From assembly GCA_040752695.1 (NCBI GenBank), contig JBFMGO010000011.1, positions 6,114-70,113 on the forward strand: a stretch of DNA of 64,000 bases. The letters are read 5' to 3'. The DNA is from a bacterium. GTDB lineage: Bacteria > SZUA-182 > DTGQ01. Below, piece by piece: positions 1 through 64,000 of this stretch. How positions within the stretch are numbered: the stretch's first letter is position 1; each line of letters opens with the position of its first letter. The notes beneath the pieces are model-generated. The model was not told the DNA's origin and did no database searches. It saw only the letters and a program-made list of their open reading frames with translations. The position numbers and the translations under genes are program-made.

Positions 1-466
1 AATTTTTCGTCAGGTAAGGGTTGGCAAGGATGGAAAAACCTTCGAGCTTTTGAAACTTCGCTCCATGCACCTGAACGCTGAAGAAAACGGCGTTGCCTGG
101 GCACAGAAAAATGATGCACGGATAACCCGCGTTGGTCGTTTGATCCGGTATTTACGTATTGACGAGATCCCCCAAATGGTCAACGTGCTTCGGGGGGAGA
201 TGAGCCTGATTGGCCCAAGACCTGAGCGGCCTGAGTTTGTCAGCCAGCTTGAGAGCAAAATACCCTACTATTCAGTCCGTCACTGTATCAAGCCAGGAAT
301 CACCGGATGGGCACAGATCAAATATCCGTATGGTTCTTCAGTCAGCGATGCTCTTCATAAACTGGAATATGACCTTTACTATGTCAAAAACATGACGCCG
401 CTCCTGGATTTCGAGATCTGCCTCAAGACCATAGGCGTCATGCTTTTTGGTCAGGGTGCGCGCTAA
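1..466 (+). CDS. Partial CDS (5' end outside window): C-terminal catalytic domain of a bacterial sugar transferase, i.e. polyprenyl-phosphate hexose-1-phosphate transferase of the WbaP/PssY/PglC type
   Basis: The reading frame is open from nt 2. Translation ...FRQVRVGKDGKTFELLKLRSMH...DEIPQMVNVLRGEMSLIGPRPERPEF...KPGITGWAQI is the hallmark of the Bac_transf family (KFRSM, RPE(R)P, PGITG motifs). Stop at 466. Confidence 0.8.
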   Translation, partial: IFRQVRVGKDGKTFELLKLRSMHLNAEENGVAWAQKNDARITRVGRLIRYLRIDEIPQMVNVLRGEMSLIGPRPERPEFVSQLESKIPYYSVRHCIKPGITGWAQIKYPYGSSVSDALHKLEYDLYYVKNMTPLLDFEICLKTIGVMLFGQGAR

Positions 467-800
467 GCAGCGGTATTGCGTGCTCAGTGTATATACGTCA
501 CTTTGAATTACCCGGCCAGTTGAACTTGCCCCCCATAGTGGAAGCGACTTGAAAGCCGCTTAAGTGCCGCAGGATGGCGCTTGCGCTATGAAACTTAAGA
601 TTAGCCGCCCAGCCGGTTAATTGGCCGCGTATTCAACGCGGCCTGTACTCATGCGGTGAATTCAGGTTCCAAAGAGAGCATGGAACTGAAAGGGCGAAGC
701 TTTATTCAGAAGTCAGGAGGATGCTGAAACCAGGAATCAGGAGCCAGAAATCAGTACCGGCATCCATAAATATAATATTAAGGAGGCTAATGCGTATCTT

Positions 801-1703
801 ATGTCTGATAGTATGTCCGATACTCTGATATCTTCATCAATTGCCGCTGTCAAATCGGTTGCCGGTGCTCCTGATGCCGGTGCTCCTGAGCGGATTATCC
901 GTCCAAGACGCGGAATCGTGGATATCGATTTCAAGGAGCTATGGCGTTTCCGGGAGCTTTTTGGATTTCTGGCCTGGCGGGATATCCTTGTCCGGTACAA
1001 ACAAACGGTCATCGGCATTGCCTGGGCCGTGATTCAGCCGGTGTTGACCATGATTGTCTTTACCGTCATATTCGGCCGGGTAGCCAGCCTTCCAAGTAAT
1101 GGTGCGCCATATGCTGTCATGACCTTTACCGCCCTGTTGCCCTGGCAGTTCTTTGCCGATGCCATGAGCCGGAGTAGCAATTCCCTGGTCGGCTCGGCCA
1201 ACCTGATCACCAAGGTTTACTTCCCGCGGCTGATTATTCCGGCAAGTGCCGCTATCAGCGGCGTCATCGATTTTTCCATCGGATTTGCCATTCTCCTTGG
1301 ACTTATGACCTGGTACCACATTCCATTCAGCCCTTTGCTCCTGCTCCTGCCTGCTTTTCTGATGATTGCCCTTTTTGCCTCCTTTGGCGTTGGTCTTTGG
1401 TTTGGCGCTTTGAATGTCAAGTACCGGGACATCGGCCATATCGTCCCTTTTCTGGTGCGCATGGGCCTGTATATCAGTCCGGTAGGCTTCATGTCCGGCA
1501 TCATTCCCGGGAAGTGGCGGTTTCTCTACAGCCTCAATCCCATGGTTGGAGTCATTGACGGATTTCGCTGGTGTATCCTTGGCAGTCAATTCGAACCCTA
1601 TTGGCCTGGATTTTGGGCAAGTTTGATGATGGTTCTGGCTGTACTGGTCTTTGGAGCCTGCTTTTTCAAGAGTATGGAAAAAAACTTTGCCGATGTTATC
1701 TAG
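801..1703 (+). CDS. wzm: ABC-2 type polysaccharide/O-antigen exporter permease (Wzm/KpsM/TagG-like)
   Basis: 300 aa with about six predicted TM helices. N-terminal region ELWRFRELFGFLAWRDILVRYKQTVIGIAWAVIQP is typical of ABC-2 permeases. It lies immediately upstream of an ABC ATPase. Confidence 0.8.
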   Translation: MSDSMSDTLISSSIAAVKSVAGAPDAGAPERIIRPRRGIVDIDFKELWRFRELFGFLAWRDILVRYKQTVIGIAWAVIQPVLTMIVFTVIFGRVASLPSNGAPYAVMTFTALLPWQFFADAMSRSSNSLVGSANLITKVYFPRLIIPASAAISGVIDFSIGFAILLGLMTWYHIPFSPLLLLLPAFLMIALFASFGVGLWFGALNVKYRDIGHIVPFLVRMGLYISPVGFMSGIIPGKWRFLYSLNPMVGVIDGFRWCILGSQFEPYWPGFWASLMMVLAVLVFGACFFKSMEKNFADVI

Positions 1704-1721
1704 CTCACATTACCTGATGCC

Positions 1722-1783
1722 GACATTATCCGATACTGATATTATCAGGTATTGATATTATCTGATACTGACATTATCTGACC
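1722..1783. repeat. Four tandem about 16-bp repeats (TGAYATTATCYGATAC) in the wzm-wzt intergenic region
   Basis: gacattatccgatac / tgatattatcaggtat / tgatattatctgatac / tgacattatctgacc, read directly from the sequence. Confidence 0.8.
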
Positions 1784-1820
1784 ATGTAATTTCTTATCAC
1801 GTTTTCTGGAGTTTTTCAGT

Positions 1821-3119
1821 ATGTCAACGCCAGTGATTAAAGTAGCAAATCTCGGCAAGAAGTACAGGCTGGGAGCCACGCTGAATCACGATACCTTGCG
1901 TGACCACCTTGCCTGTGGTGTTAAAACCCTCTGGCATCGCCTGCGGGGAAACGGGCATTTCAGCCATGCAGACAAGCTGGCCCTCCCGTCGTCTTCACCT
2001 GCCAAAGGAGGGAATGATGAATTCTGGGCACTCAAGGATGTCTCCTTTGAAATCATGCAGGGTGAAATCGTGGGCATCATCGGGCGAAATGGTGCGGGGA
2101 AAAGCACCCTCCTGAAGATATTGAGCAAAATCACTGAGCCGACCAAAGGGGAGGTTCGCATGCGAGGCCGGGTGGCAAGTTTATTGGAGGTCGGCACCGG
2201 CTTCCATCCAGAACTCACCGGCAGGGAGAATATCTACCTGAATGGAGCCATCCTGGGCATGAGCAGGACCGAGATAAGAGCCAAATTTGACGAGATCGTG
2301 GCTTTTGCCGAAATCGGCCAGTTTATCGACACACCGGTGAAGCGCTATTCAAGCGGGATGTACGTGAGGCTGGCCTTTGCCGTAGCCGCTCACCTCGAGC
2401 CGGAGATCCTGCTGGTGGATGAGGTGCTGGCGGTCGGCGATGCAGGCTTTCAGAATAAATGTCTGGGTAAGATGGGGGATGTGGCCAAACAAGGACGGAC
2501 AGTGCTTTTTGTGAGTCATAATATGGCGGCTGTACAGAATATCTGCTGTAAAGGAGTTATATTGAAGCATGGTGAAGTCCACTATCAGGGACAGATCAAT
2601 GAAACGGTTCAGAAATATATTGAAACATATACTATACCTGAAAAGCAAAATCTGAAGGATATTACCGACCGCGTCGGAAACGGGCTTGTACGGATCACCG
2701 CTATCACTGTTTGTGACTTGCAGGGACATGCGGTTGAAGCGGTTGGAATTGGCGAGGGGTGTAAAGTTTATCTTGACTACGAGAGTACCCGCAACTTCAC
2801 CCCCACATGTGTAGAGATCGGTATCGCTTTCATATCGATTCTGGGCGCTAAGGTTGTCATGTTCAGTAACCTGGTAGCCGGTCAATTGTTTCAGAGTCTG
2901 CCCTCCCGTAGTAAGGTCTGCTGTACGATTCCTTCCCTGCCTATTGCAGATGGAAGCTATTTCATCGGTGCATCGTTTTCCAGTAATAACGAAGTAGCTG
3001 ACTGGATCGATAAAGCCGTCCGATTCACTGTCTACCAATCAAACTTCTATGGATCGGGAAGACTTTATCGTGCCGGATCGACTCATCTCTATCTGCATCA
3101 TACCTGGGAGTTGGCATGA
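1821..3119 (+). CDS. wzt: ABC transporter ATP-binding protein Wzt/TagH-like, with about 170-aa C-terminal extension (putative glycan-terminus-binding domain)
   Basis: Walker A GRNGAGKST, signature YSSGMYVRLAF, Walker B ILLVDEVLAVGD, H-loop SHNM. C-terminal beta-rich extension (aa about 260-432) as in E. coli O9a Wzt. RBS GGAG precedes the ATG. Confidence 0.85.
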   Translation: MSTPVIKVANLGKKYRLGATLNHDTLRDHLACGVKTLWHRLRGNGHFSHADKLALPSSSPAKGGNDEFWALKDVSFEIMQGEIVGIIGRNGAGKSTLLKILSKITEPTKGEVRMRGRVASLLEVGTGFHPELTGRENIYLNGAILGMSRTEIRAKFDEIVAFAEIGQFIDTPVKRYSSGMYVRLAFAVAAHLEPEILLVDEVLAVGDAGFQNKCLGKMGDVAKQGRTVLFVSHNMAAVQNICCKGVILKHGEVHYQGQINETVQKYIETYTIPEKQNLKDITDRVGNGLVRITAITVCDLQGHAVEAVGIGEGCKVYLDYESTRNFTPTCVEIGIAFISILGAKVVMFSNLVAGQLFQSLPSRSKVCCTIPSLPIADGSYFIGASFSSNNEVADWIDKAVRFTVYQSNFYGSGRLYRAGSTHLYLHHTWELA

Positions 3120-3149
3120 AGAGCACCTCACCATGAAGAGAATTTCACC

Positions 3150-4664
3150 ATGAAGAGAATTTTATTGGGAATACCGGAAAAACATTCTCTCGATGCACTC
3201 TATCCACCAGTAGGATTGCTCTACCTGGCCGCTATGGCTCGAAATCAGGGCCACATGGTAAAAGTTATGGACGCTCAGGTAGTGGGGGAGGAAGCGCTTT
3301 TAACTGAATTTGTACATGGTGATTATGAATATTTCGGGACCACGATTTTGACTCCGCTGAGAGAGAGTTCCTACGCTCTTATCCGCAAGATCAAAGCCCT
3401 GAAGCATCATTGTACAGTAATTGCCGGAGGCGCTCATATTTCCATCCTCCCAAAACAAACAATGGAGCACGTTCCGGAGATTGACATTGCTGTCGCAGGA
3501 GAAGGAGAGCAAACCCTGGTGGAAATACTTTCAGGCAAAAATTTATCAGACATTCAGGGTATTTGGTACCGCCACAATGGGCAACTCGTACATACAAAAC
3601 ATCGAAAATCCTTAGATCCCGCTTTCATTCCCATGCCGGCCTGGGACCTGATCGATCTTACACCCTACCGTGCCTATGAGGATGTGATTATTGACGGTAT
3701 TTCATTTGCCGATAAGCCGTTCCTGACCATTTATTCTTCCCGTGGATGTACCGGATCATGCAGTTTCTGCTCGACGTGGTGGATATGGCGCAACTGGAGA
3801 CAGATACCGGCATCCAGATTTGTCGATGAAATCGAATACCTTTACCATCGCGGGATTGACCACTTTTTCATTGCGGATGATTCGATGATTAACAAGGAGG
3901 AGTTCGTTCATCAATTTTCCAATGAAATAATCAGGCGAAAGATCAATATCAAGTATAAAATCGCCTGTCGTGCTGATAAACTTACTTATCCTGTCGTTGA
4001 CTCACTGAAGAAATCAGGATGCTACGAAATCCATATCGGATTCGAGAGTGGCTCACAGAGAATCCTGGATTCCATAGGCAAGAAAATGAAAGTCGAGGAT
4101 AATATCCAGGCTGCCAAGCTCGTGCGAGAAGCTGGACTTCGCCTTTATGCCTTGATTATAGTCGGGGCGGTTGAAGAAGACCTTGAAACAATCAATGAAA
4201 CCATACGTTTTTTGAAAAAAATCAAACCTGATGTAGTAGCCACTATGGGGGGTCTCATGCTGCTGCCTGGCACGAGGGACTACCGGAAGGCAGTTCGTCA
4301 AGGCGTAGTGTCTGACGATTTCTGGTTAGGTCAGGAGACATTTCCCTTCTATACGAAAAATTTTTCAAAAAAGGAACTGCAACTTCTCTGCTTAGCCGTA
4401 CTCAAGCGGCAGACGATATGGTCTCGAAAACTTCTCCATCTTCAGTTTCTGCTCTGCTACCCGATGCAATACGCAAATATCATGGAAATGAACCGGGCTG
4501 CAAAAAAAACTATCTGTTTATACAGCCACTTATACAGGTTATGCAGCCACTTGTACAGGTTACACAGTCACTTATACAGGTCCTTTTCCCGCTTGATTAA
4601 CCTTTTATACATAAAAGTAAGACAAAAATCATATGAGATATTCACACCCGATTCAGCTCATTAG
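3150..4664 (+). CDS. Cobalamin (B12)-binding radical SAM domain protein (class B radical SAM, possible C-methyltransferase or other glycan-modifying enzyme)
   Basis: N-terminal B12-binding-like domain (LLYLAAMARNQGHMVKVMD...IAGGAHIS). Radical SAM cluster motif SSRGCTGSCSFC (CxxxCxxC). Elp3-like core. C-terminal tail is encoded by a 21-bp tandem repeat. Confidence 0.8.
   Translation: MKRILLGIPEKHSLDALYPPVGLLYLAAMARNQGHMVKVMDAQVVGEEALLTEFVHGDYEYFGTTILTPLRESSYALIRKIKALKHHCTVIAGGAHISILPKQTMEHVPEIDIAVAGEGEQTLVEILSGKNLSDIQGIWYRHNGQLVHTKHRKSLDPAFIPMPAWDLIDLTPYRAYEDVIIDGISFADKPFLTIYSSRGCTGSCSFCSTWWIWRNWRQIPASRFVDEIEYLYHRGIDHFFIADDSMINKEEFVHQFSNEIIRRKINIKYKIACRADKLTYPVVDSLKKSGCYEIHIGFESGSQRILDSIGKKMKVEDNIQAAKLVREAGLRLYALIIVGAVEEDLETINETIRFLKKIKPDVVATMGGLMLLPGTRDYRKAVRQGVVSDDFWLGQETFPFYTKNFSKKELQLLCLAVLKRQTIWSRKLLHLQFLLCYPMQYANIMEMNRAAKKTICLYSHLYRLCSHLYRLHSHLYRSFSRLINLLYIKVRQKSYEIFTPDSAH
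4523..4583. repeat. Three tandem 21-bp repeats (CAGYCACTTRTACAGGTTAYR), in-frame at the 3' end of the radical SAM gene
   Basis: cagccacttatacaggttatg / cagccacttgtacaggttaca / cagtcacttatacaggtcc encode LYRLCSH/LYRLHSH repeats. Confidence 0.8.
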
Positions 4665-5319
4665 ATCAGCGAAAAACGCTCGATATATTCCAAAGCATGA
4701 ATTTATACGCCTCCATGTAAAGGACAGGGATGTATTGGACTTGGGCTGCGTTGCGCATTCCCTCAGCTTCTGCCTGAATTTTCCGCATCGCTGGCTGCAT
4801 AATACCATTCGCAGTCATGCAAGGTCCGCTCTCGGTGTGGATTTACTGGAAAAAGAGATAACGGAACTACAAAAGATGGGCTATAACGTGATCTATGGGG
4901 ATGCTCAAACCTTACGGCTGGGCCGGAAATTCGATGTAGTCGTCTGCGGAGATCTGATCGAGCATGTAGCCAATCCTGCCGCCCTCCTTGACACGATGGC
5001 CTGTCACATCCAAGACGACGGAATCGCTATCGTCACTACACCAAACCCTTTTGCGATTACCCGCTTTTTTAATATCCTGGCCGATGGATGGACAGCTATT
5101 AATACGGAACACACCTTCTGGATCTGTCCTCAAACGATGTTTCAACTGGTTGATCGGTCCAGGCTGTGCGTGGCGGATTTCAGTTGGCTGAAGACAGACT
5201 TCCCCATGTTGACCACCCATCGTTTCTGGGGCCCGCTGCTCAACTCTATCGCTCCACGAATTGCCAATAAAAACCAGTTATTCCGCAACGACTACGGAGT
5301 GGTATTAAGGAAAAGGTAA
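4633..5319 (+). CDS. Class I SAM-dependent methyltransferase (Methyltransf_11/23-like, paralogue family A)
   Basis: Motif I VLDLGC..., post-II block FDVVVCGDLIEHVANP...DGIAIVTTPN. This block is shared with ORFs 20145, 20930 and 23156. Confidence 0.65.
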   Translation: MRYSHPIQLIRSAKNARYIPKHEFIRLHVKDRDVLDLGCVAHSLSFCLNFPHRWLHNTIRSHARSALGVDLLEKEITELQKMGYNVIYGDAQTLRLGRKFDVVVCGDLIEHVANPAALLDTMACHIQDDGIAIVTTPNPFAITRFFNILADGWTAINTEHTFWICPQTMFQLVDRSRLCVADFSWLKTDFPMLTTHRFWGPLLNSIAPRIANKNQLFRNDYGVVLRKR

Positions 5320-6360
5320 ATGCACTTTCAAGTTCATGGCAGGAGAAGCCCTTTTGTCTCGATTATCCTCCCGACCCGTAACCGCGCCATGTATCTCGAA
5401 GGAGCATTGCGGGCTGCCTTCGCCCAAAACTATCCTCCCGAACGTTTCGAAGTAATCGTAGTAGATAACGCATCAGTTGATGACACGTCACAGCTTGTGC
5501 GGATGCTGGCCGGGGAAGTAGAGGGAAGGATCAACATGAAATACATTCGCGAAAGCAGGGCTGGCCTGGTATTTGCGCGCCACACAGGCGCTGCCCACGC
5601 CGAAGGGGAAATCCTGCTTTTTGGCGACGATGATGCAATCTATAGCGATAACTGGATTTCTGAAATCGTAGAGGTTTACCTTCGATACCCCGAAGTAGGT
5701 GCGGTTGGTACGAAAATCGAAATCCAATGGGACCGCGATCCTGCCCCCTGGGTCCTTCGCCATGAACGGGTACTCGGTAAATTAGACTATGGACCCAAGG
5801 TGCTTGTGCGGCATGGCCTTTATATTAATGGAGGAAGCTTCTCGATTCGGAAGCAAATTCTCCTACAGGCCAAAGGCTTCAATCCGGGCCAGAAAGGAGA
5901 TTACATAATAGGGGATTCGGAAACCGGGCTCTGCCGCAAACTTGCCAGCCATGGAATTATAGTCGGATGGACGCCTGCTGCAACGATGTGGCACATTCAG
6001 CGGGCTGACGTACATGGAACGCTCCATGATATGAAACGGCGATTTAGGAACAATGGGATCTGTGAGGCTTACTATGCCACTTTTTACAACCGAAGATTCA
6101 ACGATGTCCTTTATGATATTTTTCGCAGACCATACCGGGTGCTGCGGAATTTTTTTTGCCGGATCCGTCACATGGGCTTGAAAGAACCTTGTTATGAACT
6201 GAGGCTGGAAATAGCCTATTATATTTACTATATCAAATACTTATACCTTTATCGATTTAACCGGGCAATCCGCAGCGAAGTAATGAGAACACAGGATTGG
6301 GAGTTCAGCCACAGCTACGAAGCTCCTCCGGTAGAATTCACCATTTGTCACCTGGGATGA
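5320..6360 (+). CDS. Glycosyltransferase family 2
   Basis: VSIILPTRNR...FEVIVVDNASVDDT, DxD-like FGDDD. GT-A fold signature. Confidence 0.8.
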   Translation: MHFQVHGRRSPFVSIILPTRNRAMYLEGALRAAFAQNYPPERFEVIVVDNASVDDTSQLVRMLAGEVEGRINMKYIRESRAGLVFARHTGAAHAEGEILLFGDDDAIYSDNWISEIVEVYLRYPEVGAVGTKIEIQWDRDPAPWVLRHERVLGKLDYGPKVLVRHGLYINGGSFSIRKQILLQAKGFNPGQKGDYIIGDSETGLCRKLASHGIIVGWTPAATMWHIQRADVHGTLHDMKRRFRNNGICEAYYATFYNRRFNDVLYDIFRRPYRVLRNFFCRIRHMGLKEPCYELRLEIAYYIYYIKYLYLYRFNRAIRSEVMRTQDWEFSHSYEAPPVEFTICHLG

Positions 6361-6374
6361 GGAGAAGAAAGGCA

Positions 6375-6788
6375 ATGAATTGTCCCGCTATTGAACATAT
6401 CTTCCATGAAAATTCCCTTCTCGCCATTATTATCCATTCAGATTTCCACAAAGAAGGAATCGAGTTCTTCACTCCAGACGACTATTCTCAGCAGATTGCT
6501 TATATGAATCGCCCTGCCGGTTACAGGGTAACGCCTCATATTCATAATAAACTCCAACGAGAGGTGTTTTATACCCAAGAAGTATTATTCATGAAAAGAG
6601 GTATGGTTAAGGTTGACTTTTACGATGAGCGCCGGAATCACGTAGACACCAGGATATTGAAAACAGGTGATGTGATTCTTTTGGCATCAGGTGGCCACGG
6701 ATTTGAAATGATCGAGCAGAGCGAGATCATAGAAGTCAAGCAGGGCCCTTACGCAGGTGACAACGATAAAACCAGGTTTTCAGCCTGA
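6375..6788 (+). CDS. Cupin-fold sugar 3,4-ketoisomerase (FdtA/QdtA/Tyl1a, WxcM-like domain)
   Basis: 138 aa from the internal ATG at 6375, preceded by GGAGAAGAAAGG RBS. The longer ORF from 6297 overlaps the upstream gene. Motifs NRPAGYRVTPHIHNK and GDVILLASGGHGFEMIE are typical of the small cupin NDP-4-keto-6-deoxyhexose 3,4-isomerases. Confidence 0.6.
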   Translation: MNCPAIEHIFHENSLLAIIIHSDFHKEGIEFFTPDDYSQQIAYMNRPAGYRVTPHIHNKLQREVFYTQEVLFMKRGMVKVDFYDERRNHVDTRILKTGDVILLASGGHGFEMIEQSEIIEVKQGPYAGDNDKTRFSA

Positions 6789-6793
6789 GCACT

Positions 6794-8059
6794 ATGAATA
6801 ACCATATGCCAGTAAACGAAATACCAGTAAACGAACCTTTATTAAATGGCCGCGAGAAAGAATTTCTCTGTAAATGCATCGATACTGGCTGGATTTCTTC
6901 GGATGGGCCTTTTGTCAGGGAATTTGAAGAGCGGTTTGCCTCTTATATAGGGAGAGGCTATGGCATAGCGGTCTGTAATGGGACAGCAGCGCTCGAGACA
7001 GCCTTCTATGCGACTGGTATCGAAGAGGGAGACCAGGTAATCATGCCTACATTCACCATCATCTCCTGTGCTATGGCAGCGATGAGGCTGGGTGCTAAAC
7101 CTGTACTGGTAGATATTGAGCCGGAAACGTGGTGCATGGATGTCAGGCAATTGGAATCCAAAGTCGATGCTGAAATGAAAAACGGCAACGAAGGACTGAA
7201 GGCGATTATGCCGGTGCATATTTATGGACACCCTGTTGATATGGACCCGGTGGTGAAGGTGGCGCAACGCTATGGATTGAGGATCATAGAGGATGCCGCC
7301 GAGGTGCACGGCGCTGAGTATCTGAGCAGACTCCTGCCTGAAGATAAGCCCGATACTGTTACCAATATATCCAATTCCAATATATCCAGTATGGAGGATA
7401 GGAATAAAGAAAGGGAAACTTGCGGAACCTGGAAAAAGTGCGCGAGTATGGGGCATGCGGCTGCGTTTTCCTTCTATGCCAATAAAATTATAACTACAGG
7501 CGAGGGGGGCATGGTTGTCACCAATGACCCGCTGATGGCAGAGCGTGCCAGGTCTTATAGAAACTTATCTTTCAGGCCCGATAAGCGCTTTTATCATACC
7601 GAGCCCGGGTATAACTTCAGGATGACCAGTCTCCAGGCAGCCATAGGGTTGGCTCAGTTGGAAAGGATCGAGGAATTTATTACCATAAAACGCCATTTAG
7701 GCGCTTACTATCGAGAGCGACTGGCTGCTGTTCCAGGAGTTCGCTTCCAGGCCGAAAAACCCTGGGCGAGGCCGGTTTACTGGATGTACGCCATAGAGCT
7801 TGATCCTGAACTTGGTATCGATGCTGAAACCGTGAGAGTCCGGCTCAAAGAGAACAATATCGGTACACGCCCCTTCTTTCTGGGACTTCACGCCCAGCCT
7901 GTGCTCAGGCAAATGGGGCTTCATCCGGATGAAAGCTCCTACCCAAATGCGGATCGGGCTTATAAATACGGTCTTTATCTGCCTTCCGGCCTGACCATGA
8001 CCGAAGAAAAAGTCGATGTGGTGTGCACTGCCCTGGCAACGGTACTCAACCAGAGGTAG
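6794..8059 (+). CDS. DegT/DnrJ/EryC1/StrS-family PLP-dependent NDP-sugar aminotransferase, with an unusual about 34-aa internal insertion
   Basis: N-terminal LNGREKEFLCKCIDTGWISSDGPFVREFEERFASYIG, PLP-lysine region FSFYANKIITTGEGGMVVTND, C-terminal RPVYWMYAIEL. Confidence 0.85.
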   Translation: MNNHMPVNEIPVNEPLLNGREKEFLCKCIDTGWISSDGPFVREFEERFASYIGRGYGIAVCNGTAALETAFYATGIEEGDQVIMPTFTIISCAMAAMRLGAKPVLVDIEPETWCMDVRQLESKVDAEMKNGNEGLKAIMPVHIYGHPVDMDPVVKVAQRYGLRIIEDAAEVHGAEYLSRLLPEDKPDTVTNISNSNISSMEDRNKERETCGTWKKCASMGHAAAFSFYANKIITTGEGGMVVTNDPLMAERARSYRNLSFRPDKRFYHTEPGYNFRMTSLQAAIGLAQLERIEEFITIKRHLGAYYRERLAAVPGVRFQAEKPWARPVYWMYAIELDPELGIDAETVRVRLKENNIGTRPFFLGLHAQPVLRQMGLHPDESSYPNADRAYKYGLYLPSGLTMTEEKVDVVCTALATVLNQR

Positions 8060-8062
8060 TCA

Positions 8063-8192
8063 GATAATAGCGGTAGATAGACAGTGAAAGCAGACAGCCG
8101 ATGAAAATAGGTAGGCAATGGCGGCAGACAGACAATGGCGGCAGATAGACAGTGGAAATAGACAGACAGGGGAGGTAGACAGACAATGGCGG
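8063..8192. repeat. Degenerate AGACAGA-rich tandem repeats, including three copies of (c)agacagacaATGGCGG; the last copy carries the methyltransferase start codon
   Basis: caatggcggcagacagacaatggcggcagatagacagtgg ... gtagacagacaatggcgg. Confidence 0.75.
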
Positions 8193-8968
8193 TTTTCGAT
8201 CTCTATGGCCGGTATTATAATCTTCTCTACGAGGATAAGGATTATGCCGCAGAGGTGGCTTATATCGATCGGCTCATCAACAAATATGCCCTTCATGCGA
8301 AAACAGTACTGGATCTTGGCTGCGGTACAGGCAGCCATGATCTGCTGCTGGTCGAAAAGGGATACAGGGTCACCGGGTTAGATATGTCTTTGGCTATGCT
8401 GACAGAGGCACAAGCCAGGCTCGAAAAAGCCGCCAGGTCCTGCGGGGCTTCAGTTTTTGATTCCCTTGCCTTTTACCAGGCCGATATTCGCAGCGTACGC
8501 CTTGACCGGACCTTTGATGTGGCAATATCTCTTTTCCATGTTATGAGTTATCAAATAACCAATGCCGATCTTCAGCAGACCTTTGAGACAGTTAAAGCGC
8601 ATTTGAATCCAGGGGGCATATTTATCTTTGATTGCTGGTACGGTCCCGGAGTACTGACAGAACCTCCGGCAATACGGATTAAGGAACTGGAAGGTGAGAA
8701 CATTTCCGTGATGCGCATTGCCAAACCGATAACGTATCCTCATGAGAATGTGGTAGATGTGAATTACCGGGTCTGCATCTTTGACAAGAGTACACAACGT
8801 ATGGAAGAATTCCGGGAGTGCCATCGCATGCGTTATTTGTTCAAACCGGAGATTGACCTGTTTTTGGACCAGGCAGGTTTTCAGTCAAGGGGTTTCTTTG
8901 AGTTTATGAAGAATGAAGAGCCTGGCCGCGGAGCCTGGAATGTCTGTTTCGTGAATCAAAGGCTGTAA
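8186..8968 (+). CDS. SAM-dependent methyltransferase, TylM1/DesVI-like (NDP-amino-sugar N-methyltransferase family)
   Basis: 260 aa. N-terminal YYNLLYEDKDYAAEVAYIDRLI, then motif I VLDLGCGTGSH, ...FDCWYGP. Overall layout parallels TylM1 (YDLVH..KDY...LLDVACGTGMH...VEPWW). Confidence 0.6.
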   Translation: MAVFDLYGRYYNLLYEDKDYAAEVAYIDRLINKYALHAKTVLDLGCGTGSHDLLLVEKGYRVTGLDMSLAMLTEAQARLEKAARSCGASVFDSLAFYQADIRSVRLDRTFDVAISLFHVMSYQITNADLQQTFETVKAHLNPGGIFIFDCWYGPGVLTEPPAIRIKELEGENISVMRIAKPITYPHENVVDVNYRVCIFDKSTQRMEEFRECHRMRYLFKPEIDLFLDQAGFQSRGFFEFMKNEEPGRGAWNVCFVNQRL

Positions 8969-9019
8969 GAACCAGCATATCAAGATAAAGTAAAGTGTGA
9001 AGACAAGACCAAGTGCACT

Positions 9020-10657
9020 ATGAAGATTGGAAATTCTTTGGAAATTCTGATGAAAAAAAACCTGCCATTGCTTATTACGACCTTTATCATTGCTGTTTTC
9101 TCATTTTGGCGGTTTTTCCTGATCGTGTCTCTCCCTCCGGAAGATTTAGTAACAATAACTACCGATGACGCTTTTTACTATATGAATATCGCTTCTCATA
9201 TCGCCAGCGGACACGGAGCCACGTTTGACGGCATAAATAAAACCAATGGCTTTCATCCCCTGTGGCAACTCATGTTAATTCCCGTCTACAGGCTCATTCC
9301 TTCCAACCGTCTCCTGGCCTTGCGTGTTACTCTGATTTTTCAGCTTCTGGTTTTTATCTCTATACTCATTCTTACAATCCGGTTTACCTGCCGCATCTAT
9401 GGGGCTATAGCTCTGTTTCCGATCCTGATCGTATTTCTGTTCTCCGGCTTCAGCAATTGTCTTCTTGAGGGAATGGAAACTCCCATTCACCTCGTTATCC
9501 TGGCACTGATAATAGTATATATGACTGAAACCTGGTCTGTTCATCATCCCACCCTGCCCAAGGATGCCACTTTAGGCATTTTGATAGGCTTGCTTACCCT
9601 GGCACGTCTTGAGTCCTTTTTGATCCTTTTCTCATGCCTCGTTTTTATGGCCTGGTATCGTTTATCGAATAAGCTTCAGCTTCTTCACTTCGTGGTGCGG
9701 GCGATCAGGATAACTGCACCTGTGACCATGCTTGTTCTGCCTTTTCTTATCTGGAATAAAATTAATTTTGGCCATTTTGCAACCATCAGTTCTCGGTTGA
9801 AAAGCACTTTTCCGCACCTTTCCTTTAAGCCGTCGCTTTTTCTGAGATATCCTCAATGGGCAGCCCTGGTGATCGTTACCCTGTTATTTTTCCTCATTCT
9901 TGTTTTCGGAAGATACTTTAAGACCGGACAAAGGATACTTCAGGAAATGTCCCAACCCTATCAAAACGCGTCGCTGATATACTGTCTGTATGTCCTTATG
10001 CACTTTTCATTTATCCTTTTGTTTTCACGGTGGGAAATAGGAGGCTGGTATTTTGCACCTTATCTTCTGGTTATACCTTTATCAAGCGGCCCGGTTATAT
10101 CGGCTCTCAGAAAAAGTTCTTATTCTGCCAGGCTTAGGCCGGTGTTTGTTTTTATCATCATTCTGGGGCTGGGGTTGGATATATCCATGCAATGCCTTTC
10201 GCTTCGGTATCGGCTTAACGGTTATGCAAATAGTTTTCACCGGCCCTCGTATAGAGCAGCACTATGGGCGAAACAAAACATTCCAAAGGGTGCGGTTTTT
10301 GCGACGACTGACTGTGGCGTGTTCGGCTATTTTTCTGAGCGTTCAGTCATTGAGCTGGATGGAATAGTGAATAATTTCGAGTATCAGGAATGGCTCCTGA
10401 AAAGAGGTCTCAAAGATTATCTCTTCCATAAAGGAGTAAATTATATCAGGGACTACGCTTCCCTGGCACCTGAAAAATACAATCAGTTTCAATACACCAT
10501 CCGGAGCAAAATCGACAGGGACTTTTACAGCAGTATTTCCCTCTCTCCATCGGATGAACGATACCGTTCCAGTTCCTTTGAACATTTAAGTAAAAATAAA
10601 TGTCAGGTTATATGGAATTTTCCCCGCTCCATAGTTCACAGGGATGTTGAAAAGTGA
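9020..10657 (+). CDS. Polytopic membrane protein, putative GT-C-fold glycosyltransferase (ArnT/PMT-like) with C-terminal soluble domain
   Basis: At least 10 predicted TM helices in the first about 380 aa. Acidic loop motif TTDDAFYY after TM1, as in GT-C enzymes. About 160-aa hydrophilic C-terminus. Confidence 0.4.
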   Translation: MKIGNSLEILMKKNLPLLITTFIIAVFSFWRFFLIVSLPPEDLVTITTDDAFYYMNIASHIASGHGATFDGINKTNGFHPLWQLMLIPVYRLIPSNRLLALRVTLIFQLLVFISILILTIRFTCRIYGAIALFPILIVFLFSGFSNCLLEGMETPIHLVILALIIVYMTETWSVHHPTLPKDATLGILIGLLTLARLESFLILFSCLVFMAWYRLSNKLQLLHFVVRAIRITAPVTMLVLPFLIWNKINFGHFATISSRLKSTFPHLSFKPSLFLRYPQWAALVIVTLLFFLILVFGRYFKTGQRILQEMSQPYQNASLIYCLYVLMHFSFILLFSRWEIGGWYFAPYLLVIPLSSGPVISALRKSSYSARLRPVFVFIIILGLGLDISMQCLSLRYRLNGYANSFHRPSYRAALWAKQNIPKGAVFATTDCGVFGYFSERSVIELDGIVNNFEYQEWLLKRGLKDYLFHKGVNYIRDYASLAPEKYNQFQYTIRSKIDRDFYSSISLSPSDERYRSSSFEHLSKNKCQVIWNFPRSIVHRDVEK

Positions 10658-11826
10658 AAAAGCGGATTGCGATCGTATATCCGTGGGGGAATTTGGACAC
10701 CGTACCGAGTCTGTGTAATGCTGCCGAACTATTGGCAAATACAGGATATGAAGTCGAGATTTTCACTTACCTTAATCCCCGGTTTATAGGGCCATCATTT
10801 TCCCATAAGTCCATAATGATCGTTACTCCCCGCCCTAGATGGGAAAGACAAGGCATTCATCGCCTTATTCCTGCCCGATGGTCTTATCCTTTGCAGATTT
10901 GGCAACGGCACTTGCGCTGCCGCTATCGTTGCTTTATCGGGGTAGATCCTGAAGGATTAGTGCAGGCTGGCTGGCTGTCCAGATGGATTACCGTGCCGCT
11001 TGTTTATTATTCGCTGGAATTGCTCCTTTCGGGGGAGATAGCGCTTGCGGAACAAAGCCAATTGAAGCGGGCTGAAAAAAGACTCAGCCACAGGGCTGCA
11101 TTCATTATTATTCAGGATGAGGAAAGGGCCCGGTTAATGGCGGAAGATAATGATGTTCCTCTTGATCGGTTTGTCCTGGTACCGAATACTCCGCAGGGAC
11201 CAGCCAGGCGGCAGTATTCAGGTTACTGGCATAAAAAATTAGGGCTGCCGGAGCGCTGCCGGATCGTCCTTCATGCCGGAAGCATAGAGAATTGGACCGG
11301 ATTAAAAGAAATTGTGGATTCAGTGAAGGAGTGGCCGGAGGATTGGGTTCTGGTCATCCATTCCCGCTCCTATTATCAGCATTCCGGTTTTATGGAAGAA
11401 TTGCGCAGGCAAGCCCCTGAAGGCCGTGTCTTCTTCTCGCTCAAGCCGGTTTCCCGGCAGGATTACGATGCCTTGATTCATGGTGCGGACATCGGCATCG
11501 CATTTTATGTCCCCTCGGAAGGGTCTGTATATACTCAGCAAAACATCCGAAGTGTCGGTTTATCATCAGGAAAAATCGCCTATTACCTGCGGGCAGGATT
11601 GCCTGTGATTGCCAATGACCAAACCTCTATCGGTACTTTCATCAATCAGGAGAAATGCGGCCTTGTTATCCAATCGCCAGATGAGATCGGTGAGGCTATC
11701 GTTACTATCGTCCATGACTACGACAGCTACAGCAAACGGTCCCTTCAAGCTTTTGACCGCCATCTGGATTTCACTCATGGTTTTCATCGAGTAACAAGAT
11801 GGATCGATTCTCTCGAGGAAAGATGA
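10654..11826 (+). CDS. Putative glycosyltransferase, divergent GT-B fold
   Basis: Start overlaps the upstream stop (ATGA-type). N-terminal MKKRIAIVYPWGN is Rossmann-like. The C-terminal half is GT-B-like. The family is not certain. Confidence 0.45.
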   Translation: MKKRIAIVYPWGNLDTVPSLCNAAELLANTGYEVEIFTYLNPRFIGPSFSHKSIMIVTPRPRWERQGIHRLIPARWSYPLQIWQRHLRCRYRCFIGVDPEGLVQAGWLSRWITVPLVYYSLELLLSGEIALAEQSQLKRAEKRLSHRAAFIIIQDEERARLMAEDNDVPLDRFVLVPNTPQGPARRQYSGYWHKKLGLPERCRIVLHAGSIENWTGLKEIVDSVKEWPEDWVLVIHSRSYYQHSGFMEELRRQAPEGRVFFSLKPVSRQDYDALIHGADIGIAFYVPSEGSVYTQQNIRSVGLSSGKIAYYLRAGLPVIANDQTSIGTFINQEKCGLVIQSPDEIGEAIVTIVHDYDSYSKRSLQAFDRHLDFTHGFHRVTRWIDSLEER

Positions 11827-11870
11827 ATTCTCTAAGATAAAGATGAAACAGAAAGAACAGGTCATCGTTT

Positions 11871-12650
11871 ATGAAAACATTTTTCTACCTTGAAAAGGTG
11901 CTCAATCGATGCGGATTCGAAATTTGCAGGATGAATACTGACAAATCCAATCAAGACATGAGCAGGCTCTTGAGTCATGTGTCTAACCTGGGATTTTCAC
12001 CACAGACCGTTATCGATGTCGGAGTAGCCAATGGGACCTTTGAGCTTTACAAAGCGTTTCCCAACGCGTTTCATTTCCTTATAGAGCCATTGGCGGAATT
12101 CGAAAGCGCCCTGAGATCAATTTTAAAGAGGTACAGGGGGGCATATATCATTGCAGCGGCAGGCTCCCGGTCAGGACAGGTGGAGTTAAATGTCCATCAG
12201 GACCATCTCGAAGGCTCTTCACTCCTGAAAGAGGAGATGGGAGCGGAAGCGGATGGTATTCCCAGAACAATTCAGGCAATAAGAATCGATGATTTGCTAA
12301 GGGACAGAAGGTTAAAGGGACCTTTCCTGATAAAAGTCGATGTGCAGGGAGCGGAGCTCGATGTCCTGGAAGGGGCATTGGAAGCTCTGGGTGAAACCGA
12401 GATGGTTATTCTGGAAGTATCCATGTTTCAATTTATGAAAGATGCACCTCAGTTCTATGACGTAGTAAGCTACATGAAAAATCGTGGTTTTGTTGGTTAT
12501 GACATTTTTGAAAAAGCTTCACGTCCTCTCGACGGTGCACTCGGGCAGATTAACATGGCCTTTGTAAAAGAACATGGCCGTTTTAGAAATAATCATTCTT
12601 TCGCAACGGCTGAGCAGTGGAAGGATATTACCGGGAAATGGGGCAATTGA
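11871..12650 (+). CDS. FkbM-family SAM-dependent methyltransferase
   Basis: VIDVGVANGTFELYKAFPNAFHFLIEP...AAGSRSGQVELNV...FLIKVDVQGAELDVLEGA matches FkbM-domain methyltransferases found in glycan O-methylation. Confidence 0.75.
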   Translation: MKTFFYLEKVLNRCGFEICRMNTDKSNQDMSRLLSHVSNLGFSPQTVIDVGVANGTFELYKAFPNAFHFLIEPLAEFESALRSILKRYRGAYIIAAAGSRSGQVELNVHQDHLEGSSLLKEEMGAEADGIPRTIQAIRIDDLLRDRRLKGPFLIKVDVQGAELDVLEGALEALGETEMVILEVSMFQFMKDAPQFYDVVSYMKNRGFVGYDIFEKASRPLDGALGQINMAFVKEHGRFRNNHSFATAEQWKDITGKWGN

Positions 12651-12727
12651 AGTCCTCATCTTATTATTCTCGATAGCTTATTAATATCCATAGTTTATTA
12701 TTCTCTATAGAGAAATATACCTGCCTC

Positions 12728-13930
12728 ATGGTAGAAGGAAAAAATATTATCGCTTTTTCCAAGGAGTGGGAGAACGATTGGACGAGCAATCACCATGTTC
12801 TCACCACTCTGGCCCGGAAAAACACCATACTTTGGATTAATTCGATCGGGATGCGCTCGCCGGGATTATCGTCCGGCAAGGACTGGCAGAGGATAATCAA
12901 AAAAATTTTTTTCTGGTTAAGAGGTCCAAAACAGGTTCGGAGGAATCTTTATGTATTTACCCCTCTGGTCTGGCCTTTTTCCAGACCTTTTGCCTTTCGG
13001 CGCAGCAGCTTCACCTTTTTGACCCTGCAATTGCGCTTTCTAACCCTTGTCTTGCGAATGCGTCCCTTCCAGGTCTGGAGCTTTCTCCCTGCTGCCGAGC
13101 CTCTCGTTGGCAGGCTCGGCGAACAAAGATCGGTTTATTATTGTACGGATAATTGGCGATTATTTGCCTATCTGAAGGATCAGCACATTAAAATCAGTGC
13201 CCTGGAGGAAAAGCTCCTTAAAAAAGTGGATGTTGTCTTTGCCAGTTCTCGATTCCTCTGCCATGAAAAGAAAAAAATAAATGCCAGGACCCATTTAGTG
13301 ACCCATGGTGTCAATGACATCTTTCTCAAGTACATGGAGTCCTCTCCCGCCCCTTCCGATTTACAGGGAATCAGGCATCCGGTTTTAGGCTTCTACGGCT
13401 GGCTGAGGGACACCATAGACCAGCGTCTCCTCTTCGAACTGGCTCAAGTATATCAGGACTGCTCCGTGGTTTTGATTGGAAAAACATCCGGCAACTTTGA
13501 AAGATTAAGAGCATTGTCCAATATCCATTTTTTAGGACAAAAACCCTACACTGAATTGCCGCGCTATGCTGCCCGTTTTGATGTAGCTTTAATTCCTTAC
13601 CGTATGAGTCCTGAATTGATGAGGGCCACGAATCCGATCAAGCTGAAAGAGTACCTGGCCCTGGGACTGCCTCTTGTAACCACTGACCTGCCGGAGGCCC
13701 ATCCTTATGAAAAGGCGTGCTGGATTGCCAAAAATAACCGCGACTTTATTCTGTCTGTTGAAAAGGCCCTCGGACCTGAAGGGAAGCGGCGCGGTGCGTT
13801 AGGAAAAAGCATGGTTATGAATGAAACCTGGGAAGACAAAGTTGAAGCGATAAGCCGGATCATGGCCGGAATCGAAAACGGTGGTCTTGATAAGCCGGCA
13901 GTTCCCGGCAGGAGGAACACCGCAGAATAG
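12728..13930 (+). CDS. Glycosyltransferase family 4 (GT-B, retaining)
   Basis: C-terminal domain GFYGWLRD...VVLIGK...IHFLGQKPYTELPRYAARFDVALIPY...NPIKLKEYLALGLPLVTT. Confidence 0.75.
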   Translation: MVEGKNIIAFSKEWENDWTSNHHVLTTLARKNTILWINSIGMRSPGLSSGKDWQRIIKKIFFWLRGPKQVRRNLYVFTPLVWPFSRPFAFRRSSFTFLTLQLRFLTLVLRMRPFQVWSFLPAAEPLVGRLGEQRSVYYCTDNWRLFAYLKDQHIKISALEEKLLKKVDVVFASSRFLCHEKKKINARTHLVTHGVNDIFLKYMESSPAPSDLQGIRHPVLGFYGWLRDTIDQRLLFELAQVYQDCSVVLIGKTSGNFERLRALSNIHFLGQKPYTELPRYAARFDVALIPYRMSPELMRATNPIKLKEYLALGLPLVTTDLPEAHPYEKACWIAKNNRDFILSVEKALGPEGKRRGALGKSMVMNETWEDKVEAISRIMAGIENGGLDKPAVPGRRNTAE

Positions 13931-14040
13931 CGAGAAAAGGGAAGACCGGCCAAAAAAGGTAAGACCGGCAGAAAGAGGACGCACCAACGAAAAAGAAATG
14001 GAAAATTGCACATGTCGTACATTCACTCCATTATGGAGGC

Positions 14041-15090
14041 ATGGAAAATGGCGTAGTGAATATTGCCAATCGCAGCCGTTTCCCATCCATAATCATCTGT
14101 TTGGAGGATGCGGGTGAAATGGCGGCCCGACTAAAGCGGGAGATCTCTATTTACGAGTTGCACAAAGGAGACGGGATTAAGCCCCGCTGCATATTCTCCA
14201 TCCTTAAGTTATTGAAGAATGAGCGTATTGCCCTGGTACATACTCATAACTGGGGCACCTTGTGCTATGCAGGCCCTGCGGCAAAACTGGCCGGAATAAA
14301 GTTAATCCATGGGCAGCATGGGCTGGCACCGGCTGAGTATCCTGGCAGGGCAGCGGGGTATGGATTTAACCTCATGGTCTGCAAGTTTGTACCGGTCTCG
14401 ATGGCAATAAGCGGAAAAATCAAAACTGCATTCGGGGCTAAAAGCAAAAAAATTCATCCTGTTATCAATGGAGTCGATACCACCTGTTTTCGACCCGACC
14501 AACAGATGCGAAAGAAGATGAGAAAAGATCTGGGCATTGATGAAGACGCCTATACGCTGGGATTTGTCGGACGGCTGATAGACTTGAAAAGACCTTACTA
14601 TCTGCCCGAAATTGTAAAATCGCTTTCTGACTATCAGCCGCCGGTGCATGCTGTTTTTATAGGTATTGGACCCGGTGAGGAAAAGCTTTGCTCATTGATA
14701 AGGAGATTGAACGTAGCCGACAGAGTTCATCTTCTGGGGTTTCGATCGGACATGGGGCAGGTGCTTCAGGCTCTGGATATTCTGGTTTTGCCCTCGGAAG
14801 ACTATGAAGGTACGCCCAACGTGGTACTGGAAGCCATGGCCTGTGGCATACCTACGGTAGCTTGCAGCCTTTCAGGTTTGAAAGATTTGCTGATAAACGG
14901 AAGTGACGGTATCCTTTTGCCGAACTCGGCAAATCCGGAGGATTTTGCCGCGGCTATCCACGCATTGATCGATACACCGGCTCGCCTGCCGGAACTTTCT
15001 GCCGCATGCCTGAGAAGGTGTCGGAGAGACTTCAGCCTGATCAGAATGATCGAAGAATACGATTCGATCTATGGAGAGATACTGCCTTAA
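14041..15090 (+). CDS. Glycosyltransferase family 4; N-terminus apparently disrupted by a 1-nt indel
   Basis: The in-frame upstream extension reads ...KKKWKIAHVVHSLHYGGMENG, with no start codon. The canonical MKIAHVVHSLHYGG start is recovered from the ATG at about 13998 if one G is deleted. The remainder is a typical GT4 (GFVGRLIDLKRP..., EGTPNVVLEAMACGIPTV). Confidence 0.7.
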   Translation: MENGVVNIANRSRFPSIIICLEDAGEMAARLKREISIYELHKGDGIKPRCIFSILKLLKNERIALVHTHNWGTLCYAGPAAKLAGIKLIHGQHGLAPAEYPGRAAGYGFNLMVCKFVPVSMAISGKIKTAFGAKSKKIHPVINGVDTTCFRPDQQMRKKMRKDLGIDEDAYTLGFVGRLIDLKRPYYLPEIVKSLSDYQPPVHAVFIGIGPGEEKLCSLIRRLNVADRVHLLGFRSDMGQVLQALDILVLPSEDYEGTPNVVLEAMACGIPTVACSLSGLKDLLINGSDGILLPNSANPEDFAAAIHALIDTPARLPELSAACLRRCRRDFSLIRMIEEYDSIYGEILP

Positions 15091-15102
15091 AGGAGCAACA
15101 AT

Positions 15103-16344
15103 TTGAGATTAACGGCAAGTAACAAAAAGGGATCGAACCGGAAGCGATCGGACCGGCTGCGGATTATCCTTATTGCCTACTATCTGCCTCCCGGTCCTGG
15201 GGGGGCGGGCAACCTGCTGATGGAATTTTGCCGTGAGCTTACTCAAATCTGTGAGCTCAGGGTGATCTGCGGCGCCAAGGCCCGGTACCGGGAGTTTGAC
15301 CATCAGTTGAATTTCCCCATACGCCGGGTCATTAGGCCGCTGCCAAAGGAACTGCCAGGCCGGATATTCTGGGCCGCAGACTTTGTCAGTCTAACCTTGA
15401 TTTATTTGATCTATGGTCTTGTGGTGGGAATCTGCTTTCAGCCGGATATTATCTGGACCGGAAATGAGGGTTCTCACATGGTGATAGTCGGCTGGCTTTT
15501 AAAACGGCTGCTTGCCAGGCCCTGGGTTTGCTTTGCCCACGGCGAGCAGGTGCCGATACCGGAGGCTCGCTATACAAGTGCCCGCATATCTTCAGCACTG
15601 TTGCCCAAGGCGGATTCTGTGCTTGCCAATTCCTCCTTTACCGCATCCCGCCTGAAAGCTATCGGCTGTCAGAGAGTAACGGTTATTCACCCTGGTGTGG
15701 ATACGGATTTTTTTCAGCCCGGTAATCAAGAAAAAGCAAGGCTCAGACTGGGATTTCCCCTCGACCGCAAAATACTTCTTTCCGTAGGGCGGCTCGACCC
15801 AAGGAAAGGTCACCTCTCGGTTATCGATATTTTGCCATCCTTAAGGCATGACTTACTGGTAAGGCACGACTTACAGGTACTCTACATAATTATCGGCGAT
15901 GGGAAGTGCAGAAAAAGGATAAAGCAGCGTATCAACGAACTGGGCCTTGAGCATACTGTTCACCTTTTAGAACCGGTCGGCAGGAATTGTTTGATATCGG
16001 CTTTTCAGGCGGCTGATATTTTTGTTTTACCGAATATGATTTTAACTGATGGAGACGCCGAGGGGTTCGGCATGGTTTTCTTAGAAGCCAGTGCCTGTGG
16101 ATTGCCAGTGATTGGCGGACGAAGCGGTGGGGCCACGGATGCCATCGCCGATGGAAAGTCAGGGTATCTTGTTGATCCGGATGATCGTTCCGATCTCCTC
16201 ACTCACCTTTGTAAAATTCTTAAAGATAGAGACCTGGCTGAAAAACTCGGACAGTGCGGCCGTCAGCGATGCCTCCAGGATTTTCAATGGGCCAAGAGTG
16301 CGCGATTGTTACATTCTGTTTTTACCACCCTCGCCAGGTCATAG
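15103..16344 (+). CDS. Glycosyltransferase family 4
   Basis: RIILIAYYLPPGPGGAGN, GRLDPRKG, EGFGMVFLEASACGLPVIGGRSGG. Confidence 0.8.
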   Translation: MRLTASNKKGSNRKRSDRLRIILIAYYLPPGPGGAGNLLMEFCRELTQICELRVICGAKARYREFDHQLNFPIRRVIRPLPKELPGRIFWAADFVSLTLIYLIYGLVVGICFQPDIIWTGNEGSHMVIVGWLLKRLLARPWVCFAHGEQVPIPEARYTSARISSALLPKADSVLANSSFTASRLKAIGCQRVTVIHPGVDTDFFQPGNQEKARLRLGFPLDRKILLSVGRLDPRKGHLSVIDILPSLRHDLLVRHDLQVLYIIIGDGKCRKRIKQRINELGLEHTVHLLEPVGRNCLISAFQAADIFVLPNMILTDGDAEGFGMVFLEASACGLPVIGGRSGGATDAIADGKSGYLVDPDDRSDLLTHLCKILKDRDLAEKLGQCGRQRCLQDFQWAKSARLLHSVFTTLARS

Positions 16345-16394
16345 AAAACTGCCTGATTATCAGTGACTGGCTAAAGTTATCTTCATAGTAAGGG

Positions 16395-17615
16395 GTGGAC
16401 AGGGTGGAAAGCAGGTTCCCAAAAAGTGACTTGCAGAAAGTGATGCTCATAACCCGATTGTCTCCATACCGCCCGAACAATGGAACAGTGACGCTGCTGC
16501 ATCGAATCGCAGGGCTGTTTCAAGAACCCTGGCTCACTTGGGTATCGCTGGATAATGAAAAGACAGGGTGCACTCTTTCTCAAATCGAAATTCTATCCTG
16601 TCCGCCTCCGGGAAAACCTTACAGGCTGGTTGCAGGTCGATGGGGATCTTTTTGGTGTGAACGGTTTTGGGGTGAATTGACAGCACGGAAACTGGCTTAT
16701 TACTGCCGGCTCTTTTCCATCGATCGAATCTGGACACTGGCAGAGGAGCGAGCCGGATTCGTCGGCCGAAGACTGGCACAAATAACGGGTCTGCCGCTGC
16801 ATGTCACTATTCATGATCACCCTATGCGTTCCTGTCAATTGAACCCGGATGTGCCCCTATGGCATGTTATCCGCACCAAACGGCACTGCAGGGCGCTTCT
16901 GCGTGCAGCGAATTCGGTCGATACCGTCTCGTTTTCCCTGGCTGACTATGTCCGGCAGAAAACCCTGGCCCAGGTAAGAATTTATCCGCCACAGGTTTAC
17001 AGGGCCAAATCTCCTCCTTTACAGAGAAAGTCAGATGGAGTATTCCGAATCGGCTTTTGCGGTGAATGCCATACAGGCAGCAACGAAATAAAAGTTTTTT
17101 TATCCTGGCTGAAAAAAATTGGAGGGAAGTTCGAATTTCATGCATTTGGCAGCAGGTCTTTGCCAGCAGGGGTCGAAAGTGAGATGAAACAATTTGGAAA
17201 TACCGTCTATCATGCCTTTGAACCGGATTGGGACCGATACATTTCAGCCCTCGGTACCGTAGATTGCTTCTACATCGGAGCATGGTTTTCCCCGAATATG
17301 GACCTCACGGTACGGTATTCATTTCCAAGCAAGACAGGCCCTGTATTGGCGGCAGGCATTCCCATCATTGCTCATGGACCCGGGACATGGGAACTTCACA
17401 AATGGCTAAACCTGATCCCTTTCGGTTTTGCGATTGAAAGCATCGATGAAAACAGGCCGCCAAAATCATTATACGATTTTATCCGGTTTCCCGATAACCG
17501 GCAGTACTTTGCCAGAGCTGCCGCCATAGCCTTCCAGCGCTGGTTCCAACTGCCCGATGACCGTGATAATCGTATCGGGATTTTGCCCTGGCAACCCAAG
17601 GCCGGTATTTTATAA
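16395..17615 (+). CDS. Hypothetical protein, possible divergent GT-B glycosyltransferase
   Basis: 406-aa ORF. The true start may be M17 (about 16443). C-terminal GPVLAAGIPIIAHGPGTWE resembles the GT-B C-domain. No EX7E motif. Confidence 0.35.
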   Translation: MDRVESRFPKSDLQKVMLITRLSPYRPNNGTVTLLHRIAGLFQEPWLTWVSLDNEKTGCTLSQIEILSCPPPGKPYRLVAGRWGSFWCERFWGELTARKLAYYCRLFSIDRIWTLAEERAGFVGRRLAQITGLPLHVTIHDHPMRSCQLNPDVPLWHVIRTKRHCRALLRAANSVDTVSFSLADYVRQKTLAQVRIYPPQVYRAKSPPLQRKSDGVFRIGFCGECHTGSNEIKVFLSWLKKIGGKFEFHAFGSRSLPAGVESEMKQFGNTVYHAFEPDWDRYISALGTVDCFYIGAWFSPNMDLTVRYSFPSKTGPVLAAGIPIIAHGPGTWELHKWLNLIPFGFAIESIDENRPPKSLYDFIRFPDNRQYFARAAAIAFQRWFQLPDDRDNRIGILPWQPKAGIL

Positions 17616-17630
17616 ATTATAACGCGATCC

Positions 17631-18911
17631 ATGTACTTTTTATACATAATTTATATTATCTTAATTTTTATCCGGCCACAGGATTGGGTCCCCGTGATAT
17701 TGGATATGCGATTACTCAATCCGGTCGGCGCCGCTCTTATTTTATGTTTTCTTATGCGTTTTTATGGAAAAAGGATTGACCGGCAATCACCTTTCAGCAA
17801 ACTGACCGTACTTTTTGTATTATCTGTCATCCTTTCCCCTATTCTCAGCTCTGGCTATATTCATGGCGCGATCGATTCATTCTGGGCCATGCTGCCTCTC
17901 CTGACCCTGACCATAGCCGGAGTCGAATCTATCCGAAGCTGGGAAAAACTCCGTCTGGTCCTTACTGTTCTCATATCATGTACTATCTTAGCGAGTGTCA
18001 ATTCGATCTTGCAGATGTCAAGAGGGGTGGGATTTTATGGAATCATGCCGATACAGGAGTCCTACGGCGTGCGCGTTCAGGCATTTGGTATCTTTAATAA
18101 TCCTAATAACCTGGCGCTCCTCCATGCCATGATCATACCACTGCTCCTGGGTGCGTTGCTGTGGCCAGGCTTAATGCCGCGCGTGCTGACTCTGCCTTTA
18201 CTTATCATCAATCTTGTCTCACTTTATGAAACCCGCTCCCGCGGCGGCCAAATGGCAGCTATGGCCGGGCTCTTCGCCTTTGTGCTGACAACAGGCCGGG
18301 GCAGCAAGAAACTTTTTTGGGGTAATGCGCTCTGCATTCTTTTCCTTATCATGATCCTTCCCCATATACAGCGAAAGTCGATCGATACGCATCATGGCTC
18401 CGAACGAGGCCGTATGGAGGCCTGGAGTTTCGGCTTATCAACTTTCAAGAAAAAGCCATTTGCAGGTCTCGGGTATGGCATGTGGAGAGAGCATTGGAAA
18501 CTGGATACCCACAGTTCATATGTGCTCAGTTTCGCCGAGACAGGACTCGTGGGATTTTATTTTTTTATCGGGATGCTGTTCCTGGGGATCAAGGATTCCT
18601 GGCGGTTAGGCGGGCTGAAACGCGAACCATCCGATCCAGGGGAATTCGTCTGGTATATCAATCTTGGGCATTGCCTTTTTGCTGCACTTATTGTCTATCT
18701 GGTGGCATCTTTATTTCAAACCAGAACGTATTACCTTCCGCTCTATCTTTACCTGACTATGATTGCCGCCATTACCAACCTGATCAGAGTGAATCATGAA
18801 GCAGATCAGTACTTTTACAGCCTTGAGCATGATTGGATGAAAACAGGGATCCTGGCAGCGGAGAGCATTGCAGGAATCTATCTTTTCACCAGAACCCTCT
18901 GGCGGTGGTGA
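17631..18911 (+). CDS. O-antigen ligase/polymerase family membrane protein (Wzy_C domain)
   Basis: About 11 TM helices. ...SRGGQMAAMAGLF...SFAETGLVGFYFFIGMLF is typical of the Wzy_C/O-antigen ligase domain. Confidence 0.7.
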   Translation: MYFLYIIYIILIFIRPQDWVPVILDMRLLNPVGAALILCFLMRFYGKRIDRQSPFSKLTVLFVLSVILSPILSSGYIHGAIDSFWAMLPLLTLTIAGVESIRSWEKLRLVLTVLISCTILASVNSILQMSRGVGFYGIMPIQESYGVRVQAFGIFNNPNNLALLHAMIIPLLLGALLWPGLMPRVLTLPLLIINLVSLYETRSRGGQMAAMAGLFAFVLTTGRGSKKLFWGNALCILFLIMILPHIQRKSIDTHHGSERGRMEAWSFGLSTFKKKPFAGLGYGMWREHWKLDTHSSYVLSFAETGLVGFYFFIGMLFLGIKDSWRLGGLKREPSDPGEFVWYINLGHCLFAALIVYLVASLFQTRTYYLPLYLYLTMIAAITNLIRVNHEADQYFYSLEHDWMKTGILAAESIAGIYLFTRTLWRW

Positions 18912-19018
18912 TTCCTTAGGATGACGAGGGCGGCGGAGCAGACCAGGTGAAGCAGGTAAGACAAACCGCCCGTCATGAAATCCGAGTAAGATCCGAATGA
19001 AATCCGAGTAAGATCCGA

Positions 19019-20170
19019 ATGAGATCCGAAAAAACAATCCTTCAGGTTCTCCATTTTATACCACGCAACAAGCGCAGTATGGAACTATTTTTGCTGCGGC
19101 TGAACAAAGAAATCGTACAAAATGGCTGGAGCCATATTCTCGTCCTCGAACCACCGGTGCCGTACTGGTTTCGGAACGAAATTGAAAAGGATGGCGGGTC
19201 CATTGTTCTGTTTTCCTTTCCCTTGAGGTTTACCTCTGCGGTCAGTCTCCTGCGTATCCTGATAAAGCATCAGCCGGATGTACTCCATGCGCACTTTATT
19301 TCACCTTTTAATCCCTGGATACACTTAATAAAGAAGATATCCCCCGGCTGCTGCCTGATTTATACGGATCATAGCTCCGGCAATATACGCAAAAAATCTG
19401 CCATATCAGAGTACATTTCGTTTGTAAGAGGAAAATTGGCAAGCATGTCTTTTAACCGGCTCATAGCTGTTTCGGATTATGTTGCGGAGCGTGATATAAA
19501 GCAGGCTCATCTATCCGGAAGAAAGGTGATACGCATTTATAACGGAAATGGCATCGACATCGAAAGCCGGTTTCCAGTCCGGTCATCCGAAGATGAAGAT
19601 TATCGGGAATCCGGGCCTGTCCGAGTAACCTTTGTTGGACGGCTCATCAGGAAAAAGGGTGTCATGACTCTGCTCCGGGCGTTTAAACAGGTAAGGCAAA
19701 CGGTTACTATTCCCGTTGAATTAGTGATAGCTGGCAAAGGACCCATGGAGAGCGAGCTTCGCTCATATTGCTCGAAGGAGGGTCTGACTGACGTCGAGTT
19801 TCCCGGATATGTCAGCGATATTGCTGACCTTTTCTCAAGGGCGGACATTGTCGTGGTCCCATCGGAATGGGACGAAGCCTTTGGATTTACGGTCGTGGAA
19901 GGTATGGCTGCCGGTGCGGCTGTTTTGGGTTCGGATGCAGGGGGAATCCCTGAAATCCTGGGCTGCCGGCCAGAGGCCGGCCTGGTATTCAAAAGGGGGA
20001 ATGAGGGTGATCTGGCCTGTAAGCTTAGACAATTAGTTGAAAACCCTTCATTAAGGCAGGCCCTGGGGCGCTCTGCCCGAGAGCGGGTCGAGGCATTTTT
20101 CACTCTTGATTCCATGGTCAGGGGCTATTTGGAAGTCTACCGGAATGTTCTCTTATCTAACCAGATCTGA
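19019..20170 (+). CDS. Glycosyltransferase family 4
   Basis: VRVTFVGRLIRKKG...EAFGFTVVEGMAAGAAVLGSDAGGIPEIL. Confidence 0.8.
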   Translation: MRSEKTILQVLHFIPRNKRSMELFLLRLNKEIVQNGWSHILVLEPPVPYWFRNEIEKDGGSIVLFSFPLRFTSAVSLLRILIKHQPDVLHAHFISPFNPWIHLIKKISPGCCLIYTDHSSGNIRKKSAISEYISFVRGKLASMSFNRLIAVSDYVAERDIKQAHLSGRKVIRIYNGNGIDIESRFPVRSSEDEDYRESGPVRVTFVGRLIRKKGVMTLLRAFKQVRQTVTIPVELVIAGKGPMESELRSYCSKEGLTDVEFPGYVSDIADLFSRADIVVVPSEWDEAFGFTVVEGMAAGAAVLGSDAGGIPEILGCRPEAGLVFKRGNEGDLACKLRQLVENPSLRQALGRSARERVEAFFTLDSMVRGYLEVYRNVLLSNQI

Positions 20171-20879
20171 AGATATCAGTGAAGCAAGGCTGCACCTCGA
20201 GAGAGCCGGTCTGGGCTGCTTCGGGCGGGAATGGCTGACCGAGAATATCTGGCGACTGCTTTTCCGTCTTATTGCTCATTCATGGCCTGAGAGAATCGAT
20301 ATCGGCAAGAGCTGGGACATTCAGCAGGTAATCGGTATCATCAAAAAGGGATGGGTCGGCAAATCGGCCAAAATACTCGATGCCGGATGCTGGAATTCCG
20401 AGATCCTCCAGACCTTATACCGGGCCGGATTCCGGAATCTGTGGGGGTGTGATCTGAACCCTCTGGTCCATTGGCAGCGCCGTTTCTGGAAGACGAGATA
20501 TTCGATCCAGGATATCACCGCAACCAATTATCCGAACCGCATTTTTGAGATGGTTACCTGTCTGTCTGTCATCGAACATGGAGTCGATATTGAGCAGTTT
20601 TTTGTTGAAATGTCAAGGATAATCGCTTCCGGCGGATATCTCCTTTTGACCTTTGATTACTATCCGGAATCTATCGATACTGAAGGAATCACAGCCTTCG
20701 GGCTGCCCTGGCATATTTTCGATAACCATGATGTCGGTCAGATGCTGAAGGCTGCACAAGCACTGGGCTTTTTTCCTATCGACAGGGTCCGGCTGCCGGA
20801 AAAGATCCCATCTCCTGTCTCCTGGCATGGAAGATCTTATACCGTTGGCTTTCTGGGGTTGAAAAAAGCCGATAACTGA
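20145..20879 (+). CDS. Class I SAM-dependent methyltransferase (paralogue family A)
   Basis: Start taken at the internal ATG (the longer ORF from 20106 overlaps the upstream gene by 65 nt). KILDAGCWNSE...FEMVTCLSVIEHGVD...GGYLLLTF. Confidence 0.6.
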   Translation: MFSYLTRSEDISEARLHLERAGLGCFGREWLTENIWRLLFRLIAHSWPERIDIGKSWDIQQVIGIIKKGWVGKSAKILDAGCWNSEILQTLYRAGFRNLWGCDLNPLVHWQRRFWKTRYSIQDITATNYPNRIFEMVTCLSVIEHGVDIEQFFVEMSRIIASGGYLLLTFDYYPESIDTEGITAFGLPWHIFDNHDVGQMLKAAQALGFFPIDRVRLPEKIPSPVSWHGRSYTVGFLGLKKADN

Positions 20880-20929
20880 TCTTGAATCCATGGATGAACT
20901 ATCTTTCCAGAGATTAAAAAAAGCAAACC

Positions 20930-21820
20930 ATGAAAAAATTCAATTTAAAGAAAGTATCCAATTCCATACAGCAGACATGTTTTGATGTGGACAGGTACAT
21001 AACTGGCCAACCGGAAGCTGATGCCGAATTCTGGAGTAAAGCCAACTCGATCAGACATGCCTACACTATCCTGGAGATCGTTCGTTATGCAAAAAAGAAA
21101 GACAAAAACTTTCTGAAAATCCTCAATGCTTCCGGACTCTCCTGCGGTCACCAGGATTTTTCGATAGCAACTTTTCTTCGAGAGCAAACGGCTATCCGTT
21201 TCAAATGGATAGCCTATGAAAGCCCGCACAGTGAATATCTGAGCAATGATAGATTCAAATCTTATATTTCGGATTTACAAATAAATCTCAGATTATCCGA
21301 TTGGAACCAATCTCCTGGTTTATATGGAGAAGATAGTGATTTCGATGTGGTAATCTTTACCGAAATTGTGGAACATCTCGATCATTCTACCCTGTTAAAA
21401 TGCCTCATGGCCATAAGGGAAAGGATGAGAGATGACGGTATATTGGTAATAACAACACCGAATTCGGTGAGTCTGATAAACAGAATCAAAATCTTGCTTG
21501 CCAATGGAGACGATCTCTATTGGGGTGATGGAAGGCAGAATTACGAGAGGGGCTTATACGGCCACATTGCAGCTTTTGATTTGAGGAGAATGGAAAGGTT
21601 ATTGGAAGATACGGGCTATCGCAGTTGCGAAGCTTTTACTTTTACCTATAAACCGTATACCTTCGCCTGCAATCGTACCTCAAACGCTATCGGCATCATC
21701 AAGTTCACGGTATATAGGGCCATCGATTTTCTGTCGCAATTTGGGAATACCATGGGAAGGTCACTGTTCATCGTTGCTGAAAAATGCGATGAGGCTAAGG
21801 AAATTCCCTTTCAAATATAG
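20930..21820 (+). CDS. Class I SAM-dependent methyltransferase (paralogue family A)
   Basis: FDVVIFTEIVEHLDHSTLLKCLMAIRERMRDDGILVITTPN is the same block as in ORFs 4633 and 23156. Confidence 0.65.
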   Translation: MKKFNLKKVSNSIQQTCFDVDRYITGQPEADAEFWSKANSIRHAYTILEIVRYAKKKDKNFLKILNASGLSCGHQDFSIATFLREQTAIRFKWIAYESPHSEYLSNDRFKSYISDLQINLRLSDWNQSPGLYGEDSDFDVVIFTEIVEHLDHSTLLKCLMAIRERMRDDGILVITTPNSVSLINRIKILLANGDDLYWGDGRQNYERGLYGHIAAFDLRRMERLLEDTGYRSCEAFTFTYKPYTFACNRTSNAIGIIKFTVYRAIDFLSQFGNTMGRSLFIVAEKCDEAKEIPFQI

Positions 21821-21886
21821 GTCGAATAAGAACAGTGCTCTTATATTCTCTCATCAGTCATCAGCCGCTTACCTTCTTCTGAAACT

Positions 21887-23140
21887 ATGCGTATTCTGTT
21901 CATAACGCCAACCTTTCCCCCTCAGCATTGCGATATCGGCAATCACACTTTCCGGCTGGCTCAAGCGATCGGGCAGTACGGGCATGAATCCGCTGTTATT
22001 ACCAGAGCAGGCGATATTAACGGAGCCGGCAGCAGGGGTGAGGTATATAACGTCATCGGAAGGTGGGACTTTTCCTGCCTGAAACCGATTTACCGAACGA
22101 TCAACGATTGGCGACCGGATATTGTCCATCTTCAGTACGAAGAGGCCGCGTTTCGAGGCGAGGCAGCAATTTGCTTCCTTCCCCTTCTTCTTTGGAAAAA
22201 GGGAATCCCCTGTTGCGTGACCCTTCACGAGGCATGCCCGCCGTTTTTTTGGCATGGAGCAGTCCGTGTCCGCCTTGGCGGGAAGATCAAGTTTCCCTGG
22301 CTGGATCTGATTCCGCCTGGAATCCTCTCAAGAGCAGGTTTTTCACCGGCAGCCTTGAGCAGGCACCGCACTTCAGCACTCAAATCATTATTGGGGTGCG
22401 CATCGCGGATTATCGTATCGAATCAAGAGGGAAAAGATTTTGTCACACCTTTTGTGACCAGGAAAAGAAATATCGTGTCCATACCTATGGGAACAGGGAT
22501 TGCCGTGGCCGAAAGAAGCGAACCTGAAAAAATAAACCACCTTCGCCTGCCATCCGGCAAGTTCCTGATGATTTATTTAGGTTATCTCCTCCCTTCAAAA
22601 GGCATCGGTGAGCTGATTGAAGCGATGGGCTTACTGAAAACCGAACCTGTTCACTTGATCATCATGGGCGGTAAGAACGAATTTATGCCTGAGGCCGATT
22701 ACCGGAAAATGCTGGAAGTATGGAAAGGCAGGGCCGATGAATTGGGAATTTCCGAATGTATCACCTGGACCGGTTTCATTGATGAAAGAACGGCATCTCA
22801 GCTCTTGCCAAGAGCCAGGATAGCGGTGCTGCCGTTCCGTGATGGAGCTGTGTTTAAACGGTCCAGTCTGATGACAGCAATTGCGCATGGTCTGCCAATT
22901 GTCACCACGGAAGGAAAATTCACGACCGCTGATGTGCGCACCTTAAGGAGCGTTGTCTTTGTCAGACCGGGGGATTCTCAGGGATTGGCGGAAAAATGCC
23001 GGCAGATTATCCGCTCGGATCAGGAGTACAGCCAGCTTCGGATACAAGCCAAAGTCTTGCAGGAAAAATTCTCCTGGCAGGCTATCGCAGTCAGGACAGC
23101 CGGAATTTATCATGAATTGGCGGGAATAAGTCTATCATAA
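21887..23140 (+). CDS. Glycosyltransferase family 4
   Basis: MRILFITPTFPP..., C-terminal GT-B domain. Confidence 0.8.
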   Translation: MRILFITPTFPPQHCDIGNHTFRLAQAIGQYGHESAVITRAGDINGAGSRGEVYNVIGRWDFSCLKPIYRTINDWRPDIVHLQYEEAAFRGEAAICFLPLLLWKKGIPCCVTLHEACPPFFWHGAVRVRLGGKIKFPWLDLIPPGILSRAGFSPAALSRHRTSALKSLLGCASRIIVSNQEGKDFVTPFVTRKRNIVSIPMGTGIAVAERSEPEKINHLRLPSGKFLMIYLGYLLPSKGIGELIEAMGLLKTEPVHLIIMGGKNEFMPEADYRKMLEVWKGRADELGISECITWTGFIDERTASQLLPRARIAVLPFRDGAVFKRSSLMTAIAHGLPIVTTEGKFTTADVRTLRSVVFVRPGDSQGLAEKCRQIIRSDQEYSQLRIQAKVLQEKFSWQAIAVRTAGIYHELAGISLS

Positions 23141-23155
23141 TAATAGGGAAAAATT

Positions 23156-23860
23156 ATGAATAACTTAGATGGAAATATTCGAGAACGGGCCATTCCAGGA
23201 GTACATCAAGCTGTTTTCAACAAAATTACCAAATGCTTTCCCGAACCAAAAGACATTTGCATTCTGGACCTTGGTGCCGGCGAGGGGGCCATGTCAAAAC
23301 GGCTGGCTTCAGCAGGCTATTATGTCGAAGCAACCGAGATTTCAGAGGGAAGATTCCAGGTCAATCCTGTGCCATGTCATTGCCTTGATTTGAACAAAGA
23401 CTTTGCTCAATTATTTAACCAAAAGTTCAATGCAATTGTAGCTATTGAAATTATTGAACATCTTGAAAACCCTCGTCATTTTCTGAAAAATTGCCGGCAA
23501 TTATTGGATGAATCGGGAATTCTCTTTCTTACATCGCCAAACGTCGAGTCATGGAATTCACGTCTTATTTTTTTGAAGCATGGCAGATTCCAGTTTTTCG
23601 GTGATGTTGATTATCAGAATAACGGGCACATTACTCCACTGTTTTCCTGGCAGATCGAGCAGATTTTAAATGAGACGGATTTTAAGCTCCTTCACAGGGC
23701 CGGACTGAACGAAAGATTTGTCTGGCATCTTGCCTATAGTTATTCCGGGTATCCCCCGATGACTTTCTTGATAAAGCTCGTCCTATGGTGCTCTTTAGGC
23801 CTGCACTTTCGGAAAAATACCCAGGGTGCTACAAACCTTTTCATCGCAGGCGCCCGCTAG
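23156..23860 (+). CDS. Class I SAM-dependent methyltransferase (paralogue family A)
   Basis: ILDLGAGEGAMSKRLASAGYYV...FNAIVAIEIIEHLENP...GILFLTSPN. Confidence 0.65.
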   Translation: MNNLDGNIRERAIPGVHQAVFNKITKCFPEPKDICILDLGAGEGAMSKRLASAGYYVEATEISEGRFQVNPVPCHCLDLNKDFAQLFNQKFNAIVAIEIIEHLENPRHFLKNCRQLLDESGILFLTSPNVESWNSRLIFLKHGRFQFFGDVDYQNNGHITPLFSWQIEQILNETDFKLLHRAGLNERFVWHLAYSYSGYPPMTFLIKLVLWCSLGLHFRKNTQGATNLFIAGAR

Positions 23861-23904
23861 ACTCCATACTTTAAGACATTTTTCAATCAAGGACGAATAA
23901 TACG

Positions 23905-25086
23905 ATGCGTATTGCCTTTGTAACAAATGTTTATTTTCCGGCTTCACCCTATTCCGCTGTCGGAGCCTATATCAGTGATACCGCCAGGGAACTGGTCCGG
24001 CGGGGGCACGAAGTTTTCGTCTTCACCACGGCTTTTATCGATCCATTTGTTTATGAGGATCAAGGGGTGGTAGTTGTTCCGGTTCCGGTCAGGAAAACTC
24101 CCGGCTGGATTCCGGGCATTATCCGTATGGAGTCAGCTTTAATGCATTCCATGAGAAAAATCCGGGGCAAGAGAGGATGGGATATTATCGAGGTTGTCTC
24201 GGATTCTCCTTTTGGGGCATCACTGGGGCTTCTTCCCCCTGCTGAGGGGAAGCTCGTAGTTCGCGTCCACCAGCATCGCGCCCCAGCCTCGTTACCTGAC
24301 TGTCAGAGAATTCTCTATGATTGGCTGCAACACAGAAAATGCCTGAGCGCTGATCTTTGTCTGGCGAATTCAAGGGCTGCTGGATGCAAGTGGCGGAAAG
24401 CTCATAAATTAAACGGGCATAACCCGGTGCACTATGCCTGGTACGGGTTGGACCTCTCGAAATTTTATCCTGTAGCTTCCCCAAAGGTTAACTATCGCAA
24501 GAAAGGGGAGAAAATAGTCTTTTTTTCCGGACGGCTTACCAAAGGGAAGGGTTTTTTTAATCTGTTTCGGGCCTTTCGGGAAATTGTGACCGTGAAGGTT
24601 CCGGAGGCAATGTTTGTATTTGCCGGTCCGAATGAAGAATATCTTGACCTGTTCGAAGCGGAAATAAGGCCTTATTTATCAGATAAAATTGTATACGCCG
24701 GCTGCCTGAATCATGATAACCTGCCGGACTATTACTCACAGGCCGATTTCTTCGTCGCTCCCTTTCTAACGCCTGAAGCTTTCGGATTGGTTTTCATAGA
24801 GGCCATAGCCTGTGGATGCCCTGTTGTTGCCACCAACGCCGGCAGTACCCCTGAAATATTTAAAGAGAGTAAATGTGCCTGCCTCTTCGACGATACCAGT
24901 CCGGAGGGTATAGCCAAGGTTTTGATCGAGTTATTAAAAGATGAGAAAAGGCTGTCAGAGATGAAAAGACACTCAAGAAGCCATGCCGAGCGGCATTTCG
25001 CACTCTCGGTCGCGGTTGACCGCCAGGAGCGGATCTACAGGCAATTGCTTGAGGGAAATCTGAGCCCTAAAACCGCATGTTGTTAA
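23905..25086 (+). CDS. Glycosyltransferase family 4
   Basis: MRIAFVTNVYFP...FFSGRLTKGKG...EAFGLVFIEAIACGCPVVATNAGSTPEI. Confidence 0.8.
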   Translation: MRIAFVTNVYFPASPYSAVGAYISDTARELVRRGHEVFVFTTAFIDPFVYEDQGVVVVPVPVRKTPGWIPGIIRMESALMHSMRKIRGKRGWDIIEVVSDSPFGASLGLLPPAEGKLVVRVHQHRAPASLPDCQRILYDWLQHRKCLSADLCLANSRAAGCKWRKAHKLNGHNPVHYAWYGLDLSKFYPVASPKVNYRKKGEKIVFFSGRLTKGKGFFNLFRAFREIVTVKVPEAMFVFAGPNEEYLDLFEAEIRPYLSDKIVYAGCLNHDNLPDYYSQADFFVAPFLTPEAFGLVFIEAIACGCPVVATNAGSTPEIFKESKCACLFDDTSPEGIAKVLIELLKDEKRLSEMKRHSRSHAERHFALSVAVDRQERIYRQLLEGNLSPKTACC

Positions 25087-25142
25087 TTATCCGACCTACA
25101 GGCAGTTCCCAATCACCAATTTTTCAGGAGGTTAGTCACCTC

Positions 25143-26285
25143 ATGTCACACCTTTTTTATCTGAGTTTGGGCATTGTCATCTATACTTTCTTTGGCTACC
25201 CTCTCCTCATGTATGCCCTGGCCAGGGTAAACCCTCTGCCTGTGCATACCGACGACATTTTTCCACCCGTCTCGATCCTGCTTTGTGTCCATAATGAAGA
25301 AAAGCTGATAGAAAGGAGAATAAGCAACCTGCTGAGTCTCGACTACCCGTCTGACAGGCTGGAAATTCTGGTCGGGTCCGACGGGTCCACCGATGGCACC
25401 ATCGAGAGTCTCGCCAGAATGGAGAACAAGGGAGTGCGTACTTTCATTTTCCCCAGCCAGCAGGGGAAGCCTTCGGTTCTCAATGCCCTGGCCAGGGAAG
25501 CCAGGGGGGAACTCTTTATCTTTGCCGATGCCCGTCAGTACTGGGAAAAGGGAGCTCTGAAAGCCCTGATGAGAAACTTTGCCGATAAAAGCGTCGGCAT
25601 GGCAAGCGGACTGATTTATGAAGGCCGGGAAGGCATCTACCGCAGATATGAAAACTTTATCCGTCTTTCCGAATCCAGCTATGGATCGGTCCCCGGTACA
25701 TCCGGTTCTTTTTACGGTTTAAGAGCGGAGCTTTTCAAACCACTGCCTTTTGATACCATTCTGGACGATTTTATCCTGCCTATGCAGGTGATCAGGCAGG
25801 GATATCGTTCAGTTCTGGAAAAGTCGGCCATAGCCAATGATCTGACCTTTTCCCTGGCCCAGGAGAAGATCCGCAAGGTACGGACCCTGGCCGGAAATTT
25901 TCAGGCTTTCTTTCGCTACCCCTGGCTCCTTCATCCGGGCTGCAATCCGATCTGGTTTCAAACGGTTTCTCATAAAGTCATGCGTCTGACTATTCCTCTT
26001 TTCCTTCTCCTGCTCTTTATTTCCAATATCGCTTTATTGAAAGTAATGCTTTTTTACAGAGTCTTCTTTATCGTACAAATAGTATTTTATTCCATAAGCA
26101 TTATGGGTAAAGATAAAATATGGTCTGATGAAAATCCCTGGAGCAGCAAAGGAAGCATCAGCGAGAGGTTGTTGACCCTGTCTACCACATTCCTGGAATT
26201 AAACTGGGCCACTATCCTGGGATTATGGAGTTTTCTCACCGGACGGGCTACGGTTACCTGGAAAAAATACAGCGAGGGGAAATGA
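25143..26285 (+). CDS. Membrane-anchored glycosyltransferase family 2 (processive-synthase-like topology)
   Basis: Start at the ATG with AGGAGG RBS 11 nt upstream (the longer ORF from 25077 overlaps the upstream gene). TM-GT-A-TM layout: VSILLCVHNEEKLIERRISNLLSLDYP...LVGSDGSTDGT, with C-terminal TM helices. Confidence 0.75.
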   Translation: MSHLFYLSLGIVIYTFFGYPLLMYALARVNPLPVHTDDIFPPVSILLCVHNEEKLIERRISNLLSLDYPSDRLEILVGSDGSTDGTIESLARMENKGVRTFIFPSQQGKPSVLNALAREARGELFIFADARQYWEKGALKALMRNFADKSVGMASGLIYEGREGIYRRYENFIRLSESSYGSVPGTSGSFYGLRAELFKPLPFDTILDDFILPMQVIRQGYRSVLEKSAIANDLTFSLAQEKIRKVRTLAGNFQAFFRYPWLLHPGCNPIWFQTVSHKVMRLTIPLFLLLLFISNIALLKVMLFYRVFFIVQIVFYSISIMGKDKIWSDENPWSSKGSISERLLTLSTTFLELNWATILGLWSFLTGRATVTWKKYSEGK

Positions 26286-26339
26286 CCATGTGTTTTAATG
26301 GCAAAGAGCAAGCCGGTTAACAAAATGAGGAGAATTGCC

Positions 26340-27023
26340 ATGCGATATCAAAACCAAAACTTATATAAACATGCTGTCATCTCCATACTCGCCTTCTTTC
26401 TTTTTCTTCTTGGAAGCGGTCCCAGTCACGGCCAGGAGAACCCGCCATCCCCACTGTATCGGGAATCGCTTCGGGAAACCCTGGGGGAGTTTCAGGCCGG
26501 AACCAGGAGGATTACGAGAATTCAGACCAGGGACCGGAGTAATCTGACGAAAAGTCAAAACAAAGGAGTCATGGCTCTGAGTACGGAAGACAAAAAGGAT
26601 GACATCAGAAGTTTCCAATTTCCGCTTCGACCCGCAACTACCCCCCGCAATGAAGGAAGAACCGCACAACAGCGGCAACTGCCAACCTTTACCGGTGTGT
26701 TCCCGTGCCTTCCGCGCCTTCCCACGCTGCTGGGAGCAACCTGCAACACCACCTGCGGACTTCGAGCCGGATGCCTGATCAGCGCTCCCACCTTTGTAGG
26801 AGCGACCTGTAACACCACCTGCGGCCTTCGGGCCGGATGCTCTCTCGGTTCACCTACCTTTGTAGGAACGACCTGCAACATCACCTGCGGTCTTCGGTCT
26901 ACCTGCTCCAATAATCAGCTTTGTCAGATACTTGCACCCGTTATTTCGCCCTTCGCCAGGAACGACGGCTGCCACCGCCTGGCTGATGCAGGCAGGAAGA
27001 TGTTTATCTTCAACATGTTTTAG
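26340..27023 (+). CDS. Secreted Cys-rich tandem-repeat protein (hypothetical)
   Basis: AGGAG RBS 7 nt before the ATG. N-terminal signal peptide MRYQNQNLYKHAVISILAFFLFLLGSGPSHG. Three about 20-aa repeats PT(L/F)(L/V)G(A/T)TCN(T/I)TCGLR(A/S)(G/T)C, encoded by three about 60-bp DNA repeats. Confidence 0.45.
   Translation: MRYQNQNLYKHAVISILAFFLFLLGSGPSHGQENPPSPLYRESLRETLGEFQAGTRRITRIQTRDRSNLTKSQNKGVMALSTEDKKDDIRSFQFPLRPATTPRNEGRTAQQRQLPTFTGVFPCLPRLPTLLGATCNTTCGLRAGCLISAPTFVGATCNTTCGLRAGCSLGSPTFVGTTCNITCGLRSTCSNNQLCQILAPVISPFARNDGCHRLADAGRKMFIFNMF
26721..26910. repeat. Three tandem about 60-63-bp in-frame repeats encoding the Cys-rich 20-aa repeats
   Basis: ...acctgcaacaccacctgcggacttcgagccggatgc... 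repeated three times with point differences. Confidence 0.85.
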
Positions 27024-27072
27024 CTCAAATTTCCAGCAAGCTCAGATTTCCAGCCTTCGCGCCCTTTTATCC

Positions 27073-27669
27073 ATGGACATAACCTTTATTTCCACTCTTT
27101 TCCCGAACTCGGAAGAACCAAATCGGGCGGTTTACAATCAGTCGCTCCTTTGTGCCCTGCAAAGGCTGGGGCATAGAGTATGTGCGGTCGCTCCGGTGCT
27201 GTGGTTTCCCGGTGAAAAGTTTATCCGGCCAAGGTCATTTCCCCCGGCAAAAGAGAGGCAGGGGGAAATGAATGTCTTTCATCCCCGGCTCTTCTATACA
27301 CCGGGGATATTCATTCGCTGGCATTATCTCTTCTACCGGTGGTCCATAAGGAGGCATTTTTACTCCACGATTCACAAGTTCCAGCCGGATCATATCATTT
27401 TGGGCTTTATCTATCCGGACGCAGTTGCCCTTGCTCCCCTGTGCCGAAGATCCCGGATCGATTACTCCGTCCTGGTACTTGGCTCGGATTTCCGGATACG
27501 GACGAGGCAGCCAAGATTTAAAGACCTGGTTATGGCAACACTCCGCGAAGCCCCCTTGATCTTCTGTCCAGGCCAGGCCCTGAAAGGCGATATATCAGCC
27601 TCAGGCATTGAAGCAGATAAAATCGTCCCCTTTAACAATGGCCTGGACCATGACCTTTTTCACCCATAA
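27073..27669 (+). pseudogene. GT4 glycosyltransferase N-terminal (acceptor) domain only; looks like the 5' half of a split or frameshifted GT4 gene
   Basis: MDITFISTLFPNS... Rossmann N-domain ending ...IVPFNNGLDHDLFHP, then a stop. The cognate C-domain ORF starts 33 nt downstream in another frame. Confidence 0.5.
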
Positions 27670-27701
27670 GGGGGAAAGTGTATACATAAACTTGGTGCGC
27701 T

Positions 27702-28346
27702 ATGAAGAAAGCAAAACGTGTCCTGTTTGTCGGAAATCTGGTCGAGGTCAAAGGTGTAGACCGCCTGCTTTCGGCCTGGCAGATTCTGGTGCATGAGCTG
27801 AAACCCTCCTTCGGAATTGAACTGCTCATAATCGGAGAGGGACCAAAGCGACAGAAACTGGAAAAACAGGCAAAGGATGCAGGCATTGCCGGTTCAGTCC
27901 GGTTCGCCGGGGGAAAGCCCCACCGGGAGATCTGTCACTGGATGCGGTCGGCGTATTGTCTCTGCCTGCCGAGCCGCTCGGAAGGAATGCCGAACGTCGT
28001 GCTCGAAGCCCTGGCCTGCGGGATTCCGGTCGTGGCCAGCAGGGTTGGAGAAGTGCCGTTCCTGATCGAGGATGGAGTGAATGGCTTCATAGTCCCTAAG
28101 GATAATGAATGTAGCGAAGAAGCGTTTCCTGCCTGCCTGGCTGAGGCACTGGCCAGGACGCTTACCCGTACGTGGGATGTTGCGGATGTTACGGATGTTG
28201 CAACAGCAAGTGCGGGACCGGGAGTTGGAGTGAAGGCTTTCACCTGGGAGCATGCAGCGCAGGTTCTCATCGAGGCCATCTGTCAGACGAAAGCCTTGAG
28301 AGGGAGAGCAAGAGAAACGGCACAGAGAGAGCAAAGGAGAAGATAA
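27702..28346 (+). CDS. GT4 glycosyltransferase C-terminal (donor-binding) domain ORF, 3' half of the split GT4, with an acidic/Ala-rich tail
   Basis: MKKAKRVLFVGNLVEVKGVDRLL...SEGMPNVVLEALACGIPVVASRVGEVPFLIEDGVNGFIV is the EX7E-containing C-domain. Confidence 0.5.
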   Translation: MKKAKRVLFVGNLVEVKGVDRLLSAWQILVHELKPSFGIELLIIGEGPKRQKLEKQAKDAGIAGSVRFAGGKPHREICHWMRSAYCLCLPSRSEGMPNVVLEALACGIPVVASRVGEVPFLIEDGVNGFIVPKDNECSEEAFPACLAEALARTLTRTWDVADVTDVATASAGPGVGVKAFTWEHAAQVLIEAICQTKALRGRARETAQREQRRR

Positions 28347-29527
28347 TGAGCTTTCCGTGGATAAAGAGGATGGATAAGTGGCTGCCCGGATATCTGTGTT
28401 CGGTTATCTCCAGGCCGCGGCTGGTGAACCGGCCGATTCACCTGATATTTGCCCTGGTTGATCACTTCGAGCCGCCTGCCCCATTTTCGGAAAAGGATAT
28501 TAAGACGGGCTCAGAGCGCATCAGCCGCTGGGTGCGGGAGTATCCACCATTGATTGAATCCTTTGTCGATTCCGACGGCTTTCATCCAAAGCAGACCTTT
28601 TTTTTCCCTGCCGAGAAATATCATAAAACCTATCTTGACGGTCTAACCCACATTTGCAGCCGTGGACTCGGTGAAGTGGAAATACATCTGCATCATGATC
28701 ATGATACCGAAGCAGGGCTTCGCCAAAAACTGTGCCGGTTTCGTGATCTGTTGCATCTCGATCATGGATTTCTGGGCACGGATTCACAAAAAAGACCTCG
28801 ATACGCCTTTATTCATGGGAACTGGGCCTTATGCAATTCCCATCCCGGCGGTAAATTCTGCGGGGTAAACAATGAATTATCCATTCTGAAAGAAACCGGC
28901 TGCTACGTCGATATGACCATGCCCTCCGGAGCATCTCCCACCCAGACGAAAACGGTCAACGCCGCCTATTATGCCAGCGACAAAGCGGGGCAGCCCCGCT
29001 CGCACGATTACGGGCTGCCGGTCAGGGTAAGGCCGGGGACAACCCGGCAGCCAGCAGGAAAAGAAGGTCAGCGGGCCACAGCAAAAGAAGCTTCTATGCC
29101 AGCAGCAAAAGAAGCTTTGATGCTGATCCAGGGGCCGTTGGCACTGAACTGGCGCTGGCGCAAGTGGGGGATTTTCCCGCGCTTCGAGCAGGCCGATATC
29201 TGCGGATCGAATCCCCCGAAACCTCAGCGGGTTAACCTCTGGGTTCATCAGCACATTCATGTACAAGGCCGTCCCGAATGGGTCTTGATCAAGATTCATA
29301 CCCATGGGTGCCAGACCCGGAATATGAGGGTGCTGCTGGGTGATCCGATACAGGAATTGCACCGGTATTTGACCACGCACTATAACGACGGGCGAAATTT
29401 TTACCTGCATTACGTAACCGCTCGCGAGATGTATAATATCGTCAGGGCAGCCGAAGCCGGAGCCACGGGGAATCCCGGCGAATTCCGGAACTTTGAAATT
29501 CAGCCCCCGAAAATCTCACCCTTTTAG
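28346..29527 (+). CDS. Hypothetical protein, possible metal-dependent carbohydrate-modifying enzyme
   Basis: ATG overlaps the upstream stop (TAATG). His/Asp-rich block GEVEIHLHHDHDTE. No family confidently recognised. The longer ORF from 28172 starts with a GTG inside the upstream gene. Confidence 0.4.
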   Translation: MSFPWIKRMDKWLPGYLCSVISRPRLVNRPIHLIFALVDHFEPPAPFSEKDIKTGSERISRWVREYPPLIESFVDSDGFHPKQTFFFPAEKYHKTYLDGLTHICSRGLGEVEIHLHHDHDTEAGLRQKLCRFRDLLHLDHGFLGTDSQKRPRYAFIHGNWALCNSHPGGKFCGVNNELSILKETGCYVDMTMPSGASPTQTKTVNAAYYASDKAGQPRSHDYGLPVRVRPGTTRQPAGKEGQRATAKEASMPAAKEALMLIQGPLALNWRWRKWGIFPRFEQADICGSNPPKPQRVNLWVHQHIHVQGRPEWVLIKIHTHGCQTRNMRVLLGDPIQELHRYLTTHYNDGRNFYLHYVTAREMYNIVRAAEAGATGNPGEFRNFEIQPPKISPF

Positions 29528-29620
29528 TCCCCCGCCATCAGCCAGCCGGTCTTCCTGCACTCTTGTTCCTGTATTTTTATTTCTGCATTCTTGTTTCTGT
29601 ACTTTTATCTCTGTATATTT

Positions 29621-31807
29621 CTATTTGTGGGCGTTATACTTATATCCATAATGGTAGTAATATTGGGAATAGTAATCGTGTTTTGTCTCATCCATGTTGT
29701 TGATGACCACACCGGTAATATGAATATGATTATTCGTCAGGGTTTCCACTGCCCGCCTGACCAAAGTCCGGCTGGTTTTTCCACCCTCGATGACAACGAT
29801 CGTGCCCTGAGCCAATACCCCTAAAATACTGCCGTCGGCTACATTGATGACAGGCGGTGAATCGATGATAATTCGATCATAGTGATCGGATACTTTGGCC
29901 AGTAATTCCTTCATGGCTTCGCTGGAGATAAGTTCAGGCGGATTTGGCGGATAGACACCGCAGGGCAAAATATCTAAATCTTTCATACCGCTTGGCTGGA
30001 TAACCGCACTCAGGCTGGCCTGGCCGCTCAGATAGGTCGAGCATCCACGCTCTCTCTTTTGGCCGAAGTAAGCATGCACCTGTCCCCTTCTCAGATCACA
30101 GTCCATCAAAAGGGTTTTTACTCCGGAGAGGGCAAAAGAAACCGACAGATTAACCGCTGTCTGGGTTTTCCCTTCACCGGGAATGGCCGAGGTGATTAGA
30201 AGAATGGAAAGTCTACTGGCCGGAGAGGCAAGAACGATATTGGTGCGCAGCCTCCTGAATGTTTCCAGAATCTGATCGGGCGCCTCAGCCGGTTTTAATA
30301 CTTTTTCTTCCGGCTCCTTATCCTGGTAGGAAGAAAACTTCGGGATAAGTGCCAGGAGAGGGAAATCTGCCACTTTCTTGAGATCTTCCTCACCCCTCAC
30401 GGTGTCATTGATGTATTCAAGGGTAAAAGCCATGCCTATCCCCAGGCCGAAACCCAGAACGGCAGCAGCCATCATACCCTTGGGAATCTTCGGAGCAACT
30501 GGATCAGGCAAAAGGTATGGCTCCTCTACGATCTGGACTTTTTCCCGGTCGAGGCTGGCGGCCAGGTCAATTTCGTGGATCCTTTGAACAAAAACACCAT
30601 AGAGTTTGCGCTTGCGGTCCAATTCGGCCTTTATATTTTTATATTCTGCTATCTGGCTATTTAAAGCGAGTGTTTCTTTCTTCCATTCTTCCATCGAGCG
30701 CTTCTTGGTTTCCTCTTCCAGTTCCAGAGCGGCATAGCGCGCCTTAAGCTTGCGCTTTAAGTTATCTATTTCGTCCGTAATCTGCCTGGATGCCGTATGT
30801 AATTGCCCCCTCAGACCCTGGATTTTCGGATGACCTTCCTTATAGATTTTGCTGCTCCTGATCAATTCATCCTGCAGTTGCTCCCGCCGCATTTTCAAGT
30901 CGTGATATCCTTTCAATTCATCGGCGGATAAGAAGTAAGTGAGCACACTGACCGGCACGGGAAGATGAGCGTTCGTTTCCCGGTCATCGTCGGAGAGGGT
31001 ATCTGCCGCCTGAGCTGATGTCTGTGCAAGAGGAACGAAGGGGGCGGGGACGTTCAGGCGGGCCAGGCTGCTTTCGATAAGGTAGGGGTCCGTTTTCCCT
31101 TCGAGTTTCTCTAACTGAGCTTTGACCGTATCCCTCTGATTCCTTAATTGAGCAAGTGCATATTGTAATTGGGCAAGGTTCGTGGCCGGAATATTGCCGA
31201 CTTCGTCGAAAGCTACCATGTCATGAGATTTCTGGTAGTTTAAGGCTTTTTCTTCCAAAGACTTGATTTGCTCTTCCAGGGTGGACGTCTGTACAGCCAG
31301 CTCCCGCAGGGCGCTTTCGGCACTGGTTTCCTTCTTCTCCGCTTTAAAACGAATGAATTCATCAATCAGTACCTTGCTGTAGAACAGGGCATATTGCCGG
31401 TTGGTGCTGTCAATGTTCATTTCCAGGATGTCGGTGGCACCTACCGGATGTACCTCTATTTTCGGACCCACCTCACCGTCACCGAGCTTTTTGCTCCAGC
31501 CCTCCTTAAGGACCCTTTCCTTCACTCTGTCTTTTAAGGTTTTGCTATTGACAATCTGTATCTGGCCGTTTATATAAGAGCCTGCGGTTTCGCTATAGAC
31601 ATCCGGTACTGGCAGCCGCATGCCTGAGGCAACCTGGATTTTACTCACTGCCCGCCACACCTTCTTTTGCTTCGCGTACCAAAGGGCCGCTCCTGAAACC
31701 GTGACCATAAAGCAGAATATGATCAGCCAGATGTGCTTCTTTATCAGGTAGAGGTACTCACGGATGTCCACAGCGGGCGACTTTTGATCTTTTGTTTCGA
31801 ATTTCAT
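29621..31807 (-). CDS. wzc: Polysaccharide co-polymerase / tyrosine autokinase (Wzc/EpsB-type BY-kinase)
   Basis: N-terminal TM plus Wzz-like periplasmic domain with coiled coil, second TM, then a cytoplasmic P-loop kinase. Walker A ITSAIPGEGKTQTAVNL, A' DCDLRRG, Walker B RIIIDSPPV. Tyr-rich C-terminal tail DYYSQYYYHYGYKY. Confidence 0.85.
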   Translation of the reverse strand: MKFETKDQKSPAVDIREYLYLIKKHIWLIIFCFMVTVSGAALWYAKQKKVWRAVSKIQVASGMRLPVPDVYSETAGSYINGQIQIVNSKTLKDRVKERVLKEGWSKKLGDGEVGPKIEVHPVGATDILEMNIDSTNRQYALFYSKVLIDEFIRFKAEKKETSAESALRELAVQTSTLEEQIKSLEEKALNYQKSHDMVAFDEVGNIPATNLAQLQYALAQLRNQRDTVKAQLEKLEGKTDPYLIESSLARLNVPAPFVPLAQTSAQAADTLSDDDRETNAHLPVPVSVLTYFLSADELKGYHDLKMRREQLQDELIRSSKIYKEGHPKIQGLRGQLHTASRQITDEIDNLKRKLKARYAALELEEETKKRSMEEWKKETLALNSQIAEYKNIKAELDRKRKLYGVFVQRIHEIDLAASLDREKVQIVEEPYLLPDPVAPKIPKGMMAAAVLGFGLGIGMAFTLEYINDTVRGEEDLKKVADFPLLALIPKFSSYQDKEPEEKVLKPAEAPDQILETFRRLRTNIVLASPASRLSILLITSAIPGEGKTQTAVNLSVSFALSGVKTLLMDCDLRRGQVHAYFGQKRERGCSTYLSGQASLSAVIQPSGMKDLDILPCGVYPPNPPELISSEAMKELLAKVSDHYDRIIIDSPPVINVADGSILGVLAQGTIVVIEGGKTSRTLVRRAVETLTNNHIHITGVVINNMDETKHDYYSQYYYHYGYKYNAHK

Positions 31808-31860
31808 GATCTATTGCCTTTCTCTGACGGTGTGGAACAGCTTAAAAGGTGAGGAATAAC

Positions 31861-32703
31861 TTAAAATTTGAAGAAACTCTGTGATACGATTATCCAATCC
31901 CCATCCCTGACCATAACATCCTCTTCAAGGTGCCCTTCTTTGATAATCTTCACGGCATTGACGATCCTGACTTCCCTTTCTCCCGAACTTTTAAGCCGGA
32001 CCAGCATTACTTTCTTCTCTTTGGCAAACTCCGTAAACCCGCCCGCGCTGATAATGGCCTTACCCACCGTAAAAACTTCGTCTTCCGGTATGGTAATGGC
32101 ACCGGGCTGGGAAATTTCACCGACGATATAGATTTTTCCCGGCTTCTTTTTTCCCTCCAAATCCACTCCTGCCATACCATCGGCCAGGTTGTCGGGCGAA
32201 GATTCGAAAAAGGGGATTTTATCGTAGAAGAAAACCGTGACCGTGGCTTTTTGGAAATACCTGCTTTCCAGCGTATATTTAAGGATATTGGCCAATTCGG
32301 AAGGCACAAGACCGGTGACCTTGATCTCGTTGAGTAAAGGCAGGGAAATGTAGCCGGTGGAGGAGACGGTAACGATGCCCCCGTATTCCTGATCTTCAAC
32401 TAACCGGATGCATAATTTATCACCGGGTAAGATCAACTCCTCTTCCGGCTCCTCTGTTTTTTTTTGCTCCGTTATTTTCGCCTTTGGTTTTTTTTCCTTT
32501 TTAATCTCTTTCCCCTCTTCAGGAGACAGGGATTTCGCAGGAGACAGGGATTTCGGTTGCCCCCAAAGGTTATGAATCCCGAACAGAGATGTTATGAAGG
32601 CCAGCACCAGTAACTGTCTTACGATAACCCGGAATCTCACTCCGCCTGCTTTGTGATGGTGATCATGATTTCGCCCGGCCATAATCTCTCCACACACCTC
32701 CAT
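31861..32703 (-). CDS. wza: Outer-membrane polysaccharide export protein (Wza/GumB/EpsA family: Poly_export + SLBB)
   Basis: GDKLCIRLVEDQEYGGIVTVSSTGYISLPLLNEIKVTGL (Poly_export) and IYIVGEISQPGAITIPEDEVFTVGKAIISAGG (SLBB). N-terminal signal-like segment. Lies directly upstream of wzc on the same strand. Confidence 0.8.
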   Translation of the reverse strand: MEVCGEIMAGRNHDHHHKAGGVRFRVIVRQLLVLAFITSLFGIHNLWGQPKSLSPAKSLSPEEGKEIKKEKKPKAKITEQKKTEEPEEELILPGDKLCIRLVEDQEYGGIVTVSSTGYISLPLLNEIKVTGLVPSELANILKYTLESRYFQKATVTVFFYDKIPFFESSPDNLADGMAGVDLEGKKKPGKIYIVGEISQPGAITIPEDEVFTVGKAIISAGGFTEFAKEKKVMLVRLKSSGEREVRIVNAVKIIKEGHLEEDVMVRDGDWIIVSQSFFKF

Positions 32704-32801
32704 GCTCTTGCATAGGTTATCTTTTTTATGTTATATACCTTATATACTAATTTTTAGTTTTTGTCAAATTTACTTATCAATTAAAGGAGAAAACGCTGTC
32801 C
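32704..32801. promoter_or_regulatory. AT-rich divergent promoter region between wza (-) and the Wzy/TPR membrane protein gene (+)
   Basis: 98-nt AT-rich spacer (ttatatactaatttttagtttttgtcaaatttacttatcaattaaaggagaaaac) ending in an AAAGGAGA RBS. It is the only strand switch in the polysaccharide region. Confidence 0.45.
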
Positions 32802-34871
32802 ATGGAATACGGTCTCATTTTTTTAATTATCTTTACCCCTCTGGCTATGGGCTCGGTTCATCCATGGGCTTATGCGCTCATGGAGGTTTTGGCCTTCGGA
32901 CTTGCCGGCTGCTGGCTGTTGAGGGGAATACTGGGGAAGCCCATGTGTTTTCTGACGCAATGCAGCGAGAAATCTCACCGGATATCGATGGTCTGGCTGT
33001 GGCCTTTTCTATTTATTCTCCTGGTCATCTTTCAGCTTATTCCCCTGCCACTGTGGATGATAAGATTTATCTCTCCCCCTACCTACCAGGCCTATCTGCC
33101 GTTCGGGAGAGGATTCTTCCCGCTGTCCCTCGACAGGTTCGATACCTGGATCGAGTTGATCAGGCTCCTTGCCTATTTGTGCATATTCCTCATTCTTGTC
33201 TATTATCCCTTTGCCGAACCTGAACGGGCGATGCATCGGATCTACCTGGCAGGCATGGGTATTACGTCCATGGTCGGGATAGTGGGACTGGTTCAGAAGT
33301 TCATGGGTGCGGATAAGATTCTCTGGATGTGGAAACCAGCTCTGACTAAAAGCGACTCGTTCTATGGGACTTTTGTAAACCCTAACCACTGTGCTGCCTA
33401 TCTGGAGATGGGGATCGGTCTTTTCCTGGGATATATCGCCTATCAGGCAGCCAGGGGAGGGAACGGAAGGAAGGGGAGGAAAGCAAAAGGTATCAAGACC
33501 CGGATAGTTGAAATGGAGGAGGTATGGGCCAAGTGTGCTCTTTTGTTTCTTTTTACGCTCCTTTTGGCTCTATCTGTTTTCTTCTCCCTGTCCCGCGCCG
33601 GGATGCTGATTATTCTCGCGGCACTGATATTTTTTCTCCTTATGGTTTCTCTTGGTCGAGGAGAGATAAGGGGCGGCTGGATGTTCTCATTTTGCTGTTT
33701 CTTTCTGCTGCTCTTTTTTTCCCTTACCTTTCTGGGAATCAAACCCATCGTCCAGCAGGAATTGCAGACTCTGGCCAGTGTGGCAAAGGACCGCTCTTTG
33801 CGGGGAATCATAAAAACATGGCGGGATACCTGGATACTGATCCGGGAATTTCCTGTGTGTGGCATTGGTCTTGGAAGTTTTGAACAGGTATATCAGTGGT
33901 TTGGGAGGTGGGGAAAGTGGTCGTATGCTCACAATGATTTCCTCCAGCTCTGGGCCGAACTGGGCATGGGGGGAATGCTCGTCATGATTCTTGGCATCAT
34001 GCTGTATGTGGCCGGGCTTATCGACTGGGTAAAAACCGGCGGGAGCCAGGGCCGCACCCCCGGTGTCGAAGGCATGGATTATCTTACGTTAGGCTGCTAC
34101 ACGGCTGTTGCCTGTTTTCTTCTTCACAGCATGATCAGCTTTCATTTCTCCATCCCGGCCAACATGCTTCTCTTTGTCGTTATCTGTGGAACGGCGGGGA
34201 GACTGCGGGGAGAAACAAAGGGGGCTCAGGGGAAAAAGCCGTCGAGAGCCGCTTGTGGTGCCCTGCTGGCATTGGTTTTAATTCTGATACTTTCTGCCGT
34301 CAGGGGTGGATATGGAGGGGGGTATCGGTCCGTAGGCGACGGGGCATTTCAGGAGGAGATTAAGCTTGAGATTCCGGCAGCCGAAATCAAGCCTCTGTGG
34401 GATGACAGCCCTTACCGGCATTACTTTCTAGCCAGGTTTTATGAAAAACAGGGGCTTCGCGCCAAGGACTCTGCCAAAGAACATCATTTCTGGTACGGAA
34501 AATCCATTCAGGAAATGCTCGAAGCCTTATATCTTCAGCCCACCAGGTCTCTTTTCTGGGAAAAGCTGGGCTATCTGATAGGCTCCAGCAATTACCGCCT
34601 TCCAGCAACAGAGAGCAACAATGGCTTCGACTATCAGGACGCCTTTGCTCTTGCCCTTAAATTTGCCCCCTGTGATACCAGACTCAGGTTCGATATCGGC
34701 TCCTACCTGTGGAAGATCGGTGATCCTTACAGCCTGAGCGTTCTGCACGAGGCGGTCAGCCGTAATCCATCCCTCTCCCATAATTATGAAAATCTCATCA
34801 AACCGCCAGGACTGCTATCGGCAGCCCAAATCAGTCTTCCTGTCTTGATTACAGCTCCATATCTGCCCTGA
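32802..34871 (+). CDS. O-antigen ligase (Wzy_C)-domain polytopic membrane protein with about 200-aa C-terminal TPR-like domain
   Basis: More than 10 TM helices. AHNDFLQLWAELGMGGMLVMILGIMLYV is the Wzy_C signature. C-terminal helical repeats YFLARFYEKQGL...YLQPTRSLFWEKLGYL. AAAGGAGA RBS. Confidence 0.65.
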   Translation: MEYGLIFLIIFTPLAMGSVHPWAYALMEVLAFGLAGCWLLRGILGKPMCFLTQCSEKSHRISMVWLWPFLFILLVIFQLIPLPLWMIRFISPPTYQAYLPFGRGFFPLSLDRFDTWIELIRLLAYLCIFLILVYYPFAEPERAMHRIYLAGMGITSMVGIVGLVQKFMGADKILWMWKPALTKSDSFYGTFVNPNHCAAYLEMGIGLFLGYIAYQAARGGNGRKGRKAKGIKTRIVEMEEVWAKCALLFLFTLLLALSVFFSLSRAGMLIILAALIFFLLMVSLGRGEIRGGWMFSFCCFFLLLFFSLTFLGIKPIVQQELQTLASVAKDRSLRGIIKTWRDTWILIREFPVCGIGLGSFEQVYQWFGRWGKWSYAHNDFLQLWAELGMGGMLVMILGIMLYVAGLIDWVKTGGSQGRTPGVEGMDYLTLGCYTAVACFLLHSMISFHFSIPANMLLFVVICGTAGRLRGETKGAQGKKPSRAACGALLALVLILILSAVRGGYGGGYRSVGDGAFQEEIKLEIPAAEIKPLWDDSPYRHYFLARFYEKQGLRAKDSAKEHHFWYGKSIQEMLEALYLQPTRSLFWEKLGYLIGSSNYRLPATESNNGFDYQDAFALALKFAPCDTRLRFDIGSYLWKIGDPYSLSVLHEAVSRNPSLSHNYENLIKPPGLLSAAQISLPVLITAPYLP

Positions 34872-36351
34872 CAGAGACGATGGTATTCTCGTAGCCACTG
34901 GCATTATCATCGAGATTCGAATCTCTCCGTGAATATCGATACCCGATGGTCAACCGGGCCCAGGGGAGGACCCTGAACAGAAGGCTGGTATCCGCAGAGC
35001 GGGATTTGACTTTTTCATCTTCCGGCTTAAAATGATTGTGCATCCATCCGCAGGCCAGTACAAGATCGATTTTTTTATGCAAGGCAATGGAGAAAGATCC
35101 ATCCACGCCCCATGACGCATCTTCCCAGTCCCTTTCCTGATAACTCTCCGTCTGGGTAAATACTGCCCCTTTAACCTTGATTCTGTGATCATAGCTTCCT
35201 CCCAAGCTATGTCGCCTGAGCCTGAACAGGCCATCTTCAACACTGTTCCTGTAGGCATTCGCATACTGGTAGAAGATGACCGGTACTTTCATAAGCGGCA
35301 GTGCTCCGCTGAGGCCGATATTCCAGTATGTTCCTTCGCTGTCATCCATATTGTGATACATAAGCCAGGTATATCCGCCGGTTCCGGTCAGCGTCAGCAA
35401 AGGGCCCACCTGATCGGTCAGGCCAACGCTGGCTTCCTGACGCGTGTAATCCTGAAAGGCATTGCCATGGGCGAGCTCACGGCCCAGGCGGTATGAAATG
35501 TTCCCCTCCATGCGCCGGGAAAATTTCTTGCGCAGGATCAAAAGGCCGCTGCCAGCTTCGCGATCCGTAGCCTGGGAATCACTATAGCCGGTATTGATGT
35601 ACTCGTATCCAAACTCCAGGCTATTGGTTCTGCTTATCCTTTTCTTAAGGTAAGGATAGATCCTCAATTCGTTCCTGGTCGTCTGATGCACCAGGGGACT
35701 CTCATCGTGCGGCTGCCTGCGGGAATACAGATTTTCACGGGTAACCGTGTCCGAAAATTCAAGATAGGCCAGATTCCGGAAAAGGGTTATCTTTCTGTCG
35801 AGGCCGCTATTCAACGAAAAGGTGAATTGATGCTTCAGCTCGTTCTGATCGGCATTTCGCGAATAGAGTATCTGTTCCGGCTGGTAGTCCAGACTTATGT
35901 TCCAGTAATGCCCGGCCAGATCCGCTTTCATTCCCAGCTTGATCCGGGTGATAAAGTCAGAGCGTCCGGCGTTCGCATCCAGAAAGACATTATCGTTGTA
36001 CTCTTCTTCAGTCGAGAAGTTTACCGAAGAAGAGAAATTCTTCGCAAAATCACCAAGCGAAAAAACCGAGCCGCTCCGGCTGTCCTTTTCGACCGCCGCA
36101 GGCTCCAAAGGATCAAGGCCGGCTGATGGCCCATATTCGACCTGAGCAGGCTCCGAAAACACAGGACCGGCTGATGATGATCCATACTCCACCTCTTTTG
36201 GCCAGGCAACGAGCGGAAATGTGGCTAAGGCTGTGACCATGCCGATCATCAGCACAGTGGAAAGAGCATAGGAGGAGAAAAAAAAACTTGTCCGCTTACA
36301 CACTGACATAGGTTCCTGATCAATGGGAGAATAACCTTTCGGGTACATCAA
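34849..36351 (-). CDS. Putative outer-membrane beta-barrel protein
   Basis: N-terminal signal-like hydrophobic segment. About 400 aa of alternating hydrophobic/polar residues rich in Y/G/S/N/D/R, with many short beta-strand-like segments. C-terminal aromatic-rich strand. Confidence 0.4.
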   Translation of the reverse strand: MMYPKGYSPIDQEPMSVCKRTSFFFSSYALSTVLMIGMVTALATFPLVAWPKEVEYGSSSAGPVFSEPAQVEYGPSAGLDPLEPAAVEKDSRSGSVFSLGDFAKNFSSSVNFSTEEEYNDNVFLDANAGRSDFITRIKLGMKADLAGHYWNISLDYQPEQILYSRNADQNELKHQFTFSLNSGLDRKITLFRNLAYLEFSDTVTRENLYSRRQPHDESPLVHQTTRNELRIYPYLKKRISRTNSLEFGYEYINTGYSDSQATDREAGSGLLILRKKFSRRMEGNISYRLGRELAHGNAFQDYTRQEASVGLTDQVGPLLTLTGTGGYTWLMYHNMDDSEGTYWNIGLSGALPLMKVPVIFYQYANAYRNSVEDGLFRLRRHSLGGSYDHRIKVKGAVFTQTESYQERDWEDASWGVDGSFSIALHKKIDLVLACGWMHNHFKPEDEKVKSRSADTSLLFRVLPWARLTIGYRYSRRDSNLDDNASGYENTIVSVRADMEL

Positions 36352-36424
36352 AAATTACCGGGATTAGTTTACTACACAGCTTATATTTTTATCAATAGAT
36401 ATTATAATGAATATTATTATTTAT

Positions 36425-36832
36425 TTACTCAGACCGCCGTTTATACGGCTTTTGATCGAGGAGTTCCTTCAGGAGCCATCGGATTTCCAGGAGGTAAATA
36501 ATGATAAGAGAGGTAAAAATGCCTATGATGATCAAGAGGCCCGCAATCGTCCCTTCCCTCGGGAAATAGGTATCAAGAAATCCATGGAAAAAGAATATGT
36601 CCGGCCAGCCCGGTTGGTGAGCCTTAGCTGAATAAGCATAGGGTAGATGGAGTAAGTACTTGAATAACCGTATCCAATCTGGGCCAAACGCCCACAGCCC
36701 GCAGAACAGAATGGAAACAGGCATCCAAACCAGATGGCGAAAAGTCGTCCGGCAATGTCTCGCTCTATAGATAGCGAGATTGATGACAAATGCGAAAGAG
36801 GCACCTACAGCGAAGTGTCCGCTTGGCAGCAT
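36425..36832 (-). CDS. Small membrane protein, possibly a membrane-bound metal-dependent hydrolase (YdjM/DUF457-like)
   Basis: 135 aa with 3-4 TM helices, N-terminal MLPSGHFAVGASFAF and conserved His. Weak assignment. Confidence 0.3.
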   Translation of the reverse strand: MLPSGHFAVGASFAFVINLAIYRARHCRTTFRHLVWMPVSILFCGLWAFGPDWIRLFKYLLHLPYAYSAKAHQPGWPDIFFFHGFLDTYFPREGTIAGLLIIIGIFTSLIIIYLLEIRWLLKELLDQKPYKRRSE

Positions 36833-37032
36833 CTTTACCCCTCCTGATCTGGATAGTCCGGAGCCGAAAAGGTCAATGAAAAGGTATTACGTCCTAAAGT
36901 ATGATCATATCCTTGATGGAGGATTACGTCCTAAGGTTATTCTCTTCTTATCGTACTCTTGCCTCAGATTTCTCTACACCGGTCTCCAAGGAGAGAATAT
37001 TTATCGCTCACGATCATATCCCTCCGTATACC

Positions 37033-38220
37033 TCATAAGCGGAATTTTTTACTCACCCATTGTAATTCTGCGATGATCGAATCGGTTACCGGCGGCTTAG
37101 GCCCTGGCAATACGCCGTAGGAGTATGTCTCTACCTCAAAATGCTTTCCTCCTGCAAGATATGCCTGGCTGAAAAAAGTATCTTCAATGAGATCGGCAGT
37201 TGAGGTGATCCCTTCACCGTGAACTCCCTCGCCAGGCCAGGTAAGGGGAACATGAAAGTGGATTCTCCACTCTGTGCTGTCAGAAGAAGGGGCATGAGCC
37301 AATGCCTCAGGAAGGTCTTTAAACCTGATGAGATTTTTTCCCGGCTGCTCTTCCGGATTATTGCCGGAGTTTGACCACGGGGAATTTGTCCGCAGGGAGT
37401 TTGTCCGCGGATAGATTCGTGTCTGGTGCAGGTATTCCCGGTCAGCAAAAGGGAGAAGCCCAGGGGGTGGATTTTTCAGATGCAGCGCCCGCAAGGCAGC
37501 GGAAATTTGAATCTTTGGCACCTGAATACCTTCATGATTGAGCTTTTGGAGCCAGGAGCGGGGTGATTCAAATTCAACTGCTGCATGGCAGGTATCGAGG
37601 CATACTCCAAGGTACCTGCTGGCAGCGGATTCATTGAGGGCATAGAGCCTCTTAAAAAAGCTCACGGTTGAATCCAGCCGATCAAGGAAGCAGTCCGGTT
37701 CAGGTTCAAGGGCCAACACGATATGCCTGCCTGTCTTTTTTTCCATCCTGGCTAAAGAATCCGCCACAAAGAGCAGATTGGAGATAACAGAGGGCTTTTC
37801 CTCCTTTCCGTAGTGGCCTGGCACCGTAGAGATTGTCCCTGTTTCTCCTTCCGGTAAAAGATTGGACAAAATAGTGGCCAAATGAAGAGTATACTCTATT
37901 CTCTTTGGAGAAGACCAATCCGGCAGGTAAGCCCTCTCCTTTATTGCTGTGCCATGAAAACAGCCATAGGGGAATCCATTGATGGTCACTACATACAGGT
38001 TGTGCTGGCGAAGAAACAGGGCACAGTTCTTCAGTTTCGGCTCCAGTTCGCGGGCAGCCTGTCTGGAAAGCCTGAGCCCAAGGGCAAAGGGTGCATCGGG
38101 GCAGATGCCAGCCTTCACCGTAAGGGAGAAATGCTGAATGGCTGCCAGGTTTTCATTCCAGTGCTCTGCCGGATGAATATTGAGGCAGTACATCAGGTGG
38201 TTGCCGTGGATGAGCTTCAT
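37033..38220 (-). CDS. eboE: Xylose-isomerase-like TIM-barrel sugar-phosphate isomerase/epimerase family protein (EboE-like)
   Basis: 395 aa. TIM-barrel-like pattern (LGVCLDTCHAAVEFE...). Last gene of the UbiA/DHQS/TatD/NPP set characteristic of ebo clusters. The ATG overlaps the upstream stop. Confidence 0.6.
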   Translation of the reverse strand: MKLIHGNHLMYCLNIHPAEHWNENLAAIQHFSLTVKAGICPDAPFALGLRLSRQAARELEPKLKNCALFLRQHNLYVVTINGFPYGCFHGTAIKERAYLPDWSSPKRIEYTLHLATILSNLLPEGETGTISTVPGHYGKEEKPSVISNLLFVADSLARMEKKTGRHIVLALEPEPDCFLDRLDSTVSFFKRLYALNESAASRYLGVCLDTCHAAVEFESPRSWLQKLNHEGIQVPKIQISAALRALHLKNPPPGLLPFADREYLHQTRIYPRTNSLRTNSPWSNSGNNPEEQPGKNLIRFKDLPEALAHAPSSDSTEWRIHFHVPLTWPGEGVHGEGITSTADLIEDTFFSQAYLAGGKHFEVETYSYGVLPGPKPPVTDSIIAELQWVSKKFRL

Positions 38221-39470
38221 AGGCCAGGAGAATTTCCAGGCTGAGCAGAAGAATTTCCCAAGGGATCAAGAGAAGTTCCCTTCTGAGCAGGAGAACTTTC
38301 CGGCTGGTCAGGAGAAGTCCCCGGCTGAGCGAATCTTTTCATCTCCTGAACAGCCTGCTCGACTTCATAAGGAGAGATGCTGCTGATCTGGCATTGATGA
38401 CCGAGGTGATCAGGCATGATCAGGGTGAGTTTTCCTCCCATATGCTGGCGAAACTCTTCCAGGCCGTTGTAGATGCTGAGCAGGCCATCGCTTTCTCTTT
38501 TCATAAGGAGGGGATGCCAGAGGGAAAAACCGCAGCCGAGAAGGCCGCGGATGACCAGTTCATATTCCGCCTGGTCTATCAATCCGCGATTCCGGGCAAT
38601 GATCATGTCCAGGGCAAGGCCGATAGCAACGGCCTCTCCGTGCCGCAGGGCATGGCCGGTCATTACCTCCAGTTCGTGGCCGCTCCAGTGTCCGAAATCC
38701 AGGGGGCGGGACGACCCGTATTCGAAAGGATCGCCACTTTTGGCAATATGCTCTGCGTGCAGTTGAGCGCAACGGATAATCAGCATCTCCATAGCTGCCT
38801 CATCGCGGTTTCGCAGTTTTTCGGCCTGGCCTGCGAGCTCGTGCAGGAACGAGAGGTCTTTGATAATGGCTACCTTGAAAGCCTCGGCTATGCCTGCCAG
38901 CCAGTCGCGAAAGTCGAGGGTTTTCAGAAAGTCGAAGTCATTGATGACGCCATAGGGAGGGGTGAAGGTGCCGAAATAGTTCTTCGCTCCGTAAAGATTA
39001 ATGCCGTTCTTGACGCCGACACCTGAATCGTTTTGGGCCAAGACGGTTGTCGGCACCCGTATTAAGCGGATGCCCCGGTGAGTGATCGCTGCAATAAATC
39101 CTACGGCATCTAAAACGGCCCCCCCTCCTATGACAATCACCACTGAGTGGCGGTCAAGCCTGGTAATGCGCATGTTGCGGGCAATCACTTTATGGTATTC
39201 GAAGTCATTCTTGCACTGCTCTCCGCCCGGAACAAGGAGAACCGGAGCAGCCAGTATCCCGCATCGAGGATGAACATCGAACCATTCTCCGATGCAATGC
39301 TCAAGGCCGGGCCAGGAGGATGCCACCCCTGTGTCGAGAAAGATCAGCAGCCGTGTTCCCCCATCTGGCAGCATGTTCTTAAGGACACTGTTTTCCCGGT
39401 CAAAAAGGTTGCGGGTAAAATAGATATCATAGTTGAATTTTACCAGTATCTTTTGCTTGATTTTCATCAT
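38217..39470 (-). CDS. eboD: 3-dehydroquinate synthase-like sugar-phosphate cyclase (EboD-like), with a repetitive low-complexity C-terminal tail
   Basis: IVIGGGAVLDAVGFIAAITHRGIRLIRVPTTVLAQNDSGVGVKNGIN matches the DHQS/EEVS NAD-binding and metal-site region. His residues HAEH...HALRHGEAVAIG follow. Confidence 0.8.
   Translation of the reverse strand: MMKIKQKILVKFNYDIYFTRNLFDRENSVLKNMLPDGGTRLLIFLDTGVASSWPGLEHCIGEWFDVHPRCGILAAPVLLVPGGEQCKNDFEYHKVIARNMRITRLDRHSVVIVIGGGAVLDAVGFIAAITHRGIRLIRVPTTVLAQNDSGVGVKNGINLYGAKNYFGTFTPPYGVINDFDFLKTLDFRDWLAGIAEAFKVAIIKDLSFLHELAGQAEKLRNRDEAAMEMLIIRCAQLHAEHIAKSGDPFEYGSSRPLDFGHWSGHELEVMTGHALRHGEAVAIGLALDMIIARNRGLIDQAEYELVIRGLLGCGFSLWHPLLMKRESDGLLSIYNGLEEFRQHMGGKLTLIMPDHLGHQCQISSISPYEVEQAVQEMKRFAQPGTSPDQPESSPAQKGTSLDPLGNSSAQPGNSPGL
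38222..38335. repeat. About 4 degenerate about 24-bp tandem repeats (CTGAGCAGGAGAASTTYCCNG), in-frame at the 3' end of the DHQS-like gene
   Basis: gctgagcagaagaatttcccaagg / gatcaagagaagttcccttctgagcaggagaactttccggctggtcaggagaagtccccggctgagcg. Confidence 0.7.
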
Positions 39471-39489
39471 GATGATTCTCCATACGGTG

Positions 39490-39625
39490 ATTCTTCATAT
39501 GATGATTTGATTTCTCCGTTTTGTATGGTTTGATTTCTCTGTATGATGATTTGATTTCTCCATTATGATGGTTGGATCTCTCTGTATGATGATTTGATTT
39601 CTCCATATGATGATTTTTCCATGCT
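39490..39625. repeat. About 6 tandem 21-22-bp repeats (ATGATGATTTGATTTCTCCRT) filling the eboF-eboD intergenic region
   Basis: atgatgatttgatttctccgtt / ttgtatggtttgatttctctgt / atgatgatttgatttctccatt / atgatggttggatctctctgt / atgatgatttgatttctccat / atgatgatttttccatg. Confidence 0.85.
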
Positions 39626-39643
39626 GTATCCCTGTCGGAACGG

Positions 39644-40984
39644 CTACCTATCGAGGTATTCCTTGATGCTTTTGGCAAGCTCCAGAAGGCTTTCGGGATG
39701 GCCCGGCAGTTCCAGATCCGAAGCATAAAAGACCGGGTCATTCTCATCTACCCGTCCGTGGGTTCCCTTTATCTTCCGGGGATTTTGAGAAACCGAAAAA
39801 GGAGGCCAGCCCATCAGGAGTTCGCACGGATCGTATCCCGGCTTGTTGTGGATATCAACGTGCGAGGCAAAGTCGGGGGCCTCGTTTTTCTCATCCCACC
39901 AGCGGTAATCAAACCAGCATCCGGGTTTAGCCACCAGCACCAGTTCTCCGCTTCGCGGGTGGTCGATCCCTGCTTCGGCCTGGGCCGCACGATCCAGCAC
40001 CCTGTCAACTCCAGGCAGATTGAGCATCAGTGCCTTGACCTCTTCCGGCCTGCCCGATATTAGCCTGCCCGATTCCGGCAGATCCGGCTCAAAAAGGTGC
40101 AGGTGGGCAATCTGGTGATCTACGATACAAAAGGCTGCACTCGTGTAATAATCCGGGTAAAGCTTCCCCTTGACGTTCCTTGTGCTGAACAGACCGGCAC
40201 TACGCAGGATTTTATTGGGAAAGATAACCTCATGAGCATCACCTATGGGGTAATCTCCAAACAGGATAATCCGGTACTGTTCTTTTTTAGCAGATTGAAT
40301 AAGCACCTGAAGGCACTTGTTCAACTCGGTAAAAGCCCTCGCGCTTTTCGATGAACCGGGGCCGGATCTTTGCAAAGCATAATCAAGATGAGGCAAATAG
40401 GCAAAGAGAAAGCCTGGCCGGTCCTGCTCCATTACGTTTACTACGGCACGGGTAATCCACTGACTCGATTTTTGGGATGCCGCCGGGCCCCAATAACGGT
40501 GAAGGGGAAAAACCGTTCCGATCTCCATCCGCAATCGTTTATTCAGTGCCGGAGGGGTTGAAAAACAGTCCAGGATCATACCCCCGTGGTGCTTGTGAAT
40601 CGGTGCAGGAGAAAGCAAAAGATCACTGTCTAACCCTAAGGACTGCTGAATGAACATCTGAGCTACCGTGCCGCCGCAGGAGCGAAACCTCTCCCAGATG
40701 CGCGGCCCCTGAACGAGCCTGCTGCTTTGCTCCCAGAAAAGCGGCTTCCACTGCTCCTTGAAGAAAAAGCCGTTGGCCACAATTCCATGCCTGACCGGAG
40801 GGGAGGCAGTGCGCATCGTGGCCTGCACTACGCAGGTCAGGGCTGGAAAGAGGGCCTTGAGCGGCTTGACCGTAAGGGGTCCAAGCTTTTGCCCGCCAAG
40901 GTTTCGAGTCACGAAATGATACCCGCCGGCAGCTATCTGCAGGAGGAGAATTTTCTCTTTCAAGGTTTTTTTAAGCCTCCACAA
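39644..40984 (-). CDS. eboF: Alkaline-phosphatase-superfamily nucleotide pyrophosphatase/phosphodiesterase (NPP)-like protein (EboF-like)
   Basis: TMRTASPPVRHGIVANG (NPP catalytic Thr plus HGI..N loop) and RIILFGDYPIGD (second metal site). Confidence 0.6.
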   Translation of the reverse strand: MWRLKKTLKEKILLLQIAAGGYHFVTRNLGGQKLGPLTVKPLKALFPALTCVVQATMRTASPPVRHGIVANGFFFKEQWKPLFWEQSSRLVQGPRIWERFRSCGGTVAQMFIQQSLGLDSDLLLSPAPIHKHHGGMILDCFSTPPALNKRLRMEIGTVFPLHRYWGPAASQKSSQWITRAVVNVMEQDRPGFLFAYLPHLDYALQRSGPGSSKSARAFTELNKCLQVLIQSAKKEQYRIILFGDYPIGDAHEVIFPNKILRSAGLFSTRNVKGKLYPDYYTSAAFCIVDHQIAHLHLFEPDLPESGRLISGRPEEVKALMLNLPGVDRVLDRAAQAEAGIDHPRSGELVLVAKPGCWFDYRWWDEKNEAPDFASHVDIHNKPGYDPCELLMGWPPFSVSQNPRKIKGTHGRVDENDPVFYASDLELPGHPESLLELAKSIKEYLDR

Positions 40985-41072
40985 CGTTTTTGGCTCAGTT
41001 CGAACACTCTTCTTACCTCAGATTCCAAACGTATCACTCAGATTCCCTATAGAATCTGAGTGATACGTTACC

Positions 41073-42092
41073 TCAGCTTCCATAGAATCTTTGGCCTGCC
41101 CATCCGGAAAGAGGAAAGAGGAAAAGCAGAACAATCAGGAAAAAGAAACCATAAGAGCCGGCCCCAGATCCAACACCATGATCCATCGCAAGAACGATCA
41201 AGCCTGCCTGGATCAGAATCAAACTGCGGATGAGCTTCCCGACCATGACAGGAACCTGCCGATCACCCTGCCCTCTTTGCCTTTTCTGTGGCCGGACGAT
41301 AAGGAAAACCCATATCCAGATAAACAGGACACACCCGATCTTCAGCACAGAGGCTCCCGTGATCAGCATAATCAAGGCAAGTCCCGAAAGAGAAGCAAGG
41401 AGAAGGAAACACTCCCGCGCCGATGGCTGCGCCGTGGTTTCATGAGCTGCAATGGCGCTTACTGCGGCTATATACAGCGCCTCTGCCGCTGCACCGGCCA
41501 GCACCAGACCGCTCAACGGCCCTTTGCCAAGTCCTGCACCCAAAAGCACATTACAGCCCCGGCATAAGCCCATGATGATAAAGCCTAATCCTGGAACCAT
41601 GCGGCCAGGGCCGTGATACAGGACAATGAGCGCCACAAGCCCTAGGGTGATTCCAAAAATGCGGTGCGGAAAAACCGGCGGCATCCAGTCTGTCAGCAGT
41701 ATCCAGTCTGTCATACGATGCGGAAAAATCCGCATCCCGTCAGCGAGGCAGGCAAGGAACAAGGCCAGGCCCATCAGGACCATGCTTGCAGCCAGGGCAG
41801 CCTGCGGCTGCACTCTCCCGGATGGAATCGGCCGCCCGGGCCGCTCCATCCGGTCCGTTTCACGGTCACGGTAATCATTCAGCAAAAGGCCCGAAATATA
41901 TAAAAAGAGCGAGATGAAGAGCACGGGAACGATCAGGTACACCTCATCCGCACCGATCCGGGCCAGGGACGCTCCGGCCAGAACGTCCCCCGGTACGGTG
42001 AAAAGGTTCGGAGGCCGGATGAGTTCCAGCCAGCCGTGCACAACCCCATGCCCAGTCCATGGGGGGCGATCATGCTGCCCGTCAGCGATCAT
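41073..42092 (-). CDS. eboC: UbiA-family aromatic/polyprenyl prenyltransferase (EboC-like)
   Basis: Eight or nine TM helices. Asp-rich motif LNDYRDRETD (NDxxDxxxD). PGRPIPSG. Confidence 0.85.
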   Translation of the reverse strand: MIADGQHDRPPWTGHGVVHGWLELIRPPNLFTVPGDVLAGASLARIGADEVYLIVPVLFISLFLYISGLLLNDYRDRETDRMERPGRPIPSGRVQPQAALAASMVLMGLALFLACLADGMRIFPHRMTDWILLTDWMPPVFPHRIFGITLGLVALIVLYHGPGRMVPGLGFIIMGLCRGCNVLLGAGLGKGPLSGLVLAGAAAEALYIAAVSAIAAHETTAQPSARECFLLLASLSGLALIMLITGASVLKIGCVLFIWIWVFLIVRPQKRQRGQGDRQVPVMVGKLIRSLILIQAGLIVLAMDHGVGSGAGSYGFFFLIVLLFLFPLSGWAGQRFYGS

Positions 42093-42125
42093 CAGAGAAC
42101 CGCCTCTGATACTCGAAAAACCGGT

Positions 42126-42968
42126 TCAGGGCTGTCGCTGATACTCGGAAACCGGCAGAGGTTCGATTTCATAATTGGGCTTCCACTTCGGTGACTGGCT
42201 GTAGAAAGCATCTGCATTATCGTGAAACAGAAGCTGAAGCGACGATTCACTATGACCGTCACTGCGCATAAATTCAATGGTCTTTGGCAAGGATAACGGA
42301 TCTGAAACTCCCCAGTCAGCGCTGCCGTCGATAATCATCCTCTTGGCCCCGAACTCTCTGATGATCTGAGATACCCGCTCAGGATTCAGTTTGGAGTAAG
42401 GGTACACGGTCAGGCCGGTAAAGCATTCCGTCTGCCGGGTGATGGGCATGGTTTCCTCGGTATTATGATCTATTTCAATGCGCTTTTGGGTCACACCCTC
42501 TGCCCTGATGATATCGACAATGACACGGGCACCCTCGGGCTTTTGAAAATGCGGCAAATGAACGACCACCGGCATCTTTCGCTCCTCAGCCAGAAGGAGC
42601 TGACGCCGGAAGGCATAGATTTCATTTGGGGTGATATTGTTCAGCCCTATTTCCCCAACACCGATACAGCGGGGATGGTCCAGATATTCGTCGATTCCCG
42701 AAAGCACCTCATCCACCAGCGCCTTGTTTTCCGCTTCTTTGGGATTCATGGAGATACAGCAGTAGTGGTCGATGCCATAGCGGGCGGCACGCGTAGTCTC
42801 GAATTCCAGAATCAACCTGAAGTAATCAAAAAAAGTACCCGCATAGCGGCGATCACAGCCGAGCCAGAAGGAAGGCTCTACAGCCACCCTGATGCTGGCC
42901 CCATACATGGCCTGATAATCATCCGTGGTGCGGGAATACATATGAATATGAGGTTCAATAATGTACAT
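42126..42968 (-). CDS. eboB: TatD-family metal-dependent hydrolase (EboB-like)
   Basis: MYIIEPHIH (TatD metal site 1), GVGEIGLN, VVVHLPH and DGSADWG patterns of TatD TIM-barrel hydrolases. Confidence 0.7.
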   Translation of the reverse strand: MYIIEPHIHMYSRTTDDYQAMYGASIRVAVEPSFWLGCDRRYAGTFFDYFRLILEFETTRAARYGIDHYCCISMNPKEAENKALVDEVLSGIDEYLDHPRCIGVGEIGLNNITPNEIYAFRRQLLLAEERKMPVVVHLPHFQKPEGARVIVDIIRAEGVTQKRIEIDHNTEETMPITRQTECFTGLTVYPYSKLNPERVSQIIREFGAKRMIIDGSADWGVSDPLSLPKTIEFMRSDGHSESSLQLLFHDNADAFYSQSPKWKPNYEIEPLPVSEYQRQP

Positions 42969-42986
42969 TGACCGTTTCCTCTTATC

Positions 42987-43046
42987 ATCAATGTTCTGTC
43001 AATCAACATTCTGCCCATCAACATTCTGCCCATCAATATCCTGCCA
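42987..43046. repeat. Four tandem 15-bp repeats (ATCAACATTCTGCCC) spanning the stop of the toroid-protein gene and the eboB upstream region
   Basis: atcaatgttctgtca / atcaacattctgccc / atcaacattctgccc / atcaatatcctgcca. Confidence 0.85.
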
Positions 43047-44340
43047 GGGCAATTTCCATCGTCAGGATAGCGTAGCTGGTGACCAGAGCCGGATCGTTTT
43101 CCCACCATCGTCCCTGATCATTGACCCAGTAGCCATCCCCTTTTTGTACTGATATGAGCTTGGCCAGAAGTTCCTTGCGCCAGTTTACCTTATCCTGCCG
43201 TCCCTTCACCTGAAACTCCTCTTCCCCATATACGGCCAGAGCCTTGGCCATGGTATGATAATTGTAATAGAGGCCCTGCAGGCCAAGCCCCGGATTTTCT
43301 TCCAGGGTATAGTGATTTCTTATCCAGTCATAAGCAGCCCGAACTCTGGGATCATCCTTTTTTACCTGAGCATAAATGAAGCTCAACAGACCGGCGTAGG
43401 TCATGCTTCCGTAAGACCGGAGAGTGGTCTTGCCATCGGGAAGCTTTTCTTCTCCTGCCTTGCTGCTGCCTGGAAAGTAGACAAATCCTCCATAATTATT
43501 GGGATCACTGCTTGCCCATGGCTGGTCATTGGATTGAGGATTATTCTGACACCGTTCAATAAACCGAAGCGCTGCCTGCCAATCCAAATCCTTCGATTGG
43601 ACCTGCTTTAAGTCGAGCGGCTTTTCCTTTTGGTCGGTTTCCCGCTTCTCACTGACCCGCAGGGCCTCAATGGCAAAATACATATTGGACATATCGGAGT
43701 GTTTTTCCTTACCCCCATAGCCGATCCCGCCGTCATAAAGATTGTCAACAACCCCGGCCTTTCCTTCATCCTGCTGAAGCGAGACCAGAAAATTCCTGGC
43801 CTTCTGAATCGTGTCATTGTATGCAGGATCGCCTGTGGCCACAAGAGCGGTGAGACAAATGGAAGTATTGTACGTCGCAAGGCCCTTGTCAGGAGTATAG
43901 ATTCCTCCATCTGGCTGCACCTTTCCCATAATATACTTCAAGGCTTTTTTAACAGCAGCCGAATACTGGTTGTGACCGGCAGAAGAGGAGGGATCACGCA
44001 AAAAACCAAGGACAGCCAGGGCCGTAACTGCTGGATAGTCAGGGCTGGACCAGGAGCCATCCTTATTCTGTTTGCTTTTTAACCAGTTGAGTCCAATATC
44101 TATAGAGTGTTGGGCTTCTTTCTGCAAAGAGATATCTCTACTCTCCTGCTTGAGCATATTCTTTGAGTCTGTGGTTTTTTTGGGTTCCCCAGCCGGTGGC
44201 TGATCTGTTTTTCCCCATCCGGTCCGAGGGTTGATCGTGGATATCAGGGAGATAAGGAAGATAGTGGCTACAAACTGACAAAGTACTGAAAACTTTCTGG
44301 CAGACGGTTGTTTTTTTGAAATATTTCCATACATATTCAT
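43033..44340 (-). CDS. Secreted prenyltransferase / squalene-cyclase-repeat (alpha-alpha toroid, terpene-cyclase-like) protein
   Basis: Signal peptide (KFSVLCQFVATIFLISLISTIN). Repeated QW-like motifs (QNKDGSWSS, QPDGGIYT, DGGIGYGG, QKGDGYWVNDQGRWW) spaced about 45-50 aa apart, as in terpene-cyclase / protein-prenyltransferase beta-subunit toroids. Confidence 0.55.
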   Translation of the reverse strand: MNMYGNISKKQPSARKFSVLCQFVATIFLISLISTINPRTGWGKTDQPPAGEPKKTTDSKNMLKQESRDISLQKEAQHSIDIGLNWLKSKQNKDGSWSSPDYPAVTALAVLGFLRDPSSSAGHNQYSAAVKKALKYIMGKVQPDGGIYTPDKGLATYNTSICLTALVATGDPAYNDTIQKARNFLVSLQQDEGKAGVVDNLYDGGIGYGGKEKHSDMSNMYFAIEALRVSEKRETDQKEKPLDLKQVQSKDLDWQAALRFIERCQNNPQSNDQPWASSDPNNYGGFVYFPGSSKAGEEKLPDGKTTLRSYGSMTYAGLLSFIYAQVKKDDPRVRAAYDWIRNHYTLEENPGLGLQGLYYNYHTMAKALAVYGEEEFQVKGRQDKVNWRKELLAKLISVQKGDGYWVNDQGRWWENDPALVTSYAILTMEIALAGY

Positions 44341-44850
44341 GTAATACCCCCCTTTATTGGTTTGAACGAAATTTTAACCATAAAGAAAACAACCATGAAG
44401 AAATCAGTCATGCATAGAATAACCATAAAATGGCAACGAGAATAGAGCAGTTACAGTATCGTAACCATGAGTGAGAAATAATGCACCAATATGTCCCAAC
44501 CCATTATACATTTTGCCCTTGTTCTGTACAATAGCACACCGTATAACACGTTTATGCTGCTTATTATTTTCTCGATCCCGTACCTAAAATATAGGCCGTG
44601 GAAATTTCGCGGCCGATAATTGAATGAGGGCCATGAGTCGAAAATCCCTTCCAGGGGGTCGCTAACAGATTCCTCACCCCCTTTATAAGAGGGAATAAAA
44701 ACCATACAAAAGGGGAGATGAAGCTGGCCGCGTATTTCATGTGTGGTGTGCTAAGGCATATTTTATCATGGCAGGAATCGTATTTGGTGTTTTTCTGCCT
44801 GCCGGGAAAAATAATGCAAAAATCATACCACCATTATTCTTTTCATGAGA

Positions 44851-45768
44851 TCACTTGGGTGCAGGCAGTGTTTTTTGCGGTATTTCCTGTTGTATTTCTT
44901 GCGATATTTTTTGCGATACTTCTTGTTGTATTTCCTGCGGTATTTCTTGCATTGCTTTTATCACAGGTGGTGTTTCGTGCGTCACTTTCATCGTAAGAAG
45001 AATATTGGTTCCCACAGGAGGAAGAATCTTTTCATTGCAGGTATATACCGTATCGTCAGCTCCATTTGGCAGGGGATTATTGATAATGGCTACCGGATCT
45101 CTGAAAGTTGCGATTATTGATCCTTCGCTGTCAGCAATGAACTTCCCATCTATGACCTGAGAGCCGGTGAAGGCCCAAAAAGTCTTGTCCATAGGCTTTT
45201 TTTCCATCTGGTCATAAACCAGTTCCTCCCCCCTGACCTTTTTCCTGGTCTTATCCGGCAGATCCCACTCGGCCCATATCTCCAGTGAGTCCCCTTTTGG
45301 AGCGGCAGGATCTCCCTGAAATTTCAGGTTATTTTCGTACTTCAATCCCAACAGGAGGAGAGCTACCTGTATCTGTGAGGGTCTGGCCTCAAGCTTCAGG
45401 ACACTTTCATGCAATTTACCGATTTCATCCCAGCAGGCCAGGTATTCGACTAATCCACTTTGCATATTGACCTGCCCTGAAAGATAGATTTCTCTCTTGC
45501 TTTTATTCAGAATCACCTTTCCGATTCTGAATTCATCAGGACCGATCTGCTGAACAGATGGATTTTTCTCTGCCTGACCTGGAGCGGTCCGGGAGTGAGC
45601 ACCTGGGTCCGGAGCACCTTGAGAAGCTGAATAACCTGCTGAAAAGAAAAGGCAGAATAATACGCTGGTGGCACTGATAATGAACAAGAAGGCCGATCTT
45701 TGACGTATTTGCATATTTTTTCTCATCATGAAAGAATCACCGTTCAGGTTTGAATAGATACCCTGCAA
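44851..45768 (-). CDS. Secreted hypothetical protein with C-terminal (Q-E-I-x)n tetrapeptide repeats
   Basis: Probable start at MMRKNMQIRQRSAFLFIISATSVLFCLFFSAGYSA (signal peptide). The C-terminal QEIPQEIQQEVSQKISQEIQQEIPQK is encoded by seven 12-bp tandem repeats. Confidence 0.45.
   Translation of the reverse strand: MQGIYSNLNGDSFMMRKNMQIRQRSAFLFIISATSVLFCLFFSAGYSASQGAPDPGAHSRTAPGQAEKNPSVQQIGPDEFRIGKVILNKSKREIYLSGQVNMQSGLVEYLACWDEIGKLHESVLKLEARPSQIQVALLLLGLKYENNLKFQGDPAAPKGDSLEIWAEWDLPDKTRKKVRGEELVYDQMEKKPMDKTFWAFTGSQVIDGKFIADSEGSIIATFRDPVAIINNPLPNGADDTVYTCNEKILPPVGTNILLTMKVTHETPPVIKAMQEIPQEIQQEVSQKISQEIQQEIPQKTLPAPK
44877..44960. repeat. Seven tandem 12-bp repeats (GYGRTATTTCYT), in-frame, encoding the (QEIx)n C-terminus of the 305-aa secreted protein
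   Basis: gcggtatttcct gttgtatttctt gcgatatttttt gcgatacttctt gttgtatttcct gcggtatttctt gcattgctttta. Confidence 0.85.
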
Positions 45769-45813
45769 TTACGGGTAAATATCCTGCAATTACGGGCTGC
45801 ACAGGAAACCATA

Positions 45814-45850
45814 GAAAGCCCTGTGCTCCGTAAATGAGCACAGGGCTTTC
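45814..45850 (-). terminator. Perfect 15-bp-stem hairpin (gaaagccctgtgctc-cgtaaat-gagcacagggctttc) downstream of the small secreted-protein gene; possible bidirectional intrinsic terminator
   Basis: Stem-loop read from the sequence. On the + side it is followed by tatcaagactcTTTTTTg. On the - side it is preceded by an A-run and followed by UAUGGUUUCC, a weak U-tract. Confidence 0.4.
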
Positions 45851-45902
45851 TATCAAGACTCTTTTTTGTCAAATCAGTGACGACTGACTAACGGGTCAGT
45901 TC

Positions 45903-46223
45903 TTACTCCTTGCCGGAGGGGTTAGCCTTCAATTCATATTCACGGACCATCTTTCTTACCGCTTCCATGGATTCATCATCCTGGGGCAAGTCTTGTGGCC
46001 GGTTATAGTATATATCCACTAACTCCTTTACCACCGACTCATCCAAAGTCGTTTTCTTCTCTACTGCCGCGCCGCCTGTGTCTGTTCCCTCCGGAACAGT
46101 GGCAGTATTGATTACCTCATCCGCTGGTTCAACATTTACGGCGTCCGCATATGCAGGGTGGAAGCTCAAGAGCAAGAGAAATGCTCCAAAAACTACTGTC
46201 ATGGTTATGAACCGTTTGGCCAT
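45903..46223 (-). CDS. Small secreted acidic protein (hypothetical)
   Basis: Start at the internal ATG with a perfect AAGGAGGTG RBS. Signal peptide MAKRFITMTVVFGAFLLLLSFHPAYA. About 80-aa acidic mature part. Confidence 0.5.
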   Translation of the reverse strand: MAKRFITMTVVFGAFLLLLSFHPAYADAVNVEPADEVINTATVPEGTDTGGAAVEKKTTLDESVVKELVDIYYNRPQDLPQDDESMEAVRKMVREYELKANPSGKE

Positions 46224-46264
46224 AATCACCTCCTTTTTGGTTTTACAAACATGGGCCCGCTCGA

Positions 46265-46975
46265 TTACGCTTTCAATCCTCTTCGCTTGCATTCTATCAA
46301 GCCGAGCAGGCCAAAGCCAAGAAGAAATATAGTCCCGGGCAATGGAACCGCTGACTGCGAAGATGAAGGCTGGAAATCATCCAGATACGTCCAGGTATTG
46401 GCTGAATCGTCCACTCCGTTACCGGCTGAAAGCTTAATACTCAGGGTAAAAGGTGTAGCGTAAACGCCAAAGTCATGTGAATACTGCTGCCAGCCGCTGT
46501 AATAGAGACCATAATAAGGATCGGTGGGATCGTAGGAGTATGGAGCACCTGTTAGTTCATCGAGCTCCAGCCTCGCATTGATAATTTCAGAACCGCTTTC
46601 ATCGTAGAAATTTACCATAAACCGGTCGTTACCGTATCCGTCAGTCGAAAACATATTGTAATAAAAGGAGATTGTTCCTCCCTGAAAGTTTGGGATATCT
46701 TGACTGATCCAATTATTGGTATAACTGCCGCCTCCGGAAAGGCCAGGGCTTGAGAGCAAAGCCATTGAGTTACCATCTACTGCGGTAATATCATAGCTTA
46801 TGCCGTCAAAGGAGACTGTACCACTGGTAACCTGGGAGACAATACCGTTATGTGTCCACCCCGTGAGAATGCCAGAATCTTCAAAGCTGCCGTTAATAAA
46901 AGTGGTAGCGTACGATGTGCCGACAAAACCAACTACCAATAATACAGCCGATATCCAGAGGAAAAACCTTTTCAT
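46265..46975 (-). CDS. PEP-CTERM-like sorting-domain protein (putative exosortase substrate) with N-terminal lectin/jelly-roll-like domain
   Basis: Start at MKRFFLWISAVLLVVGFVGTSYA (signal peptide) with GGAGG RBS. The C-terminus ...SAVPLPGTIFLLGFGLLGLIECKRRGLKA fits the pattern (P-x-P) + hydrophobic TM helix + basic cluster, a variant of the VPEP...RRR PEP-CTERM signal. Confidence 0.55.
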   Translation of the reverse strand: MKRFFLWISAVLLVVGFVGTSYATTFINGSFEDSGILTGWTHNGIVSQVTSGTVSFDGISYDITAVDGNSMALLSSPGLSGGGSYTNNWISQDIPNFQGGTISFYYNMFSTDGYGNDRFMVNFYDESGSEIINARLELDELTGAPYSYDPTDPYYGLYYSGWQQYSHDFGVYATPFTLSIKLSAGNGVDDSANTWTYLDDFQPSSSQSAVPLPGTIFLLGFGLLGLIECKRRGLKA

Positions 46976-47124
46976 GATGTCGAAACCTCCTTTGATAGAG
47001 CGTGAGTGAATGAGAATGAGTAATGATGTATCCAATTCCTTCCCCTGTTGCTTTGAAAAAGCTCGGTACAGACCGCAGGAATTACCCGACCGGTTTGCCG
47101 CGCTCCTGCCGCCCCTCACCACCT

Positions 47125-47162
47125 TATCCCCCTCCCCCTCTAGGAGGGGGGGCGAGGGATAG
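47125..47162 (-). terminator. GC-rich imperfect palindrome (tatccccctccccctc-tag-gagggggggcgagggata) between the giant gene stop and the PEP-CTERM gene; hairpin without U-tract (terminator, attenuator or RNA-stability element)
   Basis: Inverted repeat centred on CTAG, about 55 nt downstream of the giant ORF stop on the minus strand. Confidence 0.3.
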
Positions 47163-47214
47163 GATGAGAAGCTTCCCGGGCCAACTGGCCAGGTATTTCA
47201 TGTACACGGTGTAC

Positions 47215-50200
47215 CTAGTGAATGGTGAAATCAGCATTGCTCATATCGGTAATGCTGCGATCACTCGTTGAAGTAACCCTAATCCGGCAGCGTGTTGAAG
47301 ATACGAGCGGCACTGTCCACGAGTACTGTTTGTCAGCACAGACTGCGGTTGAGGTAATTGTCATCCATATACGGCCACCGGTATTATATTCTATCTTCAC
47401 ATAGGTGCCGGGATTACCGGTATAATTCCAGGTGATCTCATAGGTGCTCCCGCCGGTCAATATTTCACCGCCATTCGGGGTTCCCACGGTCAAGGTAGGT
47501 GATACCGCAGAGATGGTAGTGAAACTGAAGGGAACCGTGTCCCCACCCTCTCCACAGCCATTCACCGCTCTTACCTTCCAGGTATACCGGGTGTTTTCAG
47601 CCAAAGCACCAACCGGGACGATAAAAAAGGCAGCAGTAATAGCCGCATTATCGATCACCGATACTCCATGCTCATCCGTCATGGTGAGATGATAAGACAA
47701 GGCTCCCGGAACCGAATTCCAGGTCAAAGTCGGAGTGAGAGAAACATCCACTGCACCATCTGCGGGTGCATGCATCACAACCGCTGGCAGAAGCGGACAT
47801 GTCTCGATAACGTTCACCACCAAAGTGGCAATATCGGTGCTGCCGTCATCGTCGGTTACCCGAAGGGCAACGGTATACATGCCATTACTGCTCCAGGCAT
47901 GCGATTGAATTTGTCCGGTATCTCCTGAAGGCGTGAAGGTGCTGCCGTCATAATTCCAATCCCATTCATAGCTGACAATCGTGTCAGGACTCGATGTGGA
48001 GCCGCTTGCGTCATAAGTACCGCTCTGGCCCTTATCGAGGGATACAGGGCCCGTGATGTGCGCTGTGGGGCCAAGGTCCCTGATGGTAATGGTATGGGAT
48101 ACCGTATCGGTCAAACCATGATTATCGGTAACCGTGAGAGTCACCGCATAGGTGCCGTTATCGTTGAAAGTAAAGACTGGATTCGGGTCGCTGCTGGTAC
48201 CCAGCCCGGCAAAATTCCAGGCCCATCCGCTGATAGGATAGGGGAGGACAGAGGCTGAAATATCGGTGAAGCTTACGCTTGAACCTTCGTCCTGGGGTTC
48301 CGGAGACCAGGTGAATTCCGCCACCGGGCCTAAGACATACTCATGACACACGCCCTGGGCCGGTACTGGTTTGTCCTGTGCCAGGGTAATCCATTGTTCG
48401 TCATACCACACCTTGAGGGTGTAAGTGTCGCCGGGTTGAGCATTCTCATCCGGGCACACTTTCAGGTGATACGTACCGGGAATGTAGTTGGGAATGTAGA
48501 ACTGGACCTGTCTGTCGTTCCCAAAATCCACTTCGTTATAGCTGGTATCAGGGATCTGGCTGCCATTTTTATCGAACACACGGCCTTGTGGATCGGTAAT
48601 CTCCACATCGACAGTCGAACTGGCAAATCCAGCCAGGGCTCCTGACCCGCTTCCAATATCCAGCGAGGCATTCAGTAATGGATCACCTTCCACGCTGGAG
48701 AGCGATGGGATAATGAAGCCGGTAATGAGGGAGGTAATCTGGAACGATACCAATCCGGTTTCATCAGGATCCAGATCAGTCGGGATGAAGTCTTTTATCG
48801 CGACTTCTCCTGCTGCAAGCTGGGCATTGACGAACCGATCGGGGAACAATTCAGCGCTTACCCTGTAGACAGGGATTTCGGATTTATTGGTGACTTTGAT
48901 ACCGAAGGTGAAATCCTGTCCTGCCTGTACAATGTACGGACCGCCAGCAGGCCAGGCCGGATCGTTTACGAAAAACACGGCTTTCAGTTCCGGCTTCCCA
49001 TAGACATCGACCGTTCCGGAATTGCTTGCCTGCAGATTTACATTAAACGGTACCAGAGTGCCATTGACATTGACGGTGACGGTATGCTCTCCTTCCACAT
49101 CGCCGCGCAGCACCCAATCGACACTCTCCTCAGCTCCTGCGAGAATGATACCCGATGGGCCGACCTGCTTCGTAACATCCTGAGGAGTTCCGAATAAATC
49201 CACCAGGGTCAGCTTATCAGCCGGATATACCAAGGTAGCGGTAGTATTAACGATATTGAAGGGGCTTCCTTCAGGTGCGTTATTCTTGATGCGTGCCGAG
49301 ACACTGAAGAATTCCTTCAATAATTTGATTTCACCCGGAATGATGATGAAAGTGTATACCGGATAGACCGGCTCACCAGGGGCTGGCTCTACATAAGTAA
49401 CCGTGCCGCCGACCCAGTAACCGCCGCCGCCACCGCCTCCCAGCGAGTACGTACTGCCAGGGGCAGGATTATTGGGGAGAACGACATTCGGAATGGTAAC
49501 AGGCGCCACCGCAAGTGTTACAACGAAGTCATATACCCAGTAATTATCGGGGTCTTCCAGATCGACGCCGCGCTCCACGATTTCTTCGATAGTCAGGCGC
49601 GTGGAATTCACTTCCTCGACTTCCAGCACTTCACCAGGTAACAGCCGTACTTCGGCGGTATTGAATCCACTGAAAAGACGCAGCGGTTCGGCCTTGGGGA
49701 GATAATGTTCCCGCCAGACGTAAGCCGATCTGCCGCCCGAAGGTACAACGACATTGCGGACCCATCCATCTGCATCGGTAGTCAGGTTCCCTGGGATATC
49801 CTCCAGGACAACCAGAGCATTCGCTAAAGAAGCCGAAGTGGAATCGTCTACCACATGGATGTCCAGGACCGCTGCATAGTAGCTGTACACCAGTACATCG
49901 AAGAAGGATTCCCCAAGGGTATTTTGAGAAGTTATAACCGATGCGGTCTGGGGATAGACTGCCGGAGCAGGCTCACTCCCTGTTCCATCGGGGACATCTA
50001 TCTCAAAATCCAGCGTGGCATGTGAATATCCATCGATTTGCAAAGGTAAAGCACTGGTCATGTTAAACTGCGAGCCTGCCACTCCACCCAGTATAAGAGC
50101 TCCCGTCACACTGACCGGTGCAGATCCATCGTTATCGATGGTCAGGCTATAACTCGCCGTTTTCCCCTCCCAGGCGGTAAGTGTGGGTGCACTGACCCTG

Positions 50201-53200
50201 ATCTTCTCATGCAGGGTAATCTCTCTGTCAGGGGCCGAAGGCAAGCCGTCCGTGTCTTCATTTCCTGCTGCATCTCTCAGCGTGGTTTCACAATAAAAGA
50301 CTTCTCCGGCATTTCTGCCTGTAGTGTCCCAATCATAGGTGTAGCTTCCACCTCCCGCTTCTGCCAATGGTGCGGCAGTTACGACTGGATCACCGCTGTC
50401 GGTCGTAATCGTTACCGTGCCGACTAAGCCGGTTTCGCTATTCTGCTCGGATACCAGTATCCTGACCGTGGAGCCGACTACGTAAGAGTCGTCGGTATCG
50501 GCACCGACCGAAGTGGTCACGGAAGAAATAACAGGAGGCGTGTCATCGATGACAAGAGCTTTGTCTGCCTCGTTATTGGAGGTGTTGGACTCGGTGGGAT
50601 CGGCATCGGATATGACAACCCATACGAGGTGCTGCCCATCTGAAAGACCTGTCGTGTCCCAATTGGCCTGTACCGGTGCCGAGCCGTTTCCTCCGATTGA
50701 AAGGCTCCGGGTTCCTATCAGGTGCCCCGCGTCCTTGACAGTGTCATAAAAGCTCACCTGAGCTGTCGCAGATGTCTGTCCCAGGTTGTGTATCGTTACA
50801 TCAACGAGTACGCCGGTTCCAGACATGATCGGCCCGGCAGGGGTGAGCGTGATATCATTGACCGACACCGTAAGATCAGGCCGTGACCGGACGGTTACGG
50901 ACAAGAATGCTACATCCGTATCCCCGTCTTCGTCAGTTATTCTGACTGCGACGGCGTAAGTGCCAGGGGCTGCCCAGGCATGATTCTGAATTTGCCCTTC
51001 ATCCAGCGAAGGCTGGAAGTTTGTGCCGTTATAGTTCCAATCCCATTCATAAAGGACGATATCATCCGGATTGGAGTCTGTATGACCTGCAGTATAGTGA
51101 GCAAGATCGTCCACCAGGACGAGGGTGTCCCCCATAAGGGATGCCGTGGGAGCAAGATCCGTGACCGTAATGTCGTGGGATACCGCAGATACGGAGCCGT
51201 CATCGTCGGTCACGGTCAGGGTCACGGTATAGATACCGTCATCCGGAATGATAAAGCCGGGATTTCGGTCATTACTGGTTCCGAGACCGCCAAAATCCCA
51301 GGACCAGTTCACTATGGCATCGGGGTAAGATGTGGAAGTATCCGTAAAGCTTATCGCTGACCCCTCAGCCTGTGGATCGGGATTCCAGGTAAAGCCGGCA
51401 GCCGGTCCCAGGTCATTCACGGTAACGGTAGCTGTATCGGTATCATCGAGCAGGGAATCCGATACTTTCAGCCCGACCGTATAGATGCCGTTATCCATCC
51501 AGGTATGAGTCGGCTTGACATCTGTGGAATCATCGAAGGCGCCGTCATTATCAAGATCCCAGGCATAAGACATGGCATCGCCATTGGGCTCGAAGGAGCC
51601 GCTGCCATCCAGGATAATGGCACTGCCCTCATCCACGGTGTACGGTCCACCCGCCTCAGCCACCGGCGGCTGGTTGGCATATACCGTAACCGTAGTGTAA
51701 ACGGGGGTTGACACCATGGGCTGGCAATCAATCCCGATCTGGCAGCCAAGGGGGTTAAAAGCCCCGTTATCCCAAACCTTAAGGCCGATCAGGTAAAGCC
51801 CCGGTGTAGAGAAAGTGAAAGTCGCAGTGGGGCTTGTCGTGTCAAGATCCACGTCATCGAACCAGACACCATCGCTATCTAGATCCCATTGATAGCGGGA
51901 AATACTGTCGCCAAGATCGATGTCGTAGGAGCCTGAGGCATCCAGGATAAAGGGGATACCGGCAGTCACGTGATAAGAGCCGCCATGCATGGCAAAGGGT
52001 GCATGAGGCGGTTCGGCTACCGTTACCTCTCTGAAGTCGATATCGGTCTGGACCGGGTCATTGTCATCGGTAACCCTGAGCTTGACTGTAAAGATCTGCG
52101 GCGGATCGCCTGCGTCACCGGGATGCGGATCAGCGTAGGTGTATCTGGCATTGACATCGGAAGGATCGGAAGTGGTGAAATCCCAGATCCCATCGCCATC
52201 GAAATCCCACTCGTACCTGACGATTCTCCTCGATGGGTCCATATGGAACGATCCTGAAGCATCAAAGGAAAGCTCCATATCATAGGCCCAGATGATATCA
52301 TCCCCTGCGTCAGCCACGGGCGGCTGCACAAAGAGGGTGGGTGTCAGCATAATGACTGCCCAGGAAGTGGAAAAGCCAGTACCATAGCTTACATTCCAGT
52401 AACCGCTGCTGTTCTGCTGATCCACGATTCTCTTTTTGACACCGGTTGTCGGATCATTGTACCAGTCAAGCCCTGTTGCACTCAGCGTTACTACCGGATC
52501 CGGCAAGGCAAGGCGTAAAGCCTTGACCAGGGCGTAAGTACCATAATAATTGCCATTCTGCCAGAACCAGTTATTGGCGATATAATCTTCTGCGGTTCTC
52601 CATCGTGAGTCGGATGTGCGTTTATCGCAGAAGGCGAGTTGAACCATACCCGATGGGGTAAGTGCTACTCCATTTCCTGCACCCGTGTAACCAAATCCGG
52701 TTCCATCGTAACTGTAATTTAACCAGACATTGTTTCGGTTTTTGACCCATTGGGGTATATTGATACCAAAGTTGTCCTCAGCAGCGAGCATGCCGATGGC
52801 TGCCCACTGACAGGCGGAGTTGTCCGGATGTTCGTTCCAGTTATATCGCCAGCCGCCGCCAACTGAGGAACTGTCATACTGGCCCCAGGCGTACATATCC
52901 ACCATATCGGTGAGAATATGGTAGTAGAAGCGTCCCTTGATATTAGTGCCTCCGGTTGTGGCAAAGGCTAAAGGTGCATTGGAGGAGGCAATGGCATCCA
53001 TGACCATACCGCCCTGATAAATCGGATATCCGTCATTCACCTGGATACCTATTCCATTCCCGTTGGTGTCAGGGTTTCCGTATGTCTGGTTGCCGATATT
53101 GGCTGAAGAAAGCCTGGTGAACATGAAGGCAAAACCTTTGTTCACTGTCTCTACATAAGGATTCTCCTGATTATCGCCATCCTGAAGGTGGCCGTTGATC

Positions 53201-56200
53201 TCAAAAGATTGAATTGCCGAACCGGTCGGGGATGCATAATAAGAGCTATACGATGTCCACTTCCCATCGCCTTTATCCTGGTTTTTGTGAAGCCACCACA
53301 GGCCCTCGTCAATGGCGATGTTGGTCTTTGTATCAAGATTGTTGGGCTTGACGACAACATAATAGTAATCCGTGCCGATCAGGCCGCTGCTGTCCCATAC
53401 AGTAAGGGTTGCCGTATAGGGAGTGCCATCAGCGGAATTCGGATAGGTATGGCTGGCTTCAATCGCATATTTGTTGCTGACCGAAGCCGGTGTTGCTGGA
53501 TAGAGAGCCGATCCGTCACCGAAATTCCACTGGTAGGTGAGGTTGCCCGCATCCCTGACAATGGCTTTCAGCCTGATGCTTCTGCCGTTATAGGTTTCAT
53601 GGGGAATAGTGGGATCACCGGCCCTCCATGGCACACAAATGACATCCGGTGCCAGATTCGTGGCCACATTCACCGTGGCCGAAGCCGTAGCTGTTTGCCC
53701 TGCTCCATCAACCACGGTCAGAGTAGCGGTGTAGATCCCCGCAGTCGAATAGGTATAAAACGGCTTTCTTCCCACAACGTCCATATCGTTGGTGAAATTT
53801 CCGTCACCGTCGCTGTCCACCGAGTTATCTGCATCCCAGAGATATTTGACAATGCCATAGTCATCGGTCGAACTGCCGCCGTTGAAGTAAGCCGGAGGAC
53901 CGCCTGCACCGGCGTTGTAAGGACCTCCTGCATCGGCCACCGGCGGATCTGCGGCTGCAATGACATGAACGGTCAGGGTATCGGAGTCGGACTGCAGGAC
54001 ATTATCATACACGGTAAGAGTAACCGTGTAATCTCCGGGATTCCAATAAATATGGGAAGGGGTCTTTCCCCATCCCGTGGTGCCGTCCCCGAAATTCCAT
54101 TCATATTTATAGATACCTAAATCGTCCGCGGAGTTCCCGCCGTTGAAAATGACCGGCCAGCAGCCCTCGGTAGTGATGTCGCTGCCTGCCTCTGCTGTCG
54201 GGGGATCACCATTGGTCAGATTGACCGTGGCCGTATCGATGACCGACTGCAAGACATGGTCGGTCACTCTGAGAGCTATCGTATAGCTTCCGGCTGCGGA
54301 AAAAACATGCGTAGCCGCAGCACCCGTATCCCCTGACGGATCAAAGGTTCCATCATAATCCCAATCCCACTCGTACGTATAGATGCCATGATCGTCGGTC
54401 GAAGCAGAGCCGTCAAAATCAATGGTCCAGGTTCCTTCGAAGGCATCCGTTTCATTCCCGCTCTTGTCCGGTCCGGCATTGGCAACAGGCGCGGCATTGA
54501 CTTGAGTGGTGACGCTCGAAGAATCGGTATCCGTCTGCATGGATTGATCATAGACCGTAAGATTAATCGTGTGGCTCCCCAGACCGTAGAAACGGTAGCT
54601 GGGTGCCTGGCCGCCAGCGATTTCCTTCAGATTGTCTATGACGAATGTTCCTGAGTATACATCCACGCCCCGTTTCAAGGAGGCAGCATTGCTATAAGTT
54701 GAATCATACAAGAGGATCCAATCCGAAGATCCCAAAGAGCGATAATAATATCGTGCTCCCTGCGTCTCTTTGAGCTCGATGCGGACTTCGTACCAGGTGT
54801 TGTAGGCATAATCATAACCTGTATCGCCTCTGCTCGATCCACTTTCATAAATATAAAGATTGCCGCCATTGAAATAGATGGCATAAGGCATATAGCTGTA
54901 CTGGTAATTGGCACCGGTATCCTTGAACCCGATCATGACATGACCACCGCTATGTTTGATCCTGGCTTCAAAGGCCATTCCCTTAGCCCTGCTATAGGTA
55001 TCCTTGCTGAAGAGATAGCGCTGTCCCCAGGAGCTGACACCTGCTATGGAAATCTCATTATTCTGGGCCACTCCAGCGCCGCTGTATACCCACTTCCGAT
55101 TATTGATAACCGTACCGTCGAAGGTATCGGTACCCAGATCCCAGACATAGTAAATATTCGATTCATTATCAAAAGAGCCGGAACCATCAAGGGTAGCTGT
55201 CCATCCACCTTCAAAGGCGCTGCCCGTATTTTCATCTACCGCATAGGGTCCGCCTGCATCTGCCTGAGGAGGATCACCCTGGTTCAAAGCGACTGTCAAG
55301 GTGTCACTATGGGTCTGAAGAGCATGGTCCGTTACTCTGAGGGCTACGGTATAAATCCCCGCACTCGTCCAGGTGTGTATGCCTGTTGAACCTGTGGCAT
55401 CGAAGGTTCCGTCGTTATCGTAATCCCACTCGTAGAGATAAATGCCATAGTCGTCACCGGAGCCTGAAGCATCGAAATTCACTGTCCAGGTACCATCGGA
55501 CGCATCCGCTTCATCCTTCGTCTGATCCAATCCCGCCTCGGCAGACGGAATATCACCGGCTGTGGTGACGAGCGTGAAGCTATCCGTATCGGTTTGACCG
55601 GCACGGTCAAGGACGGTCAAATCCGCACTAAACACTCCGATACCACGGTAAAGAGTAAAATCGGAGGTGACACCGGCCGTACTTTCCTGAAAGTCGTCCA
55701 TAGAATAGGTTCCGCTAGCGACGACTATGCCTTTTCTCAAAACCGTATCCCCGGTAGTATAACCGGAACGGTAAATCTCGTACCAGACCGTGCTTCCGGA
55801 GGGCCGGTAAGAGTATACCGCCCCTGTCTCCAACAGCTCGATCTTAAAATCGTACCAGGTATTATAGGAGATGGTATATCCCGTAGAACCACGGGAAGAA
55901 CTATTTTCATAAATGTAGATAGTTCCGCCGGAAATATAAAATTCGTAAGGGAATTGGGTGTACGTAAAGTTTGTGGTGCTGCTGTTCTTGAAACCGAACA
56001 TACATTCACCGCTTCCGGCTGCCTTGATGCTGGCCTCGAAGGTTTGCCCTTTCACCTTGGGGAAGGTGGCCTTGGTAACCATATAGCGGTTACCCCAACT
56101 GCCGGCTCCAGTCAGGGAGACTGCATCGTTCTGGGTAATGCCGCCGTTGGTGTACCATTTTCCGTCTTGAAAGGCAGTGCCGGTAAAGGTATCCGCGCCA

Positions 56201-58425
56201 AAGTTCCAGGTATATTTTCTGATCTCCACATCATCGGAAGAAGAAGATCCATTCAGGCTGAAGGTCCAGCCGCCTTCTGCGGCCACCGATTCATCTGCGC
56301 TGTAAGGCCCGCCGGCATCCGCCTGCGGTGCAGCTCCCGGCTGCATGGTCATGGGTACTATGCCGGCAGCGCTCTGACCGGCTGCATCTTTTACCGTCAT
56401 ATCCACATCATACGTTCCACCGCTAAAAGCATGCTGGACAGTCTGTCCCTCCCCGGTTGCCGTGACCGAAAAATTGTCGAAGATGGCATCGGTCCTGTAG
56501 GTGGAAAATCCAACCTTGCCCGTACTGAAGGTAGAGTCTTCAAAGGAGAAAAGAAACACCCCGTCCAGATAAAAATCATGCTTGGAGCCTGTACAGACGA
56601 TTTTGACGTGATAGGTGAACCCGGTATCGATGGGATAAGAAGCGAGAACTGAAGGAAGATCATATTCGAATAACGATGTGGCGCTGTTATTCACCCGTTT
56701 GTAAAAAAGAACATCGTTATTTCCCCTTCCCCTCAGGATAAACTCGTAGTTGTTACGGTCATCCCTGGCCTTGAATATGATATGGGCCTCCTCGCCGGAG
56801 CCGGTTATCATAAAGACATCCGCCTCGATGGTTATGTTCGTATCGTATATCTTATCGAACAAGGTCCAGGTGCGGTCAAGACTGGTATTCGTCTGGCGAT
56901 AGGAGAAGCTGCCAGCGATGGGAGATGCGGTGTACATTTCCCAGGTACCTGCAAAGACATCCCACCCGTTGGCTGAGCCGTCTTCAAAATCATCCGTGCA
57001 GCCATCGCCAAGATTCCACCGGTAAGAAACGATGCCTTCCGTATCAGTGGCATAATGTGTGCCGTCCAGGGTCAGGCTCCAAAGGCCGTTATCGGCAAGT
57101 GCCTCGCCAAACGTTACCGCTGTTGTATCCACAGCCGGCGCATCGCCTTCGACAATAACCACGGCAACAGCATAATCACTTTTCCCGTCATTATCCGTAA
57201 CCTTTAAGGTGGGGAAGAATTTTCCTTCAGTTGCATACACATGGCTGGTGGCTCCGACACTCGCCCCTGAACCGGATTCGGGAGCAGAGCCGTCACCGAA
57301 ATTCCAGACCCATGAAGCCAGGGTCCCATCGGAATCGGCAGAGCCGGAACCATCCAGATTGGCAGTGCCTCCTTTCGATATGGTTTGCTCAAGAGGACTG
57401 ACCACAGCGGCAGGCACGCCAGCCGGAGGCCCGATTGGCTGGGCGGATATGCACATGGTGTTATAACTGCCCGTTGTGCCGATGGTTACCGGAGTCCCGA
57501 AGGTGCCATCTCCATTGCCTGGATAATATAAGACCTGGCGGCCACCATAGGTAGTGACCACGAGATCGAGATTTCCATTTCCATCAAAGTCATAGCCGTC
57601 ATACGCACCGTGGTTATTGAAATCGAGGCTGCTTACGTAAACGGCAGCCTGAAACGAATTGTCTCCATTGCCCTTAAAAAAGTAAGGATTACCTCCACTG
57701 CCGCTGTTGACGATAAGATCCACTTTTCCATCATTATCGAAATCACCTGCTGCCAGGCCGTATGGATCATCCCCTGTATCTCCAACATAAATGGCGGAAG
57801 CAAAAGTCCCGTCTCCATTTCCCGGATGTATATAGGTATACCCATTCGAATGCCGGGCCCTGGCAAAGTCCAGATTCCCATCGTTATTAAAGTCGGCCAC
57901 ATCCATGCCACGGCCATAGTCTCCCAGATTCAACTCGGTTTTGGTGAAGTTGCCCTGACCATCGCCCAGAAAGACCCCTGTATAGGGATTATTCACATTG
58001 GCAAGAAAATCCATGTTGCCGTCATGATTGAAATCTCCCGAAGCCGCATCCATAGCCCAGGAATTTGCATTACTCAACGTGCCAACCATGCCTGCTCTAG
58101 AAAAGGTATTGTCTCCATTATTTAAAAAGAGATAAAAATAGGCGACACTTCCCGTGCCTCCGCCAGCGATAAAATCCATATCGCCGTCACTATCGAAGTC
58201 ATTGATGGTCAGGGCACGGGAGTTATACGCACCCAGATAATCTATGGTGCCATAATCGCTGAAAGTGCCATCACCATTGCTCCTGGCATAGTAAATGTGA
58301 GAGCTGTCATCCAGAGCGATAATAAAATCCGCTGCCTGACTTTTACCTATGGCATGTGAAAAGAATAACACACCGATCAATCCTGCTAACAGCAGTCTTG
58401 ATATTCCCTGGCACCTTCGTCTCAT
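47215..58425 (-). CDS. Giant (3736 aa) secreted multidomain surface/adhesin-like protein: FG-GAP beta-propeller, multiple PKD/Ig-like, LamG/DUF1080-like jelly rolls, internal alpha-alpha toroid (terpene-cyclase-like) domain, CARDB, two C-terminal Fn3-like domains
   Basis: Uninterrupted 11,211-nt ORF. Signal peptide MRRRCQGISRLLLAGLIGVLFFSHAIGKSQA. At least six FG-GAP/VCBS repeats (DFDSDGDMDFIAGG, GDFNHDGNMDF, ADFNNDGNLDF, GDFDNDGKVDLIV...). PKD signatures (WNFGDGS, WDFGDG..., YTVTLTVTD). DUF1080-like block ...TLFDKIYDTNITIEADVFMIT...EFILRGRGNNDVLFYKRV. Toroid block LWWLHKNQDKGDGKW...QNSSGYW. CARDB-like PDLTVSVNDITLTP...VTIHNLG. Fn3-like C-terminal domains. Confidence 0.85.
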   Translation of the reverse strand: MRRRCQGISRLLLAGLIGVLFFSHAIGKSQAADFIIALDDSSHIYYARSNGDGTFSDYGTIDYLGAYNSRALTINDFDSDGDMDFIAGGGTGSVAYFYLFLNNGDNTFSRAGMVGTLSNANSWAMDAASGDFNHDGNMDFLANVNNPYTGVFLGDGQGNFTKTELNLGDYGRGMDVADFNNDGNLDFARARHSNGYTYIHPGNGDGTFASAIYVGDTGDDPYGLAAGDFDNDGKVDLIVNSGSGGNPYFFKGNGDNSFQAAVYVSSLDFNNHGAYDGYDFDGNGNLDLVVTTYGGRQVLYYPGNGDGTFGTPVTIGTTGSYNTMCISAQPIGPPAGVPAAVVSPLEQTISKGGTANLDGSGSADSDGTLASWVWNFGDGSAPESGSGASVGATSHVYATEGKFFPTLKVTDNDGKSDYAVAVVIVEGDAPAVDTTAVTFGEALADNGLWSLTLDGTHYATDTEGIVSYRWNLGDGCTDDFEDGSANGWDVFAGTWEMYTASPIAGSFSYRQTNTSLDRTWTLFDKIYDTNITIEADVFMITGSGEEAHIIFKARDDRNNYEFILRGRGNNDVLFYKRVNNSATSLFEYDLPSVLASYPIDTGFTYHVKIVCTGSKHDFYLDGVFLFSFEDSTFSTGKVGFSTYRTDAIFDNFSVTATGEGQTVQHAFSGGTYDVDMTVKDAAGQSAAGIVPMTMQPGAAPQADAGGPYSADESVAAEGGWTFSLNGSSSSDDVEIRKYTWNFGADTFTGTAFQDGKWYTNGGITQNDAVSLTGAGSWGNRYMVTKATFPKVKGQTFEASIKAAGSGECMFGFKNSSTTNFTYTQFPYEFYISGGTIYIYENSSSRGSTGYTISYNTWYDFKIELLETGAVYSYRPSGSTVWYEIYRSGYTTGDTVLRKGIVVASGTYSMDDFQESTAGVTSDFTLYRGIGVFSADLTVLDRAGQTDTDSFTLVTTAGDIPSAEAGLDQTKDEADASDGTWTVNFDASGSGDDYGIYLYEWDYDNDGTFDATGSTGIHTWTSAGIYTVALRVTDHALQTHSDTLTVALNQGDPPQADAGGPYAVDENTGSAFEGGWTATLDGSGSFDNESNIYYVWDLGTDTFDGTVINNRKWVYSGAGVAQNNEISIAGVSSWGQRYLFSKDTYSRAKGMAFEARIKHSGGHVMIGFKDTGANYQYSYMPYAIYFNGGNLYIYESGSSRGDTGYDYAYNTWYEVRIELKETQGARYYYRSLGSSDWILLYDSTYSNAASLKRGVDVYSGTFVIDNLKEIAGGQAPSYRFYGLGSHTINLTVYDQSMQTDTDSSSVTTQVNAAPVANAGPDKSGNETDAFEGTWTIDFDGSASTDDHGIYTYEWDWDYDGTFDPSGDTGAAATHVFSAAGSYTIALRVTDHVLQSVIDTATVNLTNGDPPTAEAGSDITTEGCWPVIFNGGNSADDLGIYKYEWNFGDGTTGWGKTPSHIYWNPGDYTVTLTVYDNVLQSDSDTLTVHVIAAADPPVADAGGPYNAGAGGPPAYFNGGSSTDDYGIVKYLWDADNSVDSDGDGNFTNDMDVVGRKPFYTYSTAGIYTATLTVVDGAGQTATASATVNVATNLAPDVICVPWRAGDPTIPHETYNGRSIRLKAIVRDAGNLTYQWNFGDGSALYPATPASVSNKYAIEASHTYPNSADGTPYTATLTVWDSSGLIGTDYYYVVVKPNNLDTKTNIAIDEGLWWLHKNQDKGDGKWTSYSSYYASPTGSAIQSFEINGHLQDGDNQENPYVETVNKGFAFMFTRLSSANIGNQTYGNPDTNGNGIGIQVNDGYPIYQGGMVMDAIASSNAPLAFATTGGTNIKGRFYYHILTDMVDMYAWGQYDSSSVGGGWRYNWNEHPDNSACQWAAIGMLAAEDNFGINIPQWVKNRNNVWLNYSYDGTGFGYTGAGNGVALTPSGMVQLAFCDKRTSDSRWRTAEDYIANNWFWQNGNYYGTYALVKALRLALPDPVVTLSATGLDWYNDPTTGVKKRIVDQQNSSGYWNVSYGTGFSTSWAVIMLTPTLFVQPPVADAGDDIIWAYDMELSFDASGSFHMDPSRRIVRYEWDFDGDGIWDFTTSDPSDVNARYTYADPHPGDAGDPPQIFTVKLRVTDDNDPVQTDIDFREVTVAEPPHAPFAMHGGSYHVTAGIPFILDASGSYDIDLGDSISRYQWDLDSDGVWFDDVDLDTTSPTATFTFSTPGLYLIGLKVWDNGAFNPLGCQIGIDCQPMVSTPVYTTVTVYANQPPVAEAGGPYTVDEGSAIILDGSGSFEPNGDAMSYAWDLDNDGAFDDSTDVKPTHTWMDNGIYTVGLKVSDSLLDDTDTATVTVNDLGPAAGFTWNPDPQAEGSAISFTDTSTSYPDAIVNWSWDFGGLGTSNDRNPGFIIPDDGIYTVTLTVTDDDGSVSAVSHDITVTDLAPTASLMGDTLVLVDDLAHYTAGHTDSNPDDIVLYEWDWNYNGTNFQPSLDEGQIQNHAWAAPGTYAVAVRITDEDGDTDVAFLSVTVRSRPDLTVSVNDITLTPAGPIMSGTGVLVDVTIHNLGQTSATAQVSFYDTVKDAGHLIGTRSLSIGGNGSAPVQANWDTTGLSDGQHLVWVVISDADPTESNTSNNEADKALVIDDTPPVISSVTTSVGADTDDSYVVGSTVRILVSEQNSETGLVGTVTITTDSGDPVVTAAPLAEAGGGSYTYDWDTTGRNAGEVFYCETTLRDAAGNEDTDGLPSAPDREITLHEKIRVSAPTLTAWEGKTASYSLTIDNDGSAPVSVTGALILGGVAGSQFNMTSALPLQIDGYSHATLDFEIDVPDGTGSEPAPAVYPQTASVITSQNTLGESFFDVLVYSYYAAVLDIHVVDDSTSASLANALVVLEDIPGNLTTDADGWVRNVVVPSGGRSAYVWREHYLPKAEPLRLFSGFNTAEVRLLPGEVLEVEEVNSTRLTIEEIVERGVDLEDPDNYWVYDFVVTLAVAPVTIPNVVLPNNPAPGSTYSLGGGGGGGYWVGGTVTYVEPAPGEPVYPVYTFIIIPGEIKLLKEFFSVSARIKNNAPEGSPFNIVNTTATLVYPADKLTLVDLFGTPQDVTKQVGPSGIILAGAEESVDWVLRGDVEGEHTVTVNVNGTLVPFNVNLQASNSGTVDVYGKPELKAVFFVNDPAWPAGGPYIVQAGQDFTFGIKVTNKSEIPVYRVSAELFPDRFVNAQLAAGEVAIKDFIPTDLDPDETGLVSFQITSLITGFIIPSLSSVEGDPLLNASLDIGSGSGALAGFASSTVDVEITDPQGRVFDKNGSQIPDTSYNEVDFGNDRQVQFYIPNYIPGTYHLKVCPDENAQPGDTYTLKVWYDEQWITLAQDKPVPAQGVCHEYVLGPVAEFTWSPEPQDEGSSVSFTDISASVLPYPISGWAWNFAGLGTSSDPNPVFTFNDNGTYAVTLTVTDNHGLTDTVSHTITIRDLGPTAHITGPVSLDKGQSGTYDASGSTSSPDTIVSYEWDWNYDGSTFTPSGDTGQIQSHAWSSNGMYTVALRVTDDDGSTDIATLVVNVIETCPLLPAVVMHAPADGAVDVSLTPTLTWNSVPGALSYHLTMTDEHGVSVIDNAAITAAFFIVPVGALAENTRYTWKVRAVNGCGEGGDTVPFSFTTISAVSPTLTVGTPNGGEILTGGSTYEITWNYTGNPGTYVKIEYNTGGRIWMTITSTAVCADKQYSWTVPLVSSTRCRIRVTSTSDRSITDMSNADFTIH
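52330..53340 (-). other. Internal alpha-alpha toroid (prenyltransferase/squalene-cyclase-repeat-like) domain within the giant protein
   Basis: Motifs resemble those of the 43033..44340 secreted protein. Coordinates are approximate. Confidence 0.4.
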
Positions 58426-58976
58426 GATACTTTTTCTCCCTTAGTTATTGACACTGTTGAGTGTGAAAAACGAAAGTTGCTTGATTATTTTCCATTGTCC
58501 CTATTTCTTTCATAAGATAAATGCCCCTATTTCATAAATAATATAGCAAACTCTTCAAGATGCCATGAAGAGTGGCCTTACTTTCCGATTATGCACGACT
58601 GCATAATCGTGTGGAGACACATGAGCGGTAACAGTATAATTTTGGATATTTAGAGAAGAAAATATACAAAAATTATGCCAAATTAGCCTAAAAATTAGTA
58701 ATTAAAAATCAATGGCTTCCATCGGTCAATGATCGATATGATGAAAAACTTTGCAGATTTCGTTGAATTAAGTGGAAATTTTTAGCAGGATATGGCTTGA
58801 CATTTACCATTTTATATAACTCTTGCATGGGGGGAGATGGGTGGGGAGCACCAAAAGCTCCCCCTTTTCTCAAACAGAGGATGCAGGGGGAAGGAGGGAG
58901 GAATTATCCTTAATTGCGGAATTATCCTTATTTATGGTTTGATCACGTGCAAACCGCTCTAAAAAGGCCCTTTGCC

Positions 58977-60416
58977 CTACAGGCTGAATTTTTCGATCTT
59001 GCTCCGAAGGGTGTTCCTGCTGATGCCGAGCACCTTGGAAGCTTTGACCTGATTGTTGTTTACCTTTTGCAGTGTGCGTTTTATCATGGCCTTTTCCAGA
59101 CCATCAGTCAGGCGGGTAGCAATATCGTCCGCCTCCTGATCGATGAGCCGGTCGATGCTCGGGCTCAGCATATCCTCGAATATTTCCGCATAATCGTCAA
59201 TCTGATCGATACAGACTGAAGGGTGCTTTTTCTTTTCCATCATCTCGCCGATCGGAAGATGTTCGGGCAGGATGACATCGCCTTTGCACAGAACGATGGC
59301 CGATTGGATTACGTTTTCCAACTCGCGGATATTTCCCGGCCAATGATACTGGGTGAGCATCACCATGGTGGAATGGGCTATGCCGTTAATTTCTTTTTTG
59401 AGTTTATGGCGGTATTTCAGCAAAAAGTAGTCGGCCAATAAGGCAATATCTTCGGGCCGCTCTCTGAGCGGGGGTAAAAAGAAGGAGATAACTTTGAGCC
59501 GGTAGAAAAGATCTACCCGAAAGATTCCCTCTTTCACGGCCTGGACAAGGCTTTTGTTGGTAGCGGCAATAACCCGCACATCCACCTTGATGCTTTCGTG
59601 CCCGCCGACCCGCTCGAATACCTGATCCTGCAAGACCCTCAGCACCTTGCTCTGGGCAGACAGGGCCATATCGCCGATCTCGTCCAGAAAGATGGTTCCG
59701 CCATTGCACTGCTCGAACTTGCCTACCTTTTTATTCAGAGCACCGGTAAAAGAGCCTTTCTCATGGCCGAAAAGTTCACTTTCGAGCAGTTGTTCGGGAA
59801 TGGCTGCGCAATTTATGGCCAGGAACTGTTTATCACTCCTCAGACTGTGATGATAAATAGCGCGGGCGATCAGTTCCTTTCCTGTTCCGCTTTCTCCCTG
59901 GATCAGGACGGGAGCGTCGCTTTGGGCCACCTGACCAACCATTTTATAGATTTCGAGCATTTCCCGGCTGTTGCCGATGATGGTATCGGCCTCAAAAGAC
60001 CCGTGAGCAAAGGTTCCCGGATTTATGGCAATTCGCCTTTCCGTTTCTGAATCCAGAGAGAGGGCCGTATTGATGATATCCAGCATTTTGGGAATCTCGA
60101 AGGGCTGGGTGATATAGTCGTAAGCCCCCAGCTTCATAGTCTCGATGGCTGAATTGGTTGAAACATGATTGGCAACGACCATTACCGGCAAACGGGGTGT
60201 CTTTTTTTTGATAAGCCGCAACACGTCGATACCCGAAATTTTCGGCAGGGAAATATCCAGAATGACCAGATCAGGCTTTTCCTTATCGTGCAGATCAATA
60301 GCCTCCGGACCGTCATTAGCCTGGAAAACGATATACCCCTGGTTTTCCAGGGCAACCTTGAGATTTTTTAAAGAGTCTACTTCGTCATTGGCCAGAATTA
60401 TTTTGCGTCTTCTCAT
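58977..60416 (-). CDS. Sigma-54-dependent Fis-family response regulator (NtrC-like: REC + AAA+ sigma54 activator + HTH)
   Basis: REC (DLVILDISLPKISG), Walker A GESGTGKE, GAFTGA-like loop (EKGSFTGA), Walker B and R-finger regions. C-terminal Fis-type HTH (KASKVLGISRNTLRSKI). Confidence 0.9.
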   Translation of the reverse strand: MRRRKIILANDEVDSLKNLKVALENQGYIVFQANDGPEAIDLHDKEKPDLVILDISLPKISGIDVLRLIKKKTPRLPVMVVANHVSTNSAIETMKLGAYDYITQPFEIPKMLDIINTALSLDSETERRIAINPGTFAHGSFEADTIIGNSREMLEIYKMVGQVAQSDAPVLIQGESGTGKELIARAIYHHSLRSDKQFLAINCAAIPEQLLESELFGHEKGSFTGALNKKVGKFEQCNGGTIFLDEIGDMALSAQSKVLRVLQDQVFERVGGHESIKVDVRVIAATNKSLVQAVKEGIFRVDLFYRLKVISFFLPPLRERPEDIALLADYFLLKYRHKLKKEINGIAHSTMVMLTQYHWPGNIRELENVIQSAIVLCKGDVILPEHLPIGEMMEKKKHPSVCIDQIDDYAEIFEDMLSPSIDRLIDQEADDIATRLTDGLEKAMIKRTLQKVNNNQVKASKVLGISRNTLRSKIEKFSL

Positions 60417-60782
60417 AGTCGTCAGTATGCCACAAATAGCCTTTCAAAGCAACAGGTTTATGTACACATATGTTCATTATATATACAGGCATTGTCTTAA
60501 TAACAAACAGTCACATTCTTTGCAGCTTCCATGCGGATAGGCTCGGGATCATCTGCCTGATCATCTTTGCCAGGATATTTCCCATATTTTTTTTCGGCAA
60601 CAAAACAGATTTTCATTGGGAAAGAAATGGACGATAAGCAGTTAGAATGGCCTGTTCAAGGTGCTGGTATATACTTTGCAGAAGTGTGAAACCAGATGAG
60701 AGTGCATTGCCGAACTACTGAGATTGTGGAGTCTCGTTCTCCGGCGTCGTTAAACGTTAACCTTCCAGTGAGGGAGAAAAGA

Positions 60783-60962
60783 AATGTCTCAAGCGGTTAT
60801 CAGTGTAGAAGAGAGCATCCATGAGGAAGAACTGATCCTGGCGAAAATGTTCGAAGAAATCCTGAGCGAAAAACTGGACATAATTTTTAAGCAGCGGGTA
60901 ATTTCTTCCCCCTCTTCTTTCGACCTGGAGAGCCCTGAATCCAACATCTTTCACGGGTAGAT
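60783..60962 (+). CDS. Small acidic ORF (59 aa), hypothetical
   Basis: Below the ORF-track cutoff. ATG preceded by GTGAGGGAGAAAAGAA RBS. Followed by a complex repeat/inverted-repeat region. An antisense 113-aa ORF overlaps it. Speculative. Confidence 0.2.
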
Positions 60963-60980
60963 ATCCCGGCGGAAGCCATT

Positions 60981-61100
60981 GCCGGCAAGATGCAGGTGCA
61001 TCATCGGCAGATGCGGGCAAATCATCTGCCGGCAAGATGCAGGCATTTCCAGGGAAATCATAGGCAGAGGCGGGCACATCGTCAGCATGTGCAGGCACAA
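60981..61100. repeat. Composite repeat region: direct repeat gccggcaagatgcagg twice, plus a 9-bp inverted repeat (cggcagatg...catctgccg) and a 6-bp inverted repeat (gcacat...atgtgc)
   Basis: Read directly from the sequence between the small ORF/sigma54 regulator and uvrB. Confidence 0.6.
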
Positions 61101-61111
61101 GAGGATATTTT

Positions 61112-61150
61112 TATTATCACTCAGGTGTGGTATAATTATACGGAATAATG
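61112..61150 (+). promoter_or_regulatory. Candidate sigma70-type promoter for uvrB (TTTTTA-17nt-TATAAT)
   Basis: atttttattatcactcaggtgtggTATAATtatacgg, about 60 nt upstream of the uvrB ATG. No clear LexA box recognised. Confidence 0.3.
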
Positions 61151-61202
61151 TGTTTACGATATGTTTAGGGATTATAACCCATGAATGTATAGATAATCAG
61201 CA

Positions 61203-63221
61203 ATGAATTTAAAAAATGTTAACTTTGTTAACACGAATGGCCGATTTCGTCTCTCTTCCGAATATCAGCCGCAGGGAGATCAGCCGAAAGCTATCGAAGA
61301 GCTGGTTGAAAATGTCATCCATGGCATACAGCATCAGGTTCTTTTAGGTGTTACGGGTTCCGGCAAGACCTTTACCATGGCTAATCTTATCGAGAGGGTC
61401 CAGAAACCCACCCTGGTGATTTCCCATAACAAGACCCTGGCTGCGCAGTTGTATCTGGAATTTCGCAAATTCTTTCCGGCCAATGCGGTAGAATATTTTG
61501 TCAGCTATTATGATTACTACCAGCCGGAGGCATATATCCCGCAAACGGATACCTATATCGAGAAAGATTCTTCCATCAATGAAAACCTCGATAAAATGAG
61601 GCATTCCGCCACCAGATCCCTTTTCGAGCGCAGGGACGTCATCGTGGTGGCCAGTGTGTCTTGTATTTATGGCCTTGGATCGCCAGAGGAGTATCAGCAT
61701 ATGCGCATCTGGCTGGAGCCGGGTCATCGGCTGCTGAGAAAACAGGTGTTGAAGGATCTGGTCAGCATGCAGTACAGCCGTAATGACCTGGACTTTCACC
61801 GGGGCACTTTCCGGGTGCGCGGCGACACCGTTGAAATCTTCCCCAGTTATGAGGAGGAGATGGCAGTACGGCTCGAATTTTTCGGAGACGAACTGGACGC
61901 CATTTCCCTCATCGATCCATTGACAGGCCGGGTGCTCAAACGGCTGGACTCTATCAATATCTATCCCGGCAGCCACTATGTACTGCCGAAAGAGAAAATG
62001 GAATTGGCCACAGGCCGCATCAGCCGGGAACTCGAAGAGCAACTGGCAGTGCTGAAGGCTGAAGATAAGCTCCTCGAAGCCCAGCGTCTTGAGCAAAGGA
62101 CCAATTTCGATCTGGAAATGCTTCAGGAAATCGGTTACTGTCACGGCATCGAGAACTATTCGCGCCATATGGATGGCAGACAGGCCAATGAGCCGCCGTA
62201 TACTCTTTTGGACTATTTCCCCCAGGATAGTCTTACTATCATCGATGAGAGCCATGTAACCATTCCCCAATTGCGGGCCATGTGTGCCGGAGACCGTTCC
62301 CGGAAAAAAAGCCTGGTCAATTTCGGCTTTCGCCTTCCTTCAGCCTATGACAATCGCCCCCTTACCTTTGAAGAATTTAAGCAAAGAGTGCATCAGGTGG
62401 TGTATGTTTCAGCCACACCATCCGAATATGAACTGTCGGTCAGTCAGGGGTTGATAGTGGAGCAGGTTATCCGCCCCACCGGCTTGATGGACCCCGAAAT
62501 CGAGGTCAGACCTGCAGGCACCCAGGTGGATGATCTTTTGGAGGAAATCAGAAAAACCGTGCAGCAGGGAGACAGGGTTTTAGTCACTACCCTGACCAAG
62601 AGAATGGCCGAAGATCTGACCGAGTATTACACAGATTTAGGGGTCCGGGTCCGGTACCTGCATTCGGAAATCGATGCCATCGAAAGGACTACCCTGATTC
62701 GCGAACTGCGGCAAAACCACTTTGACGTTCTGGTGGGCATTAACCTCCTGCGGGAAGGGCTGGATATTCCAGAGGTCTCGCTGGTGGCCATTCTGGATGC
62801 GGATAAAGAGGGATTCCTGCGCTCTTCGGTCTCTCTGATCCAGACAGCGGGGCGGGCAGCCCGGCATGTTCAGGGCAGGGTGATCATGTATGCAGACCGG
62901 GTAACAGCCTCAATGCAAACAGCCATTGATGAAACCAACCGGCGAAGAAACCTGCAAAGGGAATACAATAAAACCAACCACATTACTCCTGAATCGGTAC
63001 GCAGGGTCATCGACTCTTTACTGCAAACTCCTTATGCGTCGGATTACTCCACCGTGCCCGCAGTCGGGGAGGAGCAGACACCCTACGGAACTGATTCGCC
63101 CGAAGAACTCATTCCCCGGCTGGAGCAGCAAATGAAAAAAGCCGCATCCCGCCTTGAGTTCGAAGAGGCTGCCCGTATCCGGGACCAAATCAGCCAGATC
63201 AGGCGCAAGATCAAATCGTAA
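61203..63221 (+). CDS. uvrB: Excinuclease ABC subunit B (UvrB)
   Basis: 672 aa. N-terminal ...[18 protein letters not shown]...[17 protein letters not shown] (Walker A). Helicase motifs. C-terminal UVR domain [16 protein letters not shown]. Confidence 0.95.
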
Positions 63222-63289
63222 AAAGGTCTTTAGTGCATGTCACGGCAATTACCCTGCCAGCTTTCTCTCATCCTGTCAGCTTTCTCTAT

Positions 63290-63364
63290 AAAGGTAAACA
63301 ATCCAAGATAGAAGACCAACAACACAGAAAAAAGGTAAATAATCTAAGATAGAAGATGAACAAC
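63290..63364. repeat. Two about 34-bp imperfect direct repeats (AAAGGTAAAYAATCYAAGATAGAAGAYSAACAAC) downstream of uvrB; cagctttctct is also duplicated just upstream
   Basis: aaaggtaaacaatccaagatagaagaccaacaac / aaaggtaaataatctaagatagaagatgaacaac. Confidence 0.75.
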
Positions 63365-63500
63365 GGGAGGTTACGAATTTATTCTTTACTTTGAAGATAA
63401 ATGCATATATAATAGCTCTACATCTTTATAAATATTATAATAATCGAGGTTATTACCTGTTGTTATAAGTAAAAATTGAAATAAGCGTGAGGAACACACG

Positions 63501-63878
63501 ATGGAACCGAAACATATCTTATTAGTTGATGACGATACAGGCATGCGGGATGTACTGAGAGATATACTCGAGGACGAGGGATTTAGAATAACTACGGCCG
63601 AAAATGGGAAAATGGCTCTTGAGCACCTGGAAAAGCAAACCTTCGATTTGGTACTGACTGATTTGAAAATGCCTCAAATGGATGGTATCGAGTTCCTGGA
63701 GTGCATCGAGCAAAACCATCCGGAAGTAAAGGTCATCGTGATTACGGCCTATGGAGGAAAAAACAATTATGACCAGGCCAAATATTTAGGTGCCTTTGAA
63801 TTCCTGAGCAAGTCAATCAGGATAGAAGAACTGAAAAAAATCGTCAAAGGCATTATCAGCCGGGAGAATGAAATCTAA
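63501..63878 (+). CDS. Single-domain response regulator receiver (CheY-like)
   Basis: ILLVDDDTGMRDVLRDIL...DLVLTDLKMPQMDGIEFL...VIVITAYG; conserved D, D, T, K positions. Confidence 0.8.
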   Translation: MEPKHILLVDDDTGMRDVLRDILEDEGFRITTAENGKMALEHLEKQTFDLVLTDLKMPQMDGIEFLECIEQNHPEVKVIVITAYGGKNNYDQAKYLGAFEFLSKSIRIEELKKIVKGIISRENEI

Positions 63879-64000
63879 GGCCTGTTGTTCACAGCGTGCG
63901 CCTCTTTTGCCATTGGTGCTCGATCCTCAAAAAGAGGGGTTGGAGAAATTATTTATGCAAGGCAGTGGAGTGGATTATTCATCTTACCCCATTATTGTAG

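Follow-up and report, generated by a model that had tools for sequence, protein, structure and literature searches.

A giant exported PKD-rich protein with an embedded terpene-cyclase-like toroid and its gene linkage to ebo genes

The giant gene and its neighbours

The window analysed (64,000 nt of contig JBFMGO010000011.1) contains a gene for a 3736-aa exported multidomain protein (47215..58425; reverse strand, as are all features given below with exact coordinates), hereafter called the giant. The gene is a single open frame of 11.2 kb, with 3736 codons of protein from the ATG start, and a Shine-Dalgarno sequence (GGGAG) lies approximately 9 nt 5' of the ATG. No long near-identical DNA repeats hinting at misassembly were found in the gene (the best was 79% identity over 42 nt), and the orthologues, which are colinear with aa 1-2515 of the giant (57-72% identity in that part), were also unbroken, some of them on Mb-scale contigs or chromosomes. 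Thus, the uninterrupted 11.2-kb ORF described in the initial annotation holds. The signal peptide described at its start (aa 1-31; 58333..58425) was judged by eye from the translation; the N-terminus, MRRRCQGISRLLLAGLIGVLFFSHAIGKSQA followed by AD, has the n/h/c pattern of a Sec signal peptide. At the C-terminus of the giant, the translation shows no recognisable sorting signal.

Immediately upstream of the giant is the gene for an NtrC-type sigma-54-dependent response regulator (58977..60416; assigned with Pfam and NCBIfam). The scan for sigma-54 promoters gave 72 matches, which was not above chance (56.5 +/- 8.4 expected). Immediately downstream is the gene for an exported PEP-CTERM-type protein (46265..47122), which matched PEP-CTERM models of Pfam and NCBIfam weakly, just below the cutoff, and in which a signal peptide and a C-terminal VPLP-TM-KRR tail are visible in the sequence. 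Further genes encode a small exported protein of 129 aa with no family (45903..46292; Pfam and NCBIfam scans and sequence inspection), an exported YdjY-domain protein (44851..45768; NCBIfam NF040466, 146.5 bits; cutoff, 50), for the function of which we found nothing relevant in the literature, and a standalone exported toroid of 435 aa (MEW5801298.1; 43033..44340). Signal peptides were seen by inspection in all genes from the giant through the standalone toroid.

The standalone toroid, named 'prenyltransferase/squalene oxidase repeat-containing protein' by NCBI, is encoded 2.9 kb from the stop codon of the giant and directly upstream of eboB. It matched Pfam SQHop_cyclase_C (E = 8.7e-12) and squalene-hopene cyclase (SHC) in the PDB (E = 1.7e-7 by sequence, 9.5e-11 by profile), and the match to PF00432 was sub-threshold (22.9 bits; cutoff, 26.5). 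Its family comprises more than 4,000 clusters at 90% identity (E<=1e-20 among the candidates scored).

The ebo block (37033..42968) has the order eboB-eboC-eboF-eboD-eboE, and thus contains eboB, eboC, eboE and eboF of the core together with eboD: eboB (TatD-like; 42126-42968; Pfam), eboC (UbiA-like; 41073-42092; NCBIfam EboC, 117 bits, below the cutoff of 250), eboF (phosphodiesterase family; 39644-40984; Pfam), eboD (DHQS-like; 38217-39470; NCBIfam NF004852, 499.7 bits; cutoff, 333), and eboE (37033-38220; NCBIfam EboE, 356 bits; cutoff, 250). No EboA was found among the window ORFs scanned. We considered the YdjY-domain protein and the toroid as stand-ins for the missing EboA and rejected this idea, because in another locus (L105) EboA (NF035938, 170 bits) is encoded in one operon with them. 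The ebo genes occur in thousands of bacterial genomes, and their role was obscure for about ten years and has only recently been tied to thallusin-type farnesylated quinolines. Their products in other bacteria are the farnesylated, cyclised quinolines saccharoquinoline and thallusin (bioRxiv 10.64898/2026.05.21.724671); since EboC of the window scores under the NCBIfam cutoff, the product of the present cluster may differ from thallusin. An EPS locus occupies approximately 1-36 kb of the window (GT4 glycosyltransferases, a Wzc-like kinase, a Wza-like exporter, and a PEP-CTERM outer-membrane protein).

Domain layout of the giant outside the toroid

The N-terminal part of the giant consists of FG-GAP/VCBS repeats, a putative beta-propeller (aa 32-330; 57436..58332; Pfam FG-GAP_3, E = 1.2e-36 in 6 stretches); homologous regions were found in 46 of 78 related host proteins. 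Three PKD domains split by insertions were then recognised. The first is split by a jelly-roll-like insert (aa 440-692, insert approximately aa 478-655; 56350..57108), where an iterated HMM found the PKD halves and the insert weakly matched 3keto-disac_hyd (PF06439, E = 0.006, sub-threshold); the other two are split by copies of a module that we call module X (copy 1, aa 705-952, X approximately aa 745-918, 55570..56313; copy 2, aa 1058-1305, X approximately aa 1098-1268, 54511..55254; local HMM). The module X profile matched nothing in the PDB and had only sub-threshold matches in Pfam, and the module precedes the toroid in 64 of the 78 host proteins. Complete PKD domains flank the toroid on both sides (HMM): four in tandem before it (aa 1323-1690; 53356..54459; Pfam PKD_4/PKD and local HMM) and five after it (aa 2041-2510; 50896..52305; Pfam and HMM), where the part conserved among orthologues ends. 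Over the whole giant, PKD_4 matched at least 13 stretches (Pfam, E = 1.7e-143).

The following variable region (aa 2515-3365; 48331..50883) is specific to the window, as no counterpart was found among the 78 related host proteins; it has weak, sub-threshold Pfam matches to CARDB (aa 2516-2620) and CarboxypepD_reg (approximately aa 2858-2913), and the remainder is unannotated. Two PKD domains (aa 3373-3537) and an Fn3/Big_5-like domain (aa 3566-3634) were recognised in the C-terminal part (47218..48309; Pfam, HMM and translation), which also has a domain of approximately 95 aa at its very end. With its signal peptide (called by eye) and its PKD and FG-GAP arrays, the giant fits the PKD/FG-GAP adhesin-like type.

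Fold and family of the embedded toroid

The alpha/alpha toroid (aa 1695-2033; 52327..53343) belongs to a family without a Pfam model. The AF2 model of the domain had a pLDDT of 94.7 (a single-sequence AF2 model had a pLDDT of 32 and was discarded), and in the Foldseek search with this model the best matches were SHC and MstE; drimenyl diphosphate synthase is also among the class II cyclases that make up the nearest solved folds. The (alpha/alpha)6 toroid fold of class II terpene cyclases was therefore recovered for the region of approximately aa 1690-2030, for which this modelling had been suggested. The embedded and standalone toroids are homologous (hhalign probability 98-99%, E = 4.5e-14 to 6.5e-18 over approximately 300 columns, identity approximately 24%). 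The second toroid reported approximately 3 kb away beside the ebo genes is real. On the other hand, the embedded toroid matched no family at E<=10 in Pfam and none in NCBIfam (including PF13243/PF13249, TIGR01787 and PF00432), and nothing was found in the PDB by sequence search, even with a trimmed profile at E<=10.

The QW motif is defined as [FYW][LIV]xxxQxxxGxW. QW motifs, as in class II terpene cyclases, occur twice in the embedded toroid: at aa 1705-1723 in a QW-like form one residue longer than the canonical motif (WLHKNQDKGDGKW at aa 1711-1723), and at aa 2000-2012, where the canonical IVDQQNSSGYW lies at aa 2000-2010. From the modelled fold, the QW-like motifs and the homology to the standalone toroid, the idea of a terpene-cyclase-like toroid inside the giant is borne out, where 'terpene-cyclase-like' refers to fold and ancestry and the chemistry is putative. 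The embedded toroid is, judged from sequence and predicted structure, a diverged single-domain relative of the SHC beta domain. Like the beta domain of SHC/OSC (SQHop_cyclase_C/N), it has QW-like motifs and an Asp on the helix that bears DxDD, and it is connected to these enzymes by transitive homology through the neighbouring standalone protein; unlike them, it is one domain rather than a beta-gamma pair, has D-N-S-A in place of DxDD, gives no direct HMM match, and is exported within a 3736-aa PKD-rich protein, whereas SHC/OSC are cytoplasmic or membrane-monotopic. MstE (PDB 6sbb) indicates that a single toroid of approximately 340 aa can suffice, and the substrates of MstE and the drimenyl diphosphate synthase SsDMS (PDB 8zg0), prenylated aromatics or FPP, belong to the chemistry class of the ebo/thallusin pathway. 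However, their identity to the embedded toroid is only 9-13%, with no sequence-level match, and they are cytoplasmic and without giant-protein context. The closest demonstrable relative is the standalone family, which is likewise exported, shares the Tyr/Asp/Lys pocket residues and occurs in the same loci, but differs in being far larger, matching Pfam, pairing with the YdjY gene and lacking PKD fusion.

The family of the embedded toroid comprises approximately 1,200 clusters at 50% identity from at least 8 phyla, and nearly all members lie within PKD-rich proteins of 800-5,500 aa. It defines a new domain family, for which the current annotation says only 'PKD domain-containing protein'. The view that a toroid in a giant adhesin is unusual is thus right relative to annotation, but not with regard to the family, which is widespread and found mostly in such hosts.

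The initial annotation had offered an alpha2-macroglobulin (A2M) thioester domain as an alternative, that is, an A2M/complement-like protease trap. The thioester domains of A2M and complement C3/C4/C5 are toroids of the same fold class among beta-sandwich domains of very large exported proteins, and they show that a toroid can serve for binding or capture without being an enzyme. However, a regular-expression search of the entire giant confirmed the absence of CxEQ, no Cys is conserved across the family, A2M, MG and CUB domains gave no Pfam matches, cyclases scored higher in the structure comparison, and the homology leads to SHC; a protease trap is accordingly very hard to credit.

Gene linkage in other genomes

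Neighbours were counted within 10 kb of the embedded-toroid gene in 78 genome loci. At least one ebo gene was found in 11 of them (14%), a standalone toroid in 11, and a YdjY partner in 15; any of the three was present in 20 of the 78 loci. In a Geobacter locus (L054), the order of the window (giant, PEP-CTERM, YdjY, toroid, ebo) is repeated with gaps of 20-60 nt. Since ebo clusters occur in only approximately 2.7% of genomes (bioRxiv 10.64898/2026.05.21.724671), chance adjacency is negligible. The giant is also repeatedly accompanied by a sigma-54 two-component pair, Ino1, an O-methyltransferase, a protein of the VTT/DedA family, and small PEP-CTERM proteins, which lie beside it in 8 other loci; homologues of the NtrC-type regulator adjoin the giant in L004, L006 and L018. 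The standalone toroid was preceded directly by the YdjY gene in 47 of 80 metagenome loci. The ebo genes were adjacent to this YdjY-toroid cassette in approximately 10 of the 80 loci, the cassette usually occurring without them, and its primary ligand could be another isoprenoid; in two loci (L079 and L083), YdjY and the toroid lie between ino1 and eboB. Note that, in loci of the L134 type, the genes after the cassette are housekeeping genes (ftsY, aroB, lpxA and infC), a lineage synteny that we regarded as uninformative.

Such synteny within lineages, the PKD/FG-GAP make-up, and the concentration of ebo-linked loci in Desulfobacterota are consistent with a generic giant adhesin or spacer, whose toroid would be purely structural and whose linkage to ebo would be inherited without functional meaning. 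Because most ebo-linked loci are from Desulfobacterota, the independent events are fewer than the locus count. However, the order and orientation around the giant vary among the ebo-linked loci: in L003, L014 and L044 the ebo genes lie upstream of the giant; they are downstream of it in the window and in L005 and L054, and L004 has them on either side. The ebo-linked hosts of L023, L044 and L067 are without the FG-GAP region and module X, and, as the host architectures differ in this way, the common element is the toroid. The toroid is also the most conserved stretch of the giant, with 37 positions invariant among 39 sequences at a mean identity of approximately 50%. We therefore find a merely structural toroid highly doubtful.

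The large EPS locus of the window suggests another role, in which the toroid would be a glycan-binding or glycan-cleaving domain of the six-hairpin type and the EPS made by the adjacent XrtA/PEP-CTERM locus would be the target of the giant, as a matrix protein or as an enzyme. The weak matches of the inserted modules to lectin/glucanase-type families and the small PEP-CTERM proteins that flank the giant elsewhere are in line with this. However, among the 78 related loci, none had any of the window EPS genes beside the giant, whereas ebo, YdjY and toroid genes do occur there, and the giant as a functional part of the EPS/PEP-CTERM locus is weakened accordingly. In addition, the sequence can be traced to the SHC family rather than to glycosidases, the toroid has QW-like motifs, and no sequence relationship was found to six-hairpin glycosidases (GH76, GH15-like and GH8) or to N-acylglucosamine/cellobiose 2-epimerases. 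A catalytic pair was not recognisable (no conserved pair of neighbouring acidic residues as in GH76 was seen in the family alignment), and the conserved neighbours are metabolite genes rather than glycan genes. A role on glycans is quite improbable.

Conserved residues and catalytic motifs

Among the invariants of the embedded toroid are a DxNxNG loop (aa 1784-1793), D-N-S (aa 1868-1870) at the position of DxDD in SHC, and, in domain numbering, R171, D179, N180, S181, Q184, Q240, E257, K279 and many Trp and Tyr. By helix topology alone, the invariant residues would be placed in one pocket. Y114, Y172, D179, Y224, Y272 and K279 are common to the standalone family (hhalign). The dense invariant polar residues would suit an enzyme too.

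In the gapless profile alignment of H-P-D-N-S-A (aa 1866-1871) to SHC, D1868 corresponds to D374, S1870 to D376, and A1871 to D377. We considered that the catalytic Asp (SHC D376) might be retained and rejected this, because the alignment sets the Asp on D374 and the Ser on D376. The DxDD general-acid motif is absent from the embedded toroid, and an alternative register keeps only one Asp. Within the family, the position of the general acid D376 is an invariant Ser, and that of D377 is Ala or Asn. The Asp/Cys/His ligands of the prenyltransferase Zn2+ site were not found, there being no conserved Cys among 79 toroid sequences (C183 is replaced by Ala in 49% and C244 by Asp in 48% of the family) and no match to PF00432. 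As the embedded toroid has neither DxDD nor the prenyltransferase Zn site nor the thioester, we favour a pocket that binds a ligand or acts by non-canonical catalysis, and binding is preferred over catalysis because an invariant Ser, not Asp, occupies the general-acid position of SHC.

Proposed role of the toroids

Taken with the side-by-side recurrence with ebo genes, the toroid homology points to a shared prenylated ligand. We tentatively propose (with a probability of roughly 45%) that the embedded toroid binds the exported ebo-derived prenylated metabolite or a close derivative. This figure applies to the explanation as a whole, in which the giant would be a Sec-exported envelope or extracellular protein of a conserved, unnamed family, situated at the cell surface. 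The proposal builds on what is shown above, namely the fold, the homology, the conservation of gene linkage and the export signals seen by eye; the ligand, the binding and the surface site are inferred from these. The initial suggestion of a shared ligand for both toroids, with an isoprenoid, glycolipid or glycan named as candidates, gains support from their homology and from the recurrence of the ebo link in varied gene orders.

The ebo enzymes make a prenylated cyclitol-derived metabolite and deliver the product to the periplasmic side; ebo is needed for metabolite delivery to the periplasm, and lineage-specific exported proteins accompany it (PMC6282210). A small periplasmic toroid, the standalone one, and the YdjY protein are built into ebo operons of the Desulfobacterota type, and this toroid would receive or process the amphipathic molecule on the outer side of the inner membrane. 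The toroid of the giant may bind the same molecule or a close derivative, so that the ligand would be held, presented or sensed on the long stalk of PKD domains, at the surface of the cell or within the matrix. The window resembles the ebo systems with ScyD/E/F (Nostoc) and the EDB cluster ORFs (Pseudomonas fluorescens NZI7) in combining an ebo core with Sec-exported proteins that are specific to the lineage and work on the product after its export, and in the association with a capsule/EPS locus (PMC6282210). Its accessories are, however, the toroids, the YdjY-domain and PEP-CTERM proteins and the giant with its PKD arrays, none of which is described for ebo systems in the literature consulted; searches for toroid or PKD proteins in ebo papers also gave nothing relevant. 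The toroids, YdjY and the giant are thus candidates for periplasmic or extracellular handling of the ebo product, in a Desulfobacterota-type ebo operon with two exported proteins (YdjY-domain and SHC-like toroid) along with which giants with homologous toroids travel.

Alternatively, the toroids might be non-canonical class II meroterpenoid cyclases outside the cytoplasm, the domain of the giant being a tethered copy, which cyclise the farnesyl group attached by EboC and would supply the cyclase now missing from the thallusin pathway. Among solved structures, class II cyclases are closest in fold, drimenyl diphosphate synthase and the monodomain meroterpenoid cyclase MstE among them; the standalone toroid lies inside ebo/ino operons; and the thallusin preprint identified no dedicated cyclase, the cyclisation by EboC being speculation only (bioRxiv 10.64898/2026.05.21.724671). 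Moreover, the Asp on the DxDD helix is invariant in both toroid families along with many polar and aromatic residues, and position 177 is Asp in 24% of the embedded family, giving D-x-D-N. However, D179-N-S-A aligns to D374-V-D376-D377 with the general acid replaced as described above, an invariant Lys on an inner helix is unusual in a carbocation cavity, Bacteroidota thallusin producers have plain eboABCDEF operons with no toroid reported (bioRxiv 10.64898/2026.05.21.724671), and most YdjY-toroid cassettes are without adjacent ebo. We consider such cyclases unlikely. One step further, the exported toroids would carry out the missing terpene cyclisation, or otherwise finish the product, in a widespread variant of the ebo pathway, and the giant would make or covalently retain a thallusin-like meroterpenoid at the surface of anaerobic sediment bacteria. 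This reading appears slightly more unlikely still; if true, it would represent an extracytoplasmic class II-type cyclase with a non-DxDD mechanism fused into a giant adhesin-like scaffold.

The arrangement of ebo operon, exported proteins and giant also occurs in cultured strains, namely Desulfobacter curvatus DSM 3379 and Geobacter sp. OR-1.

Integrity and architecture of the giant protein

The ORF at 47215..58425 (minus strand) is unbroken and encodes a giant protein of 3736 aa. Its ATG is preceded, at a distance of about 9 nt, by a GGGAG ribosome-binding site, and the N-terminus (MRRRCQGISR-LLLAGLIGVLFF-SHAIGKSQA/AD) was judged by inspection to have the layout of a Sec signal peptide. The DNA repeats inside the gene are short and diverged (79% over 42 nt at the maximum), so misassembly driven by repeats is unlikely. 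Orthologues at the compared loci L002-L006 and L014 are single ORFs, 57-72% identical to and colinear with aa 1-2515 of the giant; more distant orthologues of Myxococcota and Lentisphaeria are also single ORFs, and some of the single-ORF orthologues lie on chromosomes or Mb-scale contigs. The gene described in the initial annotation is thus real and intact.

Sigma-54-like -24/-12 elements were seen about 240 nt 5' of the ATG (TGGCATAATTTTTGT; 58666-58680, minus strand) and in the 510-nt gap that precedes the standalone toroid gene described below (TGGTATGATTTTTGC; 44816-44830, minus strand); the count of such motifs across the window was not above chance. An NtrC-type sigma-54 regulator gene (58977-60416) adjoins the giant gene, and homologous regulators flank it in L004, L006 and L018.

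The domain layout was determined with Pfam and a locally iterated PKD model. The signal peptide is followed by an FG-GAP/VCBS region (aa 32-330) and by 16 PKD domains, with the toroid (aa 1695-2033) having a complete PKD domain on each side. Then follow a variable region (aa 2515-3365; window 48331-50883) with weak CARDB and CarboxypepD_reg-like matches, two further PKD domains, a Fn3/Big_5-like domain and a terminal domain of about 95 aa, in which no sorting signal was recognisable. A domain-within-domain arrangement was observed at aa 440-1305 (window 54511-57108), where three PKD domains are each split after the WxFGD strand by an insert of about 170 aa. One insert weakly matches a 3-keto-disaccharide hydrolase (E 0.006). 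The remaining inserts are two paralogues of a single module (module X), for which PDB gave no match and Pfam only sub-threshold ones. None of the 78 related host proteins contains an equivalent of the variable region, and about 430 aa within it (aa 2953-3382) lack a Pfam match. The PKD pairs on either side of this stretch of about 850 aa resemble each other, and it looks as if it had been inserted into an ancestral PKD array.

Fold and ancestry of the embedded toroid

Neither Pfam (E ≤ 10) nor NCBIfam gave a match to aa 1690-2035 alone, and no meaningful match came from PDB sequences. The AF2 model from the single sequence was unusable (pLDDT 32); with 45 homologues, a model of six hairpins (twelve helices) was obtained with a pLDDT of 94.7 and a pTM of 0.93. 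SHC and MstE ranked first in the Foldseek search with this model (E 1.5e-4 to 3.4e-4), and the domain has two QW motifs, one canonical and one slightly extended. Because of this model, the Foldseek ranking and the QW motifs, the initial identification of an alpha-alpha toroid is upheld.

The standalone toroid, an exported 435-aa protein encoded at 43033-44340 (minus strand; MEW5801298.1, 'prenyltransferase/squalene oxidase repeat-containing protein'), was matched by the embedded-toroid profile with 98.2% probability (E 4.5e-14), and larger alignments of the two families gave 99.0% over 299 columns (E 6.5e-18). Pfam assigns it to SQHop_cyclase_C (E 8.7e-12), and among PDB entries it matches SHC (E 1.7e-7; with a profile, 9.5e-11). 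The initial observation of a toroid in the giant and of a second toroid protein was confirmed. Since the standalone toroid is homologous to the embedded one and matches SQHop_cyclase_C and SHC, the embedded toroid belongs to the terpenoid-cyclase/prenyltransferase toroid superfamily, as a member that has diverged very far. The trimmed 39-sequence profile of the embedded family found no PDB match at E ≤ 10; HMMER cannot reach any solved structure from this domain.

Distribution of the family

Relatives were sought in one genome per species, which gave 325 relatives, and 78 loci were kept, with lineages including Desulfobacterota, Gammaproteobacteria (tubeworm endosymbionts and Chromatiaceae among them), Planctomycetota, Verrucomicrobiota, Lentisphaerota, Myxococcota, Nitrospirota and Gemmatimonadota. 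When 1.84 billion representatives were searched exhaustively with phmmer, 1,217 clusters reached E ≤ 1e-3, and 406 of them E ≤ 1e-30. Almost without exception the host proteins are very large, most complete ORFs spanning 2,200-5,300 aa, with module X a few hundred residues N-terminal of the toroid in 64/78 and an FG-GAP region in 46/78. Because these features recur across the relatives, the arrangement is that of a family, conserved though unnamed, rather than of an isolated mosaic. The initial remark that a toroid in such a giant is unusual holds for the public annotation, which reads 'PKD domain-containing', but not for its occurrence in nature.

In gammaproteobacterial loci, those of tubeworm endosymbionts included, the giant gene is directly preceded by RHS-repeat ORFs that the locus edge truncates (L011, L016, L025, L027, L029, L031, L035, L038, L040, L045, L048, L055, L057 and L059); they may reflect lineage synteny or a second giant gene.

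Conserved residues

With 37 invariant positions among 39 sequences of about 50% mean identity, the embedded family is under strong constraint. The invariant positions (segment numbering; +1689 for protein numbering) include the DxNxNG loop, R171, D179-N180-S181, Q184, W185, Q240, E257, K279 and many aromatics; Y114, Y172, D179, Y224, Y272 and K279 are common to the standalone family. From the alternation of inner and outer helices, the invariant residues would line one mouth of the barrel. A purely structural role for the toroid is quite improbable. The invariant loop NPDTNGNGIG (aa 1784-1793; window 53047-53076), within a beta-hairpin insertion of the toroid, looks like a calcium-binding-type loop.

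A gapless profile alignment placed H-S-D-L-S-N-T of the standalone family on Y-P-D374-V-D376-D377-T of SHC; by way of the alignment between the two toroid families, D1868 of the giant falls on D374, S1870 on the general acid D376 and A1871 on D377. Since Ser and Ala occupy these two positions, and an alternative register keeps at most one Asp, DxDD is absent from the toroid of the giant. With no general acid and with an invariant Lys in an inner helix, binding, presentation or sensing is preferred over canonical cyclisation. That the toroid, with its constrained residues, is a non-canonical enzyme is a serious, if unlikely, rival. No Cys is conserved in the embedded family, and therefore there is no prenyltransferase-type Zn site. 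The giant could also be a trap like the alpha2-macroglobulins, whose thioester domain the initial annotation had considered; no CxEQ motif occurs anywhere in the giant, hence no thioester, and this reading is very remote.

Linkage to ebo genes

The gene order in the window, all on the minus strand, is giant, PEP-CTERM-type, 129-aa exported, YdjY-domain (44851..45768), standalone toroid, and eboB, eboC, eboF, eboD and eboE (37033..42968); signal peptides occur in every product from the giant through the standalone toroid. At distances of up to 10 kb from the giant gene, at least one ebo gene was found in 11/78 loci, the standalone toroid in 11/78 and YdjY in 15/78, with at least one of the three in 20/78. 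When all neighbours were clustered, YdjY and the standalone toroid were among the most recurrent families, followed by eboF, eboB, small PEP-CTERM proteins, eboE, eboC and a VTT/DedA-family membrane protein; an O-methyltransferase, myo-inositol-1-phosphate synthase (Ino1) and a histidine kinase and sigma-54 regulator pair also recurred. The order in Geobacter L054 (giant, PEP-CTERM, YdjY, toroid, eboD, eboB, eboE, eboF; gaps of 20-60 nt) matches that of the window; ebo genes lie upstream of the giant in L003, L014 and L044, and on both sides in L004. Given that about 2.7% of species-level genomes have an ebo cluster (10.64898/2026.05.21.724671), fewer than 0.1 chance adjacencies are estimated for 78 loci; the independent linkage events are fewer than 11, because most ebo-linked cases are Desulfobacterota. 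The ebo-linked hosts L023, L044 and L067 have neither FG-GAP region nor module X, and since host architecture varies in this way, the toroid is the constant element. Within the terpenoid-cyclase toroid superfamily, the embedded toroid represents a new domain family that has no model yet, occurs in giant exported proteins and is genomically coupled to ebo operons.

The definition of the ebo cluster dates from 2016, when its genes were described as encoding the route to an isoprenoid-cyclitol compound (PMC5133447). In Nostoc, the scytonemin monomer reaches the periplasm only with every ebo gene, and exported enzymes finish the product there; according to the authors, capsule genes and exported non-ebo proteins accompany ebo clusters elsewhere (PMC6282210). 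A preprint of May 2026 assigned the ebo genes to thallusin and saccharoquinoline biosynthesis and showed that EboC farnesylates hydroxyquinaldic acids; no dedicated terpene cyclase was found, and cyclisation by EboC was a speculation (10.64898/2026.05.21.724671). Toroid, YdjY and giant PKD proteins are mentioned in none of the three.

Our data best fit an exported giant whose toroid would provide a specific pocket for an ebo-derived or related amphipathic prenylated metabolite, acting alongside the small periplasmic toroid and the YdjY protein. The identity of the toroid and the initial idea of a ligand shared by the two toroids both gain strong comparative support, the latter from the ebo/toroid/YdjY linkage, with a prenylated metabolite as the putative ligand. 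The toroid, YdjY and giant proteins can be tested as candidates for the extracytoplasmic half of the ebo/thallusin pathway, and the cultured Desulfobacter curvatus DSM 3379 (L004, NZ_KB892900.1) and Geobacter sp. OR-1 (L032, NZ_BAZF01000009.1), which have the giant, ebo genes and the standalone toroid, would be practical experimental systems.

The VTT/DedA-family protein, found near giant, YdjY and toroid genes in L006, L018, L035, L044 and L067, very weakly matches the model of the undecaprenyl-phosphate transporter UptA and may hint at polyprenyl-lipid handling; the window has no homologue.

A large XrtA/PEP-CTERM-type exopolysaccharide locus occupies window positions 1-36351, with a B12-binding radical SAM protein (3150-4664), GT4 glycosyltransferases (e.g. 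15103-16344 and 21887-23140), an O-antigen-ligase-like protein (17631-18911), a Wzc-like tyrosine autokinase (29621-31807), a Wza-like exporter (31861-32703) and a PEP-CTERM-system outer-membrane protein (34849-36351). Its ORFs at 9020-10657 (545 aa), 28172-29527 (451 aa) and 32802-34871 (689 aa) have no NCBIfam match at E ≤ 1e-5. A glycan-directed role of the giant would suit such a neighbourhood; in the related loci, however, the giant has none of these exopolysaccharide genes as neighbours, and this role is rather improbable.

The YdjY-toroid cassette

The metagenome scan gave at least 583 relatives of the standalone toroid. Because the YdjY gene is immediately 5' on the same strand in 47 of 80 metagenome loci (L079-L158), as at 43033-45768 in the window, the two form a two-gene cassette. 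True ebo genes follow it in about 10/80 loci, and an embedded-toroid giant is also present in 4/80. The order ino1, ydjY, toroid, eboB and onward in L079 and L083 places the cassette inside the ebo operon. This variant operon, ino1-ydjY-toroid-eboB-eboC-eboF, was observed in L079:1-3804, L083:141-8268 and L098, and also in L004, L018 and L067; Ino1 stands in the place of EboD, in parallel with the Actinomycetota-type ebo clusters of the thallusin preprint (10.64898/2026.05.21.724671). Many cassettes (most of the 47) have no ebo genes nearby, and in one clade housekeeping genes lie downstream; the cassette is therefore broader than ebo. Substitution for EboA by the cassette was ruled out, as L105 has EboA as well. 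A literature search found no function for the E. coli namesake YdjY. At L134:5284-9129, a second, longer SQHop_cyclase_C-like toroid (518 aa) lies divergently upstream of the cassette, together with a cupredoxin (plastocyanin/azurin family) and an Nramp-like transporter, and the same arrangement was seen in L104, L125, L137, L139 and L145.
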